From contig JADIYW010000028.1 in NCBI GenBank assembly GCA_016705125.1, forward strand, positions 192,041 through 256,040: a stretch of 64,000 bases of DNA, in the 5' to 3' direction. Position numbers and translations under genes: made by a program. The notes below the pieces were generated by a model. It saw only the letters and a list, made by a program, of their open reading frames with translations. It was not told where the DNA came from and searched no databases. How positions within the stretch are numbered: position 1 is the first letter of the stretch; each line of letters begins with the position of its first letter. Below, piece after piece: positions 1 to 64,000 of the stretch. Source of the DNA: Bacteroidota bacterium. GTDB taxonomy: Bacteria > Bacteroidota > Bacteroidia > Chitinophagales > JADIYW01.

Positions 1-777
1 GGTGCATTTCATGGCAGAACTGCCGCAGCGGTAGCGGTTACAGATAATCCAAAAATAAAACCGCCTATTAACCCTGATGATCATGTTATCTTTTTACCAC
101 TAAATGATAAAATAGCACTAGAAAAAGCATTTAGCGAGCACGAGATTTGTGCCGTTATTATTGAACCATTTCAAGGAGTGAATGGAATTTACGAGGCAAA
201 ACATACTTTTCTCAAAGCGATTTCTGCGCTTTGCAAAAAAAATATGTCCTTATTTATTATTGACGAAATTCAATCAGGATACGGTCGTACTGGCCATTTT
301 TTCGCACATCAGTGGGCGTTTGTAAAACCAGATATTATTACAATGGCAAAAGGCATGGGCAACGGTTTCCCAATTGCCGGGATTTTAGTAAATCCTGAAA
401 TTAAAGTTTGGCATGGCATGCTCGGCACCACTTTTGGTGGCGCTCCCATGGCTTGTGCTGCCGGATTGAGTGTCTTAAAAACCATTGAATCAGAAAAATT
501 AATTGAAAGAAACGTCGGTTTAGGTGAATATTTTATAGAAAAATTGCGCGCACTTCCTTTTATTAAAGAAATTAGAGGTCGTGGTTTGATTTTAGGTGTT
601 GAATTTGATTTTCCTATTAAAGGTTTAAGGGAAAGGCTCGTTTATGAAAAACATATTTTTACCGGTAATGCCAGCAATCCTAACACTTTGCGCTTTCTTC
701 CGCCTATGAATATTCGTAAAAAAGACATAGACAAAACGATTAAAGCATTACAAGACCTTTTAAGCACCAACCCATAA
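1..777 (+). CDS. argD: acetyl/succinyl-ornithine aminotransferase, class III PLP enzyme (5' end outside window)
   Basis: Frame 1 is open from nt 1 (GAFHGRTAAAVAVTDNP...). It contains IIDEIQSGYGRTG and MAKGMGNGFP, typical of ArgD. It heads an arg operon, and its stop overlaps the next start (TAATG, 775-779). Confidence 0.85.
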   Translation, partial: GAFHGRTAAAVAVTDNPKIKPPINPDDHVIFLPLNDKIALEKAFSEHEICAVIIEPFQGVNGIYEAKHTFLKAISALCKKNMSLFIIDEIQSGYGRTGHFFAHQWAFVKPDIITMAKGMGNGFPIAGILVNPEIKVWHGMLGTTFGGAPMACAAGLSVLKTIESEKLIERNVGLGEYFIEKLRALPFIKEIRGRGLILGVEFDFPIKGLRERLVYEKHIFTGNASNPNTLRFLPPMNIRKKDIDKTIKALQDLLSTNP

Positions 778-1724
778 TGAGAAATTTTTTATCTGTCCAT
801 TCCATTGGTGATGTCGAGAAATTGGCGCAAGAAGCTATTGAAATAAAGTCAAACCCTTTTCAATGGGAAAATTTAGGCAAAAGAAAAACCATGGTGCTTG
901 TTTTTCTAAATTCTAGTCTTAGAACAAGAATAAGCACTCAAAAAGCGGCTCAAAATTTGGGCATGAATACAATTGTACTCAATTTGGGTACCGATTCATG
1001 GAATATGGAATTTGAAGATGGTGCAATCATGAATGGATCTACCGCCGAACACATCAAGGAAGGTGCCGCTGTTATTAGCCAGTATGCCGATATTATTGGT
1101 TTACGAAGTTTCCCAACGCTTACTGATAAAGACAGAGATTATTCCGAATTTGTACTGAACCAGTTTCTTAAAAACATAAAAGTTCCATTGGTCAATATGG
1201 AATCAGCCACAGTGCATCCTTTACAATCGCTCACAGACCTAATGACAATAAGAGAATTTGCAACAAAACCTAGGCCAAAGGTCGTTTTGACTTGGGCGCC
1301 ACACATCAAAGCATTGCCGCAGTGTGTTCCAAATTCATTTGCCGAATGGATGAACAAAGCGGAAGTAGAATTCGTAATCACGAACCCAAAAGGATACGAA
1401 TTACATGAAAAATTTGCTGGAGCAGCTACCTTTTGTAAAAACCAAACTGAAGCTTTTAAAAATGCCGATTTTATTTATGCCAAAAATTGGTCGAGCTATA
1501 CCGATTATGGTCAAATACTAAATACCGACCCCAATTGGATGGTAAATGCAGAAAAAATGGCGCTCACTAATAATGCCAAATTTATGCATTGCCTGCCAGT
1601 AAGGCGCAATATTGTAGTTGCGGATGAAGTAATTGATAGCGAAAACTCAATCGTAATCCAGCAAGCTGGCAACAGGGAATGGGCAGCACAAGCCGTGCTT
1701 AAAAGAATATTGGAAAAACTTTGA
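777..1724 (+). CDS. argF: N-acetyl/N-succinyl-ornithine carbamoyltransferase (short Bacteroidota-type OTCase homologue)
   Basis: 315 aa with the carbamoyltransferase motifs SLRTR, HPLQSLTDL and HCLPVRRN. Sits in arg operon context. Confidence 0.8.
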   Translation: MRNFLSVHSIGDVEKLAQEAIEIKSNPFQWENLGKRKTMVLVFLNSSLRTRISTQKAAQNLGMNTIVLNLGTDSWNMEFEDGAIMNGSTAEHIKEGAAVISQYADIIGLRSFPTLTDKDRDYSEFVLNQFLKNIKVPLVNMESATVHPLQSLTDLMTIREFATKPRPKVVLTWAPHIKALPQCVPNSFAEWMNKAEVEFVITNPKGYELHEKFAGAATFCKNQTEAFKNADFIYAKNWSSYTDYGQILNTDPNWMVNAEKMALTNNAKFMHCLPVRRNIVVADEVIDSENSIVIQQAGNREWAAQAVLKRILEKL

Positions 1725-2509
1725 AACAGACACTTAAAATATTTAAAATTGGCGGCAATGTAATTGACGATAGCCATGCTTTACAAAATTTCTTAGCTGA
1801 TTTTTCTAGCTTACCTTTGCCAAAAATCCTAATTCATGGCGGTGGTAAATTGGCCTCCGATTTGAGTAAGAAAATGGGAATAATGCCCAACTTAGTCAAT
1901 GGAAGACGGATAACCGACGAGCCAACTCTCGACATTGTTACGATGGTTTATGCAGGCCTTATAAACAAAAAAATAGTAGCGCAACTCCAACAAAACGGTA
2001 CCAATGCCATCGGATTAAGTGGCGCCGATGGCAACGTCATTCAATCTCGAAAAAGAGACGCGAACCCAATAGATTATGGATTTGTAGGTGATATTGAAAA
2101 AATAAACAATGCACTTATTACCAACTTATTACAACATAACCTTTGCCCCGTTTTTTGTGCCATTACACACAATATGAACGGCATATTATTAAATACAAAT
2201 GCAGATACCATTACGGCTGAATTGGCTATTTCACTCGAAAATGAATATGAAATTGAGGTGATTTATGTTTTCGAAAAATTAGGATTATTGAGCAATATCG
2301 ATGATGAAAATTCGCTTATTCCTTTCATCAAAACAAGTGATATTTTTGCCTTAAAAAAGGACAATACTATTTCAGGTGGTATGCTTCCAAAGGTAGATAA
2401 TATCGAAAACCTGCTTAATAATGGGATAAAAAAAGTATATTTATGCCATCCAAATCAAGTTAAAAACTTGGATACTAGTCATTTTAGAGGTACTATTTTC
2501 GAAAAATAA
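1721..2509 (+). CDS. argB: acetylglutamate kinase
   Basis: 262 aa; LKIFKIGGNVID N-terminus and amino-acid-kinase fold motifs. TTG start overlaps the argF stop (TTGA). Confidence 0.85.
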   Translation: MKQTLKIFKIGGNVIDDSHALQNFLADFSSLPLPKILIHGGGKLASDLSKKMGIMPNLVNGRRITDEPTLDIVTMVYAGLINKKIVAQLQQNGTNAIGLSGADGNVIQSRKRDANPIDYGFVGDIEKINNALITNLLQHNLCPVFCAITHNMNGILLNTNADTITAELAISLENEYEIEVIYVFEKLGLLSNIDDENSLIPFIKTSDIFALKKDNTISGGMLPKVDNIENLLNNGIKKVYLCHPNQVKNLDTSHFRGTIFEK

Positions 2510-3591
2510 TGGAAAAGGAAACCAATATTGCCACTCAATTATTGAAGCAACTCATTGCACAAACTTCTTTTTCAAAAACAGAAGAAAATGCTGCAGCCGT
2601 TTTTAGAAATTTTTTAACTAAAAATGCAATTCCTTTTCAAACCCAATTAAACAATACTTGGGCTACCAACAAATTCTACGACAAATCAAAACCCACTATT
2701 TTACTCAACTCGCATATAGATACCGTAAAACCTAACCCAAACTGGACTTTAAATCCTTTTGAACCCCAAGAAATAGATGGTAAAATATACGGATTAGGAA
2801 GCAATGATGCTGGAGGTTCTTTAGTGGCTTTATCTTCTACATTTCTGCATTTTTATGCTTTAGAAAACCTTTCTTTCAATATAATTTTACTCGCATCTGC
2901 TGAAGAAGAAATATCAGGAAAAAACGGCATTGAATCTTTATCGTCAATAACCGATAATTGTGAATTTGCTATTATTGGCGAGCCTACCGAAATGGCAGCA
3001 GCCGTTTCTGAACGAGGATTGATGGTATTAGATGGCAAAATAATTGGAAAGGCTGGTCATGCTGCTCGTGAGGAAGGCATTAATGCAATATATTTAGCAC
3101 AAAAAGACATCCACTTTTTTGAAACATTTGAATTTGAAAAAACAAATCCATTTTTAGGCAAAATAAAAATGAGTTTAACACAAATCAACAGCGGCACACA
3201 TCACAATGTTGTGCCAAGTCTTTGTGAATATGTGGTAGATATTAGAATGATTCCTGAATACAATTTTGAAGAAATAATCGATTTAATTCAGCCACAAATA
3301 AATGGGAAAATTGTCGCACGGTCTATGCGTTTAAAACCGTCCATTTTGCCCACAGACCACTATTTTCATTCCATTTTGAGCCAGTTAAATATAAAATCTT
3401 TTGGTTCTTCTACCCTCTCCGACCAAGCCTTGCTGAACATTGCAAGTGTAAAAATTGGCCCAGGGAAATCTGAGCGGAGCCATTCAGCGGATGAGTTTAT
3501 TTACAAAAATGAAATCGGAGAAGGCATAGAAATTTACACAAAAATACTCCACCAACTAAACCAATATTTCGAACAAAAGGCGACAATATGA
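2509..3591 (+). CDS. argE: acetylornithine deacetylase / M20 family deacylase
   Basis: 360 aa; M20 motifs (LNSHIDTV, GLGSNDAGG, EEE). Operon position between argB and argH. Confidence 0.75.
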   Translation: MEKETNIATQLLKQLIAQTSFSKTEENAAAVFRNFLTKNAIPFQTQLNNTWATNKFYDKSKPTILLNSHIDTVKPNPNWTLNPFEPQEIDGKIYGLGSNDAGGSLVALSSTFLHFYALENLSFNIILLASAEEEISGKNGIESLSSITDNCEFAIIGEPTEMAAAVSERGLMVLDGKIIGKAGHAAREEGINAIYLAQKDIHFFETFEFEKTNPFLGKIKMSLTQINSGTHHNVVPSLCEYVVDIRMIPEYNFEEIIDLIQPQINGKIVARSMRLKPSILPTDHYFHSILSQLNIKSFGSSTLSDQALLNIASVKIGPGKSERSHSADEFIYKNEIGEGIEIYTKILHQLNQYFEQKATI

Positions 3592-4940
3592 AAACTAAAT
3601 TATGGCAAAAAACTAGCCAAACTGCTTCCGAAAATTTGCAAAAAGTAGAGCAATTTACCATTGGAAATGACAACGAATTGGACATGTTTATGGCTGCTTA
3701 TGATGTATTGGGCACACTCGCACATATCGAAATGTTAGAATCTGTAGGCTTGCTTCAAAAAGAAGAATTATCCGTTTTACAAACCGAGTTAAAAAGACTA
3801 TTTAACCAAATCCAGAATGGACAATTCAAAATAAGTGAAGGTGTTGAAGACATACACTCAGAAGTCGAATTCCAGCTTACAGAAAAATTAGGCGATTTAG
3901 GCAAAAAAGTCCACAGCGGACGTTCTCGAAATGACCAAGTTCTGGTAGATATTAAAATGTACAGCAGGGCCAGATTAGAATCTATTGTAAAATTAACGAA
4001 TCAACTTTTCGAAATCTTACTTGTAAAAAGTGAAGAAAATAAAGCCATTTTATTGCCAGGTTATACTCATTTTCAAATAGCCATGCTATCGTCCGCTGGA
4101 CTTTGGTTGAGTGCTTATGCCGAAAGTCTAACCGACGATATGGAACTTTTGTATAGCGCATTTAAAGTAGTAAACAAAAACCCACTTGGCTCTGGCGCCG
4201 GTTATGGCGGTTCATTACCGATAAACCGAACAAAAACGACCAATTTACTTGGTTTCGAAACACTAAATTACAATTCTGTATATGCCCAAATGACACGTGG
4301 TAAAACCGAAAAAACAGTAGCCTCTGCCCTTTCTTCTTTAGCCGCTACCCTTTCACGTCTTTCGATGGATTGTACGCTTTACCTTTCACAAAATTTCGAT
4401 TTCATCGCATTTCCAAACGAACTCACTACAGGTTCGAGTATAATGCCACACAAAAAAAACCCAGATGTTTTCGAGTTAATAAGGGCAAAATGCAACAAAA
4501 TACAAAGCTACCAAACACAGTTTTTCAATATCACCAACAATCTCCCATCAGGCTACCATCGCGACATGCAGATACTAAAAGACGATTATTTTGCCATGTT
4601 TGACGAAATATCCAGTTGTTTAGAAATGATGATAATGATGATACAAAATATCAGTTTCAAAGAAAACATTTTGAACGATCCACGATACCTACCTCTTTTT
4701 AGTGTAGAAGCAGTAAATCAACTCGTTAGCACAGGAATTCCCTTTCGTATTGCCTATCAGCAAGTAGGATTATCCATAGAAAATGGCACTTTCGAAATGC
4801 CAAAACTAAGTCAACATACACATGAGGGTTCCAAAGACAATCTTTGTTTAGACGAAATCAGATCGGCATACAACCAAACTATACAACAATTCCCCTTCGA
4901 CAAAATCAATCAAGCTTTGGCAAAATTATCCCAAGAGTAA
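3588..4940 (+). CDS. argH: argininosuccinate lyase
   Basis: 450 aa; fumarate-lyase signature GSSIMPHKKNP and HSGRSRNDQV. Confidence 0.9.
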   Translation: MKTKLWQKTSQTASENLQKVEQFTIGNDNELDMFMAAYDVLGTLAHIEMLESVGLLQKEELSVLQTELKRLFNQIQNGQFKISEGVEDIHSEVEFQLTEKLGDLGKKVHSGRSRNDQVLVDIKMYSRARLESIVKLTNQLFEILLVKSEENKAILLPGYTHFQIAMLSSAGLWLSAYAESLTDDMELLYSAFKVVNKNPLGSGAGYGGSLPINRTKTTNLLGFETLNYNSVYAQMTRGKTEKTVASALSSLAATLSRLSMDCTLYLSQNFDFIAFPNELTTGSSIMPHKKNPDVFELIRAKCNKIQSYQTQFFNITNNLPSGYHRDMQILKDDYFAMFDEISSCLEMMIMMIQNISFKENILNDPRYLPLFSVEAVNQLVSTGIPFRIAYQQVGLSIENGTFEMPKLSQHTHEGSKDNLCLDEIRSAYNQTIQQFPFDKINQALAKLSQE

Positions 4941-5129
4941 AAGCAGGGTTATATTTCAGATTTGAGAAATATAGGGTTGAAAATTTTGGGTAAATAAAAG
5001 GAAAAAAGAAATAGTTCAAATTTTTACCTTGTGAAAAATAATATTACTTTTTGCATTATCAACCATAATATTTAGGTTTTATAGCTTAACTTAGCCGACA
5101 GAAATAATATAAACTACTGACATCATAAA

Positions 5130-6698
5130 ATGGCAAAACTGAAGAAAGAAATAAAAGAAAAAGCAATTGAAGTTACCCTTTGGGAAGCAGCTAATAAATT
5201 GAGAGGTAGTGTAGAGCCTGCCGAATATAAACACGTTGTATTAGGACTTGTATTCTTAAAGTTTGCCAGCGACAAGTTTGAAGAACACCGAGCCAAACTC
5301 ATTGCAGAAGGCAAAGAAAAGTATATTGAGAAACCTGAGTTTTATAATATGAGCAATGTGTTTTTCTTGGAAGAAATTTCACGTTGGAGCTACATTGTAA
5401 AAAAGGCAAGACAAAATGATATTGCTTTAATCATTGACACAGCCCTGCACACTATTGAAAAGGACAACAAAGCGTTGAAAGGTGCTTTGCCCGACAATTA
5501 CTTTTCTCGTTTGGGTTTAGATATTACCAAACTGGCTTCTTTGATTAGCGAAATTGACAACATCAATACACTTAAAGACAAAGAACAGGATTTGGTTGGG
5601 CGTGTTTATGAATACTTCCTAAAAAAGTTTGCAATTGCAGAAGGAAAAGGCAAAGGAGAATTCTATACACCAAAAACAATTGTAAGTCTTATTTCAGAAA
5701 TGATTGAACCTTACAAAGGAATTATCTATGACCCTGCTTGTGGTTCGGGTGGTATGTTTGTGCAGTCTATCAAGTTTATTCAAGCACACCACGGAAACCA
5801 AAAAGAAGTTTCCATTTACGGTCAAGAATACACCAAAACTACTTACAAACTGGCAAAGATGAACCTCGCCATCAGAGGGATTTCTGCCAACCTGGGCGAA
5901 AAAGCTGCCGACACTTTTGCAGACGACCAACACAAAGACCTGAAAGCCGATTACATAATGGCAAACCCACCTTTTAACCAAAAAGACTGGCGAGGCGAAA
6001 ATGAATTGATTGACGACCCACGTTGGAGAGGCTATGATGTGCCACCCAAAAGCAACGCCAACTATGGTTGGATTTTGAATATGGTTTCCAAACTTTCAGA
6101 AAACGGAATTGCAGGTTTTATATTGGCAAACGGTGCTTTGAGTGGCGGTGGCGAAGAATACAAAATACGCAGAAAGCTCATTGAAAATAAACTGGTGGAA
6201 GCCATAGTAATTATTCCGAGAGATACTTTTTACACCACCGACATTAGCGTTACGCTTTGGATTTTGAACAAAAACAAAAAAGCAAGAACCGTTGAAATAA
6301 ACGGAAAACAGAAAAACTACCGTGACCGTGAAAGGGAAATTTTGTTTTTGGATTTAAGGCGTTGGGGACAGGATTTTGAAAAGCAGTTTATAGAACTTAC
6401 AGAAGTAGAAATTGCCAAAGTTTCCGAGAACTACCACAACTGGCAACAAACCGACTACAAGAAAACCTACAAAAATGTGCCTGAGTATTGCTACTCTGCA
6501 AGTTTTGAAGAATTAAAGGCCAATGATTTTTCTTTGGTGCCAAGCAAATACATTGAGTTTATTGACCGTGATAGCGAAATAGATTTTGATACCGAAATGA
6601 AACGCATACAAAAGGATTTTAAAACCCTTTTGAAAGAAGAAAAGCAATCGCAAGACCAATTGATTAACGCTTTTAAAATATTGGGCTATGAGTTATAA
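5130..6698 (+). CDS. hsdM: Type I restriction-modification DNA methyltransferase subunit M
   Basis: 522 aa; AdoMet motif I YDPACGSGGMF, catalytic motif IV NPPFNQKDW, N-terminal HsdM helical domain (LWEAANKLRG). Confidence 0.9.
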   Translation: MAKLKKEIKEKAIEVTLWEAANKLRGSVEPAEYKHVVLGLVFLKFASDKFEEHRAKLIAEGKEKYIEKPEFYNMSNVFFLEEISRWSYIVKKARQNDIALIIDTALHTIEKDNKALKGALPDNYFSRLGLDITKLASLISEIDNINTLKDKEQDLVGRVYEYFLKKFAIAEGKGKGEFYTPKTIVSLISEMIEPYKGIIYDPACGSGGMFVQSIKFIQAHHGNQKEVSIYGQEYTKTTYKLAKMNLAIRGISANLGEKAADTFADDQHKDLKADYIMANPPFNQKDWRGENELIDDPRWRGYDVPPKSNANYGWILNMVSKLSENGIAGFILANGALSGGGEEYKIRRKLIENKLVEAIVIIPRDTFYTTDISVTLWILNKNKKARTVEINGKQKNYRDREREILFLDLRRWGQDFEKQFIELTEVEIAKVSENYHNWQQTDYKKTYKNVPEYCYSASFEELKANDFSLVPSKYIEFIDRDSEIDFDTEMKRIQKDFKTLLKEEKQSQDQLINAFKILGYEL

Positions 6699-7818
6699 GC
6701 GTATTGGCGATTATATTCATTTGGTTGATAATCGCAATAAAGATTTAGCGGTTACAAACTTATTGGGTATAAACATTACCAAGAATTTTATGCCTTCGGT
6801 TGCCAATACATCTGAATCGGATTTATCTAAGTACAAAATCATTCAGAAAGGTCAATTCGCATATAGTGCTATGCAAGTGGGCAGAGATGAAACTATCCGT
6901 TTGGCTTTGTATGCAGAAGAAAATCCTGCAATCATTTCTCCCGCATATTTGGTAATTGAAGTAAATGACGAAAATGAATTTTTGCCCGAGTATATGATGA
7001 TGTGGTTTCAAAGACCCGAATCAGATAGATACGGTTGGTTTATTAGCGATAGTAGCGTAAGAGCAAGTTTAGACTGGGAAAGATTTTGTGAAATACAAAT
7101 ACCAATTCCAGAGATTGATGAGCAACGAAAATTTGTTGCACTCTACAATGGCTTACTCACCAACCAAAAAACCTACGCAAATAGTTTGGCTGATTTGCAA
7201 TTGATTTGCGATACATACATTGAAAACCTAATTAAAACCGAAAAGCCTAAAGTGCTTGGAGAATATATTGAGAGAATAATAGATAAAAACACGGATGATA
7301 AATTTAATTCTGTAATAGGAATCAGTGAAAGAAAAGAGTTCAGAGAACCTGCTGGAAAGGTAAATAAGGAGAATTTGTCCAATCATTTAATAGTTCGGAA
7401 AAACGAATTCGGATACATTCCAAGAATGAATCCATTTAAACCATTGGCTGTTGCATTGTCGCATTATGATTATCCCGTTTTGGTTTCACCCTCATATGTT
7501 GCATTTAGAGTAATTGATACTAAAGTGCTCTTACCAGAATTTTTGATGCTCTATTTCAAAAGACCAGCCTTTGACAGATACGCAGCTTTTAATGCTTGGA
7601 GTAGCACACGAGATACTTTTGATTGGCCTGATATGATTATTGTAAAAGTTCCGATTCCCGACATAAAAATTCAAGAAGCCATTGTAACCATTTACCACAC
7701 TTTGGAAACTCGTAAGCGAATCAACGAACAATTGAAAAACACCATTAAACCACTTTGCCCTGTGTTGATGAAAGGTGTGGTGTTGAGTTTTAAAACTGAA
7801 AAGCAATTGTCTCTATGA
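6688..7818 (+). CDS. hsdS: Type I restriction-modification specificity subunit S
   Basis: 376 aa; two target-recognition halves, each followed by a related conserved block (LPEYMMMWFQRPESDRY... / LPEFLMLYFKRPAFDRY...). Overlaps hsdM by 11 nt. Confidence 0.85.
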   Translation: MSYKRIGDYIHLVDNRNKDLAVTNLLGINITKNFMPSVANTSESDLSKYKIIQKGQFAYSAMQVGRDETIRLALYAEENPAIISPAYLVIEVNDENEFLPEYMMMWFQRPESDRYGWFISDSSVRASLDWERFCEIQIPIPEIDEQRKFVALYNGLLTNQKTYANSLADLQLICDTYIENLIKTEKPKVLGEYIERIIDKNTDDKFNSVIGISERKEFREPAGKVNKENLSNHLIVRKNEFGYIPRMNPFKPLAVALSHYDYPVLVSPSYVAFRVIDTKVLLPEFLMLYFKRPAFDRYAAFNAWSSTRDTFDWPDMIIVKVPIPDIKIQEAIVTIYHTLETRKRINEQLKNTIKPLCPVLMKGVVLSFKTEKQLSL

Positions 7819-8938
7819 GTTTAAGTAATCATAAACCCACTCAAGAGGAAATTGTAAATACCTCAATCCCAAATCGACTTTATTGGCACGAGTTTGAAAA
7901 TAATCGTTTTTTTCAAGTAGTACATCAAGACGAAACAGGATTTGAAATAAAACTTGCTCCTAAAACAATGTTTAAGGTTAAATACCTTATAGACAAAGAA
8001 GATATTGAAGGTTTTGAACTGATAAAAGTTAGCAATATTGCAACACAAAAGGTTTCGCTTAGCAAATTCAATTTTGCTCAATTAAAAGCATTCCTTTCTT
8101 TCATAAGCGAAATTGATTTAAAAGGAATTACAGAAAAGCGGCTTAAAATTTTAGATGACCAAGAATTAGATACAGATTCTATTCGTTCTGTTAAAACATT
8201 ATTATCGAAAAAGGGTGGTGCTGAATTAGTAGAAACTTTGATAAACGAAGGCATCATTTCATCAAAGGATATTGTAAACACAGCATTTAGAAAACGAGGG
8301 CTTCAAATATTTTCAGACTTAAAAAACAACTCGGAATGACCTATGCGAAGCAACAGCTTGAAGAAGCACAGTGAGAAGGTTGTAATACTTTTGATCAGTG
8401 GATTTTTGGCTATGGTTTAGATTATCGCTATCAAGAAATTCTGCAAAGAGAAGTTCATCTTTCTGATGCAGGGTGGATGGTTCAAATACTGTAATTGGCG
8501 ATTATCTGTTGGGTGATAACTTCTTTACAACCTTTGTTGAGTTAAAGAAACCTTCAACGCCATTATTTGGAAAAAAAGGGAATCGTTCAAACTCTTGGAA
8601 ACTATCTAATGACTTAATTGAATCCGTTTCTCAAATTCTTGAACATAAAGCTACTGGTTTAATTCGCTTAGATAAACAACAATTCATAAAAGGTGAACCA
8701 GTCAACCAAAAGGCTTACGATTCAAGGGTAATTTTAATCATTGGCAAAGATTTGGAAGGAACTTGAAAATTCAAGCAATACATTAGAAAAAGAGATTAAA
8801 AAGAAAACTTTGGAGTTGTTTAGAATGGATAGCAGAAATGTTGAAATTCTAACTTTTGATGAATTGTATGAAAGAGCTTGTTTTATTGCAGAAGGCGAAA
8901 ATGAGTTAGCAACAAATAATATCAACTATTGTAGATGA
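7815..8938 (+). pseudogene. decayed Shedu-type (DUF4263-like, PD-(D/E)xK) nuclease gene, in at least 4 frame pieces
   Basis: An intact 174-aa N-terminal piece (7815-8339) is followed by WIFGYGLDY... in another frame with an in-frame TGA. Next comes DYLL...FVELKKP...SQILEHK (D..ExK core) at 8473-8766, then a C-terminal ...VEILTFDELYERA piece at 8741-8938. The start overlaps the hsdS stop (ATGA). Confidence 0.5.
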
Positions 8939-9057
8939 TGATGACTTCCCTTTTTAAATATTGGTAAGAAATTCAAAGAAGAAAAATTAGAAAATAGAAT
9001 ACTAAAGTTAACAGAACTGAAAGATTTGCTACTTTACAAATAAGCGACAGTAGAAAA

Positions 9058-9345
9058 TTGAGAGATATGGGAAAAGACCTATTTCAGGATATCAAAAAAA
9101 CCATTGAAGCATTTCAAGAATCATTGAAAGGGCATTTGCCAGCATTAGAGGCAGAGATCAATGATTTGATACATTCGGGAAATAAGGACAAAAACACTAT
9201 TGAAAATACATTAGATACTTTGCTGTCATTGACATATATGGGTGTAGGGAAGGAATTATTTATACGATTATTAGAATATTACAAAACCATAGATGCAGAT
9301 GGTGCATCTTTTTATTGGAACGAATACGATAAAGACAATGAATAA
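9058..9345 (+). CDS. hypothetical small protein (95 aa)
   Basis: Open frame only, with no recognisable motif. TTG start in the track; an ATG lies at 9067. The stop overlaps the RAYT start. Confidence 0.3.
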   Translation: MRDMGKDLFQDIKKTIEAFQESLKGHLPALEAEINDLIHSGNKDKNTIENTLDTLLSLTYMGVGKELFIRLLEYYKTIDADGASFYWNEYDKDNE

Positions 9346-9949
9346 ATACAACCCCAATATCCACCACCGCCAATCCATCCGCCTGAAAGGATATGATTAT
9401 GCGCAAGCGGGTTTATATTTCATTACCATTTGTTGTCAACGTAGGGGCAATCCCTCGTGGTTGCCCTTTGGGGAAATTGAAAATGGGGAAATGAAATTAA
9501 ATGATGCGGGTATGATGGTTGAAAATGAATGGTTGAAATTGCCTAATCGATTTCAAAATATACAATTACACGAATATGTTGTGATGCCAAACCATTTCCA
9601 CGCCATTTTGGAAATCGTAGGGGCGACCCTTGTGGTCGCCCCTGTAAGGGTATCCCTTGTGGATACCCAAAATGATGATACCCAAAATGATGGTGATTTA
9701 CAAAAAGGGCAACCACAAGGGATTGCCCCTACAAAAACCATTGGTGATATGATGGATGCATTTAAATCAATAACAACCGTTGAATATATTCGTGGTATAA
9801 AAACATTGGGTTGGCAACCATTTGATGGTAAATTATGGCAACGCAATTATTGGGAACATATCATACGTGATGAACAATCCTATCAACGCATTTCAGAATA
9901 TATCATCAACAATCCTGCAAAATGGCCAGACGATAAATTTTATACATAA
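9338..9949 (+). CDS. REP-associated tyrosine transposase-like (RAYT, IS200/Y1 HUH family) protein
   Basis: MNKYNPNIHHRQSIRLKGYDY...YFITICC...MPNHFHAILEI (HUH motif)...WQRNYWEHIIRD...YIINNPAKW. I prefer the ATG at 9338 over the track start at 9293. The stop overlaps the hsdR start (TAATG). Confidence 0.7.
   Translation: MNKYNPNIHHRQSIRLKGYDYAQAGLYFITICCQRRGNPSWLPFGEIENGEMKLNDAGMMVENEWLKLPNRFQNIQLHEYVVMPNHFHAILEIVGATLVVAPVRVSLVDTQNDDTQNDGDLQKGQPQGIAPTKTIGDMMDAFKSITTVEYIRGIKTLGWQPFDGKLWQRNYWEHIIRDEQSYQRISEYIINNPAKWPDDKFYT
9441..9732. repeat. four GC-rich hairpins with a GTAG/GTAA 5' prefix and a shared CCCT(T/C)GTGG centre, all inside the RAYT ORF
   Basis: 9441-9466 is gtaggggcaatccctcgtggttgccc. 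9617-9646 is gtag+ggggcgacc/cttgt/ggtcgcccc (9-bp stem). 9648-9668 is gggtatcc/cttgt/ggataccc (8-bp stem). 9707-9732 is the reverse complement of the first copy with one mismatch. Confidence 0.65.
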
Positions 9950-12900
9950 TGAAATTCACCGAAGAAAAATTAGAACGAGCATTTACTGAGTTGTTGGGGC
10001 ACGAAGGCTTCCCTCACTATTTGGGCATTACGATAACTCGTAAGCCAGAAGAAGTATTGATAGAAGAAGATTTACAAAACTTTTTGTTATCTCAATACGC
10101 TGCACAAAGCATTACGGTAAACGAAATCAAATCTATTATTCTTCAACTCAAATCACTTTCTACTTCTGACCTTTACGAAAGCAATAAAACCTTTTTAAAA
10201 ATGCTTTCTGATGGTTTTATTCTCAAAAGAGAAGACCGCAACCAAAAAGACATTTACATTCAACTCATCAATTACGCTGGCTTAAACAAACACCGCCAAC
10301 CCGAAGCAGACCAACTCATTTCTATTTCAAGCGAATATGAATTACAATATTTAAATGACAATAACATTTACAAATTTGTAAACCAATTAGAAATAATTGG
10401 GTCAGAAAAACGCATTCCTGATGGGATTATTTATATTAATGGTTTGCCTTTAGTAGTGTTTGAATTCAAATCTGCCATTCGTGAAGAAGCTACTATTTAT
10501 GATGCTTTCAAGCAACTAACAATTCGTTATCGTAGAGATATTCCCGAGCTGTTTAAATACAATGCTTTTTGTGTTATTAGCGATGGCGTAAACAACAAAT
10601 CAGGTTCATTCTTTGCTCCGTATGAGTTTTTCTATGGTTGGCGAAGAGTAGCAGGTTTGGCAAAAGATGTGGACGGCATCGACAGTATGTTCACACTCAT
10701 TCAGGGAATGTTTCATAAAAACCGTTTGTGTGATATTATCCGCAACTTCATTTACATTCCTGATAGCTCAAAGAAAAACGAAAAAATTGTTTGTCGCTAT
10801 CCGCAATACTATGCTGCAAGAGCATTGTATGACAATATCAAGATAGCCCAAAAGCCCGAAGGAAACGGAAAAGGCGGAACTTACTTTGGTGCTACTGGTT
10901 GCGGAAAGAGTTTCACAATGCTTTATCTCACAAGGTTGTTGATGAAAAGCGAATACTTTGAAAGTCCAACCATTGTTTTAATTACAGATAGAACCGATTT
11001 GGACGACCAACTTTCTGGGCAATTTACCAATGCCAAAAATTTCATTGGCGACAATACGGTGGTTAGTGTAGAGAGCAGAGCCAACCTAAGAGAATTAATT
11101 CAAGGAAGACAAAGCGGTGGCGTTTTCTTAACCACCATTCACAAGTTTACAGAGGACACCCAATTGCTTACCGATAGACCCAATGTGATTTGCATTTCAG
11201 ATGAAGCACACAGAAGCCAAGTAAACCTTGACCAAAAAGTAAAAGTTACCGAGAAAGGCGTTACCAAAACGTATGGCTTCGCCAAATACTTACACGATTC
11301 ATTACCAAATGCCACTTTTGTTGGCTTTACAGGAACGCCAATTGATGCAACGCTTGATGTGTTTGGAAAAGTGGTAGATGCATACACAATGACGGAATCG
11401 GTGAAAGATGAAATCACGGTAAGAATTGTGTATGAAGGCAGAGCAGCAAAAGTGTTGTTGAATAATTCAAAACTCAAAGAGATTGAAGATTATTATGCTA
11501 AGTGTGCTGAGATAGGAAGCAACGAAAATCAGATTGAACAAAGCAAAAAAGAAATGGCACAGATGTATGCCATTATTGGCGACCCTGACCGTTTAAAAGC
11601 AGTTGCCGAAGATTTTGTAAACCATTATGAAAAAAGAGTTTCAGAAGGTTCAACCGTAAAAGGCAAAGCAATGTTTGTGTGCAGCACTCGTGAAATTGCT
11701 TATGAGTTGTATAAAAACATCATTGAAATAAAACCCGAATGGAACGAAATACGAGCAGCCGAAGAAGGTGCAGAACTTACCGACAAAGATAAACGAGAAC
11801 TGAAACCAATTGAACGAATTAAACTCATTGCTACCAGAGGACAAGATGATCCTAAGGAAATGTATGATTTGTTGGGAACAAAAGACCAACGCAAAGAATT
11901 AGACCGACAATTCAAAAACGAAAAATCGAATTTCAAAATCGCTATTGTAGTTGATATGTGGCTCACAGGATTTGATGTTCCTTTCTTAGATAGCATTTAC
12001 ATTGACAAACCGATTCAGCGACACAATTTAATTCAAACCATTTCAAGAGTAAACCGCAAGTTTGAAGGAAAGAATAAAGGTTTGGTAGTAGATTATATCG
12101 GCATCAAAACACAAATGAATTTGGCGTTGAAGCAATACAGCGAAGGCGACAAAGACAATTTCGAAGATATTGCTGAATCCATCATCATTGTAAGAAATCA
12201 TTTAGACCTTTTAGCTAAACTGTTTCACACGTTTGACAATTCAAAATATTTCAAAGGCACAACCATTCAGCAGTTAAACACTTTGAATTTAGCAGCCGAA
12301 TATGTGCAACAATCCAAAGAGTTTGAAACCCGATTTATGGGCTTGGTAAAGCGACTAAAAGCCGCTTATGATATTTGTGCAGGAAGCGAACAATTAACGC
12401 AGTTAGAAAGAGATTACACACATTTCTATTTGGCAGTTCGTTCCATAGTTTTCAAATTGACCAAAGGCAATGCACCCGACACAGCACAGATGAACGCCAA
12501 AGTTCGGGAAATGATAAAAGAAGCTTTGCAAAGTGAAGGAGTAGAAGAAATTTTCAAACTCGGTGACGAAGCAGAAACCGAACAAGACATTTTTGATGAA
12601 GATTATTTGGCGAAGATTGATAAAATCAAATTGCCGAATACCAAAATCAAATTGCTTCAACAGTTATTGGCTAAAGTGATTGCAGAAATCAAAAAAGTTA
12701 ATCGTGTAAAAGGAATTGACTTTACCAAAAAAATGCAAGCCTTGGTTGAACGCTACAACAACGAACGAAAAGAGGATGTTTTAGTAGGTCAGGTATTAGA
12801 AGATTTTGCAGACGAAATCACGAAGTTAATTTTAGAAGTTCACAAAGAATTTTCAGCTGGCGATATCTTAGGAATTGATTTTGAGGAAAAAGCATTCTAC

Positions 12901-13161
12901 GACATTCTGAAAGAATTATGTATAAAATACGACTTTAAATATCCAGACGACAAAATGATTGAACTGGCAAAAGCTGTGAAAGATTTAGTTGATGGACAAG
13001 CAAAATTCCCTGATTGGAACAAACGTGATGATATAAAATCAGCTTTAAAAGTTGGACTAATACTCTTACTTGACGAGTTTGGTTATCCACCAGTAGAAAG
13101 AGACGAAGTGTATGTAGAGATTTTTGAGCAGGCAGAAAACTTTAAAAAAAACCAGAGCTAA
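9949..13161 (+). CDS. hsdR: Type I restriction enzyme R subunit (helicase-nuclease)
   Basis: 1070 aa; N-terminal PD-(D/E)xK (DGIIYINGLPLVVFEFKS), Walker A GATGCGKSFTM, DEAH box ISDEAHRSQ, and motif VI-like QTISRVNR. Confidence 0.92.
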   Translation: MKFTEEKLERAFTELLGHEGFPHYLGITITRKPEEVLIEEDLQNFLLSQYAAQSITVNEIKSIILQLKSLSTSDLYESNKTFLKMLSDGFILKREDRNQKDIYIQLINYAGLNKHRQPEADQLISISSEYELQYLNDNNIYKFVNQLEIIGSEKRIPDGIIYINGLPLVVFEFKSAIREEATIYDAFKQLTIRYRRDIPELFKYNAFCVISDGVNNKSGSFFAPYEFFYGWRRVAGLAKDVDGIDSMFTLIQGMFHKNRLCDIIRNFIYIPDSSKKNEKIVCRYPQYYAARALYDNIKIAQKPEGNGKGGTYFGATGCGKSFTMLYLTRLLMKSEYFESPTIVLITDRTDLDDQLSGQFTNAKNFIGDNTVVSVESRANLRELIQGRQSGGVFLTTIHKFTEDTQLLTDRPNVICISDEAHRSQVNLDQKVKVTEKGVTKTYGFAKYLHDSLPNATFVGFTGTPIDATLDVFGKVVDAYTMTESVKDEITVRIVYEGRAAKVLLNNSKLKEIEDYYAKCAEIGSNENQIEQSKKEMAQMYAIIGDPDRLKAVAEDFVNHYEKRVSEGSTVKGKAMFVCSTREIAYELYKNIIEIKPEWNEIRAAEEGAELTDKDKRELKPIERIKLIATRGQDDPKEMYDLLGTKDQRKELDRQFKNEKSNFKIAIVVDMWLTGFDVPFLDSIYIDKPIQRHNLIQTISRVNRKFEGKNKGLVVDYIGIKTQMNLALKQYSEGDKDNFEDIAESIIIVRNHLDLLAKLFHTFDNSKYFKGTTIQQLNTLNLAAEYVQQSKEFETRFMGLVKRLKAAYDICAGSEQLTQLERDYTHFYLAVRSIVFKLTKGNAPDTAQMNAKVREMIKEALQSEGVEEIFKLGDEAETEQDIFDEDYLAKIDKIKLPNTKIKLLQQLLAKVIAEIKKVNRVKGIDFTKKMQALVERYNNERKEDVLVGQVLEDFADEITKLILEVHKEFSAGDILGIDFEEKAFYDILKELCIKYDFKYPDDKMIELAKAVKDLVDGQAKFPDWNKRDDIKSALKVGLILLLDEFGYPPVERDEVYVEIFEQAENFKKNQS

Positions 13162-13281
13162 TGAACCCACAAAGCTTTTACAAGCATTGTCAAACATTTA
13201 AAACATAGGCTTTTTTCCAAAATTGAAATATATTGTTTCTTTTCCATTTAATAAACAACAAAAAAACTAATCAACCTTAAA

Positions 13282-13824
13282 ATGAACCAAGACAAAGATT
13301 ACTTATTTACATCTCAACGGCTAGGTTTTAGAAATTGGGAATCGGCTGACATTGACGAATTACACAAAATTAATTCGGACAAAAAAGTTATGGAATTTTT
13401 TCCAAGTGTTTCTACAAGAAAACAAACGATTGAATTTATAGAAAAAATGAAAAGTCAATTTTCTGAGAAAGGATTTTGCTACTATGCAGTTGACAAATTA
13501 GATGACAAAAATTTTATTGGTTTTATTGGACTTTCTGAACAAACCTTTATTGCTGATTTTACGCCTTGTGTCGATATAGGTTGGAGAATAAAATATAGTG
13601 AGTGGAATAAGGGATTTGCAACAGAAGGTGCAATAAAATGCCTTCAATATGCTTTTGAGGTACTAAAAATAGAAGAAATATTTTCAATAGCACCAAAAAT
13701 CAACCTAAAATCGACACATATAATGGCAAAAATTGGACTTAAAAAGCAAAATGAATTTGAACATCCCTTGTTAAAAAACGATGCACGACTTAAAACTTGT
13801 GTATTATTTAAAATAGAAAAGTAG
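13282..13824 (+). CDS. GNAT family N-acetyltransferase (RimJ/RimL-like)
   Basis: 180 aa; RLGFRNWESADIDEL N-terminus and WNKGFATEG acetyl-CoA region typical of RimJ-like GNATs. Confidence 0.75.
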   Translation: MNQDKDYLFTSQRLGFRNWESADIDELHKINSDKKVMEFFPSVSTRKQTIEFIEKMKSQFSEKGFCYYAVDKLDDKNFIGFIGLSEQTFIADFTPCVDIGWRIKYSEWNKGFATEGAIKCLQYAFEVLKIEEIFSIAPKINLKSTHIMAKIGLKKQNEFEHPLLKNDARLKTCVLFKIEK

Positions 13825-13924
13825 AATTTCATTTTTTAAAAAAAATAAAAAAACGCTACTTTTACAATAGAAAGTAAAAATATAATTACATACTATCATT
13901 TTTTCCAAAATTAAAAAAGACATT

Positions 13925-14650
13925 TTGAAACCAATTTCATTTATTTTCCTTTCCTTTTTTATGCTTTTTGCTGGGTCGGCACAAGGGCAGGTTGCTAAGC
14001 TAATTATCGAACATTTAACTGGCGATTTTTACATATACACTACCTACAATACGTATAAAGAAAGTACGGTTCAAGCAAATGGAATGTACCTTGTTACCAA
14101 GGAGGGTGTTATAATGTTCGACACTCCGTGGGATTCCACACAATTTCAACCCTTGTTGGATAGCATAAAAATAAAACACAACAAGAATGTGATTATGGCA
14201 TTTGCTACACATTGGCATAACGACAAAACTGCCGGTTTGGAATATTACAAACAACAAGGCATAAAAACATTCACAACAACACTTACGGACGAATTAAGTA
14301 AAAAAAATGATGAAAAAAGAGCAGAATTTTTGATGACCAACGACACTATTTTTAATATTGGAGGATACTCATTTGAAACTTTTTTTCCAGGTGAAGGACA
14401 TACAATTGACAATATAATTATATGGTTTGAAAAAGAAAAAATCCTTTATGGTGGATGCCTAATAAAAGGAGCAAAAGCAAAGAATTTGGGCTATTTAGAT
14501 GATGGAAATAAATTAGCCTATGAGTCAACTTTAAAAAAAGTGGAAGAAAAATGCAAAAACCCTCAATATATTATTGTTGCACATAGTGATTGGAAAAATA
14601 TAAATTCATTAAAACACTCCATTAAATTAGCAAAAAAACTAAAAAAATAA
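13925..14650 (+). CDS. subclass B1 metallo-beta-lactamase (BlaB/IND-like), secreted
   Basis: 241 aa with a signal peptide. HWHND (H116-x-H118-x-D120), GEGHT (H196), GGCLIK (C221) and AHSDW (H263). Collinear with my recollection of Elizabethkingia BlaB. TTG start. Confidence 0.8.
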   Translation: MKPISFIFLSFFMLFAGSAQGQVAKLIIEHLTGDFYIYTTYNTYKESTVQANGMYLVTKEGVIMFDTPWDSTQFQPLLDSIKIKHNKNVIMAFATHWHNDKTAGLEYYKQQGIKTFTTTLTDELSKKNDEKRAEFLMTNDTIFNIGGYSFETFFPGEGHTIDNIIIWFEKEKILYGGCLIKGAKAKNLGYLDDGNKLAYESTLKKVEEKCKNPQYIIVAHSDWKNINSLKHSIKLAKKLKK

Positions 14651-14793
14651 AATACACCGCTCTCCTATTTTTTCAGTAATTTCAATACTGTTTTAAACCA
14701 ATTGCTCATATTAAGGTTTTTTATCTAAAAAAATTGGCAAGTTATTTGCATACAATCAAATGTTATCTTAATTTTAAGCAAAAATTTTAAACC

Positions 14794-15615
14794 ATGAAAA
14801 AAACATTTTTACTATTAGGGCTAGGTGCAATTGGTCTTTTTGCATTTAAAAAACCCGAATCAGAGTTGCAGGGAGTTGATATTATGTCGAAATCACTAGC
14901 CGCGATGGGTGCAGTGAAAACGATGAGCTACCATTTTTATGCTTCTGAAAGATTTAAAGACAATAAAATTGAAAAAGCAGACGTGGAATTTAGGGTTATC
15001 GCAAGTCCTTTGAAAGTATATGCAAATGCTCTAAAACCTGACGCAGCACAACTTAGATATGAACCAGCAGTTTCATCTGATGTAAATGTAAAAAAAGGCA
15101 TAAAAATAAACCTTAAACCTACTGCAGGTTTATTGTTAAAGCAACAACACAATCCAATTTATAAGGCTGGTTTTGCTTATATGAAAAAAGTATTAGATAA
15201 AAACCTTGCCTTACACAAAGGAGACGATTTATCAAAATTTGTAAAATTGGCTGGTTCTGTTACTTATGAAGGAAAAGATTGCCACAAAATAATTTTAACA
15301 GACCCTAACTATGGATTTGTGAATTATACAATTAAAGCGGGAGAAACAATTTGGAAAATAGCAGAGGCAAAAGCAATTCCTGAGTACAAAGTAAAAGAAT
15401 TGAACAATTGGATGGATTATGATGATATGGTTGCTGGAAAAACAATTAAAATCCCAACTGCTTATGCAAAGGTAACTACTTTATATATTGACAAGTCTAA
15501 TAATTTGCCAATTTATCAAAAAATGGAAGACGATAAAGGCATGTACGAAACGTATGAATTTAAAGAGTTGAAAGTAAACCCAACTTTTACTGCTACTGCG
15601 TTTGATTTCAAATAA
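14794..15615 (+). CDS. secreted protein with a LysM peptidoglycan-binding domain
   Basis: Signal peptide, plus a LysM-like IKAGETIWKIAEAKAIPEYKVKELNNW...AGKTIKIP segment. Confidence 0.55.
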   Translation: MKKTFLLLGLGAIGLFAFKKPESELQGVDIMSKSLAAMGAVKTMSYHFYASERFKDNKIEKADVEFRVIASPLKVYANALKPDAAQLRYEPAVSSDVNVKKGIKINLKPTAGLLLKQQHNPIYKAGFAYMKKVLDKNLALHKGDDLSKFVKLAGSVTYEGKDCHKIILTDPNYGFVNYTIKAGETIWKIAEAKAIPEYKVKELNNWMDYDDMVAGKTIKIPTAYAKVTTLYIDKSNNLPIYQKMEDDKGMYETYEFKELKVNPTFTATAFDFK

Positions 15616-15629
15616 TATATACGCTTAAA

Positions 15630-15663
15630 AAAAAGTCGTCAATTGTATTGGCGACTTTTTTTA
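15630..15663 (+). terminator. rho-independent terminator
   Basis: agtcgtcaat (15634-15643) pairs with attggcgact (15647-15656), with one G-T wobble. It is followed by T7 and preceded by an A-run. Confidence 0.6.
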
Positions 15664-15686
15664 TTTCAATCAACTAAAAACTAAAA

Positions 15687-16280
15687 GTGGCAAATCACAA
15701 ATATTATATTGTTTACAAACCATTTGGAATGCTTTCGCAGTTTACAACTGAAGCGCCAGGGCAAATCACCTTACGAAACCTAAAACACGTTTTTGAAACC
15801 GATATTTATCCAGTTGGAAGATTAGACAAAGATTCTGAAGGAATTTTATTGCTTACCAACGATAAAACAATAAACGATAGACTCTTAAACCCAAAAAACA
15901 AGCACAAAAGGACCTATTTAGTGCAAGTAGATGGAGCCGTTGAGCAAAATAAGTTAGCCTTATTTGAAAAAGAAATGGAAATTAGTATAGATGGAAAAAT
16001 GTATAAAACATTGCCGGCAAAAGCCAAAATTATAGCAGAACCAAATTTGCCACCGCGCCAACCTCCAATTAGAGTAAGATTAAATATCCCAACCACTTGG
16101 ATATCAATTGAATTAATAGAAGGCAAAAATCATCAGGTGAGAAAAATGACTGCAAAAATTGGTTATCCTACGCTCCGACTTGTAAGGAAAAGTATTGAAA
16201 AATTAGACCTCGGCGAATTGATGCCCGGAGAAACACAAGAAATTCCTAAAGAATTGTTATTAAATCTCTTAAAATTATAA
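15687..16280 (+). CDS. pseudouridine synthase, RsuA/RluE family
   Basis: 197 aa; catalytic GRLDKDSEGILLLTND motif and KNHQVRKM. Confidence 0.8.
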   Translation: MANHKYYIVYKPFGMLSQFTTEAPGQITLRNLKHVFETDIYPVGRLDKDSEGILLLTNDKTINDRLLNPKNKHKRTYLVQVDGAVEQNKLALFEKEMEISIDGKMYKTLPAKAKIIAEPNLPPRQPPIRVRLNIPTTWISIELIEGKNHQVRKMTAKIGYPTLRLVRKSIEKLDLGELMPGETQEIPKELLLNLLKL

Positions 16281-16330
16281 TGTTTTCTATTTTTGGGAAC
16301 ACTTTTTGAATTAAAATTATAAAAGAATTT

Positions 16331-17764
16331 ATGAAGCATTTGTACATTTTTTTATTTGCGTTTTTAACTTTTTCAGTTGCAAAAGGTCAACAGGATAAAG
16401 TCTTCGACATCACGTTCAAAATAAAAGGAGTAAAAAACGAAACTGCTATTTTGGGGTTTTATTATGGCGACAAAAAATTGATAGCCGACTCCATTAAATT
16501 TGACGAAAATGGTATTGGAAAAATCCAAGGCATAAAAGAAAATCTAACTGATGGTATTTATTTAGTCGTTTTTCCGAGTATGAAATATAGGTACTTTGAT
16601 TTTGTAATGAAAGAAAAAGTATATTCAATTAGCGGCGATACAGCTAATTTTGACAAATTAGAATCAAAAGGCTCAATTGAAAATGAAGTATTTTTTAAGG
16701 ATACCAAAGCGCTCGGACTTTTTCAATTTCAACTAATGGCAGCAAAAAAAAGTATGGATTCTGTTGCAAAAATTGATTCCTCAAAAGTTGCATTTTGGAA
16801 AGATAAAATTGAAGATATTCAAACGCAGCAAGAAAAACATAGAGCTGCAACTATTGCAAAATATCCTAATTTGTTTTATACAAAGGTGATAAAGATGCTT
16901 CACGAACCTGACATTGAAAAACCACTGAAAAGAGCTGATGGCACCTACGATTCTTTATATCCATTATTAAAAGCACGAAAAGATTTTCTAGCTGATATTG
17001 ATTTCAAGGATTCATGCATCATCAAAACACCAGTATTGTATAATAAGCTATTTACCTATATCAATAATTACTATTCGCCTGAGCCCGATTCGGTAATTGT
17101 GGCCTGTGATGAATTAATAGCTCAATCCAAAAACAGTAATCTCTATCAATTTCTTTGTGTCGAATTATTGAATAAATACGCCACAAGTGGCATAATGGGA
17201 CATGATGCTATTTATGTACATTTAGCTGAAAAATATTATTTACCTCGAAAAGCGACTTGGTCTGATTCAGCAACACTTGCCAAAATACAAGAAAGTGTTT
17301 TTTACCTCAAACCCACACTGATTGGTAGCTATGCGCCACGTATTACAGGGTTGAATAAAGACAGCACTAAAGCGGTGGTCATTGATTCAATTATTTTCAA
17401 ACACGACTTTACTATAATTGCATTTTGGGATCCTGAATGCAGTCATTGCAAAACAGAAATGCCTGTTCTTACCCGCCTTTGGAGAGATACACTACAATAT
17501 GATAAAATTGGTTTGGTAGGAGTATGTGTGGATAGAAACAAAGACAAAATGAATGATTTCATTGTTAAAAATGGAATTTCAGATCTTAAATATCAAATTT
17601 ATGACCCAACTGGTAAGGCAATTTGGAGGTCATACTACGACCTAAGAAGTACGCCACTAGTATTAATAGTAGATAAAAAAGGTAAAATTGTAGCAAAACG
17701 AATTGATGCTAAAGATATTTATTGGTATCTTGAAAATTGGAAAAAAGGACACCCTAATCCTTAA
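16331..17764 (+). CDS. secreted thioredoxin-fold (TlpA/AhpC-like) thiol-disulfide oxidoreductase with a long N-terminal domain
   Basis: Signal peptide; C-terminal FWDPECSHCK CxxC motif in a thioredoxin-like context. Confidence 0.6.
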   Translation: MKHLYIFLFAFLTFSVAKGQQDKVFDITFKIKGVKNETAILGFYYGDKKLIADSIKFDENGIGKIQGIKENLTDGIYLVVFPSMKYRYFDFVMKEKVYSISGDTANFDKLESKGSIENEVFFKDTKALGLFQFQLMAAKKSMDSVAKIDSSKVAFWKDKIEDIQTQQEKHRAATIAKYPNLFYTKVIKMLHEPDIEKPLKRADGTYDSLYPLLKARKDFLADIDFKDSCIIKTPVLYNKLFTYINNYYSPEPDSVIVACDELIAQSKNSNLYQFLCVELLNKYATSGIMGHDAIYVHLAEKYYLPRKATWSDSATLAKIQESVFYLKPTLIGSYAPRITGLNKDSTKAVVIDSIIFKHDFTIIAFWDPECSHCKTEMPVLTRLWRDTLQYDKIGLVGVCVDRNKDKMNDFIVKNGISDLKYQIYDPTGKAIWRSYYDLRSTPLVLIVDKKGKIVAKRIDAKDIYWYLENWKKGHPNP

Positions 17765-17771
17765 TAAATTA

Positions 17772-18545
17772 TTACGCTAATACATTCCAAATCAATAGAT
17801 AAAAAAGTAAAGCACCACCAAACTGGGTTGTAAAGTTGTCCCATCCATGCGGTGAAATGGCCTCCACAAAAGTAAGCACTAATGCTATAAAAACAATTTT
17901 TAGGATTACAAAATCAATTCCCATTTTATCAGCAAATAATGTACTAAGGAAAATACAAGAAATGCTTGCCATAAAAACAGCTAATGAACCTTCAAATGAC
18001 CTATAAGAAACAACAGCACTAAGTGAGGGAACTTTGTATTTATGTTTCCCCCATTTAGTGCCTATTGGTTCGGCAATGGCATCAGCCAAGCCAGTTACTA
18101 AATAACCTGCCATTGCACATATTGGAGGAAAGAAATAATTGGAAGCCAAACCTCCAAATAATGTCGCAAAATAGGGAATTATTATAAAGTATGTTTGTTT
18201 GGGTTCGTCTTTTTCTCTTGCAATGGCTTCGTATAAAATATTGTTTTTACCTCTTAATATGGCATAAATCAAGACCGCAGAAACACCCCAACCAAATACG
18301 AATAATCCGCCCAAAGCATATTTTAATTGAATAGCAGAAGCCGAAAAAAAGATGATAAAATGAAATAACTTCCTCGAATAGCCTGTCCTCCAATGATTAT
18401 TTTTTTTGAGCCATCCAGCAATAAAAAGTGCAAAAAAAGCGAAACAAAAACTTAGCGGTAAAAACCAAGCTATAAACGAAAAAGGTGGAATATTTGTATA
18501 AAAAAAATCAAAAATAGCAATAAGGATATCATTTAACTTATGCAT
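17772..18545 (-). CDS. polytopic membrane protein, possibly polyprenol/phytol-kinase-like
   Basis: 257 aa, multiple hydrophobic helices. The family assignment is weak. Confidence 0.35.
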   Translation of the reverse strand: MHKLNDILIAIFDFFYTNIPPFSFIAWFLPLSFCFAFFALFIAGWLKKNNHWRTGYSRKLFHFIIFFSASAIQLKYALGGLFVFGWGVSAVLIYAILRGKNNILYEAIAREKDEPKQTYFIIIPYFATLFGGLASNYFFPPICAMAGYLVTGLADAIAEPIGTKWGKHKYKVPSLSAVVSYRSFEGSLAVFMASISCIFLSTLFADKMGIDFVILKIVFIALVLTFVEAISPHGWDNFTTQFGGALLFYLLIWNVLA

Positions 18546-18551
18546 TCTAAT

Positions 18552-19415
18552 TTAAATTATACCATATTCTTTTATTCCAGTGAGTTCCATACTTTTTATC
18601 CATAGGTCTGAAGCATTTTTTTCGCTACGTGCAGCCATAGATGGAATTACCTTTTTACAATCTGAAAAATGTTCTCCTGTAATCCCTTCTACTGCATCTG
18701 AACTTGCCAAAAATATCGAAGTTGCTGCACCTTGGGCTGTTGTTTTCAATACATATTTACTTACCTTGGCAGTAAAAAAACTATAAAAAAAAGAACCTGA
18801 AATGCCAAAATTAGAAGCAATTGTACCTGGATGAAGGCTATTAACTGTAATATTAGTTTTCTCCAATTCTTTAGCTAAATATCTAGTAAACAATATATTA
18901 CACAACTTAGACAAGCCATAAGTGCCAAACTGAGAAAAATTCTTTTCCGCATTCAGATTATTAATATCAAAACCAGTAAACCGATGCGCCATAGATGCTA
19001 CGTTTACAATTCGCGCCTTTTTAGCCTTTTTTAAAGCTGGTAAAAGGTAATGGGTTGTCAAAAAATAACCCAAATGGTTAACACCAAACATCCATTCAAA
19101 TCCATCAGGAGTAATTTGTTTCTCACTAAGCACCAATCCAGCATTATTTACCAAAACATCGAGATGGTCGTATTTCTTGTAAAAATCTTCGCTAAATGCC
19201 TTTATAGATTGATGCCTTGAAAAATCGCATAGCATCAAGTCAATATTCTGATTTCCCGTAATGGCAATCAAATCTTGCTGAGCTGCGTAACCTTTAGCTT
19301 CATCTCTGCACACCAAAATAATGGTAGCCCTTTTCAAAGCCAATGCCTTTGCCGTTTCCTTACCAATGCCAGAATTAGCACCAGTAACCACTATTATTTT
19401 ATTTTCAAAAGACAT
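18552..19415 (-). CDS. short-chain dehydrogenase/reductase (SDR)
   Basis: VTGANSGIGKETA (TGxxxGxG), NNAG, and YxxxK (YGLSKLC). Confidence 0.8.
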   Translation of the reverse strand: MSFENKIIVVTGANSGIGKETAKALALKRATIILVCRDEAKGYAAQQDLIAITGNQNIDLMLCDFSRHQSIKAFSEDFYKKYDHLDVLVNNAGLVLSEKQITPDGFEWMFGVNHLGYFLTTHYLLPALKKAKKARIVNVASMAHRFTGFDINNLNAEKNFSQFGTYGLSKLCNILFTRYLAKELEKTNITVNSLHPGTIASNFGISGSFFYSFFTAKVSKYVLKTTAQGAATSIFLASSDAVEGITGEHFSDCKKVIPSMAARSEKNASDLWIKSMELTGIKEYGII

Positions 19416-19494
19416 TGCAACTAATTTTTACAAATATACAAAAAAACACTCCAAACTCATTTTCGATGTATTTAAATTATCTTAAAAAGCAAAA

Positions 19495-19515
19495 GCCACA
19501 CTAAAATAGTGTGGC
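19495..19515 (-). terminator. rho-independent terminator hairpin downstream of the SCP2 gene
   Basis: gccacact / aaaat / agtgtggc is a perfect 8-bp stem, and T-rich tracts follow on both strands. Confidence 0.5.
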
Positions 19516-19542
19516 CATTTTATTTTTATCGTTAAATGACGA

Positions 19543-19878
19543 TTAAACTTCTAAATCGTTAAACATGGTAAGAAATTTAAGCATAGCACCTAAATTGCTA
19601 ATTTTAATTTTACCCATCATTACTGCCATTTGCTTATTGGTACGACCCAATTCTGCGTCTTCAAAATCGGTGGCCAATGACCGAATTACACAATCTGCTT
19701 CGCCTTCCAATCCTTCTACTGAAGTACAAACACCGTTTGCAACTGTAATTGTAAAATTACCTCCTGTTTCGCCTTCCAATTCGAAGTGAAAACGACCAGT
19801 TTCGTCGGCTGCTGAATCGGCTTTAAAGCGACTAGGCATGCCCAATATCATTTCTTTTGCTGTAGTAGGTAAACTCAT
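19543..19878 (-). CDS. SCP2 sterol/lipid-carrier domain protein
   Basis: 111 aa; MPSRFKADSA...GKIKISNLGAMLKF resembles the C-terminal domains of the two ACAD genes in this window. Confidence 0.7.
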   Translation of the reverse strand: MSLPTTAKEMILGMPSRFKADSAADETGRFHFELEGETGGNFTITVANGVCTSVEGLEGEADCVIRSLATDFEDAELGRTNKQMAVMMGKIKISNLGAMLKFLTMFNDLEV

Positions 19879-19941
19879 AATTTTTATTTAATTTTTATTT
19901 CACCAAAGATAAATAAACAATTTTTAATTATCCAAATTTTT

Positions 19942-19960
19942 CCAAACGTTTGTTTGGTAA
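19942..19960. promoter_or_regulatory. CCAAACGTTTG-TTTGGTAA element related to the liu-cluster palindrome
   Basis: Shares CCAAACGTTTG with 25664-25677. Lies upstream of the SCP2-SDR genes on the minus strand. Confidence 0.3.
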
Positions 19961-19970
19961 AATTTTTTGC

Positions 19971-20175
19971 CAATGAAATAATAAATCAATGAAATAATGA
20001 AATAATTAGCGAATTAAAATGAAGTAATTAAATGTTGAATAGAACCAAGATATTTAGAATCAAGAAAGAAGCAATGAAATAATGAAATAATTAGCGAATT
20101 AGCAAATGGATGGGGAATCAAGAGCCTAGATAGAGCCCAGAATCAAAATAACCAATAACTTTATAACTTATCACT
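19971..20175. repeat. composite word-mosaic repeat (copy A)
   Basis: 30-bp perfect direct repeat caatgaaataatgaaataattagcgaatta at 19987-20016 and 20072-20101. Module aatgttgaatagaaccaagatatttagaatcaagaaag at 20031-20068. Collinear with the inverted copy at 53740-53940. Confidence 0.65.
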
Positions 20176-20236
20176 TTTTCCCAAAAAAAACAACCATTTT
20201 CTCCAACCAAATTACTATTTTTACAAAAAAAACTAA

Positions 20237-22763
20237 ATGTCCACCTCTACTCCTATTTTAAACCAAAAATACATTGAAAAAGCTATAAAAGTTTTTAAAA
20301 AAACGGGGCAGTTTTTTATTGAACGACGCACACTTTTAAGTTCCCTTGTAGCTTCTATATTTGCTGATAAAGCAATAGCACAAAGTGGATTTCCTGTGTA
20401 TGCACCTGCGGTTTTAAAACCTTTTAATTTAGATTTTTATAAATTTAACTCCGATTCTTTAGGCAATAAAATTAAATCATTTAACCTTTTAGACACTGAT
20501 TTAGATGGAGATTTAGATATTTTTGGTATATTAGATTCAAGTGGCTTAAATTTTCCTTTTTTAGTTATTAATGAAGGAAACAAGCAATTTCCTAAATTTT
20601 CTAGAAACATAAATTTATCTCCTTTCGGTTTAGAAAATAATACATTATCCTTTGATTATATTACTTTTAATAACATAATCGATTTTGATAACGATGGTGA
20701 TTGGGATATAATTTTTAGTGAGGCGGATGATTATTTTTCCCGAATTTTAGGCTTGGCAAATATGGGTTCAAATCAAACTCCTTTTTTCAATCCATTACCA
20801 GTAAACATAGGTTTTGGTAATTATGGTGTAAGATGTGTAATTGATTATGACAATGATGGAGATTTAGATATTGGATTGTTTCCAGGTATATCACATGATA
20901 ATTTTGAAGACACAGCCTATTTTGAACATAAGAAAATATTCTTCCTAATAAATTCAGGAATAGCCAATAATATAGACTTTAATCAAGTTTGTATAAATCC
21001 AAATAGTATAATTTCTGCCAAAAACCACGACAAATTTTATGGCGCAGTGGGAGATTTGATTCCTGTTGATTTTGATTCAGATGGAGATAAAGATTTAGTT
21101 GGGATTGGAGGGTATTATACAATAAAATACACTTATGGCTATATAAATCTAAAGTCCTTAGGATTTTTATTTGAAAACAATAATAATACTGAAAAATTTA
21201 CTAAAATAGAGAGTATTGAAACTTTTAATGAAATTGGATTTTTTAATGAGTTTGCTTATGGTGGTTCAGTACCAACAGGCAACCTTTCTCTTTCTTTTGG
21301 AGATTTAGATAGTGATGGAGACCAAGATATAATTTATTATAATGATTATAAAGAAGTTGATTATATTAATCAGTCTAATTTTTTCTTTTTAGAAAACCTC
21401 GGTCATATTAATAATAGAATTATAGGCACTTGTTTTAATGATTTAAATAATGATGGTATGCAACAAGAGGCCATTGAAGACGGCATGGTTAATGTGGTAC
21501 TCAGCTTCGATAAGCAAGGAGGCACACCCCATAAAGGCATTACTATTACTGATACTGCTGGCAAATTCATGTTTCCAGCACTGGATGGTTCGTATATTCT
21601 AAAACCTATTGCACCCAATTATTATACCCCTGCTCCTTTGGAAGTTACCATCAATACTGCCGATGCAGAGTTTGTGTATGAGCGTAACTTTGCCCTCAAA
21701 CCTAATGCCAATATCGCCGATTTGTCGTGTGTAATCACTTCTCCAACCCTGCCCAGGTTTTAAAGTGCCCTACTGGCTTACTTACAAAAACGTGGGTACA
21801 AAGAACCTGACAGGTTCGCTCGTATATACTAAAGACAGCCGATTGACATACCAAACCGCCTCGCAAGCACCTAATTCTCAGGCGGGCAATACCCTTACTT
21901 GGAATTTTGCCAATATAAAACCAAATGAATCCTTTACCATTTATGCCGAAATGCTGCTTTCTGCAAGTGCTAATTTGGGCGATTCACTCACCAATATTTT
22001 GGCGATTTTGCCTTCCATCGGCGACCAAACACCCATCGACAACCAAGACACACTTAAAAGCAATATCGTAGGTTCATTCGACCCCAACGACAAATTGGTA
22101 TCGCCAATTGGGGCAGGCATTAATGGCAATATTCCCATTGGTAATCAGCCGTTGGAATATACAGTGCGATTCCAAAATACAGGAACCGATACCGCATTTA
22201 ATGTAATTGTACAAGACAGTTTGGATCTGGATTTCGACTGGTCTTCACTCAAAATAATGGCATCGAGCCACGAGGTAACGGCTGCTATTAGAAGCAATAA
22301 TAAAATAAAATTCACTTTCGACAATATTTTATTGCCACACAAAGCTGCCAGTGAACCCAAAAGCCATGGTTTTGTAAAATACAGCATACAGCCCAAAGTG
22401 GGATTGGTGGCAGGAACTAAATTCCATAATACTGCTAATATCTATTTCGATTTCAATGCGCCAATCGTAACAAATACAACGATTAACACCTTTTTTGTTT
22501 CTACAGGCGTTTATGATAATATCAACCAATCGTACAGGCTATTTCCCAACCCAATGCACCAAAAAGCGGTATTGCAATTCGACAATTTGCATGGCGAAAC
22601 ATTTGTATTGAAACTAATGGATGCCACAGGCAAAGTAGTAAAAACATACACCGTGGAGGGCAACCAAGCCACCATCGAACGACAAGACTTATCACCTGGC
22701 ATTTATATTTTTAGCCTCGAAGGACAAAAAACACAAAGCGCAGGGAAATTGGTGGTGGAATAG
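20237..22763 (+). pseudogene. FG-GAP/VCBS-repeat surface protein with a T9SS C-terminal sorting domain, split by a +1 frameshift in a T-run
   Basis: Multiple DxDxDGDxD FG-GAP-like repeats, and a C-terminal LFPNP...GIYIFSL...KLVVE sorting domain. Removing one T from T4 at 21758-21761 fuses ...TLPRF to KVPYWLTYKNVGT.... Confidence 0.65.
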
Positions 22764-22778
22764 ATAGAGGAGGATAAT

Positions 22779-22804
22779 CAGTCCGCTGACCGCTGACCGC
22801 CGAC
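22779..22804. repeat. CAGTCC/GCTGACCG word array
   Basis: cagtccgctgaccgctgaccgccgac, in the intergenic spacer. Confidence 0.5.
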
Positions 22805-22846
22805 TAACAACCTTGAACCTAAAATTATAAACTAAACTTAGCACCA

Positions 22847-23965
22847 ATGGAAAATCAAAATAATAAAATAGGACAACCTTCCGCACCATTTAGCTGCACT
22901 TATACCCCTAGCTTTGCTGAGTTATTATTGCAACTAAACTGTTCCTTAGCAGTCAGCACCTATCAGGCAGGCAAATTGATTATTTTAAGTCCGAAAAATA
23001 GCGACCAACTCATACAATTGCCACGTACATTTCCTCGTGTAATGGGCATCGCATTAGAAGGCGACGAAATGGCGGTGGCCACCAAAGATGAAGTAATTTA
23101 TTTGCGCAATTCCGAGCCTTTAGCATGGCATTACCCAAAATCACCAGGAGTATATGATGCTATGTTTGTTCCTCGTGCCACCTACTATACCAGCCACCTC
23201 GACATCCATGATTTGGAATTTGGAAATGGCGAAATTTATGGCGTCAATACCTCCTTTTCTACCATCGTAAAAATTGACAAAAACTATAATTTTACACCTA
23301 TTTGGAAACCTCCATTTATAACTGAATTGGCTTCTGAAGACCGTTGTCATTTGAATGGCATGGCGATGAAGGATGGAAAGCCAAAATATGCTACCGCTTT
23401 CAACAAAGGCAATACGCCACATAGTTGGAAAGAAACTTTAGGCGAAAAAGGTGTTTTAATAGATATTGACACCAACGAAATAATAGTTGAAGGGCTTGAA
23501 ATGCCACACTCACCAAGGCTTTTTGGAGACGATTTATTGGTTTTACAATCCCGAAATGGTGCCATTAGCAAGGTAGATACAAAAACTGGCCAACTAACAG
23601 AAATTAGGCGATTAAATTATTTTGTAAGAGGAATGGATAAAGTGGGCGATTATTTGTTTGTTGGTTTTTCGCGCATACGCAAAAATTCGTCGATATTTGG
23701 AAAACTCGATATTGGCGACCACTCTCCAAATGCAGGCGTGGCTATTATTCACCTTCCTACTGGTGCACAAGTGGCCGAATTGAAATATCTATCTTCGGTA
23801 GAAGAAATATACGATTTGAAAATTATAAAAGGATTCAAACGACCAAATGTATTGAATACCATTAGGCCTGATTTCAAATTAGGTTTATCCATACCTGAAA
23901 CAACCTTTTGGGCACCAATAGAGGCATTCAATGCATTGGATAAAGATCAAAAGAAAGAGGAATAG
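22847..23965 (+). CDS. conserved hypothetical protein, TIGR03032-like
   Basis: 372 aa; N-terminal FSCTYTPSFAELLLQLNCSLAVSTYQAGKLIILS resembles that uncharacterised family as I recall it. Confidence 0.5.
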   Translation: MENQNNKIGQPSAPFSCTYTPSFAELLLQLNCSLAVSTYQAGKLIILSPKNSDQLIQLPRTFPRVMGIALEGDEMAVATKDEVIYLRNSEPLAWHYPKSPGVYDAMFVPRATYYTSHLDIHDLEFGNGEIYGVNTSFSTIVKIDKNYNFTPIWKPPFITELASEDRCHLNGMAMKDGKPKYATAFNKGNTPHSWKETLGEKGVLIDIDTNEIIVEGLEMPHSPRLFGDDLLVLQSRNGAISKVDTKTGQLTEIRRLNYFVRGMDKVGDYLFVGFSRIRKNSSIFGKLDIGDHSPNAGVAIIHLPTGAQVAELKYLSSVEEIYDLKIIKGFKRPNVLNTIRPDFKLGLSIPETTFWAPIEAFNALDKDQKKEE

Positions 23966-24012
23966 AAATTTATATTATGACTTTTTTAGCACTATTTCAT
24001 TTTTCCATTTGC

Positions 24013-25410
24013 CTAAAAAAGATTTTTCATCGTCACTACATTATCTATAACTGATAGGCTGTGTTCATTTATTTCCATACCATAAGTGGTTACAAGTGTT
24101 GTGATTAGCTGTTTACGCGTTTTGCTTATTGCTCTAAATTGCTCTCTTCGATTCCATAATTGTTGAGCATACTTTTTTTCACAAATATTAATGGCATTGT
24201 CCTTTCTATCAATTAATAAATCAATTTGAAAACCCTCTTGAATTTCGTTTCCCTTAATATAAAAACTCGCTGATTCTGAATAAACGCCAGCAATACCAAG
24301 GGCATTTTTTATCCTATCTAGGTGTTTAATACATAAACATTCAAATGCATAGCCAGCCCAAACCTTATATTTTTGTGATTGACTTAAATTTGCCCAAGTA
24401 CCTGATAGAGCAGACCTTGATTTTGCAATAAAACTCAAATAAAAAAGGGAATATTCATCGATTAATCTATAGATAGTGTTACGCTCAATTTTACCAAATG
24501 GCTGGTACGACATTATAAATGAAGCTTCCTCTAAGTCATTTAAAATTCGGGTAAGTCCTCCACCATTTGTATAACCCGATATTTCAATAATTTCTTGCCT
24601 AGTAAGGCCTTTCCACTTTGTGGCCAGCACTTTTACAATTATTTCATAGCCTTCATAATTATCAAATAATGCCTTATATAAATTATTAAACTCGTGCTTG
24701 AGTAAGCCTTGTTCTCCAAAACAAATTCTATCAATTGCAATTATAGCAGTATCACCTCTTATAATTTCATTTAAATAAAATGGAATTCCGCCCATAACCA
24801 TATACAATTGAATAATATCGTATTTTGGAAGCTGAATTTTCTTTCTCTTTAAAAAAGATTCTGTTTCTCCTAAAGTAAATGGTTTAAGTTTTATGTGGTG
24901 CGTAATTCTATTGTGTAATCCACCTCGGTTATTTATAATATTTTTGGTAATCCACGATGCAGCCGACCCGCAAACGACTAATACAATATTTCTATCCACC
25001 GCCCATGCATTCCAAAAGTGGTCTAATGCCGATAGAAATCCTGATTTTGCTGTCGCAATCCATGGTACTTCGTCTAAAAAAATTACTTGCTTTTTTTTTG
25101 TCTTTTTATGTAAAAGAAAGGCTTTTAGTTGGTCAAATGCAATGTCCCAATTTTTTGGCGTTTCTGCCAAAAATGGTACAATATAATGGTTTTCTAAAGT
25201 GCGACTAAAACGTTCTAATTGTTCCTGATTGGATGCCTCTTTTTTTCCTGTAAAATAAAAAAACATATTCGAAGCAAATCCGTGCTTAATTAAAAATGTT
25301 TTCCCGACTCTTCTTCTGCCCGTTACAGCTATAAAATTAGCCCCATTCGTTTTTAAAATTCTATCAAATATTTCTAATTCTGTCTGTCTTCCGCATATCT
25401 CATCTTTCAT
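24013..25410 (-). CDS. AAA ATPase (ATPase_2/DUF234-type) with a C-terminal PD-(D/E)xK-like module
   Basis: Walker A TGRRRVGKTF, Walker B VIFLDEV, C-terminal QIDLLIDR...ICEKKY. I prefer the start MKDEICGRQ (ATG 25410), because the track start at 25452 lies inside an upstream repeat copy. Confidence 0.7.
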   Translation of the reverse strand: MKDEICGRQTELEIFDRILKTNGANFIAVTGRRRVGKTFLIKHGFASNMFFYFTGKKEASNQEQLERFSRTLENHYIVPFLAETPKNWDIAFDQLKAFLLHKKTKKKQVIFLDEVPWIATAKSGFLSALDHFWNAWAVDRNIVLVVCGSAASWITKNIINNRGGLHNRITHHIKLKPFTLGETESFLKRKKIQLPKYDIIQLYMVMGGIPFYLNEIIRGDTAIIAIDRICFGEQGLLKHEFNNLYKALFDNYEGYEIIVKVLATKWKGLTRQEIIEISGYTNGGGLTRILNDLEEASFIMSYQPFGKIERNTIYRLIDEYSLFYLSFIAKSRSALSGTWANLSQSQKYKVWAGYAFECLCIKHLDRIKNALGIAGVYSESASFYIKGNEIQEGFQIDLLIDRKDNAINICEKKYAQQLWNRREQFRAISKTRKQLITTLVTTYGMEINEHSLSVIDNVVTMKNLF

Positions 25411-25417
25411 TATATTT

Positions 25418-25610
25418 GGCTTTAATGTGCAAAAATATGTAATTAGAGCCAAATATAAAAATAGAACCCCAATTTATTTAAAGAAATAATTAGCCTTAAG
25501 TGCCATAAAAAATACAGTTAAAGCCAAATATAGAATCAAATTATTGATTCTTATAGAAAAATATACTTGGCTCTAAGTGCTATAAAAAATATAATTAGAG
25601 CCAAGTATAA
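25418..25610. repeat. three copies of a ~42-bp degenerate repeat, each carrying an internal inverted repeat
   Basis: Copies at 25418-25458, 25492-25533 and 25569-25610. Copy 3 has ggctctaa-N18-ttagagcc. Spacing is 74 and 77 bp. Confidence 0.55.
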
Positions 25611-25663
25611 TATAAAAAATCCATTAAAAAATGATCTATTTTATAAATTAAAAAATATTTTTT

Positions 25664-25677
25664 ACCAAACGTTTGGT
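25664..25677. promoter_or_regulatory. 14-bp perfect palindrome ACCAAACGTTTGGT, candidate operator
   Basis: Read directly. Lies 48 nt upstream of the MCC-beta ATG and overlaps a TTTG -33-like element. Confidence 0.4.
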
Positions 25678-25703
25678 CAAATAAATATTTAATTGCAAAT
25701 TTG
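25672..25703 (+). promoter_or_regulatory. candidate Bacteroidota-type promoter (TTTG -33, CAAATTTG -7-like, 20-nt spacer)
   Basis: TTTG at 25672-25675 and CAAATTTG at 25696-25703, 22 nt before the ATG at 25725. One mismatch to TAnnTTTG. Confidence 0.35.
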
Positions 25704-25724
25704 TAAAAAGAACTATTTTAGCTT

Positions 25725-27332
25725 ATGTCGATAATTAAATCAAAAATCAATACAAATTCGGCTGCATATAAAGATAATTATGCTAAAATGTTGCTTAAAA
25801 TTGAAGAGCTAAACAAGCATTTAAAGCAATCATTGTTTCAAGGGGAAGAAAAACATTTAGCAAAAGCCAAAGCACAAGGCAAATTTTTGGCTCGAGAACG
25901 CATAGAATTATTATTGGATCAAGATTCTCCATTTCTGGAATTAATGCCATTAGCTGGTTTGGGTGTAAAAGGTGGCTTTGGAACGGGTGGAACAATGGTA
26001 TCGGGTATTGGTTATGTATCTGGAAAAATGTGTTTAATTACAGCAAATGTGGGCACCAATAAAGGTGGGGCAATTGATATTGCAACATTAAAGAAAGCAC
26101 TACGCATAAATGAAATTGGGCAAGAGAATAATTTACCAGCTATCAATTTGGTAGAAAGTGCAGGAGCAAATCTGCCCGACCAGGCACAGGTTTTTAATTT
26201 AGGAGGCAATAATTTTAAAGAAATTACAAGACGTTCGAAAAAAGGAATTCCAACTATTTCCATCGTATTTGGTAACTCCACAGCTGGCGGCGCATATATT
26301 CCTGGCATGAGCGATTATACCATTATGATTAAAAACAAAGCTAAAGTGTTTTTGGCTGGCCCGCCATTAGTAAAAATGGCTACAAATGAGATTGTGGACG
26401 ACGAAACACTAGGTGGTGCTGAAATGCATTCCAAAATATCGGGTGTTTCAGATTATTTGGCTCAAGATGAATTGGATGGAATTAGAATAGCTAGGGAGTT
26501 GATAGCAAATTTGACGAGTCCACAGTCGACAGACCACAGTCAACAGTCGACCATTTACAAAGAACCCAATTATCCAATTGATGAATTACTTGGTATTGTT
26601 TCCGTAGACACAAAAGTGCCTTTTGATTGCAGAGAGGTAATTGCTAGGATTGTAGATGGCTCCGAATTTCATGAATTTAAAAAAGAATATGGAACGACCT
26701 TAATCTGTGGTTATGCCAAAATACACGGTTATCCTATTGCAATCATTAGCAATAATGGTGTTTTATTTAATGACTCATCCAATAAAGGAGCACATTTTAT
26801 TCAGTTGTGCAATATGAACAACACGCCAATTATATTTTTACAAAACATAACTGGTTTTATGGTAGGCAAGGAATATGAACAAAATGGAATGATTAAAGAT
26901 GGTGCAAAAATGATAAATGCCGTTTCTAACTCTGAAGTACCTATGTTTACATTAATGATGGGCGCGAGCTATGGAGCGGGAAATTATGCCATGTGTGGGC
27001 GTGCCTATAATCCAAGGTTTTTGTTTTCTTACCCAAATAGTATGATTGCTGTAATGGGAAGTGAACAGTTGGCTGGTGTAATGCAAATGGTAAGTAGAGA
27101 ATCGGCAATAAAAAGTGGACAAACTTTTGATGAAGCCCAAGCTGCACAAATGAAAGAATTTATGAAAGCCGAAATTGAAAAACAAAGCAACGCATTTTTC
27201 GCCTCTGGACAATTGTGGGACGATGGAATAATTGATCCACGTGATACCAGAAATGTTTTCGGTTTGGTATTGGCGCTGACTTATATGAATGAAGTAAAAG
27301 GAACAAACGCATGGGGCGTGTTTAGAATGTAG
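25725..27332 (+). CDS. methylcrotonyl-CoA carboxylase beta subunit (carboxyltransferase)
   Basis: 535 aa; two crotonase-like carboxyltransferase domains (VESAGANLPDQ, GNSTAGGAYIPGMSDY, GPPLVKMATNE, LGGAEMH, NITGFMVGKEYE). Confidence 0.88.
   Translation: MSIIKSKINTNSAAYKDNYAKMLLKIEELNKHLKQSLFQGEEKHLAKAKAQGKFLARERIELLLDQDSPFLELMPLAGLGVKGGFGTGGTMVSGIGYVSGKMCLITANVGTNKGGAIDIATLKKALRINEIGQENNLPAINLVESAGANLPDQAQVFNLGGNNFKEITRRSKKGIPTISIVFGNSTAGGAYIPGMSDYTIMIKNKAKVFLAGPPLVKMATNEIVDDETLGGAEMHSKISGVSDYLAQDELDGIRIARELIANLTSPQSTDHSQQSTIYKEPNYPIDELLGIVSVDTKVPFDCREVIARIVDGSEFHEFKKEYGTTLICGYAKIHGYPIAIISNNGVLFNDSSNKGAHFIQLCNMNNTPIIFLQNITGFMVGKEYEQNGMIKDGAKMINAVSNSEVPMFTLMMGASYGAGNYAMCGRAYNPRFLFSYPNSMIAVMGSEQLAGVMQMVSRESAIKSGQTFDEAQAAQMKEFMKAEIEKQSNAFFASGQLWDDGIIDPRDTRNVFGLVLALTYMNEVKGTNAWGVFRM
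26520..26552 (+). repeat. GTCGAC-word stretch read in frame (PQSTDHSQQST) in the inter-domain linker
   Basis: ccacagtcgacagaccacagtcaacagtcgacc. Confidence 0.6.
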
Positions 27333-27430
27333 GGGAATTTATGATTTATGATTTGGGATTTATGATTTGGGGATAGGAATGAAGAATTTAAGAATTAGGA
27401 TAAGGAATTTAAGATTTGAAAATTTAAAAA
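27333..27430. repeat. ATTTATG/ATTTGGG/AATTTAAG word array with no cargo ORF
   Basis: Starts right after the MCC-beta stop: gggaatttatgatttatgatttgggatttatgatttgggg...aggaatttaagatttgaaaattt. Confidence 0.6.
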
Positions 27431-27731
27431 AAATGGATTTTTACTTTATAGAATAGAAAATATATTATTTACACAATAATAGGGCTACCCTTTTGCAATT
27501 ATTTTACAAAAAGTTAATTGAATCACTGGCTAATTATCATGTGAAGAAATCACTTGGATTAAATAAATTTAGTCCATACAAGAGGCTTGAATCTATTTAC
27601 TTGGATTGAATTTTATAAATTTTATAAATGAATTTAAAAAAGGAGCAAATAGTTGACCAATATTTAAAGAATTCTAAAAACATAATAAATAATAAACATT
27701 AATTAATTTAAAAAACCTAAATCAAAAATAA

Positions 27732-28211
27732 ATGAATAAATTAACAAAAACGCTAAAACAATTAGATTTTCTTCCAGAAGGAATCAGGATGAAAACCATT
27801 TCCTTTATACTAGGAAATACAGTTAAATATGTGGGAACTTCTGGGGTAGATTTTGAAAAAATAACGCCAAATGAATTGATTGTTTCCTTGCCAAATAAAA
27901 GCAAAGTACGCAATCATATCGGTCAAATACATGCTGCAGCCACTACCCTTTTGGCCGAAACTGCTACAGGAATAATTGTAGGTGTAAATATTCCTGACAA
28001 TAAAATTCCACTAATGAAAACATTGAAAGTGGATTTTATAAGAAGAAGTAAAGGCAAACAAACAGCTGTTTCTACTCTTTCTGAAGAACAAATAAATTTA
28101 ATACAAACAACAGATAAAGGCGAAACACTTGTGCCCGTAAAAGTAACAGATGAAACAGGACAAGAGGTGGTAAAAGCAGAAATGCTATGGGCTTGGATAT
28201 TGAAAAAATAA
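27732..28211 (+). CDS. hotdog-fold protein (DUF4442/PaaI-like thioesterase)
   Basis: 159 aa; NHIGQIHAAATTLLAETATG core typical of hotdog thioesterases. Confidence 0.6.
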   Translation: MNKLTKTLKQLDFLPEGIRMKTISFILGNTVKYVGTSGVDFEKITPNELIVSLPNKSKVRNHIGQIHAAATTLLAETATGIIVGVNIPDNKIPLMKTLKVDFIRRSKGKQTAVSTLSEEQINLIQTTDKGETLVPVKVTDETGQEVVKAEMLWAWILKK

Positions 28212-28244
28212 AAAATTTGAAATTAAAAAACAATTATAAATCAC

Positions 28245-30257
28245 ATGTCTCAAATCTCAAATCCAAAGAAAATAACAAAACTTTTAGTAGCCAATCGGGG
28301 TGAAATAGCCATCCGGATTTTCAAAACTTGTCGCGAAATGGGCATTGCAACCGTTGCTGTTTTCTCTGATGCCGATGAAAATAGTTTATTTGTTAAAATG
28401 GCCGATGAAGCAGTTCGTATTGGTGGTAAGCAACCAAATGAATCGTATTTGGTAATGGATAAAATTATAGATGCAGCGAAACAAACAGGTGCAAATGCCA
28501 TTCATCCAGGTTATGGTTTTTTAAGTGAGAAAGTCGAATTTGCACAACGTGTAATCGATGAAAATATAATTTGGGTAGGTCCACATCCAAAAGCCATTGA
28601 AGTAATGGGATCTAAAATTGGTGCAAAAAAAATAATGCAATCGCATAATGTACCCACCATTCCTGGCTATCAAGGCGACGACCAAAGCGAATCAACCATT
28701 AAATCAAAAGCTATTGAAATTGGATTTCCCGTTTTGCTAAAAGCAAGTGCTGGCGGTGGCGGGAAAGGTATGCGTATCGTTCGGCAGGAAAGTGAATTGG
28801 ATAAAGCCATCAACGAAGCAAAATCCGAAGCTTTAAATGGCTTTGGTGATGATACTTTATTAATAGAAAAATATTTTGACACATCAAGACATGTAGAGTT
28901 TCAAATTTTTGGCGATAAACATGGAAACGCACTTCATTTATTTGAAAGAGAATGTAGCATCCAACGCCGTTATCAAAAAGTAGTAGAAGAAAGTCCTTCG
29001 CCATTTATTACCCAAGAAACACGCCAAAAAATGGGCGATGCTGCAGTTGCTGCGTGTAAAGCAATTGCTTATGATAATGCTGGAACGGTAGAATTTATTG
29101 TGGCACCTGATCAATCTTTTTATTTTTTGGAAGTAAATACTCGTTTGCAAGTAGAGCATCCAATTACTGAAGAAGTAACAGGTTTGGATTTAGTTCGATT
29201 GCAAATAGAAGTTGCCGAAGGTCGCCCAATTCCTTTCAACCAAGAAGCAATTTCGCAATGCGGACATGCAATTGAAGTACGAGTATATGCAGAAGATGCA
29301 GCCAATAATTTTATGCCTGTGAGTGGTAAAATAATAGATTGGATTCCTGCAAAAATTGATGGTTTGCGTTATGATACTGGAATAGAAAGTGGTTCAGAGA
29401 TTTCTACTTTTTACGATCCAATGATTGCAAAAATAATTGCAAAAGGGAAAAACAGACAAGAAGCTATTTCAAAACTTACATTGGCCTTACAAGAATTAGT
29501 TTTAACAGGTTTTACCACAAACAAAAACTTCCTTACTGCAATTTTACAAAATGAAGATTTTCAAAAGGGAGATTTTGATACCCATTTTTTAGATAAAATA
29601 TTCAAATATGAAGGCGAAAAATACAATCAAGAATCTATTGATATTTTAACTTGTGCTTTACAACATTATCGCTTTTTAGAACGGCAGAAAAATCAACCCA
29701 TTTCCAACCTGTCAGGTTGGAGAAATAATTTTTATCAACCACAACAAGAAAAATATAGCTTTGGTGGTTTTGAGTTTTTAGTAGAATATAAAAATGAAAA
29801 TGGTGTTTTGAATATTTCATTTGCGGAAAAAACATTTAAAAGTAAAAATTGTCCACAGACCACTGTCGACTGTCGACCGTTGACCGCTGACATCTTTTAC
29901 GTTTTCGAAATAAACAATATCCGTCGTAAATTTTTCTTCTCACAAAATGGCAATCAATATTTTGTTCATTCACCACAACTTGGGCAAATTGTTTTACTAA
30001 GTATAGATAAATTCCCGAATCCAATAGAAGAAACGGTAAAAGGTGGTTATGCTGCACCGATGCCTGGAGAGGTTACAATTGTTTTGGTAAAAGCTGGTGA
30101 TACGGTGAAAAGTGGTGATGCATTATTAAAAATGATTTCGATGAAAATGGAAAGCACCATTGAAGCACAAGCCGATGGCGAGGTGGAAGAAATTTATGTA
30201 AGCGACAAACAATTTGTAGAAGCAGGAACTTTGTTGTTAAAGATGAAGGAGGAATGA
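28245..30257 (+). CDS. methylcrotonyl-CoA carboxylase alpha subunit (biotin carboxylase + biotinyl domain)
   Basis: 670 aa; KLLVANRGEIAIRI, GGGGKGMR, EVNTRLQVEHP, and C-terminal biotinylation SMKME. Confidence 0.9.
   Translation: MSQISNPKKITKLLVANRGEIAIRIFKTCREMGIATVAVFSDADENSLFVKMADEAVRIGGKQPNESYLVMDKIIDAAKQTGANAIHPGYGFLSEKVEFAQRVIDENIIWVGPHPKAIEVMGSKIGAKKIMQSHNVPTIPGYQGDDQSESTIKSKAIEIGFPVLLKASAGGGGKGMRIVRQESELDKAINEAKSEALNGFGDDTLLIEKYFDTSRHVEFQIFGDKHGNALHLFERECSIQRRYQKVVEESPSPFITQETRQKMGDAAVAACKAIAYDNAGTVEFIVAPDQSFYFLEVNTRLQVEHPITEEVTGLDLVRLQIEVAEGRPIPFNQEAISQCGHAIEVRVYAEDAANNFMPVSGKIIDWIPAKIDGLRYDTGIESGSEISTFYDPMIAKIIAKGKNRQEAISKLTLALQELVLTGFTTNKNFLTAILQNEDFQKGDFDTHFLDKIFKYEGEKYNQESIDILTCALQHYRFLERQKNQPISNLSGWRNNFYQPQQEKYSFGGFEFLVEYKNENGVLNISFAEKTFKSKNCPQTTVDCRPLTADIFYVFEINNIRRKFFFSQNGNQYFVHSPQLGQIVLLSIDKFPNPIEETVKGGYAAPMPGEVTIVLVKAGDTVKSGDALLKMISMKMESTIEAQADGEVEEIYVSDKQFVEAGTLLLKMKEE
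29851..29891 (+). repeat. GTCGAC-word stretch read in frame (PQTTVDCRPLTAD) between the BC and biotinyl domains
   Basis: gtccacagaccactgtcgactgtcgaccgttgaccgctgac. Confidence 0.6.
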
Positions 30258-30306
30258 TTTGAGGATTTGAGGATTTGGAAATTTGAAAATTTGAAAATGA
30301 AATATT

Positions 30307-30831
30307 ATGAAAGAAATTATACCCATACAACAAAAAATATTTGAAATCAGGGGGCAAAAAGTTATGCTTGCCCCGATAGCTATCGGGGTTGATTTGGCTG
30401 TTTTGTATGAAGTTGAGACTAGGGTTTTAAATCAGGCAATTAAAAGGAATATAGAAAGTTTTCCAGATGATTTTATGTTTCAACTTTCTAAATCGGAATG
30501 GCAAAACATGTCATCACAATTTGTGATGACATATCCAATCAAAAGACCAAAATCTGCCATTCCTTATGCATTTACTGAGCATGGCGTAACCATGTTAGCA
30601 AGTGTTTTGAAAAGTCCCAAAGCAAGACAAATGAATATACAAATAGTTAGGGCATTTATTGCACTCAGAAATTGGGCACTTAATTATAAAGAATTAGCAG
30701 ATAAAATTGCGCAATTGGAAAATGACAACGATAAAAAATTTGCAGATATTTATGAGGCTTTAAATTATTTAGTAAGCGAAAAAGAAATAGAAACAAATCA
30801 AAAGGAACGAAATAAAATTGGATTTAAATAA
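30307..30831 (+). CDS. ORF6N (KilA-N-like DNA-binding) domain protein, copy 1
   Basis: IFEIRGQKVML...LAVLYEVETRVLNQAIKRN...FPDDFMFQL, and a coiled C-terminus. Confidence 0.7.
   Translation: MKEIIPIQQKIFEIRGQKVMLAPIAIGVDLAVLYEVETRVLNQAIKRNIESFPDDFMFQLSKSEWQNMSSQFVMTYPIKRPKSAIPYAFTEHGVTMLASVLKSPKARQMNIQIVRAFIALRNWALNYKELADKIAQLENDNDKKFADIYEALNYLVSEKEIETNQKERNKIGFK
30371..30388. repeat. 18-bp perfect GC-rich palindrome CCCCGATAGCTATCGGGG inside ORF6N copy 1
   Basis: Read directly. Encodes the extra residues APIAIGV where the paralogue has DF, inside the conserved VMLD-DLA-LY motif. Confidence 0.7.
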
Positions 30832-30868
30832 AAAATATAAATAATATACAAATCAAAAAGTAATAAAA

Positions 30869-31372
30869 ATGATCGAAACAATTTCCATACAACACAAAAT
30901 ATTTGAAATCAGAGGGCAGAAAGTTATGCTCGATTTTGATTTAGCTCAATTGTATGAAATAGAAACAAAGGTACTTAAGCAAAGTATCAGAAGGAATTTA
31001 AATAGATTCCCTTCTGATTTTATGTTTGAACTTACACCCGATGAATTTACCAGCTTGAGGTCACAAATTGTGACCTCAAGCTGGGGCGGAACAAGATATT
31101 TGCCTTTTGCGTTTACCGAACATGGTGTAACGATGTTAGCAAGTATCCTAAATTCTGACAAAGCAATTAATATAAACATTCAAATAGTTAGGGCATTTAT
31201 TACACTAAGAAATTGGGCACTTAATTATAAAGAATTAGCAGATAAAATTGCGCAATTGGAAAATGACAACGATAAAAAATTTGCAGACATTTATGAAGCA
31301 CTTAATTATTTAGTATCTGAAAAAGAAATGGAAACAAATCAAAAAGAACGTAAAAAAATAGGATTTAAATAA
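30869..31372 (+). CDS. ORF6N (KilA-N-like DNA-binding) domain protein, copy 2
   Basis: IFEIRGQKVMLDFDLAQLYEIETKVLKQSIRRN...FPSDFMFEL. The last 192 nt are nearly identical to copy 1. Confidence 0.75.
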   Translation: MIETISIQHKIFEIRGQKVMLDFDLAQLYEIETKVLKQSIRRNLNRFPSDFMFELTPDEFTSLRSQIVTSSWGGTRYLPFAFTEHGVTMLASILNSDKAININIQIVRAFITLRNWALNYKELADKIAQLENDNDKKFADIYEALNYLVSEKEMETNQKERKKIGFK

Positions 31373-31418
31373 CTCGAATTCCTAAATCATAAATCTAAAA
31401 TCATAAATCATAAATAAT

Positions 31419-32243
31419 ATGCTATACACACAAGAACAAACAGCCAATTTCGCAGAACAAAGTTTTGCTTATTTAATTGTAGAAGAAAAAGAAAATGTAT
31501 TAAGCATTACGCTCAATCGGCCTGATAAACGCAATGCCTTTCACATGCCTTTGGCAAATGAATTAGCGTATGCTTTAGCGTATGCGCATTATAACAATTC
31601 AATTTGGTGCGTAGTTCTCAAAGCAAATGGTCCAACTTTTTGTGCTGGTGCCGATTTAAAAGCATTTGCAGGTGCCGATACTACCGAAAAACCTTCAACC
31701 ATTCCTATGCCGAAAGACATGGTAAAACTCGGCGATGAATTCAATGGTTTACACAAACCTTGCATTGCACAAGTACATGCAGATGTTTACGCGGGTGGCT
31801 TCCTTATGATCGGCGGTGCCACACATGTAGTGGCAGTTGAGTCTGCAAAATTTGGTTTACCTGAAGTAAAACGCGGCATCTTTCCATTCCAAGTAATGGC
31901 AACATTAGAACCATTAATGTCGGCAAGGCAATTACTAGATTTATGTTTGAGGGCCAAAACATTAACCGCTCAAGAAGCAAAAGAAGTTGGATTAGTATCA
32001 GTTGTAGTACATCCTGACAGGTTGGAAGAAACGGTTCAAAATTTAGTTTCTGATATAAAAGAACAATCGCCAACTGCCATACGTTTGGGCCTAAAAGCAT
32101 TTCAAGAAATGAAAACAAAAAATGCCGACGACAAACACAAATACTTACATGCTATGTTGATGCAATGTTTACAGAGTAAAGATGCGGCAGAAGGTTTATT
32201 AGCATTCAAAGAAAAACGAAAAGCAAACTGGACAGGCAATTAA
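31419..32243 (+). CDS. enoyl-CoA hydratase family (methylglutaconyl-CoA hydratase-like)
   Basis: 274 aa; crotonase motifs NRPDKRNAF, FCAGADLK, GLPEVKRGIFP. Confidence 0.8.
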   Translation: MLYTQEQTANFAEQSFAYLIVEEKENVLSITLNRPDKRNAFHMPLANELAYALAYAHYNNSIWCVVLKANGPTFCAGADLKAFAGADTTEKPSTIPMPKDMVKLGDEFNGLHKPCIAQVHADVYAGGFLMIGGATHVVAVESAKFGLPEVKRGIFPFQVMATLEPLMSARQLLDLCLRAKTLTAQEAKEVGLVSVVVHPDRLEETVQNLVSDIKEQSPTAIRLGLKAFQEMKTKNADDKHKYLHAMLMQCLQSKDAAEGLLAFKEKRKANWTGN

Positions 32244-32248
32244 AAACT

Positions 32249-32329
32249 AACCGCAAAGGTCTCAAAGATATTACGCAAAGTTCTCTAAGAAAAACTATTC
32301 AATTCAAAAATTGCGCTCTTTGAAGTGTT
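32249..32329. repeat. cargo-less pair of inverted CGCAAAG-type word arrays
   Basis: Left: aaccgcaaaggtctcaaagatattacgcaaagttctctaag (32249-32289). Right: ttgcgctctttgaagtgtt (32311-32329). The left end matches 17/19 with the left flank of the GxxExxY-2 cassette. Confidence 0.45.
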
Positions 32330-32346
32330 AAAAAATAAAAAAGAAT

Positions 32347-33741
32347 ATGAGCAAAACAATAAGAATAGCAGGAGCACAAGGATTTTATGGTGATTCACCT
32401 TTGGGTGCAATGCAAATTGCCATGCAAGGCGCAGCCGATTATTTGATGCACGATGCATTAGCAGAACTAACTTTATCTATCTTACAAAAAGATAAGATAA
32501 AAGACCCAACGATGGGTTATGCCCGAGATATTGAGGTACATGCACGCACTTTATACCCAATGGCATTTGCAAAAGGCATTAAAATTGTAACCAATAGTGG
32601 CGGATTAAACCCTGAAAGTGCCGCCGAAAAGGTAAAAGCCATTTTAGAAAAACAGGGCATTAAAGGCGTCAAAATAGCAACCATTACTGGTGATGATGTG
32701 CTGGCACGTTTACCAGAATTTAAAGAAAATAATATAGAGTTAAATAACTTAGATGACAACTCCTCTTATTACGATTCCAAGTTTCCACCTACTCATGCCA
32801 ATGTATATATAGGTGCACAAAAAGTAAAAGAAGCATTGGACAATGGTGCCAATTTAATTTTAGCTGGTAGAGTTGCAGATCCTTGTTTGGCTTTGGGTAT
32901 TATGGCACACGAATACAATTGGAAAATAGACGATGCAACTTCACAGGAAGATTGGGACAGAATGGCATTTGCAATTACAATTGGTCATATTTTGGAATGT
33001 GGCGGACAAGCAAGTGGTGGCAATGCCTACTCCGAATGGCCTATGAATTATAGTGTGTCAGATTTGGGTTATCCCATTGCTCATGTGAATGAAGACTGCA
33101 CAGCCATTTTAACAAAAGCAGACAATACCGGAGGTAAAGTATCGAGAAATACAATTAGGGAGCAGCTGGTTTATGAAATTCACGATCCTACAAATTATAT
33201 AACGCCCGATGTAGTTGTTGACTTATCTAATATCATTTTGAAAGATGAGTCAGAAAATAGAGTATCCATTTCAGGTATAAAAGGCAAACCAAGACCAGAA
33301 AAATTAAAATTGTGTATCGGACAACATGAAGGATTTGTAACAGAGCAATTTTTCTTCTTCTCCTACCCTTTTGCTTATGATAAATTACAAATGTTCATAA
33401 AAGCCACCAAAGAAACATGGGCAAAATTACCCGTTCAAATTCTCGAATCTCGATTCAACATAATAGGAGTTAATGGTTTACATGAAGATGCGGTAGAAAT
33501 ACCAGATGTTGCAGAATTAAATCAGAGAAGTGAACTAGGATTACGAATTGCTATCAAACATAAAGACGACAGAACAGGAAAAACAGCCATTGCTGGTATT
33601 GTTTGTTTGGGTTTAAATGGCCCTCCAGGTGTAATTTCAGTGCCAGGTTGGGGAAATATGAATAGGGCAATGTTGAGTTTGTTTCCTTGTTTGATACCAA
33701 GAGAATTGATTGAACCTGAATTAAAATATATTGAAGTATAA
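32347..33741 (+). CDS. AtuA-like acyclic terpene utilisation protein (DUF1446), N-terminal body
   Basis: 464 aa; IRIAGAQGFYGDSP...DYLMHDALAELTL N-terminus typical of DUF1446. Confidence 0.7.
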   Translation: MSKTIRIAGAQGFYGDSPLGAMQIAMQGAADYLMHDALAELTLSILQKDKIKDPTMGYARDIEVHARTLYPMAFAKGIKIVTNSGGLNPESAAEKVKAILEKQGIKGVKIATITGDDVLARLPEFKENNIELNNLDDNSSYYDSKFPPTHANVYIGAQKVKEALDNGANLILAGRVADPCLALGIMAHEYNWKIDDATSQEDWDRMAFAITIGHILECGGQASGGNAYSEWPMNYSVSDLGYPIAHVNEDCTAILTKADNTGGKVSRNTIREQLVYEIHDPTNYITPDVVVDLSNIILKDESENRVSISGIKGKPRPEKLKLCIGQHEGFVTEQFFFFSYPFAYDKLQMFIKATKETWAKLPVQILESRFNIIGVNGLHEDAVEIPDVAELNQRSELGLRIAIKHKDDRTGKTAIAGIVCLGLNGPPGVISVPGWGNMNRAMLSLFPCLIPRELIEPELKYIEV

Positions 33742-33744
33742 ATT

Positions 33745-34184
33745 GTCCATAGTCGACGGTCGACAGTCGACCGTGGACTGTTAAACTAAATAATTATGGC
33801 ATTTAAATTTGAGGAATTAAGAATTTGGCAAAAAAGTGTTCAACTTACTACCATTATAGATGAAGTTGCTGACGGATTTCCCAAAAAAGAAATTTATAGC
33901 TTATCAAACCAAATTCGAAGAGCTGCTGATTCTGTATCGTTAAATATTGCAGAAGGTTCAACTGGTCAAACAAATCCTGAATTTAGAAGATTTTTTGGGT
34001 ATGGCTTTAAGATCTGGCATTGAAGTAATCGGTTGTATTTATTTAGCCAAAGAAAGAAAAATAATTAAAGAAGAAGATTTCAAAAGGGTATATGAAGGAT
34101 ATGAAGCATTAATTGTTTCAATTCAATCCCTTAGAAAAACATTATAAACTTTTCGCGGTGGACTGTAGACCGTGGACTGTGGAC
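33745..34184 (+). mobile_element. 440-bp cassette: four-helix-bundle gene bracketed by 29-bp imperfect terminal inverted repeats of GTCGAC words
   Basis: 33745-33773 gtccatagtcgacggtcgacagtcgaccg matches the reverse complement of 34156-34184 (gtccacagtccacggtctacagtccaccg) at 25/29 positions. Confidence 0.55.
33796..34147 (+). pseudogene. four-helix-bundle protein (23S rRNA intervening-sequence protein family), frameshifted
   Basis: FEELRIWQKS...LSNQIRRAADSVSLNIAEG...EFRRF, then LGMALRSGIEV...L in the +1 frame. The break is at T6, 33991-33996. Confidence 0.7.
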
Positions 34185-34200
34185 TTTAAAAAAAAACAAT

Positions 34201-34674
34201 ATGGAAAAAAAAATAGAATTTATGTTACGAGCCATTGAGCTATCAAAAAATGGGCTTGAAAGCGGAAAAGGTGGACCTTTCGGATGTGTAATTGTAAAAG
34301 ATGGAAAAATAATTGGTGAAGGCAACAATCAGGTTACATCCACCAATGATCCCACTGCTCATGCCGAAATGGTTGCAATAAGAAATGCATGCAAAAACAT
34401 AAACAGCTTTCAACTCGAAGGCTGCGAAGTATACACTTCATGCGAACCATGTCCTATGTGTTTAGGAGCTATTTATTGGGCACGTCCCGATAAAATTTAT
34501 TTTGCAAATAATCGATCAGATGCTGCTGAAATAGGCTTCGACGATGCTTTTATTTATGATGAAATAGAAGAAAAAATAGAAAATAGGCAGATACAAATGG
34601 AGCCTTTGGGTAGAATGGAGGCTTTGGAAATTTTTAAACAATGGAAATTAAAAACAGATAAAATTGAATACTAA
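34201..34674 (+). CDS. CDA-fold nucleoside/guanine deaminase
   Basis: GGPFGCVIVKDGKIIGEGNNQVTSTNDPTAHAEMVAIR and PCPMCLGA zinc motifs. Resembles B. subtilis GuaD. Confidence 0.75.
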   Translation: MEKKIEFMLRAIELSKNGLESGKGGPFGCVIVKDGKIIGEGNNQVTSTNDPTAHAEMVAIRNACKNINSFQLEGCEVYTSCEPCPMCLGAIYWARPDKIYFANNRSDAAEIGFDDAFIYDEIEEKIENRQIQMEPLGRMEALEIFKQWKLKTDKIEY

Positions 34675-34685
34675 AATTTAAAATT

Positions 34686-35003
34686 ATGGCAATGATAAAA
34701 TTAATAGATATTGCATCGGCTCGAAGTGGCGATAAAAACAATGTGTGCAATATTGGTGTAATGGCGAAATCCGTAAATGATTATGACACTTTAAAAAAGT
34801 ACCTAACCCCTGAACTTGTAAAAGCACATTTCAAGGGATTGATAAAAGGCAAAGTGGAACGCTTTGAATGGGATAGTTTAGAATCTCTAAATTTTGTATG
34901 CCATGAAGCCTTAGATGGTGGTGCATCTCGAAGTATGCGTATGGATAGTTTGGGTAAAAATTTTAGCTCCCATTTATTGAGACTTGAGATAGAAATAAAT
35001 TAA
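34686..35003 (+). CDS. small protein resembling the C-terminal domain of full-length AtuA
   Basis: 105 aa; IASARSGDKNNVCNIGVMAK resembles the RSGDKG..N.GV motif I recall from AtuA C-termini. Confidence 0.45.
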   Translation: MAMIKLIDIASARSGDKNNVCNIGVMAKSVNDYDTLKKYLTPELVKAHFKGLIKGKVERFEWDSLESLNFVCHEALDGGASRSMRMDSLGKNFSSHLLRLEIEIN

Positions 35004-35537
35004 CCGCAAAGTAAACAAAGTTTTTTCGCAAAGTTCAAAAAGAAAAATGAAAGAAAATGAGTTATCACATATTGTAATTGGATTAGCAATTGATATACAT
35101 AGTTCACTTGGTCCTGGATTATTAGAAAGTGCATATCAAGAATGTTTATTTTACAAATTAAATAAAGAAGGATTCAAAGTTGAAAAAGAAAAAACAATGC
35201 CATTAATTTTTGAGGGCTTAAAATTAGATTGTGGTTATAGAATAGATTTATTAGTTGAAAATAAATTAGTAATCGAAATAAAAAGTGTAACGGAATTAAA
35301 TGATGTTCATTTAGCACAAACCCTTACATACTTAAAATTAGGAGATTATAAACTTGGATTATTAATAAACTTTAATGTAACTCTTTTAAAATTTGGAATA
35401 AAAAGAGTAGTAAATGGATTATAAACTTTTAAATTCTTACTTTAAAAACTTGAAAGACTTATATATTATTTAAAAAACTAATTACATATAAAAACCTTTG
35501 CAAACTTTGCTTAAAAACTTTAAATTCTTTGCGGTAA
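35001..35537 (+). mobile_element. cassette: GxxExxY gene bracketed by ~42-bp imperfect inverted CGCAAAG-word arms
   Basis: Left arm 35001-35042 and the reverse complement of right arm 35495-35537 match at 32/42 positions ungapped. The left arm begins with the host stop codon (aatTAAccgcaaag). Confidence 0.45.
35047..35424 (+). CDS. GxxExxY protein (PD-(D/E)xK nuclease-fold mini-protein), copy 1
   Basis: 125 aa; GPGLLESAYQECL (GxxExxY) and YRIDLLVENKLVIEIKS (D..ExK). Confidence 0.8.
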   Translation: MKENELSHIVIGLAIDIHSSLGPGLLESAYQECLFYKLNKEGFKVEKEKTMPLIFEGLKLDCGYRIDLLVENKLVIEIKSVTELNDVHLAQTLTYLKLGDYKLGLLINFNVTLLKFGIKRVVNGL

Positions 35538-35551
35538 AAAAAAATTAAAAA

Positions 35552-37057
35552 ATGACAAACTTAGAACAATATTACTTAACAGAAGAGCACCATTTATTTC
35601 GTAATTCATTGCGTGATTTTTTGGATAAAGAAGTGGTGCCGTTTGTAGATCAATGGGAAATTGACCATCAGGTGCCAAAAGAAATTTTTAGAAAATTTGG
35701 CGAAATGGGTTATTTTGGATTAACTCAAGAAGAGAAATATGGCGGCTCTAATTTAGATTTTTGGTACGACGTAATCTTTATCGAAGAAGTTTCAAAATCC
35801 AATTCCGGTGGTTTTGGCGCTAGTATTTCGGCTCATCCTTATTTGTCTATGTCACACTTGAAACATGAAGGAAGTGATTTTTTGAAAGATAAATATTTGC
35901 CAAAAGCCATTTCTGGAGATTGGCATGGCGCACTAGCAATCACCGAGCCTCACGCTGGATCAGATGTTGCGAACATAAAAACAACAGCAAAAAAAGACGG
36001 CGACTTTTATATAATAAATGGATCAAAATGTTTTATTACCAATGGTGTATCCGCCGATTATATAATTGTAGCTTGCAAAACTGCTAACGGAATTTCCATG
36101 ATTTTAGTGGAAGGAAATGCTATAGGTTTATCAAAAAACAATTTGAATAAATTAGGATGGAAAGCAAGTGATACAGCTGAGTTAGCATTTGATAATGTCA
36201 AAGTACCAATTACCAATTTATTGGGCGAAGAAGGTAAAGGATTTTACTATATCATGCAACGATTTGAATTAGAAAGACTTACACTAGCACTTGGGGCATT
36301 GGCTTCTTCAGAATGGGCATTGCAATATGCATTACAATACATGAACGAACGAAAGGCTTTTGGAAAAACAATAAATAAATTCCAAGTTTTAAGACATAGA
36401 ATAGCACAAATGGCTGCTGAAATAGAAAATGTAAAAACATTTACTTACCACGTTTGCAAAATGTATAATGACAAAAATTATTGTGTAAAAGAAGCATCAA
36501 TGTCAAAATTATTGGCCACCGAATTGTCAGATAAAGTGGCCTACCAATGCTTGCAAATGTTTGGTGGATACGGCTACATGGAAGAATACAAGATTGCACG
36601 CTTTTTCAGAGATTCGCGATTAGGAACTATTGGTGGTGGCAGTTCTGAAATTATGTGTGAGATTATTGCAAAGATGGTTATTGATGATGTGAGTTATGGT
36701 CGACAGACGACGGTCGACAGTCCAAAGCAAAAGGAATTAAACATTGAAGACATAATTAGTAGCTTACCAAATCGATTTAAAAAAGAAAAAGCAAATGGTA
36801 TTGAAATGACCATTCTATTTGAGTTTGAAAATGATTTATACTATCAAATCGAAATAAAAAACCAAAATATTGTTTTGTCCACGGTCGACAGTCGACAGTC
36901 GACAGTGGACTTAACCATTACAACCACAACCGAAACATACATCGCAGTAGAAACGGGCAAACTAAATCCCCAAGAAGCATTTATGAGTGGGAAAATAAAA
37001 GTAAGCGATTTGGGTAAAATGATGCAGTTTGGTTCTCTTTTTAAAAAATATAATTAA
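35552..37057 (+). CDS. acyl-CoA dehydrogenase fused to a C-terminal SCP2 domain (candidate isovaleryl-CoA dehydrogenase of the cluster)
   Basis: 501 aa; ACAD motifs (ALAITEPHAGSD, FGGYGYMEEY, GTIGGGSSEI). The C-terminal ~110 aa resembles the stand-alone SCP2 ORF at 19543-19878. Confidence 0.85.
   Translation: MTNLEQYYLTEEHHLFRNSLRDFLDKEVVPFVDQWEIDHQVPKEIFRKFGEMGYFGLTQEEKYGGSNLDFWYDVIFIEEVSKSNSGGFGASISAHPYLSMSHLKHEGSDFLKDKYLPKAISGDWHGALAITEPHAGSDVANIKTTAKKDGDFYIINGSKCFITNGVSADYIIVACKTANGISMILVEGNAIGLSKNNLNKLGWKASDTAELAFDNVKVPITNLLGEEGKGFYYIMQRFELERLTLALGALASSEWALQYALQYMNERKAFGKTINKFQVLRHRIAQMAAEIENVKTFTYHVCKMYNDKNYCVKEASMSKLLATELSDKVAYQCLQMFGGYGYMEEYKIARFFRDSRLGTIGGGSSEIMCEIIAKMVIDDVSYGRQTTVDSPKQKELNIEDIISSLPNRFKKEKANGIEMTILFEFENDLYYQIEIKNQNIVLSTVDSRQSTVDLTITTTTETYIAVETGKLNPQEAFMSGKIKVSDLGKMMQFGSLFKKYN
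36698..36723 (+). repeat. GTCGAC-word stretch read in frame (GRQTTVDSP) at the ACAD/SCP2 junction
   Basis: ggtcgacagacgacggtcgacagtcc. Confidence 0.6.
36877..36910 (+). repeat. GTCGAC-word stretch read in frame (STVDSRQSTVD) inside the SCP2 domain
   Basis: gtccacggtcgacagtcgacagtcgacagtggac; its ends are self-complementary (gtccac/gtggac). Confidence 0.6.
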
Positions 37058-37074
37058 CCACAAAGTTCTCAAAG

Positions 37075-37523
37075 TTCCGAAACTTCGGAATTACACAAAG
37101 CACACAAAGATGAAAGAAAATGATTTAGCATATAAAGTAATAGGTTTAGCAATTGAAGTACACAATGTATTAGGACCTGGATTATTAGAAAGTGCATATC
37201 AGGAATGCTTATTTTATAAAATAGAAAAAGAAGGATTACAAGTAGTAAAAGAAAAAGCAATGCCATTGATTTATGAAGAAGTAAAATTGGATTGTGGTTA
37301 TAGAATAGATTTATTAGTAGAAAATAAATTAGTTATAGAAATAAAAAGTGTAGATGCTTTAAATGAAATACATCTTGCACAAACTTTAACTTATCTTAAA
37401 TTAGGAAAATATAAACTTGGATTATTAATAAATTTCAACACCATACTTTTAAAAAGTGGCATAAAACGAATTATAAACGGAAATCCCACTTAGTGAACTT
37501 TGTGTAATTCCGAAGTTTCGGAA
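37075..37523 (+). mobile_element. 449-bp cassette: GxxExxY gene bracketed by perfect 26-bp terminal inverted repeats
   Basis: 37075-37100 ttccgaaacttcggaattacacaaag is the exact reverse complement of 37498-37523 ctttgtgtaattccgaagtttcggaa. Each repeat also contains a ttccgaa/ttcggaa hairpin. Confidence 0.6.
37110..37493 (+). CDS. GxxExxY protein (PD-(D/E)xK nuclease-fold mini-protein), copy 2
   Basis: MKENDLAYKVIGLAIEVHNVLGPGLLESAYQECL...YRIDLLVENKLVIEIKS. I prefer the ATG at 37110 over the track start at 37029, which runs through the upstream gene end and the inverted repeat. Confidence 0.8.
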   Translation: MKENDLAYKVIGLAIEVHNVLGPGLLESAYQECLFYKIEKEGLQVVKEKAMPLIYEEVKLDCGYRIDLLVENKLVIEIKSVDALNEIHLAQTLTYLKLGKYKLGLLINFNTILLKSGIKRIINGNPT

Positions 37524-38673
37524 TTACCCAGTTTGTGTTAAAAAAACAAACAAAATAAATTTAATTTTTTAAAAAAATACACCCCCAAAATGAGTGCAAC
37601 ACAATCTTATCTTAGAAAAGAACACGAATCTTTCAGACAAACGATTCGACAATTTTTAGAAAAAGAAGCCATTCCAAATATTGACCAATGGGAATTGGAT
37701 GGCAAAATACCACGTGTGAAGAAATATCAAAAGTTTTCTCTGGTGGATTTACCATTACTGCCGCCGTGCAAGCATTTATGAGCACTCCATACATTATGAA
37801 ACACGGTAGTGAATATTTGAAAGAAAACTATCTAAAGCCTGCCATAACAGGAGAAAAAATTGGCTGTATCGGAATTACCGAACCAGGTGCTGGCAGTGAT
37901 GCAGCAAATATTCAAACTCGTGCTATTAAAGAAGGCGATTATTATATCGTAAATGGCTCAAAAACATTTATTACAAATGGTATTTATGGACAATTTGTAA
38001 TATTGGTTTGTAAAACAAACCCCGAAGCCGGCGCTGCAGGTGTAAGCCTATTGGTATTGGATTTGGATGCAGAAGGGGTGTCAAAAAACAAACTTAAAAA
38101 ATTAGGATGGCACGCATCCGACACAGCGGAATTGCATTTTGACAATGTTAAAGTACCCGTCAAAAATTTATTGGGTGAAGAAGGAAAAGGATTTTATTAC
38201 CTCATGGGAGGCCTACAATTAGAACGTTTATCTGCTGGAATAATGGGCTATGCATCCTGTGAGGCCATGTTGGAATACTCCTTAAAATACATGAATGAGC
38301 GAAGTGCTTTTGGAAGAACAATCAATAAATTTCAAGTATTGCGACACAGAGTAGCACAATTAGCAGCAGAAATAGAAAGCATTAAAATATTTACACTACA
38401 AACTTGCAAAATGCATGAAGAGGGTAAATATGTTGTAAAAGAATGCTCGATGGTGAAATTATTAGCCACCGAATTAGCAGACAAATGTATGTATCAATGT
38501 CTACAGTTTTTTGGAGGTTATGGCTATATGGAAGAATACAAAGTGGCACGTGCTTTCAGGGATTCTCGAATAGGAACAATTGGAGGTGGTTCGTCAGAAA
38601 TTATGCGCGAAATAATCGCTAAAATGGTCATAGATGATATTGGTTATGAAAGAGCCGAATCTAATGTAGATGG

Positions 38674-38713
38674 CCAACCGTCGACGGTCGACAGTCAACC
38701 GTTGACTGTGGAC
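38674..38713 (+). repeat. GTCGAC-word stretch read in frame (QPSTVDSQPLTVD) at the ACAD/SCP2 junction of copy 2
   Basis: ccaaccgtcgacggtcgacagtcaaccgttgactgtggac. Confidence 0.6.
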
Positions 38714-38839
38714 AAAATATTTGCCACTTTACCCGCACGTTTTAAAACCGAAAAAGCAGTTGGAAAGAACTTAAATTTAGAATTCAGGTTTGACTCCTCT
38801 ACTTATTATGTACTTATAAAAGATGGGAATTTAGAAATT

Positions 38840-38875
38840 CAGTCGACCGACGACCGTCGACCGTCGACCGTGGAT
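38840..38875 (+). repeat. GTCGAC-word stretch read in frame (QSTDDRRPSTVD) inside the SCP2 domain of copy 2
   Basis: cagtcgaccgacgaccgtcgaccgtcgaccgtggat. Confidence 0.6.
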
Positions 38876-39028
38876 TGTTTAGTAGAAACAGATGATGCGA
38901 CTTATATCGCTGTTGAAACTGGGAAATTAAACCCTCAAGAAGCCTTTATGACAGGAAAAATAAAGGTATCCGATTTGATGCAAATGATGGCTTTTGGAGC
39001 ACTTTTCAAAAAACTATAGGTAAATAAA

Positions 39029-39069
39029 CTTAAAACAATCCTTGATTATATTTCAAGGATTGTTTTAAG
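39029..39069. terminator. bidirectional rho-independent terminator between convergent genes
   Basis: Perfect 17-bp stem cttaaaacaatccttga / tcaaggattgttttaag with a 7-nt loop. Confidence 0.7.
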
Positions 39070-39104
39070 TTATATACTTTTTAAAAATCGATTTATATAT
39101 AGAA

Positions 39105-39803
39105 TTATAATAATCCTAAGGCCAATTCTACCATTTGAGAAAATGAATTTTGACGTTCTTCTGAGGTAGTAGAATCACCCGTAATCAAACTGTCGCTTAT
39201 CGTAAAAACACCCAAAGCATCTACTTTATATTTATGAGCCAAAGTAAATAAAATGGAAGATTCCATTTCAACAGCCAAAACGCCATGTTCGGCCCACACT
39301 TTAAACCAATTTGGGTCGCTATTATAAAATTCATCAGCGCTTAATACATTTCCAGCTTTTACATTTATTCCTTTTGTTTTAGCAATATCCATTGCTTTTA
39401 AAAACAAAGGTATGCTTGCCGTTGCAGCATAATCGGCACCATTAAAATATTTCGTATTTATATATGAGGTAGTACTTGCTGAAACTGCTACAACAATATC
39501 ACGTAAATTAATAAATGGTTGCATTGAACCTGCCGTACCCACTCTAATTAATTGTTTACAACCATATTCACGTATCAATTCATTGACATAAATAGAAATT
39601 GAGGGAATACCCATTCCGGTACCTTGTACCGAAACCCTTTTACCTCTATAAAATCCAGTAAATCCAAGCATATTTCTTACGTCATTGTAACAAAAGACAT
39701 CATCCAAAAAAGTATCTGCAATATACTTAGCCCTTAGCGGGTCACCTGGCAATAGGATTGTTTCAGCAATTTCACCCTTTTTTGCATTTATATGGATACT
39801 CAT
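39105..39803 (-). CDS. deoD: purine nucleoside phosphorylase, DeoD type
   Basis: [33 protein letters not shown]... is collinear with E. coli DeoD. I prefer the start at MSIHI over the track start at 39821. Confidence 0.88.
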
Positions 39804-39922
39804 ATTATTTTTTAATCCCAAAAATAAGAAATGTATTTTAAAGCAGATGAGTTAATTTTAAAAACCTTGTATGGGCTTTTATAAATTCAAAAAAAAACAT
39901 ACTTTTAGAAAAAAAATACAAA

Positions 39923-40396
39923 ATGGAGTTAGATGATTTAATAAATAAGGTAACTGACATCACAACAACAATTACTGATAAAATTGATGATTGGAAAACT
40001 GATTTTTTTGATGATGAAAAACAAAATATCATTCAAGAATTTAGAGATAATACCAAGGAAAAAATAAGTGCAATTTTAAATGACTTACAGAATTCAACAA
40101 AACTAATAGAAAATATAGGATACGATTTTGTTGCGTTTAATATCGATTTAGGCATTCCACCGAGTGTTCAACTAATATTTGAAGTATTGCCATTAAAAGC
40201 TGAAAAGATAGAAGCACAATTGCCAGAGGACATCAATTTGGTAATAAAAATAGTTTTAAAAGCACTACTTCGGACAAATGCATTAGCACAGTCCATCAAA
40301 TTAAATGATTTTGAATGCAAACAAGTTACACTTACAATGGGTTTAAATCCTGATATTGTATTGAATTATAAAAAAAAACTTAAAAATGGGAAATAA
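39923..40396 (+). CDS. hypothetical protein (157 aa)
   Basis: Open frame only. Confidence 0.3.
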   Translation: MELDDLINKVTDITTTITDKIDDWKTDFFDDEKQNIIQEFRDNTKEKISAILNDLQNSTKLIENIGYDFVAFNIDLGIPPSVQLIFEVLPLKAEKIEAQLPEDINLVIKIVLKALLRTNALAQSIKLNDFECKQVTLTMGLNPDIVLNYKKKLKNGK

Positions 40397-41246
40397 AATA
40401 TACTACCTAGCTTTTTTAATATTATTAATTTCCTGTAATAAAACGGATGAATTAGGATATAAAATTACAAAATCTGCTATCTATTTTGTAAAAGGCAATC
40501 CACCGAGACCTGTTGAAATAATTGATGCTGATGTGCTATCCTTTAAAATTCTGGATACTACAAAAATGTATGCTAAAGACAAAAACAGTGTTTATTTCTT
40601 AGGAGATATTATTAAAGATGCAGATCCAAATTCATTTGAATTACTTGAAAAACCTTATTATACAAAAGACAAAAATTATGTGTATCTGAGCTCTACCAAA
40701 TTTTGCAGTTATCCCGAAACTTTTTCATTTATAGGCAATTATTATTGTAAAAACAAAAAATACGTTTATCGACCAATTGGCAGAGGAGATAAGGTAACTG
40801 AGGATATAAATAATTTCAAATTAATAAAAGAAGAAGGATTATATGATTATGCCATCGATAGCAAATTTGCTTATGTAAATGGTATGCGTATTGAAAAAGT
40901 CAACATTAATGCCTATAAACCAATCAAACAAGGTTTTTCAAAAGATGACAAACAAATTTTTTACTTAGATAAAAAAATGCCCATTAGCGATTATCCAAGT
41001 TTTGAAATAGTGCAACTACCCTATTCTAAGGATAATTATAGGGCTTATTTTAGGGATTTTATTATAGAAAAATCAGACCCAAAAACCTTTAAAATTTTAA
41101 ATTTAGATGCTTCCTGCAGTTGTGATACAACACATGCATATTTTAAAAATGAAATAATAAAAAAAGCCGATATGGAAAGCATAAAAAAAGGATTGCCTGT
41201 AATTGGTTGCAATGAAAATGAAGTATTTTTTGGCCAGTTTGATTAG
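40386..41246 (+). CDS. DKNYY-repeat lipoprotein
   Basis: Lipobox-like LLISC, and repeated DKNSVYF / DKNYVY / KKYVY motifs. Confidence 0.6.
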   Translation: MGNKIYYLAFLILLISCNKTDELGYKITKSAIYFVKGNPPRPVEIIDADVLSFKILDTTKMYAKDKNSVYFLGDIIKDADPNSFELLEKPYYTKDKNYVYLSSTKFCSYPETFSFIGNYYCKNKKYVYRPIGRGDKVTEDINNFKLIKEEGLYDYAIDSKFAYVNGMRIEKVNINAYKPIKQGFSKDDKQIFYLDKKMPISDYPSFEIVQLPYSKDNYRAYFRDFIIEKSDPKTFKILNLDASCSCDTTHAYFKNEIIKKADMESIKKGLPVIGCNENEVFFGQFD

Positions 41247-41415
41247 ATGGGAAGTTGGCAGTCCACTTATAAGTTATTGGTTATTGAGTGATTGGTAATT
41301 AGTGATTGGTAATTAGTTATTAGATGTCGAAAGTGGAGAAGTTGACAGTTCACTGCAATTAGGTTTTTAATTCAACATTTCTTGATTCTATTCAACATTT
41401 AAAATTAAACATTCA
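41247..41415. repeat. word-mosaic array (CAGTCCAC words, then TTATTGG/TGATTGG words, then ATTCAACATT words)
   Basis: Fills the whole spacer between convergent genes. gaagttg(g/a)cagt(c/t)cact occurs twice. Confidence 0.6.
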
Positions 41416-42570
41416 TCATTTATTTAAAATTTCCCTCGTATTAGGATCAACTTTGTCATAATTCCATGCCTTAAAAGCAAAGTCCCATTCCTTATTTATC
41501 CGTTCAATTATATTAGGTGTTAAATCAGGAAAAACATTTTTTTCGTAGTCTTTCACGCTTTCAAGATACTTATTTATGTTAGGACGTGCATCTTCCAATC
41601 CTCCCAAATTAAGTTCTTCATAAATGCGCTCAATTGTTGGCCAGGTATTTTTGTCCAATTCATCAAATCCAATTTCAAGTAAATTTTCCTTGGGTACTAA
41701 TTCTCTATATTGTAAATATCTACTTAAAGTAGATTCAAAATTATAAAAAACCCTGTCTTCAATTTCCGCTTCGCTAAAATCTTGCAAAAACTGGGTGCTT
41801 ATCGCCTTTTGGTATAAATGTCTTGAAGAATGGAATACTTGATATGGATTTCTATGAATAAACAAAAACTTAGATTGCGGAAAAATACTCACCAATTCCT
41901 TAATTCTACTTGTATTATGCGGATTTTTCAACAAAAGTTTTCCATTGCCATTTATGTAAGCTATCAATTTTAACAAATAAATATAATCTCTCTTCCAAAG
42001 GCGTTTGCCTCTTGGTTTTATTCCTTTAAATAAATTAAATCGATTGTGGTAAGAGATATTTTTTGGAAAATAAAAAGAATGAAAACCACTTCTAATTGAA
42101 ATATTAGAGAAGGGCTGTTCCTCTTCAGCAGGGTAATTTACATGCATAGGAATATTGTCTTGGGGTCGTTTGTGTGGCATTAGTGGACTCAACAACCATT
42201 TCAACCAAGTGCGCCCAATCAGACTGACATTAATCAGAAAAGCCTGATAATTAGATAGATAAGCAAATTGCTTGTCGTGTGCAAATATATAATGTAAATG
42301 TGTAGTGCCGCTACGCCAATGTCCTAATATAAAAAATGGAGGTTTTGAGAAAATATCCATTTTTTTGATACGCCAATTAAAAATAATTCGCTGTAACCAT
42401 TGAAATATCAAAGTACCAATTAAAAACAACCATATACGTGTGGCCATTTTCTTTTTGTCAATTTTATTTTGGCGGATAAGTTTTATCCAAACTGACAAAT
42501 AGGAAATTGAAAGTTGGTGATCTTGAATTTTTATTTCCTTATTCTGCTTTTTCATAATTAAAGATACCAA
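41416..42570 (-). CDS. sulfotransferase family protein with an N-terminal membrane anchor
   Basis: PAPS-binding loop GHWRSGTTHLH and the downstream RNPYQV region. Confidence 0.65.
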   Translation of the reverse strand: MVSLIMKKQNKEIKIQDHQLSISYLSVWIKLIRQNKIDKKKMATRIWLFLIGTLIFQWLQRIIFNWRIKKMDIFSKPPFFILGHWRSGTTHLHYIFAHDKQFAYLSNYQAFLINVSLIGRTWLKWLLSPLMPHKRPQDNIPMHVNYPAEEEQPFSNISIRSGFHSFYFPKNISYHNRFNLFKGIKPRGKRLWKRDYIYLLKLIAYINGNGKLLLKNPHNTSRIKELVSIFPQSKFLFIHRNPYQVFHSSRHLYQKAISTQFLQDFSEAEIEDRVFYNFESTLSRYLQYRELVPKENLLEIGFDELDKNTWPTIERIYEELNLGGLEDARPNINKYLESVKDYEKNVFPDLTPNIIERINKEWDFAFKAWNYDKVDPNTREILNK

Positions 42571-42586
42571 CCAGGAATTTAAAAAA

Positions 42587-44533
42587 TTACACTTCCTTTC
42601 TTTCTAACCGAATATTTTTTGGTGGTGCCACATTTATCGGTACCGTTTCAACCTCCACATTCGACATTTCAAGTCCGAAATCAACATGATTCGGAAGACT
42701 TAATGACTTTAAGAAGCCAAAAATTTTCAACACTAACTGATTTCCATAACTTATTTCATCATCAGCCGAAACTTTTGAATTTACCATTATAAATTTAAAA
42801 TCAGCTGCCATATTATGGTTTCTTAGACTTGGATACCTGCTTATCTGATCCACCTCTCCATTTTTAACCATATCTTCTACAATTCTACTAAACATCAAAT
42901 TCACCTTATGTTCTACCTTAAATCCGAAAGTAAGATTTACAAAAAACATCTTTTTAGGAACAATCGTTTTTACAGTATAATTTTTTTCATAAGGTTCATC
43001 AGAAATATCAACATGTACAAACCAATATACATCTGCTCGTTTGGGTGTTTTTTTGAAAATAGAATACATAATATTTGAATCTATTTTTTTTATATTAGGA
43101 CTTACGGCCATATAAACCAAATTTGTGGCTTCTCTAGGTACTGTTTCATCCTCCGATAAATCCATCAAAATTGGCACATATTCATCTAATTTCACCATTT
43201 GAATATGCCTATCTCTAATTTTTCTTGCCCTATACAAACAATATATGCCAATAAATAAAATCAAACCAATCAATGTAGTAAACCATCCACCGTGGGTGAA
43301 TTTTTTCAGATTAGATATAAAAAATGCCCCTTCAATAAATACAAATAATGCTGCCATGGAATAAATGGCAATAGGCGGTTTTTTTCGTAAAATTAATAAT
43401 AAACTAAGTAGAGAAGTTGTAATTAACATGTCAATTGTAATTGCCAAGCCATACGCAGCTTCCATATTTGCTGATTTTTGAAATATTAAAACCACAGCTA
43501 AACACCCTGAAAAAAGAAACCAATTTATAGCAGGAATATAAATTTGTCCTTTTGAAACAGTAGGATAGTTTACTTTGAGATTTATCCAAAGTCTTAGTTT
43601 CATTGCTTCATTCACCAATGTAAAACAACCTGTTATCAATGCCTGGCTAGCAATAACAGCTGATACGGTTGCAATTGCAATGCCGTAAATTAAAAACCAC
43701 TCAGGCATTAATCCATAAAATGGACGAATTGCCTCTGGTACTACTGCACCTTCATACGTCATTACAAATGCACTTTGACCAAAATAATTAAGCAATAAAC
43801 AAATGATAACATATCCCCAACTCACCCTAATATTTTGTTTGCCACAATGTCCTAAGTCTGAATACATTGCTTCCCCCCCAGTGGTACACAAAAAAACAGC
43901 TCCCAAGAGCCAAAATCCACTAGGATAATTTGCCAATAAATTAAATGCATAAATTGGATTCAAAGCATGCAAAATTGCAGGATGATTTAATATTTCGATT
44001 AAACCCAGAGTCCCAATCATGGTAAACCATATAAACATAATTGGGCCAAATGCCTTTCCTACTATATTGGTGCCAAACTGTTGAATCAGAAATAGAAATG
44101 TTAAAATTGCTATTACAATAGGAACAGTTTGCAAATTTGGAAATATTATCGTTAATCCTTCAATTGCCGAAGAAATGGATATAGGAGGAGTAATAAAACC
44201 ATCAGCAATCAGTGCCGCACATCCAATCATTGCAGCTATTAGTGTCCATTGAATTTTGTACCTCCGCAAAAGGGCGTAAAGGGCAAATATTCCACCTTCA
44301 CCTTTATTATCTGCATTTAGTGCCAAATAAACGTATTTGAAAGTTGTGGTAATCATTAATGTCCAAAATACACATGACATACCCCCATATACTAACTCCT
44401 TTGAAATGACATGTTCGCCAATAATCGCCTTTATTACATATAAGGGAGAAGTACCAATATCGCCAAAAATAATTCCAAGGGTTATTAATACACCTGCAGC
44501 TGAAAACTTACTATGGTTATGATTACCTGACAT
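42587..44533 (-). CDS. kup: potassium uptake transporter Kup/HAK/KT
   Basis: 648 aa; LGIIFGDIGTSPLYV signature, ~12 TM segments, and the cytoplasmic C-terminal domain. Confidence 0.9.
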   Translation of the reverse strand: MSGNHNHSKFSAAGVLITLGIIFGDIGTSPLYVIKAIIGEHVISKELVYGGMSCVFWTLMITTTFKYVYLALNADNKGEGGIFALYALLRRYKIQWTLIAAMIGCAALIADGFITPPISISSAIEGLTIIFPNLQTVPIVIAILTFLFLIQQFGTNIVGKAFGPIMFIWFTMIGTLGLIEILNHPAILHALNPIYAFNLLANYPSGFWLLGAVFLCTTGGEAMYSDLGHCGKQNIRVSWGYVIICLLLNYFGQSAFVMTYEGAVVPEAIRPFYGLMPEWFLIYGIAIATVSAVIASQALITGCFTLVNEAMKLRLWINLKVNYPTVSKGQIYIPAINWFLFSGCLAVVLIFQKSANMEAAYGLAITIDMLITTSLLSLLLILRKKPPIAIYSMAALFVFIEGAFFISNLKKFTHGGWFTTLIGLILFIGIYCLYRARKIRDRHIQMVKLDEYVPILMDLSEDETVPREATNLVYMAVSPNIKKIDSNIMYSIFKKTPKRADVYWFVHVDISDEPYEKNYTVKTIVPKKMFFVNLTFGFKVEHKVNLMFSRIVEDMVKNGEVDQISRYPSLRNHNMAADFKFIMVNSKVSADDEISYGNQLVLKIFGFLKSLSLPNHVDFGLEMSNVEVETVPINVAPPKNIRLERKEV

Positions 44534-44661
44534 TTGTTTGATTTATACATCAAAAATAGTTTATTAGATGATATTTAGTCTTTTTTTATAAATAAAATTA
44601 ATGTGAAGAAAAACACATATAAAATAATTTAAATACATGATTGAAATTATACATTCAAAAC

Positions 44662-45312
44662 TTATTTCTTTTGAATTGCCAATTTAAGGCCTTCAGTTTG
44701 TTGGACAAGCATCTCCTTTCTATAAATTATGGCACTTTCAAAATCCTTTTCTCTTACCATTTTTATGAACGTCCAATGGGGATCTTTTTCCTTATGTGCA
44801 ATATAAATATCTGTAAGTAATAAATTAACAAGCATTAAATTTTTTCTGAAAATACATATCGCCATTTCCATAACGATTTCCTTTTTGGCTGCACGATATA
44901 AAATGGCAAAATAATCAATTGCCATTAAGCCAAAAGCTTTTGAATCTGTGCAAATTTCCATTTTTCTAATCATTTCATCTGCCTCATTCAAATCACTTTC
45001 ACTCATTTGTGGAAGACTTGAACGGAGCAATATATCCATAAGAGCCAAACTCAACTCCAAATATTCATCAAGTGCTTTTAAGTCTACTTTTCTGACGAGG
45101 GCACCTGCATATGGAACGATATCAATATATCCCTCGCTTTCAATTTTCTTCAACGCCTCTCTTACAGGTATGCTGCTCACATTAAATTTTTGAGTCAAGC
45201 CACTTTCCTTAATCCTTTCTCCAGATTTTATATTACCCGAAATTATCTCATCTCTAAGATAATCAGCCACTTGGTTAGAAATTGTACTTGTTTTTCCCGA
45301 AAAAGTATTCAT
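44662..45312 (-). CDS. GntR family transcriptional regulator (FadR/FCD-like C-terminus)
   Basis: N-terminal winged helix: ISNQVADYLRDEIISGNIKSGERIKESGLTQKFNVSSIPVREALKKLE-like. Confidence 0.75.
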   Translation of the reverse strand: MNTFSGKTSTISNQVADYLRDEIISGNIKSGERIKESGLTQKFNVSSIPVREALKKIESEGYIDIVPYAGALVRKVDLKALDEYLELSLALMDILLRSSLPQMSESDLNEADEMIRKMEICTDSKAFGLMAIDYFAILYRAAKKEIVMEMAICIFRKNLMLVNLLLTDIYIAHKEKDPHWTFIKMVREKDFESAIIYRKEMLVQQTEGLKLAIQKK

Positions 45313-45392
45313 TACAAATACAAAAATACAAAAAATATATATTTTTATTGGTAATACTAAAACTTTAATTAAAAATTATTGTTAGAATAAAC

Positions 45393-46160
45393 TTAAAATT
45401 CCATTTCAAATCCATTCTGGAATGCATATGTTAATTTTGGAATGCCAACAGGAGGTAATGCATCATAGCCTAGGTGAAAAAGGATATTTAATTTAAAATT
45501 CGAGGTTATTCCAATACCCAGCTTATTATCGGTCGAAATTCTAAAATCAGAAAAATCATTTATTTTTGGTTGAAAATAAGTAGTAGTTGAAATTGAAACA
45601 TTATCTCGTGGAAACATAGATAATGAAACATAAGAACTCAGGCGATGGTTTTTTTCAATGGTGATATTGTCCACCAATTCTTCGTATTCAAACATATATA
45701 AAGTACCAACATAACAGCGCAAATCATCGAATTTTGATAATTTAAATCGAGGGCCAAAACCAAATAATTCGCGATGTTTTAGCTTTATTATTCTATTATA
45801 TTGAGTTTGAAAAAATGCTTCCATTCTTAGCCATTTATTTACCTTATAATTATACCTAAGGTGAGCAAATCCGCCATTTAAAAACTTTTCGTCCTTTGCC
45901 CTCAAAAAATTAAAGTCTGTAAGAAATAGGTATAGATTTTTTGTATTCTTAGATTTATATTGTAAATGGGCACCTAAACCAATTGAAAAAATTCTTTGAA
46001 TATTTTTCTCAAGGTTAAATCTAGTATTAAGACTACCCTCCCATCCAGTGGTATCTGTTTTAAATCTTTTACTTTCAATGTTCACAATTTGGGCATTAAT
46101 TGAATAATTAAAACCAAAAAAGCAAACGATTAAAAACAATATACATTTAATTTTAATCAT
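45393..46160 (-). CDS. putative outer-membrane beta-barrel protein
   Basis: Signal peptide, alternating beta-strand pattern, and a C-terminal aromatic residue (MEF). Confidence 0.4.
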   Translation of the reverse strand: MIKIKCILFLIVCFFGFNYSINAQIVNIESKRFKTDTTGWEGSLNTRFNLEKNIQRIFSIGLGAHLQYKSKNTKNLYLFLTDFNFLRAKDEKFLNGGFAHLRYNYKVNKWLRMEAFFQTQYNRIIKLKHRELFGFGPRFKLSKFDDLRCYVGTLYMFEYEELVDNITIEKNHRLSSYVSLSMFPRDNVSISTTTYFQPKINDFSDFRISTDNKLGIGITSNFKLNILFHLGYDALPPVGIPKLTYAFQNGFEMEF

Positions 46161-46287
46161 CTATTACTTTATTTAAACCATTCTATACAATTGAAATACA
46201 ACAAACAAAGATAAATATTAATTTTTAATAATATAAAATCTAAATAAAAAATTGAAGTAAAAACTTATTTTTACAAAAAATAATAAA

Positions 46288-47262
46288 ATGCAAAGACCAA
46301 GACGCAATAGAAAAAGTGAAAGCATAAGAGGTTTGGTTAGTGAAACCCATATTATTCCTCAACAACTCATTCAGCCTTTGTTTTTATTGGATGGTTTGAA
46401 TAAAAATATACCTATCAAATCATTGCCAGGCATTGCTCAATTAAGCATCGATAATGCCCTCAAAACCATTGAAAACTGTATGAAACTCCAAGTAAACAGC
46501 TTTATACTTTTTCCAGTTGTAGAAGATCGTTTAAAAGACAAAGAAGCTACTTATAGTTATAATCCAAATAATTTTTATCTAAAAGCAATTAATACCATTA
46601 AAAAAGAATTTCCAGGTTCTTGTTTGGTTAGCGATGTAGCCCTCGACCCCTATTCTTCTGATGGGCACGACGGATTAGTAGAAAATGGAAAAATAATAAA
46701 TGACAAAACTTTGCCTATTTTGGCCAAAATGTCATTAGCACAGGCTGAAGCAGGTATTGATATTGTTGGCCCATCAGATATGATGGATGGCAGAGTTGGA
46801 TATATTAGACAAGAATTAGACAAAAATGGATTCCACGAAACTAGTATAATGTCGTATACCGCCAAATATGCAAGTGCATTTTATGGGCCATTTAGAGATG
46901 CGTTGGCATCAGCACCCAAATCTGGTGATAAAAAAACCTACCAAATGAACCCTGCCAATAAGCTAGAAGCATTGCGTGAAGCCAAATTGGACATGGAAGA
47001 AGGTGCCGATTTTTTGATGGTGAAACCAGCTTTGGCATATTTAGACATCATACATATTTTGAAAGAAATTAGCCATTTGCCAATTGTAGCTTATAATGTA
47101 AGTGGTGAATATGCTATGCTAAAAGCCGCAGCAAATAATGGCTGGTTGGATTATGAAAAAGCCCTCAATGAAGTGTTAATTAGCATAAAAAGAGCCGGTG
47201 CAGATATTATAATAACCTATGCTGCCGAGGAATATGCTAAATTTTTGAGAACTTCTTTATAA
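46288..47262 (+). CDS. hemB: porphobilinogen synthase (delta-aminolevulinate dehydratase)
   Basis: 324 aa; RPRRNR N-terminus, SDVALDPY, and the active-site lysine region MVKPA. Confidence 0.92.
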   Translation: MQRPRRNRKSESIRGLVSETHIIPQQLIQPLFLLDGLNKNIPIKSLPGIAQLSIDNALKTIENCMKLQVNSFILFPVVEDRLKDKEATYSYNPNNFYLKAINTIKKEFPGSCLVSDVALDPYSSDGHDGLVENGKIINDKTLPILAKMSLAQAEAGIDIVGPSDMMDGRVGYIRQELDKNGFHETSIMSYTAKYASAFYGPFRDALASAPKSGDKKTYQMNPANKLEALREAKLDMEEGADFLMVKPALAYLDIIHILKEISHLPIVAYNVSGEYAMLKAAANNGWLDYEKALNEVLISIKRAGADIIITYAAEEYAKFLRTSL

Positions 47263-48023
47263 TGAAAATAGATAATCCAGCATTCAATTACGACCAATTT
47301 GGACATCAATATTCAGGACAAAGAATGACCGATCCGCGGATTGCCTTTTTTGTAAATGAAGCATTGGCAGATGCCAAAACCATACTAAATGTTGGAGCCG
47401 GGGCAGGTTCCTATGAACCCGCCGACAAATATGTGATTGCAGTTGAGCCTTCAGAAGTGATGCGTTCACAAAGAATGGCTAAACAAAAAGTCCCTGCAAT
47501 TATTGCCAAAGCCGACCATCTACCATTCGACGATAATGCATTTGATGCCTCAATGGCGATGGTTACCATTCACCATTGGCCAAATATAGAAAAAGGACTT
47601 AAGGAATTAAGAAGAGTTACCCGAAATCAGGTCGTCATCATGACATTTGATCCAGATGCTTTAGATAATTTTTGGAATGCCCACTATTTTCCGGAACTAA
47701 TCGAAGTGGAAAAAGCCCGTTATCCGAGCATTGATTTTATCCAAAAATCATTGAGTACAAAATGTGATATCATTCCAATTCCCATTCCCTTAGATTGTGT
47801 AGATGGTTTTCAAGAGGCATTTTATGGTCGTCCCGAAGCATTTTTGGAAAAAAACATCCGTCAATCACAATCTGCCTGGGGATTTTTATCTGATGAAATA
47901 GCAGAAAAACTCGTAAACCATCTTGCCGAAGACCTAAAATCGGGTGAATGGGATAAAAAATATGGTCATTTTCGCACCCAAGGCACCTTTACTTGCGCAT
48001 TGAGATTGATTGTTTCAAGATAA
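47262..48023 (+). CDS. class I SAM-dependent methyltransferase
   Basis: ILNVGAGAGSYEP motif I. The start overlaps the hemB stop. Confidence 0.7.
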   Translation: MKIDNPAFNYDQFGHQYSGQRMTDPRIAFFVNEALADAKTILNVGAGAGSYEPADKYVIAVEPSEVMRSQRMAKQKVPAIIAKADHLPFDDNAFDASMAMVTIHHWPNIEKGLKELRRVTRNQVVIMTFDPDALDNFWNAHYFPELIEVEKARYPSIDFIQKSLSTKCDIIPIPIPLDCVDGFQEAFYGRPEAFLEKNIRQSQSAWGFLSDEIAEKLVNHLAEDLKSGEWDKKYGHFRTQGTFTCALRLIVSR

Positions 48024-48052
48024 ATTTAATATTAAAAATTACTATAAAAAAA

Positions 48053-48090
48053 ATCAACCTCACCACTTTATTCGGGGAAGTTGATTTTTA
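48053..48090. terminator. possible terminator hairpin
   Basis: atcaacctcacc / ggggaagttgat pair at 10/12 positions, followed by T5. Lies between convergent genes. Confidence 0.4.
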
Positions 48091-48145
48091 TATAATTAAT
48101 TAAAATAGAAATGAATGAATCATTCACTAATTAAATAATTCTTTG

Positions 48146-48574
48146 CTATTTCTTCGTCCAATATTGCGTTCTTCCAAGCATCGAAATACCCACATATCCC
48201 CTTACTTTAAGTCGACCGTCTGGTAAAAGCTCAATTTTACAATCATATATTTTTCCATTTTTAGGATCCATTATCTTTCCTCCTTCCCAATGAGTGGCAT
48301 CTTTCTTTTTAATACCCCACATCACCTCTAAACCCAAGACTGGTTTGTTCAATTTATCTCCAGTACATTTATCACAAACCTTGCCTTGATCTTCAGCCAA
48401 AAGCAATTTGTTTATTTTTGCATAAAAAACGCCATTCTTCTCATAAATTTCCAAATAGGATTTTTCCTTTCCTGTTTCATCATCTACTGTTTTCCAAATT
48501 CCAGTAATTCCCTCGCCAGCAAATGTGCTTAAGCTAACAAAAAATGAAACCGCGATAAAGAATAATTTTTTCAT
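48146..48574 (-). CDS. DUF2147 family secreted protein
   Basis: 142 aa; GIWKTVDDETGKEKS...GKIMDPKNGKIYDCKI...LKVRGY. Confidence 0.7.
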   Translation of the reverse strand: MKKLFFIAVSFFVSLSTFAGEGITGIWKTVDDETGKEKSYLEIYEKNGVFYAKINKLLLAEDQGKVCDKCTGDKLNKPVLGLEVMWGIKKKDATHWEGGKIMDPKNGKIYDCKIELLPDGRLKVRGYVGISMLGRTQYWTKK

Positions 48575-48697
48575 AGTCTAATATTTTTTTACGAATTTAA
48601 AAAAGGAATTAATTAAATAAAAATTTTTTTTCATTTTTATATATTATGATTTTAAACTACTAACTTCGTGCCAACTTTTACTAAATCTATTTATAGC

Positions 48698-49729
48698 ATG
48701 CAACTATACAATAAGGTGGACAAAAAGATCTTAGAACAACAATTGGAATTAAGCAATATTCCACGTACAACTATTTCTTTTTACAAATACCACCACTTAC
48801 AAGAACCACAAATTTTTAGAGATGAGCTTTTTGCCAATTTATCACAAATGGATGTTTTGGGCAGAATATATGTGGCTTATGAAGGAATTAATGGACAAAT
48901 TTCTGTGCCAACCGCATTAATTGAACAATTCAAACAGCGATTATACAGTTACAACTTCTTAAACGGCATTCGTTTAAATTATGCCATTGAAGATGATGGA
49001 AAGTCATTTATTAAATTAAAAATCCTTGTAAGAAAAAAAATAGTAGCTGATGGGTTAGATGATGATAGTTTTAATGTAAGCAATTCGGGCATACACTTAA
49101 ATGCAATTGAATTCAACGAAATTATTTCAAAAGAAAATACTATTTTGGTTGATATGCGCAATCACTATGAATCAGAAGTAGGTCATTTTGAAAATGCGAT
49201 TACACCGGATGTAGATACTTTTAGAGATTCTTTGCCTATCATCGTCGATCAACTAAAAGAGAATAAAGAAAAAGATTTGGTTATGTATTGCACAGGAGGC
49301 ATCCGATGTGAGAAAGCAAGTGCTTGGATGAAACACAATGGTTTTCAGAATGTGTATCAACTTAATGGCGGAATAATCGAATATGCAAGACAGGTAAATG
49401 AACTTGGATTAGAAAATAAATTTTTAGGCAAGAATTTTGTTTTCGATAAACGTTTGGGCGAAAAAATAGGTCATGAAATAATCAGCAAGTGTCATCAGTG
49501 TGGAGAGCCCTCTGATACGCATACCAATTGTGCCAATTTAGCTTGTCATCTTTTATTTATTCAATGTGCTAAATGTGCAGATAAATTTAAAGGTTGTTGT
49601 TGTGATTCTTGCACAGAAATTTCCCTTTTACCAGAGGAAAAACAAAAAGAACTCAGAAAAGGATTTGACCCTGGACGCAAGGTATTTAAAAAGGGAAAAG
49701 GACCTCAATTACTTTTTAAGCAGCAATAA
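48698..49729 (+). CDS. trhO: rhodanese-domain tRNA U34 hydroxylase (YceA/TrhO)
   Basis: Collinear with E. coli YceA: TISFYKY, VDMRNHYESEVGHFENA, MYCTGGIRCEKASAWMKHNGF, and the C-terminal Cys cluster. The track start at 48668 is a GTG. Confidence 0.88.
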   Translation: MQLYNKVDKKILEQQLELSNIPRTTISFYKYHHLQEPQIFRDELFANLSQMDVLGRIYVAYEGINGQISVPTALIEQFKQRLYSYNFLNGIRLNYAIEDDGKSFIKLKILVRKKIVADGLDDDSFNVSNSGIHLNAIEFNEIISKENTILVDMRNHYESEVGHFENAITPDVDTFRDSLPIIVDQLKENKEKDLVMYCTGGIRCEKASAWMKHNGFQNVYQLNGGIIEYARQVNELGLENKFLGKNFVFDKRLGEKIGHEIISKCHQCGEPSDTHTNCANLACHLLFIQCAKCADKFKGCCCDSCTEISLLPEEKQKELRKGFDPGRKVFKKGKGPQLLFKQQ

Positions 49730-49732
49730 AAA

Positions 49733-50875
49733 ATGAACATTAAAACAATTTATCTTTTCCTTATTTTAGTAATATTCTTCAAAGCCCCTACTCTATTTGG
49801 ACAATCCATTGCGACTACAGAATGGCAAAAAGTAATTCCTTCGCCTAATTTACCAAGTGAAATAAATTGTAAAAGGTCGAATAACAATTTAGACATTGCT
49901 TTTTTTAAAAACAAATATTATCTAGCATTTAGAACGGCTCCCACACATTTTGCATCAAAAAAGACTATCATCTACATAGTATCTTCTATTGATTTGAAAA
50001 ATTGGACTTTTGAAAAAGAAATAAAATTGGGAACTGATGCAAGAGAGCCTAGATTTTGTGTTTATAAAGACACACTCCGGTTTCTTTTCTTTGAATCAGG
50101 CAGCTCGCTCACAAAATTTGAACCCCATAATATTTGGAATGCTGAAACGATCGGTGACGGAAAATGGAGCGCTTTAGTTGATGTCAATCTTCCAGGATTT
50201 GTTCCATGGAGAATGCGAATTAATAATGACACCTTGCTTTTATCAGCTTATTATGGTATTGATTTATACAAGTCTGGCCATAAAGGAAATTTGCGACTTT
50301 TCAAAAGTACTGATGCAAAAAATTGGACACCAATAAGCGAAAAACCCCAAATAGACATTTCGGGCGCAGAAGAAGGAGAATTTATTTTTGATTCAATTGG
50401 TAATTTATTTGCCACTGTAAGACTAGAAAGCGAAGGCGCTTTGATTTGCTCTGCTCCAAAAGACAATTTACAAATTTGGGATTTTGTAAAAACGAAGTAC
50501 AAATATGACAGTGCTTTACTTTTCCTCCACGGAAATGACGTTTATTTAGTTTCGAGAAGAAATATGGACGGTGAAATGGATAAGGCAAATCCTAAAAGAA
50601 AACCTGCATTTAGAAAAAAATACAACTTAATTAGATATTCCTTCACAAAGAAAAAAACAGCACTTTTTAAATTTAATAAAGAAAAGAAATCTTTAGAATG
50701 GATAATGGATTTTCCAAGTACTGGCGACAATGCATTCCCAGGAATTGTACAAATAGAACCTAACAAATACGTACTATTCAATTATACTAATGACCCAAGC
50801 AAACAAGAAAAAACTTGGATAAGAGGTCAATTTGGCAAAACAAACATTTATTATACTACCCTTATTTTTAATTAA
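49733..50875 (+). CDS. secreted hypothetical protein (380 aa)
   Basis: Signal peptide; a beta-rich sequence with no confident family call. Confidence 0.35.
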   Translation: MNIKTIYLFLILVIFFKAPTLFGQSIATTEWQKVIPSPNLPSEINCKRSNNNLDIAFFKNKYYLAFRTAPTHFASKKTIIYIVSSIDLKNWTFEKEIKLGTDAREPRFCVYKDTLRFLFFESGSSLTKFEPHNIWNAETIGDGKWSALVDVNLPGFVPWRMRINNDTLLLSAYYGIDLYKSGHKGNLRLFKSTDAKNWTPISEKPQIDISGAEEGEFIFDSIGNLFATVRLESEGALICSAPKDNLQIWDFVKTKYKYDSALLFLHGNDVYLVSRRNMDGEMDKANPKRKPAFRKKYNLIRYSFTKKKTALFKFNKEKKSLEWIMDFPSTGDNAFPGIVQIEPNKYVLFNYTNDPSKQEKTWIRGQFGKTNIYYTTLIFN

Positions 50876-50905
50876 AATTTAAAAGGAGTCCTATTAACTC
50901 TATCG

Positions 50906-52150
50906 TTATTTCTTTTTTCGCTTATTTAGCAAACAACTGTACACACATTTTCTTAGTGCCTCTTCTCTCGGATCGTTAGCAATGCTTGTTCCCATTTTAT
51001 TCATTACATAAGACATAGTTAATTTAGCTTCTGGGTCATTAAAAACGGCTGACCCACCTGCACCAAAACTACCATAAGCATTATGATTTAATCCAAAATT
51101 TAGAAAAATACCAGGCTTTGCCATACCTAAATGAAAAGGTATCTCTACTTGCATTACCACATCCTTTGGACTTGTAGTAGGATAACATGGAAAGTCTTGA
51201 AATTCATCAATGGTATGTTTGGTAATACCCAAATTTTTTCCACCCATTGCAAATTCATGATAAAGTGTAGTCAAATCGCGGGCAGATGTAAATCCACATC
51301 CACTACCTATAGGCAAACGTCTTATTTCGTCTTTATTAAAATTATTTGGATCTATTGAAAAAGGCAAATTCAAAAGTGAGCGGGCAAAAAACAATTTAGC
51401 TTTTGGATTTAAAGCATCTTTAAGCAATTCCATGTTTTTATCCATATTCCCACTTAAAAAAATATCATATAAATTAAATGGAACAAGATCGGCTATTCTG
51501 TTTTTATTAAATGAATTAGGCAAACCTATATGAATATCCAATCCCAATTTTTCACCTAATTCTTCCCTAAAAAAAACAGACAAAGACCTACCCTTTGGAT
51601 CAATCCGTTTTAAAATTTCATTTTGATAAAGTGCAATTGTCCAAGCATGGTAACCTTGAAATTTGCCAGGTTCCCAAAATGGTTTTTGGTCTGCTAATAT
51701 TTTTGAAAGTAGTTTTTCATCCCTTAAAATCATAGGAGTAAGCGCCATATCGGTGCACAAAAGACCTGCTTGATGAGCTAATAATTGCCGTATTGTAATT
51801 TCTTTTTTTCCATTTTTTGCAAATTCTGGCCAATAGGTGGCGACCTTTTCGTCATAGTCTAATAATCCCCACGAATGTAACAGCGAAAATGCCAAAGACG
51901 AAATGCCTTTTGTGGTAGAAAATACAATAACCATAGTATCTTTCTCCCAAATTTTTGTCCTATTTTTATCTCTAAAACCACCCCAAAGATCGACTACCGT
52001 TTTTCCATTATATTTAACGTTAAAAGCAGCACCAATTTCCCCTCTCCTTTCAAAGTTTTCTCTAAAAACATCTTCAACTTCCTCAAACCCTAATTCGCAA
52101 TGGCCATTGATACTAAAATCTTGAGGTATATTACTTGTTAAACTTATCAT
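50906..52150 (-). CDS. serine hydrolase, beta-lactamase/esterase (class C-like) family, copy 1
   Basis: SxxK motif FSTTKG. Paralogue of the next gene. Confidence 0.75.
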   Translation of the reverse strand: MISLTSNIPQDFSINGHCELGFEEVEDVFRENFERRGEIGAAFNVKYNGKTVVDLWGGFRDKNRTKIWEKDTMVIVFSTTKGISSLAFSLLHSWGLLDYDEKVATYWPEFAKNGKKEITIRQLLAHQAGLLCTDMALTPMILRDEKLLSKILADQKPFWEPGKFQGYHAWTIALYQNEILKRIDPKGRSLSVFFREELGEKLGLDIHIGLPNSFNKNRIADLVPFNLYDIFLSGNMDKNMELLKDALNPKAKLFFARSLLNLPFSIDPNNFNKDEIRRLPIGSGCGFTSARDLTTLYHEFAMGGKNLGITKHTIDEFQDFPCYPTTSPKDVVMQVEIPFHLGMAKPGIFLNFGLNHNAYGSFGAGGSAVFNDPEAKLTMSYVMNKMGTSIANDPREEALRKCVYSCLLNKRKKK

Positions 52151-52266
52151 TTTTGGTTGTTCGGTTATTGGTTATTTAGTTATTGGTGATTTAGTTATTT
52201 AGTTATTGGTTATTTGTTATTGGGGTATTCAAAATTAACCATTCAACATTAACCATTCAACATTAT
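52151..52266. repeat. word-mosaic array (TTATTGG/TTATTTAG words, then AACCATTCAACATT words)
   Basis: Fills the entire spacer between the two hydrolase paralogues. Confidence 0.6.
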
Positions 52267-53493
52267 TCATTCCACTTCTAAATTCTCAAGGCATTGCCAA
52301 ACTGCTTTTCTCAAAACGACTTCTCGGGGATCATTTGAAATCTGGGTGCCCATCTTATTCATCACATAAGCGTATGCGACTTTTCTTTCTGGGTCACAAA
52401 AACCACCAGAACCACCAGCACCAAAATTTCCAAATGCTCTACTATTGGAACCAAAATCTATATGTTTAGATGGTTTTCCCATACCTAATGAAAAGTAAAC
52501 AGGCAAATCCAATACCAAATCTTTTTCCCATTTTAATGGCATAGTAGGAGCTCTTTCAAATTCTAGTAAAGTTTTTTCGCTTAAGCCTATTTTTTTTCCA
52601 CCCATTACAACCTCATTATAAATTGTAGCTACAGACCGTGCATTTCCAAATCCACAAGCCGAACCGATTGGTAAAGATTGAAATTTATATTTATTGAAGT
52701 TATTTAGGTTCATTGTAAATCTTGGATTAAGCAAAGCCTTAAATTTAAGTGTCCAAGGTTTAATTAAATCGAGTGATGCCTTTTTTCTTTCTGGATCACT
52801 CTCCCTAAAGAAATCCAAATTTGAAAATGGAACTAATTTCGCTATCTTATCGGTATCTATATCCTTTGGCAAACCAATATAGAATGGTTGATTAAGCGGT
52901 TCTGCAATATCTTGGTGAAAGAATTGAGCCAATCCTCTTTTTTGTGTATCTATTCTTCTAATCAATTGATCCATATAAAATGCAATAGTCCAAGCATGGT
53001 ACCCTTGATGATCACCTGGTATCCAAGCCGGTGTTTGGGAACTTAAAATATCTCCCATCTTTTGAGGATCCATTAGTGTTTTTACACGTAAAATTCTATC
53101 AACTCCACAAAGTCCTGCTTGGTGAGATAATAAGGTCCTGATAGTGATATCTTCCTTACCATTTTTTGAAAATTCAGGCCAATAACTCGAGACTTTATCA
53201 TCATAATCAAAAAGGCCTCGAGAATGCAATAAACCCATAGCCAAGCTAGACATTCCTTTTGTAGTAGAGAAAACAATTATCATTGTATCGTCCTTCCAAG
53301 GCAATTTCCTATTTTTATCCTTAAAACCACCCCATAAATCGACAACTTTTTCTCCTTTGTGGTAAACGCAAACCGAAGCACCAAGTTCATTTTTGGTTTC
53401 AAAATTTTCGATAAATTTCTCTTTTACTAATTCAAAACCAGGAGCCGTAAATCCATGAATATTGTAAGGATGAACTTTAGAAATGACAGTCAT
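52267..53493 (-). CDS. serine hydrolase, beta-lactamase/esterase (class C-like) family, copy 2
   Basis: SxxK motif FSTTKG; collinear with copy 1 throughout. Confidence 0.75.
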   Translation of the reverse strand: MTVISKVHPYNIHGFTAPGFELVKEKFIENFETKNELGASVCVYHKGEKVVDLWGGFKDKNRKLPWKDDTMIIVFSTTKGMSSLAMGLLHSRGLFDYDDKVSSYWPEFSKNGKEDITIRTLLSHQAGLCGVDRILRVKTLMDPQKMGDILSSQTPAWIPGDHQGYHAWTIAFYMDQLIRRIDTQKRGLAQFFHQDIAEPLNQPFYIGLPKDIDTDKIAKLVPFSNLDFFRESDPERKKASLDLIKPWTLKFKALLNPRFTMNLNNFNKYKFQSLPIGSACGFGNARSVATIYNEVVMGGKKIGLSEKTLLEFERAPTMPLKWEKDLVLDLPVYFSLGMGKPSKHIDFGSNSRAFGNFGAGGSGGFCDPERKVAYAYVMNKMGTQISNDPREVVLRKAVWQCLENLEVE

Positions 53494-53569
53494 AATAATT
53501 TAAATACTTGAAAATTTGTTAAACCATAAAAATAGAAATAAATAACAATAAAAACCAAGATTCACAAAT

Positions 53570-53940
53570 TTTTAACTAATTGAGGAGGTCAGCAGTCGAA
53601 AGTCAGCAGTCCGCTGAAAAGTTATTTGTTATTAAGTTATTGGTTATTAGAAGAGTTTAATTTGAGGATGTTTACTGTTGACGGTTCACTGAAAGGAAGT
53701 CCACGGTCCGCGGTCGACAGTCCACTGTAAGGTTATTGGTTATTTGGTTACTTGTATTCATTAAACATTTAAAATTTAACAATTTTGTCCTTCATTAGCT
53801 AATTCGCTAATTATTTCATTATTTAATTCGCCCTTTCTTGATTCTTGTTTCTAAAAATCTTGGGTCCATTAAACATTTAACATTAAGAATTCAACATTTA
53901 AATTTCATTACTTAATTATTTCATTCATTCCCTTTCTTTT
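53570..53940. repeat. long word-mosaic array, including the inverted copy (B) of the 19971-20175 composite repeat
   Basis: taattcgctaattatttcatt (53800-53820) is the exact reverse complement of the 21-bp core at 19996/20081. 53833-53877 matches the reverse complement of 20031-20068 (34/38 plus a 7-nt indel). CAGTC and TTATTGG modules lie at 53588-53755. Confidence 0.65.
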
Positions 53941-54016
53941 CAACAATAAAATTAAAAAAGCATAAAATAAATACCACCAAAAAAAATAAAACATACCTTT
54001 ATAAAAAAATAGTAAT

Positions 54017-56053
54017 ATGAATATTTTAAAACGTATTAGCTCAGCTCTTTTAATTTTGATTATTTTATTCTCTTGTAAAAACTTTGGGAATCGACCACCC
54101 AAAAAAGATGTTGTTGCTTCATTAATGGATACCACTGTAAATCCTGGTATAGATTTTTCAAAATATGCATTTGGCACATGGTTAAAAAATAATCCTATTC
54201 CGGCTGCATACAGCTCCTGGGGAATTGGCAACTTAGTAAATGAAGATGTATTAGAAAAGCTAAAAGTAATTAACGAGAAATCCATGAAATCTGATGCAAA
54301 AATGGGTTCAAATGACCAAAAAATAGGTGATTTTTATGCCTCTGGAATGGATTCAGCAGGTATTGAAAAAGCGGGTATTTCTGTTTTAAAAACAGAATTA
54401 CAAGCCATTAGCAATATTAAAAATACTACTGATTTAATAAATGTTGTTGCACATTTACATACCATAGGTATTCGTCCGTTATTTGATATGGATGTTTATC
54501 AAGACCAAATAAATAGTGAGGTATATGCATTATATTTAACGCAGGGCGGCATAGGAATGCCAAACAGAGATTACTATTTTAATATAGATGAAAGAACCAC
54601 TAAAATAAGAAATGATTATCGAAATACCCACCTTAGCAAAATGCTATCCTTGGCAAATTTTGATGGAACAAAAGGGGCAAAAGCGATCTATTCAATAGAA
54701 GAAAAATTGGCACAAAAATCCAGAAAATTAGAAGAATTAGATGACCCTTATGCAAATTATAATAAATATAGTTTGGCTAAATTAAATACACTCACACCTT
54801 CTATCAATTGGTCAGATTTCTTCTCAAAAACAGGTGTTAAAAACATTGATACTTTTATAGTTGGACAGCCTGAATTTTTTACTCAATTAGAAAGTTTAAT
54901 GAAAACAACTCCAATTGAAGATTGGAAAGCTTATCTTAATTACCGCTTATTAATAGACAATGCGCCATATTTAAATAGTGTATTTGTTGACGAACAATTC
55001 CGATTTTTTGGGAAAACGATAAGTGGAAAAACAGAAAAACTTCCAAGATGGAAACGCGTTTTAAATAATGAAGAAGATGTAATGGGTGAATTGCTCGGAC
55101 AGCAATTTGTAAAAGAATTTTTTCCGCCAAAAACGAAAAAAAGATATGAAGACATGGTAGATTCCATTATCTCCGTTTTTCATGATAGAATAATTGCCCT
55201 CGATTGGATGACACCAATAACGAAGGAAAAAGCACTTAAAAAACTTTCTACTATCTCAAAAAAAGTAGGCTATCCTGACACATGGAAAGATTTTAGTGAT
55301 TTAAAAATTGTTAAAGGAAACTATGTTCAAAATATGCTTAATGGACAACAATGGTGGTATAATTATAATATTAGCAAATTAGGAAAAAAAGTAGACAGAA
55401 ACGAATGGGAAATGACTCCACAAACCTATAATGCCTATTATAATCCTTCAAATAATGAAATTGTTTTGCCAGCAGGTATATTTGTAATTCCTAATTATAA
55501 AGATGAAGATATTGATGATGCTGTAGCCTTAGGTTATGCAGGTGCTTCTACAATAGGACACGAAATCACCCATGGATTTGATGATTATGGACGGCAATAC
55601 GATGAAAAAGGAAATTTATTTAATTGGTGGACACCAGAAGATGAAAAACAATTCCTTCAAAGAACGCATCTAATGGTTGAACAATTTAGTAGTTATGTGG
55701 TTTTGGACAGTTTACATATAAATGGAGAATCCACTTTAGGCGAAAATTTAGCCGATTATGGAGGCATCTTACTTGGATTAGACGCCTTAAAACGTACCAA
55801 ACAATACAAAGAAAATAAATCAATTGCTGGATTAACTCCTACTCAACGGTACTTTTTGGGATATGCTTTAGGTTGGCTTGGCCATTCAAAACGGGAAAGA
55901 ATTGCCAACCAAGTTTTAACTGATGTACATTCACCTTCTTACCTTCGAGTTAATGGACCATTTTCCAATATTCCTGAATTTTATGCTGCTTTTGGCATTC
56001 AAAAAGGACAGCCGATGTGGCGCCCTGATAGTTTGCAAGTAAAAGTTTGGTAA
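54017..56053 (+). CDS. M13 family zinc metallopeptidase (PepO/neprilysin-like)
   Basis: 678 aa; HEITHGFD zinc motif, downstream GENLADYGG, N-terminal lipoprotein-like signal. Confidence 0.88.
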   Translation: MNILKRISSALLILIILFSCKNFGNRPPKKDVVASLMDTTVNPGIDFSKYAFGTWLKNNPIPAAYSSWGIGNLVNEDVLEKLKVINEKSMKSDAKMGSNDQKIGDFYASGMDSAGIEKAGISVLKTELQAISNIKNTTDLINVVAHLHTIGIRPLFDMDVYQDQINSEVYALYLTQGGIGMPNRDYYFNIDERTTKIRNDYRNTHLSKMLSLANFDGTKGAKAIYSIEEKLAQKSRKLEELDDPYANYNKYSLAKLNTLTPSINWSDFFSKTGVKNIDTFIVGQPEFFTQLESLMKTTPIEDWKAYLNYRLLIDNAPYLNSVFVDEQFRFFGKTISGKTEKLPRWKRVLNNEEDVMGELLGQQFVKEFFPPKTKKRYEDMVDSIISVFHDRIIALDWMTPITKEKALKKLSTISKKVGYPDTWKDFSDLKIVKGNYVQNMLNGQQWWYNYNISKLGKKVDRNEWEMTPQTYNAYYNPSNNEIVLPAGIFVIPNYKDEDIDDAVALGYAGASTIGHEITHGFDDYGRQYDEKGNLFNWWTPEDEKQFLQRTHLMVEQFSSYVVLDSLHINGESTLGENLADYGGILLGLDALKRTKQYKENKSIAGLTPTQRYFLGYALGWLGHSKRERIANQVLTDVHSPSYLRVNGPFSNIPEFYAAFGIQKGQPMWRPDSLQVKVW

Positions 56054-56062
56054 AAAATTAGA

Positions 56063-57061
56063 ATGAAAAAAATACATTACTTATTTTATTTTTGTTTACT
56101 TTTTTCATGCAAACATGATGTTTTAAATAAAAAAGAAACACCTTTTGTTGATCTAGAAAAATTAGAAGAATCGGGAAATATTGCTAGCTTAAGCAATGTA
56201 AAAATTTCAAATGATTTTGAAAATTGGCTAATTACGAATGGGTATAGCAACTACAATTTTACGCGCAATGACATTTCAGGTGGCTCTTTTGGTGGTAAAA
56301 AGAATGCTTCACAACTGATAAAAAAACAGCCCGTAATTTTTATTCATGGCAATGGAGACAAGGCAACAGGAACTATTTTTGGCCAAAATGGATGGACTAA
56401 AAGCATAAATTATTTTAAAGCGAAAGGATATACAAACGCTGAATTGTATGCCACCACTTGGGGCGATGCAAACATGTCGAATGCTGCTCAAAAATACCAT
56501 TCCAAGGCCTATTTATTGTATGTCAGAAAATTTATTGAAGCTGTTTTAGATTATACAGATGCCGAAAAAGTAGACATAATTACACACTCAATGGGCGTTA
56601 CTTTAACACGAAAAGCCATAAAAGGCGGCGCTGCCTTTGATGATGTAGAAAATGTCTTTTTTGATCTAGGAATGCCATTAACAAATAAAATAGATGCCTT
56701 TGTAGGAATTGCAGGGGCAAACAAAGGACTTACATCTTGTTATGTAACTAACGGAAATACTCCAACTTGTAATAGAATAAATGGCTTTTATCCGGGCAAT
56801 ACTTCAAATAATGGACTTTCCGAATTTCTTTTAGATCTTAATCAAACGAGCCATTTTGAAGGAAATTATGTATATTCAATTTGGAGCTTAGTAGATGAGG
56901 TTGTTTGTTGTGGATGCTTAGTTTATGGTCAAAATACTTGCAAAATTAATGGTCAAAATGGAGAAAAATCATTTATTTCTTATCCTTATGGTCATTTTGG
57001 ATTAAAAGATTATACCACAGCTATACAATATAAAATGGTTGTAAACCATAAAACAAATTAG
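56063..57061 (+). CDS. secreted alpha/beta hydrolase, lipase-like
   Basis: PVIFIHGNGD oxyanion region and nucleophile elbow THSMG. Confidence 0.55.
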   Translation: MKKIHYLFYFCLLFSCKHDVLNKKETPFVDLEKLEESGNIASLSNVKISNDFENWLITNGYSNYNFTRNDISGGSFGGKKNASQLIKKQPVIFIHGNGDKATGTIFGQNGWTKSINYFKAKGYTNAELYATTWGDANMSNAAQKYHSKAYLLYVRKFIEAVLDYTDAEKVDIITHSMGVTLTRKAIKGGAAFDDVENVFFDLGMPLTNKIDAFVGIAGANKGLTSCYVTNGNTPTCNRINGFYPGNTSNNGLSEFLLDLNQTSHFEGNYVYSIWSLVDEVVCCGCLVYGQNTCKINGQNGEKSFISYPYGHFGLKDYTTAIQYKMVVNHKTN

Positions 57062-57102
57062 TATATCCATTTTATAGTACATTTATTTTTCTAATTATTT
57101 CG

Positions 57103-58128
57103 CTAATATTTATACCTGTTTTGAAGCCACCTTTTCTTTAGAATGATAGTCAATTTGTAGATTCCAAATAATACAATTGAAATGAAAATACCTACTATTT
57201 CAAGGAAAGGAGCAAAGAAAGAATATTCTGTTGTTTCCATTCCTGCAACATCAAAAAAATACTTTTGCTTTTTGATGATTTTGTTATCCTTTATCAATAA
57301 TTCTATAAACGGATAATGGTCATTACTTACTTCTCCGCCTTCGATAGAAACTAAAAAAAATCTATTGTCAAATTCTAATATAGGTTTCCTATGGCGAATA
57401 CTATCATCAGTAGTTGATACATAAGTGGAATAACGCTCTTTACTTGTTACAAATTCTATAACTTGAATATCATATCCATTACTTACCATCTTTTTACCCT
57501 CCATTGTATTTTTCACAAAAGATGAGTTTATAACCAGCTTTTGTAATTGAGAAATTTCTTTTGGACTAAGCTTTAAATTTTTATCATTTGCTATTTCTTT
57601 ATAATCCGATAAATTTCCCCTATTTGGCAAATTTTCAAAAACCATAAATGCTCTTTTAAAATTCAATTCATACAAGTCAGAAATATTATAATAATTGTTA
57701 CTTGAAATGCTATTGCTTAATATTTTGAATTGTTCTTCATCATATTTCTTTTCTAGCATTGTGATAGATATAATTTCATTGGCATCTTTCACCTCAGCGA
57801 ATAAAGAAGGTCTTTTGAAATAATAACCCCAATAGTATTTATTCAATCCACAACCAACTATAGTCAATACTAATAAAATTGGGAGAAAAAGTTTTCCTAA
57901 ATTAGTTAAAAGTATAGATTTAATATTTTGTCCAATTGAAATCGCAATTACCAAAGGCAATATTAGGGTTGAAAAAATCCAAGAAAAATCATTTGAAATA
58001 TAATAATACAAGAAATAATATAAGTCGTCATGCTGAAATACGAATTGGATTATAATCCTTATTATGGAATAAATAATGGAAGCCTTTAGAAGGGTTTGAA
58101 TTATTTTTGACTTATTCAAAATGAACAT
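57103..58128 (-). CDS. hypothetical membrane protein (341 aa)
   Basis: Open frame with N- and C-terminal hydrophobic helices. Confidence 0.3.
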   Translation of the reverse strand: MFILNKSKIIQTLLKASIIYSIIRIIIQFVFQHDDLYYFLYYYISNDFSWIFSTLILPLVIAISIGQNIKSILLTNLGKLFLPILLVLTIVGCGLNKYYWGYYFKRPSLFAEVKDANEIISITMLEKKYDEEQFKILSNSISSNNYYNISDLYELNFKRAFMVFENLPNRGNLSDYKEIANDKNLKLSPKEISQLQKLVINSSFVKNTMEGKKMVSNGYDIQVIEFVTSKERYSTYVSTTDDSIRHRKPILEFDNRFFLVSIEGGEVSNDHYPFIELLIKDNKIIKKQKYFFDVAGMETTEYSFFAPFLEIVGIFISIVLFGIYKLTIILKKRWLQNRYKY

Positions 58129-58242
58129 GTTTAAATCGGGTTAAATTAGTCATATAAATATACAACTAATAAATTTAATAAGATTGAAATGATTTTTTAA
58201 AATTTATCAATCTGATTATTTTGAAGTCTTAAAGAGAGCTAA

Positions 58243-59587
58243 TCACAAAACAAATTGATTTAAATCACTAAGCAAACTTAGCTTTTCAACTGCTTCATTT
58301 TTAAGCCATTTTACTATTTTGGGAAATTTTAAAATCACACCGCTTTTATGCCTTTTTGAAGGTAGCACGGCAGTATAGGATACTTTAAAAAGCTGAGTTG
58401 GAACTACACTTCTAATAGGTCCAAATTTTTCTTTTGTATTATTTGCTATAAATTGCTCCAATTCTTTTTGTGTTTGTTCGTCCAAATTATTTAGTGCTTT
58501 AGTGATGGGCACCAATTCCACCTCTCCCATTATGCCAAAGGTAAAATCTATGTATTCATTTGCATTTTTTAAATTCCCTTTGGTAGCATATAACAATACG
58601 AGGATTATTTCTTTTGGTGGAATTTGCCATAATGACATTTGATTTTCATAACCCGAACCGTCTAAAATCTGTTTGCGAATAAAAAAACCTTCCAAGAAAT
58701 CATTTTTTGATTTTTCAAAAAAATTCAGCCATTCTTTTTCTGTTCCTATTTCATAGCTTGGATTTATATTTATTAAATGACTATCCAAGCTGTCAACTAT
58801 TTTTTGTAAAATAGCCATTCTTTCATCCATTGATTGAAAACGAATATCTGTTCCCTCAAACTCTAATACATCGGTTGCCATAAAAATAATAGACAATTCA
58901 TTTGGAATGGGATTTATTTTGCTTTTACCAATCCTCTCCTTTATGATGTCGATTTGACAAACTTTTTCAGCTTTCAAAACAACTATATAACCTTCTAAAA
59001 CAGTTTCAGATGGCAATTCATTTTTCAATCCCTTGAATTCTAGAAACAAATTGGTAATTAATTCATTGGATTCTGTCCACAAAATAATCGAATGATCTCT
59101 AATGATTACTTGTACCCTTTCCTTTTGCCACGCTTTTTCAATTCTATACTTTTTACATTCTTCCCAATTAATATTTATCTTTTCCAGCAAAGAATAATGA
59201 CTAAATGGTTTTTTGAAAATAAAAATTCAACGCTATTTTGTCTTTTGTATCAATAGTTTCAATTAATTTACCCATTTCTAACAATGATAAATTTTCCCTT
59301 TCTTCATTTTCCGGATTTGCCAATAATGTAATGGTCTCCGCCAAATCACCCGAAACTTCCAAGCATTTCTCAAGTAACCAATCAGGTAAATTAGCGACTT
59401 CAAAAAGCCATTCTTTTATTTCACCATTCGTCACAAATCGTTTTTGTCTTTTTCCAATGACCAATTCCAAAGCAAATAATTTATCTTTAGAATTGGCCAT
59501 TTTCAAATATTGTAACAATATCATTCCCTTTTCTTCAACAGATAATGCTTTTTTTGTATTGAGAATTAGGTTATAAAATAGTTTCAT
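58243..59587 (-). pseudogene. ATP-dependent DNA ligase (ligase-associated damage-response type), frameshifted and with degenerate catalytic motifs
   Basis: The N-terminal DNA-binding-domain piece (59201-59587) and the body (58243-59190) are separated by a frameshift at an A6 run (T6 on +, 59209-59214). The expected E-x-KWDGIR reads EKAWQKER. The C-terminal SKRHKSGVILKFPKI replaces RFPRI. Confidence 0.6.
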
Positions 59588-60605
59588 TTATTCGGGATTT
59601 GTTTCGACACTTGATTTCTTTTTTGCTTGTTCAAAATGGGTATCAATCGTTTTAGCATTATATCCATTTTCGTTTAAATACTTGGCAAATGCATCGGTAT
59701 AACCGTGTGTAACCAAAATCTGCTCTGCTTCCGATTGTTTCACTGCCCACAAAAGTCCTTTCCAATCCGCATGGTCCGACAATACAAATCCCTTATCCAC
59801 TCCCCCGCCAAAATTGCGCTTTTGCAGCATCATCCAACCCGATGAGGAAGCAGTGGCAAAAGGTCGTAGTTTGCGAATGGCTGCTGTGCCCATTGAGTTT
59901 GGCGTTATCATCACCAGTTGTCCTTCCAATTCTCCACGACTTATATCTGCTTTTAATGCTATGGTAGGTTTCAAGTCAACTCCTTGATTTCGAATGACTT
60001 GATTGGTATTTTCGATTGCCTGATTGCAATATATTTTCCCAATCTTATGATCCAAATTTTGAATAATACGCTGCGCTTTACCCAATGAATAGGCACAAAC
60101 GACTGAGGTAATACCGTTTTTTTGGTTCTCCTTCCACCAATTATTCATTTCGTCAAATATCAAATGTTGCGGCTGCCAATCAAAAATGGGTAATGCAAAA
60201 GTACTTTCTGTAATAAATGTATGGCATTTTACGGGTTCAAATGGCTCACTAAATCCATCATCTTCTGTTTTATAATCTCCCGAAACAACCCAAATTTCGC
60301 CTTTATAGGCTATCCTTACTTGCGCAGAACCAAGAATGTGTCCGGCAGGATGAAAGGAAAAATCGACACCATTTATATTTAAAGGCTGTCCATATTCTAA
60401 TGTTTGAATTTGGGCTCTACTTGTCAATCGAAATTGGATAACGGGACGAGCCGTAGCGGCGCATAAATATGCGCCATGGTTGGAGGCGAGCATGATCTGC
60501 ATGTCCATGTGTGATGATTGCCTTATCTACTTTGCCATACGGATCTATATACACTTGAGCCAAGGGGCAATAGAGTCCATTTTTAGTGCTTATAATTAAA
60601 TCCAT
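59588..60605 (-). pseudogene. ligase-associated DNA damage response exonuclease (MBL-fold/beta-CASP), frameshifted
   Basis: MDLIISTKNGLYCPLAQVYIDP...ITHGHADHAR continues in another frame as ...SNHGAYLCAATARPVIQFRL. The break is near 60490-60500. Confidence 0.6.
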
Positions 60606-60756
60606 AGAACACAAATAACGCTATTTTTAATGTAAAAGAAGAAAATCATTTATTGGCCTTTAACAATCTTTATCATTTTTATTTGAAAATTATATTGCAA
60701 TTTTTTACTTCTTAAATAATTAATATTTAGTTTTATATCATAAAATTTTTACACAA

Positions 60757-61548
60757 ATGAATCGATTTATTTTTATTTTTATATTTACTATTTCGATAGG
60801 TCAGGTTTTTGCTCAAAAAAAAATAGAAGATATTGAATTAAAACCAAAAAAAGATATTGAACTAAAAATTCAAGGTAAGGATGGCACAAATGGGTCTGGT
60901 GTTGCTTATGACCCAATTTTAAAGCGTTATTACACAGCTATAGCTGGAAATGCTGGATATCCATTAGATGTTTTTGATAGAAGCGGTCGATTTATCGCTA
61001 CCAATACTTGTAATGCAGATATTAGAGGTTTATTTTATAATCCAGAATATAAAACCATCGAATGTAATACTTATGAAAATCATGACATTATGAGTTTTGG
61101 CTTTGAAAGCAATGGTAAATTTAAAATTAATTATCCTAAAATTGAATTGACAAAACTAGAAGCTACTGTACCAAATGCTTGCCTAAATTTCGATATTTTA
61201 AATAAGAAATATATCGCATTTGATCAAGCTAAAATGGCTGTTTCTAGGTTTAGTTATACCGATGGAAAAAAAGAAAGAGATTTAAGAGTTAGATTTCAAA
61301 ATAATGCAGAAAATATAAATTACACTTCAGTTGTTTATATTGATATCCAAGATGGGGCTTATGGATTTTTAGATTTTGTAAAAAAACAGGTTATATTAAT
61401 TAGTCCAAAAACTGGCAGTCCCTTGGCGACAATCCAATTACCTAGTGATGCTTTAACAAATAATGCTTTTAGATTTGCTTATGCAAATGGACAAATTTTT
61501 CTATATGATGTAGATAAAAGATCTTGGACTGGCTACAAAATTTTATAA
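60757..61548 (+). CDS. secreted hypothetical protein (263 aa)
   Basis: Signal peptide and an open frame only. Confidence 0.3.
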   Translation: MNRFIFIFIFTISIGQVFAQKKIEDIELKPKKDIELKIQGKDGTNGSGVAYDPILKRYYTAIAGNAGYPLDVFDRSGRFIATNTCNADIRGLFYNPEYKTIECNTYENHDIMSFGFESNGKFKINYPKIELTKLEATVPNACLNFDILNKKYIAFDQAKMAVSRFSYTDGKKERDLRVRFQNNAENINYTSVVYIDIQDGAYGFLDFVKKQVILISPKTGSPLATIQLPSDALTNNAFRFAYANGQIFLYDVDKRSWTGYKIL

Positions 61549-61559
61549 AAAAAACTAAC

Positions 61560-63358
61560 ATGAAATTTCCATCTTTTTATGAAGTTTCCCAAGAAACCCA
61601 AAAAGCTCTTTTTAGGTTTCCTATCGCTAGTTTGTGTGCAACAATTGGCACCGTTTTATCTATTTTATTAGTAAATTATGAACCATCAGAAACAGAAATT
61701 TTTCCTTGGATAAAATCCATTGGAATATGCCTTATTGGATTACCTTTATTTTTCTCTATTCATTTATATGTTGAAAAAAATGGAATTGTCAGTAATAAAA
61801 AAGTGGCTTTTTTACTTGGTGGAGCTTTAATCCTTTTATTCGCATTCTTAACTTTTCAATTGCATCCTCGGTTTGAAACGTCAACATCTTTATTTCGATT
61901 TTTTATTTGGCTGATTGCAGCGCATTTATTGGTTTCTATGAGTACATTCCAAAACAAAAGTGAAAAAATTGGATTTTGGCAAATAAACAAACTAATGTTC
62001 CTTAGGTTTGCAGGAAGTGCCTTTTTCTCGCTTGTTTTGTTTTTAGGATTGGCAGGTGCTTTATTATCTATAAAGGCATTATTTGAAATAGAAATTGACG
62101 AAAAATGGTATGCCTATTTATGGATATTTCTAGCAGGAATTTTCAATACCTTTTATTTCATGGCAGGCATTCCTGATGATATAAATTCTTTGCAAACCGA
62201 AACTCCATACCCTAAAGGATTACGAATTTTTGCTCAATTTATACTAATGCCACTTGTCATTATTTACTTAGTTATCCTTTACCTTTATGGTGGCAAAATT
62301 ATTTTCAAGGTCATTTACCAATTGGGTGGGTAAGTAACTTAATCCTCACCTTTTCTGTATTTGGTATTCTTGCGTTATTATTGATTTATCCATTGCGAAA
62401 TGACGAAAAACATCTTTGGATTAAATCCTATTTTAGGGCTTATTTCATAGCCATTTTGCCACTAATTGCATTGCTATTTGTTTCTATAATGAAACGAATA
62501 AATGACTATGGCATTACTGAATGGCGTTATATCGGATTCGTTTTGGGTTGTTGGTTATTGATTCTGTCTATATACTTTATTTTCTCTAAAAGTAAAAACA
62601 TTTTCTATATCCCATTTTCCTTATTTATAATATGTATTTTAGGAACAACAGGTTTTGGAATATGTTTCAAACCACTAAATTTAGCCAAGTAAAAAGATTG
62701 GAGCATCTATTAAGTGTAAATAAAATCTTGCAAAATGAAAAAATTGATTGCAATTTACCTCAAAAAAAGCTAAAAGCAGAGGAAGCCGAAAGCATCAAGT
62801 ATTGTAAATTATTTAGTTGATCAAAACATTATTCGGCCTTATTTCCGTATTTCGACAAAAATTGTTTGCCCTTGATTCTACAGCCTATGAAATAATTAAT
62901 AAAATACCTTATGTTGCGAGCGATAATTACAAACCATATACTTATAATACTATAGAAATTAATTTCAATAATCAAGTTCAAAAGCAAATAAATATAGAGG
63001 TTTTAAATACATTTATCCGCAATTAGAACTTTACAAAGGCTATGAAGAAAACATACCTGATATTCCAATTTCGATAATATTTAAAGACCATGAAATTTTA
63101 TTTTACAAAAACAAAAAACTCCAATTCAATTATAATATTTTGCCATTTACCCAAGAAATAATCAAAAAAAATAAAGAAAATGGTTTAATAAATATTGATA
63201 AAGAAACTTTTGTAGACATTAAAAACAAAGATAACCAGTCTTTTAGAATCATTTTTAATAATATTTTTATCGAAAAAGACCTTATGGATGAAACATTTTT
63301 AGACATTCAACATATAAATATTTCGGTACTGGAAAAAGGGGAAGTTATACTCAAATAA
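61560..63358 (+). pseudogene. polytopic membrane protein gene (DUF4153-like), fragmented into at least 5 frame pieces
   Basis: Successive ORFs at 61560-62333, ~62300-62692, 62632-62820, 62817-63026 and 63140-63358 read through each other in shifted frames. For example, KIIF then GHLPIGWVSNLIL after the T4 run near 62303. Confidence 0.45.
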
Positions 63359-63692
63359 AGCTCTATCGCTCCCAAATACTAACTAAATAAGCCAAATACT
63401 AATTGGATTTCATATTACCAAAAATCTTTATTTTATTTACGAAAAAATAAAAAAAAATAAAAAAGTAAAATTTATATACTTACTCATAGCTCTTTGTAAC
63501 CACCAATGCTAAAAAGAAAAATGATATTTCAATACAAGCCTAAAAATTAACTTGAAATATAACATATCGATCCAGTGTGGACTGACTGACCGTATTTTCT
63601 AATTAGACAAATCACAGATATAAAAAATGTTGATCATTTAATCTTTTTGTGAAAAATTTCTTTCTACCAATGAATTTTGACGTAATATAGAT

Positions 63693-64000
63693 TCATTCAT
63701 ATTGATTCAAAGCCTCTTTCAATCTAATTTTCACCTTCTCGGCTAAGTTAAATGGCTGAATTACAGAAACACTATCTGCATAGGAAAGAATTAATCTTTC
63801 CAACTCATAGTTAATTATAATATTCAGTGAGATTTCGATAGTGTTATCATCAATCTTTATCGGTTTTTTTTGTGAATTATGAAGTGGTTTGGTTACAATG
63901 TAGTTTCCTGTCCTTCCTTTAAAGTGCAAAACCACTTTTCTGGCTCGGCATCAAAAGGTTTGGTAACTCCGATAATATCTTCAAATATTCCTGCCAATTT
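63693..64000 (-). pseudogene. WYL-domain regulator, 3' part (5' end outside window), probable 1-nt frameshift near 63936
   Basis: ...KLAGIFEDIIGVTKPFDAEPEK in one frame joins VVLHFKGRTGNYIVTKPLHNSQ...VSVIQPFNLAEKVKIRLKEALNQY in another, at an A4 run. Confidence 0.45.

Follow-up and report, generated by a model that had tools for sequence, protein, structure and literature searches.

A four-helix-bundle gene cassette with inverted heptamer arms in a Bacteroidota operon spacer resembles the intervening sequences of 23S rRNA

Intervening sequences (IVSs) that carry an open reading frame, the 'S23p' ORF, are known from the 23S rRNA of Coxiella burnetii, Leptospira, Xanthomonas and Brucella. Their insertion sites are helix 9, 25 or 45, and short versions devoid of an ORF exist as well. 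The origin, mobility and purpose of the rRNA IVS and its conserved ORF have been in question since the early 1990s, and the rRNA examples amount to a handful. Among other repeat-based systems, REPINs are shorter than 120 nt and ORF-free, and their copies in any one genome are near-identical; in integrons, each cassette has a single attC, a local hairpin that contains conserved core sites.

The Coxiella IVS is 428–444 nt long and lies in helix 45, with a 28-bp terminal stem and the S23p (PF05635) ORF in the loop. Its 5' arm consists of three or four tandem GACAGAT heptamers, the copy number being strain-variable, and RNase III cleaves in the stem, at the first repeat (PMC4990558). In Brucella, IVS alleles are exchanged laterally (PMC2743711); further work on rRNA IVSs is found in PMC2672173, and CPR rRNA insertions contain 23S_rRNA_IVP ORFs (10.1101/2024.02.27.582315). 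XCC0516 is a homopentamer (PMC4990558, PMC10053308), and the homologous four-helix bundle Avd, a pentamer, acts on nucleic acid together with RNA in diversity-generating retroelements (PMC10053308). TAACTGA heptamers, described from Beggiatoaceae, Cyanobacteria and a few Bacteroidetes, are direct repeats near start codons, with one inverted case in 170 sets (MacGregor 2015, PMC4679880).

The unit described here lies in an Atu/Liu-like operon of a Bacteroidota bacterium. By the window we mean the whole 64,000-nt stretch of DNA that was analysed (G+C content 33%). According to Pfam scans the operon occupies 25.7–39 kb of the + strand, in the order carboxyltransferase, DUF4442, biotin carboxylase-BCCP, two ORF6N genes, enoyl-CoA hydratase (ECH), AtuA, the four-helix-bundle (4HB) cassette, deaminase, AtuAfd, GxxExxY gene, ACAD-SCP2 fusion, second GxxExxY gene and second ACAD-SCP2 (Table 1). 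The first-pass annotation had placed a 440-nt unit 3 nt past the AtuA stop codon, and the left arm indeed begins at that distance from the end of the AtuA ORF at 33741. The 4HB gene reads in the same direction as AtuA and the deaminase gene. No intrinsic terminator was found in a scan of 33500–34400, and a promoter scan of the same interval gave weak sigma-70-like matches only, none of them convincing. Rfam returned no rRNA or other family at gathering score in the window, and matches within 33600–34300 were at chance level. An A-rich tail similar to that of the window is also found downstream of the right arm in four relatives (L008, L003, L005 and L009).

Table 1. Positions of the 4HB cassette, the neighbouring operon genes and related repeat arrays in the window
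Feature	Position	Strand	Description
Word array, carboxyltransferase	26517-26550		in frame
Word array, biotin carboxylase linker	29851-29890		in frame
ECH	31419-32243	+	enoyl-CoA hydratase; operon member
ECH-AtuA spacer	32248..32335	+	CAAAG/CTTTG words, no ORF; weak fold, z -1.2
AtuA	32347-33741	+	PF07287, E 3e-115
Left arm	33745..33782	+	GTCCATA GTCGACG GTCGACA GTCGACC GTGGACT (five heptamers)
4HB gene	33796..34147	+	PF05635/TIGR02436; two frames from one extra base
Right arm	34147..34184	+	GTGGACT GTAGACC GTGGACT GTGGAC; reverse complement of left arm
A-rich leader	34185..34200	+	TTTAAAAAAAAACAAT; from right arm to deaminase start codon
CDA-fold deaminase	34201-34674	+	downstream of 4HB cassette
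AtuAfd	34686-35003	+	AtuA ferredoxin-like domain as separate gene
GxxExxY/PDDEXK_3 cassette 1	35000..35538	+	gene 35047-35424; CAAAG / CTTTG words; arms 35000-35042 and 35496-35538 (43 nt, 77%); termini TTAACCGCAAAG ... CTTTGCGGTAA
GxxExxY/PDDEXK_3 cassette 2	37075..37523	+	gene 37122-37493; arms 37075-37109 and 37489-37523 (35 nt, 91%)
Word arrays, ACAD-SCP2 genes	36699-36722, 36877-36911, 38675-38714, 38842-38875		in frame

The gene between the arms had been assigned to the protein family first noted inside 23S rRNA IVSs, and profile searches agree with this assignment: PF05635 (23S_rRNA_IVP) was matched at E 1.2e-29 (103 bits against a cutoff of 33.8) and TIGR02436 at E 7e-28 (97 bits against a cutoff of 24). 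The closest solved structure is that of XCC0516 (2gsc, E 4e-12). A frameshift had also been reported, and one extra base in TTTTTTGGG (33991-33999, T6GGG) does break the ORF; removing one T yields an intact protein of 116 aa. As it stands, the window copy lacks the uninterrupted ORF of about 110–130 aa that goes with TIGR02436.

The further suggestion that this copy may be dead or phase-variable found no support, as the cassette is in frame in four more assemblies from this species. The strain set was collected by an exact match to the deaminase protein, which gave eight other assemblies; an exact AtuA look-up gave none. In the strain assemblies the cassette is identical to that of the window except at the frameshift site, which reads T5GGGT in L177, L179 and L180, T6GGA in L178 and T6GGGT in the window. 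The gene is intact (116 aa) in L177, L179, L180 and the metagenome contig L304, the latter encoding a 100% identical, intact protein, and the partial copy in L178 is in frame. The window allele seems to be either a mutation private to this assembly, an error in the homopolymer or a consensus drawn from the two strain alleles. Nothing points to phase variation, since the number of arm repeats is invariant between strains. Short-read contigs of the window's species terminate in or near the cassette (L178, L180–L183).

With regard to the arms, the match originally noticed, between 33745-33773 and the reverse complement of 34156-34184, was recovered at 25 of 29 positions, and the repeat finder gives a longer pair of 38 nt at 79% (33745-33782 and 34147-34184). 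Both arms are built from tandem heptamers, for which TRF reports 3.0 copies at 33751-33771 and 4.0 copies at 34158-34185, each with period 7. Words of the same family recur in frame inside neighbouring genes, as the first reading had it, namely in the carboxyltransferase, the biotin carboxylase linker and both ACAD-SCP2 genes (Table 1). It should be underlined that such a setting invites a trivial explanation, in which there is no unit at all and two independent self-complementary simple-repeat arrays flank a small gene by chance. The left arm is a palindrome by itself (GTCCAT..GTCGAC..GTGGAC), the palindrome GTCGAC occurs 19 times in the window, mostly within arrays, and in the relative L003 a related array stands alone past AtuA, with no cassette there. 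Under a composition null (2000 shuffles and 2000 random window pairs), the best 29-mer match was 19–20, compared to the 25 observed. When the arms were instead sampled, in either orientation at random, from the remaining local heptamer arrays, the mean was 18 of 29 and P(>=25) was 0.02; since this word model reaches 25 in 2% of trials, the signal from the window alone is real but not overwhelming. Ranking 59 window genes by the inversion of their flanks placed the 4HB gene second, between the two GxxExxY genes.

In the predicted RNA fold of the unit the arms are paired over ~30 bp, in the MFE as well as in the centroid structure (dG -119.5 kcal/mol, z -5.9), and 0 of 100 shuffled sequences folded as well. 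The left-arm spacer folds by itself (z -4.2), which provides a local alternative to the long-range stem. No such self-folding was obtained for the right-arm spacer (z -0.8). We also considered that all spacers might be hairpins, the gene being incidental. This was ruled out, as 6 of 31 spacers beat their shuffled versions and neither the right-arm nor the PDDEXK_3a spacer self-folds.

The link to rRNA IVSs turned out to be real and closer than first guessed. Among the matches listed in a scan of the genome collection for (GACAGAT)3 are two rRNA IVSs, from Burkholderiales (L233) and Rhodospirillales (L186), situated in LSU rRNA genes that are complete according to Rfam. Both have a 4HB ORF at helix 45 between CAGATGA-type arrays upstream and TCTGTCC-type arrays downstream, a design identical to that of the window unit. 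The matches listed also include two non-rRNA cassettes that are built alike, one from an Elusimicrobia MAG and one from a Saprospiraceae MAG. Most (GACAGAT)3 arrays are unrelated to 4HB genes, since, with a narrow HMM, a 4HB gene adjoined only 4 of the 80 arrays scanned, out of at least 120 such stretches. Like the 23S rRNA IVS, the window unit carries a PF05635 protein encoded in sense within the loop, is of nearly the same length (440 nt, compared to 428–444 nt in Coxiella), and has complementary termini built from tandem heptamers, with a stem of about 28–30 bp that is predicted here. As with the Brucella alleles (PMC2743711), the spacer alleles at this locus appear to be exchanged laterally. 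In contrast to an rRNA IVS, the unit resides between two cistrons of a protein-coding operon, namely AtuA and the deaminase gene; it is therefore not a strict member of the 23S rRNA class, not being inserted in a 23S rRNA helix. Excision by RNase III has been demonstrated for rRNA IVSs, whereas we infer it for the window unit. The Bacteroidota layout further differs in being common, at fixed sites and shared with a second cargo family.

To follow the site through related genomes, AtuA was used as query, which gave 16 orthologous loci in Chitinophagales/Saprospirales MAGs. Empty sites, the comparison proposed at the outset, are frequent: in nine relatives the gap between AtuA and AtuAfd is just 55–150 nt, and a tenth (L006) has a gap of 431 nt with a distant 4HB gene. 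An orthologous cassette with inverted heptamer arms is present at the same site in L008 (84% aa identity) and in the metagenome contig L305 (81% aa identity), where it makes up the entire spacer. The cassette is thus present at some orthologous sites and absent from others, and the view that arms and gene form one unit is supported.

A different 4HB gene is found between ECH and AtuA in six relatives (L002, L003, L005, L007, L008 and L009). All copies with both flanks in the contig have mutually reverse-complement arrays; in L002 the upstream flank is cut off. These genes fall into three lineages with 57–69% aa identity, carried by genomes whose AtuA proteins are 86–91% identical, which indicates repeated occupation of the ECH-AtuA spacer. 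Words in the arms vary from copy to copy (GTTCAC/GTGAAC, GTCCGCA/TGCGGAC, GACCAC/GTGGTC) and track the cassette lineage rather than the site. A scenario in which the cassette splits a pre-existing hairpin of the site was ruled out, each lineage having its own arm words and the words following the cargo family.

The words of the relatives also bear on the trivial explanation above. The three pairs just given and GTCCGAAA/TTTCGGAC are non-palindromic, and the local abundance of GTCGAC is thereby overturned as sole cause of the arm similarity; the shuffled-word objection raised at the outset was thus weakened by the window (P 0.02) and overturned by the relatives. Given, in addition, the right arm without self-fold, the rank of the gene between two other cargo genes and the comparison of own and exchanged arms in three samples (below), we regard a chance arrangement without any unit as very improbable.

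Comparison of strains shows how the spacers change. ECH and AtuA of L177 are about 98–99% identical to those of the window, but the ECH-AtuA spacer is wholly different: L177 has a complete 4HB cassette with GTCCGCAG arms, and the window has the ORF-less spacer with CAAAG words. The difference extends into both genes, to the final codons of ECH and the opening codons of AtuA. Since spacer and gene ends are replaced together, homologous exchange of spacer alleles fits these data, whereas cut-and-paste insertion does not. No target-site duplication could be defined for 4HB cassettes in the relatives or in the comparisons of filled and empty spacers, and no near-identical 4HB copy was found at other loci among 241 million metagenome records, in which every relative with more than 70% identity (100% and 81%) lies at the AtuA locus. 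The mobility that had been suspected from the cargo is thus upheld as far as presence and absence at orthologous sites is concerned, but not in the form of a classical transposon, as neither a definable target duplication nor a near-identical copy elsewhere was found.

Next, the arm layout was examined across Bacteroidota. A profile of the 4HB proteins from the operon relatives gave 80 genomic loci, 78 of which were scored, and the repaired window protein as query gave 80 metagenome loci, of which 68 were scored. In the genome sample, the median local score was 30 for a locus's own arms, 18 for arms from other loci and 17 in direct orientation (MWU p 3e-18). Corresponding medians were 34, 18 and 16 in the metagenome sample (p 9e-18), and 29, 21 and 18 for 77 GxxExxY loci (p 3e-7). 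All operon-near copies sampled have inverted arms, and since the two independent 4HB samples both are significant, the objection that other copies of the family lack such arms fails. The inverted-array layout recurs at hundreds of Bacteroidota loci.

The arms of the two cargo families differ in both word and period. Per 110 nt, the mean count of AGTC around 4HB genes was 2.13 upstream and 0.28 downstream, and that of GACT was 0.55 upstream and 2.53 downstream; around GxxExxY genes, CAAAG had means of 2.09 and 0.73, and CTTTG of 0.37 and 1.99, respectively. There was no cross-over, neither word family being found with the other cargo. Repeats have a period of 7–8 nt for 4HB and 9 nt for GxxExxY as judged by the mean profiles (a strict 82% self-match threshold was too harsh), and coding controls showed no periodicity. 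Arm word and period are accordingly inherited with the cargo family.

The explanation that we consider on balance the probable one is that the 440-bp unit is an IVS-type cassette in an mRNA operon spacer, which is co-transcribed, cut at its stem and exchanged by homologous recombination. Presumably lacking a promoter of its own, the cassette would be transcribed with the operon, and the arms would zip into a stem of ~30 bp across a loop of 364 nt. Any repeat unit could nucleate with any partner unit, giving many registers across the long loop, and slippage would not destroy pairing as the arms are built from repeats. A double-strand RNase (RNase III) would cut the stem, as demonstrated for the Coxiella IVS, which would free the ORF RNA and separate the flanking cistrons, and consequently cost the host operon little. 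At its fixed sites the cassette would stay long, and it would be lost, gained or swapped mainly via homologous recombination through the flanking genes. Stem cutting and this mode of exchange are probable, and the weakest step is the RNA-level function, which we infer. A wobble test on the sense strand revealed no G.U excess (40 sense G.U-type mismatches against 59 of A.C type), for the 4HB loci predicted stability is higher in the antisense duplex than in the sense duplex (p 4e-6), and the left arm self-folds; these results do not support an RNA stem.

Words and periods specific to the cargo family could also be accounted for by DNA sites to which a protein binds. The unit might then be a DNA-level mobile element, its arms bound by the cargo or by a trans-acting enzyme during transposition or homing; for GxxExxY cassettes, the PD-(D/E)XK protein could cut the empty allele, whereupon repair would copy the cassette together with its flanks. 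Several observations are in keeping with such an element. Arm word and period are cargo-specific across the phylum, different cassette lineages occupy one spacer among close relatives, gene ends are co-converted beside a swapped spacer, and the wobble asymmetry does not favour sense RNA. Filled and empty spacers between AtuAfd and the first ACAD gene likewise differ wholesale, including the last codons and stop of the upstream gene. PDDEXK_3 cassettes have conserved ends, TTAACC(A/G)CAAAG ... CTTTG(T/C)GGTTAA, with TTAA at both termini that could be part of the repeat or a duplication; the D..ExK core is invariant across the four aligned copies, and 65 loci represent 37 independent contexts. 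Other observations speak against it. No target-site duplication is definable, and the close 4HB relatives in the metagenome records all share one locus. About half of the 4HB loci lie in a single context: 36 of the 75 scorable genome loci are between C-N hydrolase and agmatine deiminase, and the largest context accounts for 54 of the 116 flank-scorable loci when metagenomes are included. Examples of the C-N hydrolase and agmatine deiminase setting are Mucilaginibacter L069 and L074 and Lacibacter L060, whereas the cassette of Algoriphagus L054 has other neighbours. The 4HB subfamily appears strikingly sedentary, residing long-term at fixed sites. Independent contexts in sense orientation to both neighbours outnumber antisense ones by 12:5 for 4HB and 27:3 for GxxExxY, a bias unexpected for a self-sufficient DNA element, and we know of no catalytic activity in a four-helix-bundle protein. 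Among the ORFs scanned with Pfam there was no transposase, the only nuclease-like genes being the PD-(D/E)XK genes in their own cassettes. Taken together, we consider a DNA-level element possible, though rather unlikely.

A third reading treats each arm as a TRAP-like RNA-binding array, in which a pentameric 4HB ring would read 4–5 tandem units of 7–8 nt and regulate its own or its neighbours' expression, the complementarity of the arms being secondary. The window arms do comprise 5 and 4 units, XCC0516 is a homopentamer, and the homologue Avd works in complex with RNA (PMC10053308). The 4HB arms also retain their AGTC core while the other positions of the word drift. However, arm words differ widely within this one protein family (GTTCAC, GACCAC, CAGATGA), and an unrelated nuclease family has the same layout. 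Nor would such binding predict a second array in reverse complement, yet a locus's own arms are significantly complementary. We find this reading improbable. As for the role that Avd plays in retroelements, Pfam scans that covered 20 ORFs of the window, within the operon and near it, plus other selected ORFs detected no reverse transcriptase, and no template/variable repeat pair was noticed beside the window copy.

Taken alone, the arms resemble cyanobacterial STRR and TAACTGA repeats in being intergenic, head-to-tail units of 7 nt. Those repeats occur in gliding or filamentous lineages, occasionally inside ORFs, with copy numbers that vary between relatives; as described, they differ from the window arms, which are paired inverted arrays around a specific gene family. 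REP and REPIN sequences share with the unit that they are intergenic, hairpin-forming and sometimes inside operons. Unlike REPINs, the arms have a gene between them, vary by copy and do not show the GTAG signature. A RAYT-like gene, as judged from its translation, is located at 9293-9949, 24 kb from the cassette, and has GTAG...CTAC hairpin words of its own that are unrelated to the arms. Integron cassettes, too, are small promoter-less ORFs with imperfect inverted repeats that stand serially in one transcription unit. In contrast to attC, the window arms flank the ORF, one at each end, and pair across it, and the right arm does not fold on itself.

For an IVS-type cassette, our preferred interpretation, the layout described here has several implications. 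A class of element known for decades, the IVS, appears not to be confined to ribosomal RNA. In a literature search of incomplete coverage, we found no description of 4HB or GxxExxY cassettes with inverted repeat arrays outside rRNA. Tentatively, and with considerable doubt, one may go further and regard IVSs as one face of widespread repeat-armed cassettes that can reside in any highly or constitutively transcribed unit, the cargo protein recognising its own 7–9-nt arm units for maintenance or homing. If true, this would add a previously unrecognised kind to the selfish elements of bacteria, one that has a recognition code of its own. If the same class fills the intercistronic spacers of Bacteroidota, nature would offer hundreds of alleles for comparison, some filled, some empty and some swapped, cultured carriers would allow RNase III dependence and protein-arm binding to be tested, and the second cargo family with its intact nuclease motif would suggest how the cassettes might spread. 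For annotation, genes now named 'Four helix bundle protein' and 'GxxExxY protein' would, together with their repeat-rich spacers, be one element.

The spacer between AtuA and AtuAfd is a hot spot for inserted genes. Only the window's species (the window itself and its other assemblies and contigs L177-L183 and L304) carries the deaminase gene there. In L007, tblastn placed a PDDEXK_3 (GxxExxY) gene in this spacer. In the loci compared, inverted arms were absent from every insert of this spacer other than those of the four-helix-bundle (4HB) and PDDEXK families. Inspected translations gave further observations: L008 holds extra arrays and an apparent PIN-toxin/antitoxin pair at 7800-8877, AtuA is followed in L009 by a hydrolase-like ORF of about 290 aa, and in both L011 and L013 by two ORFs without assigned identity. 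Close to the frameshifted 4HB cassette of the window stands another disrupted gene, the second ACAD-SCP2 gene, which is about 70 nt shorter than its orthologues and loses its reading frame near codon 40.

The ORF6N pair may represent a third type of cargo in the repeat-armed cassette design, judging from its flanks, which consist of ATTTGARR octamers on the upstream side and TAAATCA heptamers on the downstream side. Between these octamers and heptamers the inverse match is weak (score 25).

Four housekeeping enzymes contain GTCGAC-type arrays in loops and linkers, where the encoded peptide repeats read 'STVD'. Every in-frame array has the polarity GTCCAC...GTCGAC...GTGGAC, and each is therefore a small palindrome. 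Such repeat loops are kept at the same positions in the orthologues of L009, L010, L012 and L013, and are missing from those positions in the L001 and L016 orthologues. Each of the two ACAD-SCP2 genes has a pair of these arrays, with a spacing of 120-150 nt, on either side of the point where its SCP2 domain begins.

Coordinates of repeat features and associated genes in the window
Feature	Position	Strand	Remark
Repeat flanks of ORF6N pair	30257-30298, 31383-31419		genes at 30307-31372
Deaminase gene	34201-34674		
Second ACAD-SCP2 gene	37590-39019		
GTCGAC-type heptamer arrays, in frame	26517-26550, 29851-29890, 36699-36722, 36877-36911, 38675-38714, 38842-38875		enzyme loops/linkers
IS200/RAYT-like Y1 transposase ORF	9293-9949	+	identity by inspection of translation
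Hairpin words in RAYT-like ORF	9441-9477, 9618-9643, 9696-9732		GC-rich, in frame
Period-7/8 intergenic arrays	22783-22805, 27337-27368, 41273-41321, 52153-52265, 53620-53650, 53699-53725, 53867-53905		

The longest inverted repeat of the whole window is a pair of hairpin words inside the RAYT-like ORF, formed by GTAGGGGCAATCCCTCGTGGTTGCCC and its inverted copy (37 nt, 89% complementary). These words are REP-like GTAG...CTAC elements inserted into their own would-be mobilising gene. The translation of the following gene resembles, on inspection, the R subunit of a type I restriction enzyme.

Many further intergenic tandem arrays of period 7/8 occur in the window, with GC-rich (CCGCTGA, GTCCACG) or AT-rich words (ATTTATG, GTTATTG, ATTAAAC, CATTTAA); neither partner arrays nor cargo were found for them. 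Among short-read contigs of the window's species, L180 starts inside the left arm and L178 and L181-L183 start within the 4HB gene. The cassette, together with its repeat arms, may cause breaks in assemblies.

Across the genome loci with 4HB genes (L017-L096), arm mismatches are skewed towards pairs with A on the upstream and C on the downstream side, and this bias predicts a better duplex for the antisense strand than for the sense strand. At 36 loci (within L021-L093), labelled Chitinophagaceae, Cyclobacteriaceae, Mucilaginibacter, Hufsiella and Epilithonimonas, a 4HB cassette with arms of (A/G)AGWCNGNA octamers has agmatine deiminase on one side and, on the other, a carbon-nitrogen hydrolase whose inspected translation is N-carbamoylputrescine amidase-like. 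Such long residence suggests that this cassette is now useful to the polyamine operon.

Follow-up and report, generated by a model that had tools for sequence, protein, structure and literature searches.

Predicted PD-(D/E)xK nuclease genes of the GxxExxY family are recurrently nested in palindromic CAAAG-box repeats across Bacteroidota

Does a perfect inverted repeat that closely frames one small gene mark the ends of a transposon, or does it belong to something else? The question arose from a stretch of 64,000 nucleotides of a Bacteroidota genome (hereafter the window), in which a 26-bp inverted repeat surrounds a gene of the GxxExxY family, which to our knowledge has no assigned function. 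The first-pass annotation took the arrangement for a transposable or recombination-mobilised unit. Its description of the repeat was accurate. In the 64-kb window there are exactly two occurrences of the 26-mer TTCCGAAACTTCGGAATTACACAAAG, one on the forward strand (37075-37100) and one on the reverse strand (37498-37523), which are exact reverse complements of each other. The only sizeable ORF that they enclose runs from 37110 to 37493 (127 aa), and each carries its own hairpin of the form TTCCGAA-NN-TTCGGAA. The annotation also judged the repeat very unlikely to be due to chance; in line with this, no match to the 26-mer was found in 100 dinucleotide shuffles of the window, even when up to three mismatches were allowed. 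Complementarity extends past the 26-mer, reaching 91% over 35 nt (37075-37109 with 37489-37523). The features of this locus, which we call copy B, are the following.

37054-37109, forward strand: left arm of copy B, with the same box layout in the orthologues L011-L014
37055-37057, forward strand: TAA stop of the upstream acyl-CoA dehydrogenase/SCP2 gene (35552-37057), within the TTAACC terminus of the left arm
37058-37065: box 1 of the left arm, CCACAAAG
37068-37074: box 2 of the left arm, CTCAAAG
37075-37090, forward strand: left-arm mini-hairpin, TTCCGAA-AC-TTCGGAA, in the spacer between boxes 2 and 3
37094-37100: box 3 of the left arm, CACAAAG
37103-37109: box 4 of the left arm, CACAAAG, directly abutting the ATG of the GxxExxY gene
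37110-37493, forward strand: GxxExxY copy B, 127 aa, a predicted intact PD-(D/E)xK nuclease gene by HMM, residues and fold
37489-37541, forward strand: right arm of copy B, comprising box 4' (CTTAGTG), box 3' (CTTTGTG), the mini-hairpin and an outer part
37508-37523, forward strand: right-arm mini-hairpin, TTCCGAA-GT-TTCGGAA

From its outer end inwards, the left arm thus consists of the TTAACC terminus, box 1, box 2, the mini-hairpin, box 3 and box 4. On the other side, the GxxExxY gene ends with a TAG (37491-37493) that sits in the first box of the right arm, CTTAGTG. The outer ~17 nt of the right arm (37524-37541) are rearranged in the window strain, where sister strains have CTTAGTGCACTTTGTGGTTAA, and this rearrangement has lengthened the local palindrome to 37501-37530. 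In locus L006, from the same species and 98-99% identical to the window, the left arm reads TTAACC-ACAAAG-TT-CTCAAAG-[TTCCGAAACTTCGGAATTA]-CACAAAG-CA-CACAAAG-ATG and the right arm, as its reverse complement, TTAACC-ACAAAG-TG-CACTAAG-[TTCCGAAACTTCGGAATTA]-CACAAAG-TT-CACTAAG. The L006 arms are 56 nt long and ~89% complementary, with about six mismatches. Judged from this layout, the 26-bp repeat is the core of ~56-nt arms belonging to a family of palindromic intergenic repeats. Each arm is built as a run of three to four CRCAAAG boxes spaced 9-13 nt apart, and the whole element starts with TTAACC and ends with GGTTAA.

Several simpler identities for the arms were considered and set aside. Chance, or a pair of independent terminator hairpins, is ruled out by the inverted orientation of both the loop (AC against GT) and the 10-nt extension, and the arms reach well past the hairpins. 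An outward Bacteroidetes-type promoter in the right arm (TTTG ... TAnnTTTG) was rejected on inspection because the TA of the -7 motif is missing, and the spacing also differs between orthologues with and without the mini-hairpin. A likeness to DnaA boxes (TGTGGTTAA against TGTGNAWAA) fails on arms of the G/C type, which do not fit.

Copy B is one of two GxxExxY genes in the window. Copy A lies 2 kb upstream, between arms of the same kind, and a palindrome of the same family that holds no gene is also present.

32247-32331, forward strand: gene-free palindrome, with the left arm intact and the right arm degenerate in the window strain
35000-35042, forward strand: left arm of copy A, TTAACCGCAAAG followed by more CAAAG boxes (43 nt, 77%)
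35047-35424, forward strand: GxxExxY copy A, 125 aa, 78% identical to copy B
35496-35538, forward strand: right arm of copy A, ending in CTTTGCGGTAAA

The terminal base pair covaries between the arms, being G..C in copy A and A..T in copy B. As at copy B, the stop codon of the upstream gene lies inside the arm terminus at copy A (35001-35003), and the same is found at L011, L012 and L036. An intact counterpart of the gene-free palindrome is present on the sister contig L001 (5145-5233), between the enoyl-CoA hydratase and AtuA genes.

We then asked what the enclosed gene encodes. Copy B matches TIGR04256 at 144.5 bits (cut-off 35) and PF13366 (PDDEXK_3) at 141.4 bits (cut-off 22), covering profile positions 2-116 of 116. 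Residues G24, E27, Y30, D67, E77 and K79 are invariant across two subfamilies, E27 and Y30 lying within the GxxExxY motif itself. An AlphaFold model built from an alignment spanning both subfamilies (pLDDT 94.3, pTM 0.88) shows a minimal alpha-alpha-beta-beta-beta-alpha-beta PD-(D/E)xK core; an earlier model from close homologues alone (pLDDT 65.8) gave an uninformative Foldseek result and was discarded. The best matches among PDB structures were Cas4, followed by lambda exonuclease, tRNA-splicing endonucleases and the I-Bth0305I homing endonuclease domain, all with TM-scores of ~0.5 or below. Searches of PDB sequences with the single sequence and with a profile returned no match. The model therefore confirms a predicted nuclease fold, one without a close structural relative. 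The PD-(D/E)xK core that the first-pass annotation had read in the translation is borne out, with E27, D67, E77 and K79 invariant, and by these catalytic residues and its Cas4- and lambda-exonuclease-like fold the nuclease looks active. No transposase match was found in Pfam, NCBIfam or PHROGs, PDDEXK_3 being the sole domain. PADLOC and PHROGs gave weak Cas4-like matches only, and the protein is thus not part of a known defence system. At 125 aa, the minimal PD-(D/E)xK core carries no separate DNA-binding domain. Naturally occurring members with two domains fused in tandem exist in the family, which suggests action as a dimer. The family is large, with 18,976 clusters at 50% identity, and its members share 65-90% identity across bacterial orders.

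Next, the flanks of GxxExxY genes in other genomes were compared, using 80 loci from GTDB genomes. Orthologues with the same arms were found at L011-L014, L016-L017 and L036. Over the 80 loci, the density of CAAAG boxes upstream of the gene is 1.56 per 100 nt (background 0.15), and that of CTTTG boxes downstream is 1.26 per 100 nt (background 0.12). An arm was present at 97 of 170 GxxExxY flanks; of the remaining non-coding gaps in these loci, 35 of 237 had one (odds ratio 7.7, p = 3e-19). No recognisable arm is present at ~40% of GxxExxY flanks. Polarity is fixed, with CAAAG upstream and CTTTG downstream of the gene. The variable terminal base is complementary in 22 of 23 elements (p = 1e-5; A..T in 12, G..C in 10, one exception). 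A subfamily only 33% identical, from genomes with a GC content of 0.53, has its genes enclosed by the same arms (L333, L336, L338 and L339), the layout at L333 being TTAACCGCATAGAACGCAAAGAGCGCAAAAAG..ATG...TGA-CCTTTGCGTTCTTTGTGGTTAA. A 38%-identical homologue has the variant boxes CACGAAT/ATTCGTG, and in Bacteroides finegoldii the boxes are CACAGAG/CTCTGTG. The nesting is thus a recurrent, orientation-specific association between a protein family and a repeat family, found across Bacteroidota and in the 33%-identical subfamily. The palindromic intergenic repeat is apparently undescribed, and no paper describing its association with GxxExxY was found in the literature searched, which was that available outside subscription.

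The perfection of the 26-mer itself has a local cause. Among 341 loci, the mini-hairpin and the 26-mer are confined to the copy B locus in one species, and the other copies that the first-pass annotation had proposed to look for were not found; orthologues in other genera have unrelated short spacers at the position of the mini-hairpin. The 26-mer is perfect because this species-specific mini-hairpin occupies the same spacer, between boxes 2 and 3, in both arms. An identical 15-nt insertion at mirror positions indicates copying between the arms at the DNA level. Within the species, the left mini-hairpin exists in three states: intact in the window and L006, shortened by 10 nt in L001, and shortened by 13 nt, in either of two ways, in L002, L003 and others. 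Most sister contigs carry the 10- or the 13-nt deletion. Taken together, the mirrored insertion and the deletion states indicate that the arms evolve in concert and are hot spots for indels, as is expected of DNA able to form hairpins.

The arms also occur without the gene. In such gene-free units the same arms face each other across a loop of 4-15 nt, with no gene remnant. Sites lacking the gene in relatives, which the first-pass annotation had proposed to look for, do exist: L011 has a gene-free unit at the orthologous site of copy A, and L017 has two in tandem at that of copy B. At both sites the units belong to another arm subtype, and the genomes are distant ones. At L016, the copy B site is occupied by a four-helix-bundle gene, which has a 15-nt inverted repeat of its own. 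These observations support DNA-level turnover over evolutionary time, in which orthologous sites hold an armed GxxExxY gene, the arms alone or another cassette. Tandem arrays of gene-free units were found at L028, L029, L057 and L069.

As a reciprocal test, metagenome contigs were scanned with the arm alone. This yielded 140 matches on contigs of 30-69% GC, including at least 39 gene-free palindromes and many single arms or tandem box arrays with a 9-10-nt period. A GxxExxY gene directly followed the arm in 3 of the 140 repeat-selected matches, and the repeat is therefore far commoner than the gene. In the small repeat-selected sample of paired elements with an ORF in the loop, that ORF was GxxExxY, with one exception in a phage-like contig. 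At L152, the same arms bracket an unrelated 182-aa ORF. Arms alone, without the gene, were present in phage-like contigs; a scan of viral contigs gave no match adjoining a GxxExxY gene, about half of its matches looking like chance or coding matches. Where MNT/HEPN pairs have been inserted into restriction-modification operons, between mod and res, palindromes likewise mark the junctions. Separately, the PF05635 four-helix-bundle genes of the same operon were seen to be flanked by inverted repeats too, made of heptamers and not of CAAAG boxes.

Could the palindromes be generic intergenic punctuation (terminators, insulators or mRNA stabilisers), with GxxExxY a small hitchhiker gene passively located among them? 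Most palindromes have no gene, some lie at MNT/HEPN junctions and between restriction-modification genes, and the 182-aa ORF of L152 shows that unrelated genes can be bracketed, all of which would be expected of such co-location. We nevertheless consider it unlikely. Arms are enriched 7.7-fold at GxxExxY flanks relative to other gaps, their polarity does not vary, and the ATG and the stop codon abut the boxes exactly. The arrangement recurs in the 33%-identical subfamily and, with variant boxes, around the 38%-identical homologue, and the neighbouring four-helix-bundle genes carry their heptamers in place of CAAAG boxes.

The history of the locus bears on whether the element moves. Orthologues of copy B occupy the same site in four other Chitinophagales genomes, with 85-91% amino-acid identity, dN of 0.07-0.11 and dS of 0.7-2.1. 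The neighbouring acyl-CoA dehydrogenase is 72-77% identical, with dN of 0.13-0.27 and dS from 1.1 to saturated. Between genera, copy B is thus strongly constrained (dN/dS ~0.08 at dS ~1). The exact copy B protein is encoded on 21 contigs, all in one context, and another GxxExxY member on 24 contigs likewise in a single context; these exact-protein lookups (21 and 24 contigs) revealed neither recent movement nor identical copies in differing contexts. GxxExxY genes were found in 8 of 72,556 plasmid records and nowhere in the phage collection. Among 57 loci whose neighbouring genes are large, 53 have the gene co-oriented with its upstream neighbour, and at none is it antisense to both. Orthologues in place, a dS of ~1, a single context and co-orientation together indicate an old, vertically inherited and strongly constrained gene expressed by read-through. 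Copy B is not a recently active transposon.

One alternative, in line with the first-pass annotation, is a classical transposon, with the arms as terminal inverted repeats, GxxExxY as the transposase, TTAA as the duplicated target and the gene-free palindromes as MITE-like deletion derivatives. The termini TTAACC...GGTTAA are conserved, gene-free copies are numerous and presence varies at orthologous sites. The 4-mer found most often just outside CC..GG is TTAA, in 63 of 129 elements on one side and in 68 on the other. TTAA is itself palindromic, however, and among the 99 informative elements the flanks match directly in one and in inverted orientation in none; a target-site duplication could not be made out. 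Terminal inverted repeats are present, but neither near-identical dispersed copies nor a known transposase family was found, the only domain being a hydrolytic nuclease core. The two copies in the window differ by a dS of 0.68, and the orthologues by 0.7-2.1. The arms of gene-free units meet at their short loop with nothing left of a gene, and arms also occur singly and in long 9-10-nt tandem box arrays. A transposon is thus an improbable reading. Of the mobility originally proposed, the part that stands is DNA-level turnover at orthologous sites; private transposon ends and recent copies do not.

The arms might alternatively act in RNA. They would then form a panhandle in a read-through transcript, to be cut by a double-strand RNase or to gate translation, and any DNA mobility would be secondary. 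When 37050-37545 is folded, the arms pair in the MFE structure as well as in the centroid (z = -4.6), which brings the AUG and stop codons to the foot of the stem. The prevailing co-orientation with the upstream gene fits this possibility, as do the inverted repeats that similarly bracket the PF05635 genes of the operon. The mismatches tell against it: in 26 well-aligned arm pairs, 107 of 166 are transversions, and those compatible with G.U pairing number 22 on the gene strand against 37 on the other, with no enrichment on the gene strand. Moreover, the sequence of the boxes, beyond mere pairing, is conserved from 30% to 69% GC. The mismatch spectrum and box conservation across base compositions thus favour sequence-specific recognition over selection for RNA pairing, and the simplest candidate for recognising the boxes is a protein. 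Arms on their own and gene-free tandem arrays occur frequently, the identical 15-nt insertion in both arms requires copying of DNA, and Rfam 15 gave no relevant match at E <= 1 in 30000-41000 and none at the gathering score in ten repeat-rich loci. An RNA element therefore seems doubtful to us.

We favour a reading in which the GxxExxY proteins and the CRCAAAG-box palindromes form a partnership like that of REPINs and RAYTs, or in which GxxExxY is a homing-like nuclease resident in a multi-copy palindromic target; on the evidence assembled here, we put its chances at about even. The gene sits in the loop of a palindrome, with its ATG after the last left box and its stop in the first right box, and would encode the cognate enzyme of the repeat, as a RAYT does for REPINs. 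A GxxExxY dimer may recognise and cut the inverted box arrays, either as such or folded into a hairpin or cruciform. A PD-(D/E)xK hydrolase alone is incapable of strand transfer, and propagation would therefore need host functions. Host recombination or replication, with the arms as homology, might spread palindromes to new sites, the gene included or not, or might instead homogenise them. The flanking inverted repeat would on this account be a split or paired repeat unit and not the terminal repeat of a transposase-driven element, and the gene would persist by residing in or beside repeats that its product maintains. Several points count against such a partnership: the minimal core lacks a DNA-binding domain of its own, GxxExxY is multi-copy in a genome, in contrast to single-copy RAYTs, few of the repeat-selected matches (3 of 140) lead directly into the gene, the arms also stand alone, in phage-like contigs without the gene or beside MNT/HEPN pairs, ~40% of GxxExxY flanks lack a recognisable arm, and there is no sign of recent movement. 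More tentatively, and rather less likely than not to be right, the GxxExxY proteins may be the cognate nucleases of a phylum-spanning repeat, the two together constituting another REPIN-RAYT-like system, of separate evolutionary origin and with a PD-(D/E)xK hydrolase in place of an HUH transposase.

The association matters in several ways. PF13366/TIGR04256 is a very large and highly conserved family, and the repeat offers a first testable substrate for it. If the partnership is real, it would account for a class of repeats that is common between genes in Bacteroidota and in other phyla. The repeats sit inside operons, including restriction-modification and catabolic ones, and are indel hot spots there. 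For annotation, the locus is a warning that an inverted repeat around a small gene need not represent transposon ends.

How does the arrangement compare with known systems? Like MITEs and attC sites, it involves short, structured, multi-copy palindromes beside promoterless co-oriented genes. It differs in that the GxxExxY gene lies inside the palindrome and not next to it, in that the sequence of the boxes and not structure alone is conserved, and in that gene-free tandem arrays occur. An integron attC cassette was rejected on the same ground, since the GxxExxY ORF is enclosed in the palindrome whereas attC follows its ORF. By eye, the attC cores RYYYAAC/GTTRRRY fit some elements and not others, and there was no integrase among the window ORFs read.

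The ORF-bearing intervening sequences of 23S rRNA (PF05635 family), known from Leptospira and Coxiella, also place a small ORF in the loop of a long inverted-repeat stem within a host transcript, and PF05635 genes occur in the same operon as GxxExxY. Unlike them, GxxExxY lies between protein-coding genes, and the mismatch spectrum of its arms bears no sign of selection for RNA pairing. Homing endonucleases offer a further parallel, and I-Ssp6803I is a free-standing homing endonuclease with a PD-(D/E)xK fold. The GxxExxY gene interrupts a (pseudo)palindrome that is also found uninterrupted at homologous sites, an arrangement that would shield the filled copy and leave empty ones as targets. By contrast with homing endonucleases, its candidate target would not be a conserved host gene but a repeat present in many copies, neither an intron nor an intein is involved, and the gene is strongly conserved rather than decaying.

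Elements of the IS110 family insert into REP sequences, as ISPpu9 does in Pseudomonas putida (PMC12288879, PMC8450116). The likeness to the ISPpu9 type is that of a gene-bearing insert inside a pre-existing palindrome, the flanking inverted repeat being a split host repeat. GxxExxY differs in having no DEDD or serine recombinase: it is a bare 125-aa nuclease gene without ends of its own, and neither a circular intermediate nor recent copies are evident.

The closest comparison is with REPIN-RAYT systems, which are reported to be vertically inherited and chromosomal and to persist over the long term under purifying selection (PMC3116915, PMC3337134, bioRxiv 2022.05.22.493013). Both systems comprise many short palindromic intergenic repeats that are also dispersed without the gene, and both have a small enzyme gene flanked by inverted copies of the repeat. 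The reported vertical, chromosomal lifestyle is shared as well; for GxxExxY it is seen in the near-absence from plasmids, the absence from the phage collection and the constraint on the gene. There are also differences. The GxxExxY enzyme is a predicted PD-(D/E)xK hydrolase, whereas a RAYT is an HUH/Y1 (IS200-like) transposase. RAYTs are single-copy, but GxxExxY is present in several copies per genome, with two in the 64 kb studied here. Its associated repeat is an array of 7-nt boxes where REP is a single hairpin, and the GxxExxY gene often lies exactly in the loop of one unit. If the partnership holds, associations of this kind between a repeat and an enzyme arose more than once, with different catalytic chemistry.

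In the window, tandem heptamers of the form GTCGACN/GTGGACN far exceeded expectation, with 45 matches against 0.05 expected. Window positions of the arrays, and of the other features discussed with them, are as follows.

26517-26551, GTCGACN/GTGGACN array
29858-29884, GTCGACN/GTGGACN array
30257-30298, tandem array beside the ORF6N-domain genes
31383-31419, tandem array beside the ORF6N-domain genes
33751-33778, GTCGACN/GTGGACN array
33796-34147, four-helix-bundle gene (PF05635, '23S rRNA IVS protein')
34158-34185, GTCGACN/GTGGACN array
36699-36722, GTCGACN/GTGGACN array
36877-36910, GTCGACN/GTGGACN array
37590-37781, ORF of the split second acyl-CoA dehydrogenase gene
37688-39019, ORF of the same split gene
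38675-38714, GTCGACN/GTGGACN array
38842-38875, GTCGACN/GTGGACN array
53699-53725, GTCGACN/GTGGACN array

Both acyl-CoA dehydrogenase/SCP2 genes contain these heptamers in frame, as paired arrays approximately 170 nt apart that are translated into STVDSRQSTVD-like linkers. At ~37726 the second of these genes lacks 100 nt present in sister contigs L003 and L006, so its reading frame is split; either the gene is a pseudogene specific to this strain or the assembly is wrong here.

The catabolic operon containing AtuA is broken up by several small unrelated genes. A cytidine/deoxycytidylate deaminase-family gene (34201-34674) lies between AtuA and a separate AtuA ferredoxin-like domain gene, adjoining four-helix-bundle and GxxExxY insertions. 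The four-helix-bundle gene is bordered on both sides by GTCGACN/GTGGACN arrays, not CAAAG boxes; a frameshift splits the window copy, and sister contigs carry it intact, at 116 aa. In the orthologous locus L013, the site-A GxxExxY copy (990-1364) carries an in-frame stop (QECL*YK); either this copy is decaying or the stop is a sequencing error. Two ORF6N-domain genes in tandem (30307-31372), present as one or two copies in sister strains, are flanked by tandem arrays of an 8-mer (ATTTGAAA) and a 7-mer (TAAATCA).

Strains of the species also differ in their cassettes. At the enoyl-CoA hydratase-AtuA junction, L002 (4747-5311) carries a four-helix-bundle cassette whose repeats are GC-rich and heptamer-like, whereas L001 (5142-5248; window 32244-32346) has a gene-free CAAAG-box palindrome; the entire cassette has been swapped at a single site. 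The spacer 3' of the carboxyltransferase gene (window 27333-27731; L003 230-598; L001 58-588) likewise varies: in L003, GATTTAT/GATTTGG heptamer arrays enclose a four-helix-bundle gene; in L001 and L004, CTTTG-box arms are followed by an unrelated ORF of 176 aa; and the window holds the heptamer array only, without an ORF.

In restriction-modification operons (L339 1260-2910; L338; L323), GxxExxY genes and MNT/HEPN pairs, which are toxin-antitoxin-like, sit between the methylase and ResIII helicase genes, with a CAAAG-box palindrome at every gene junction.
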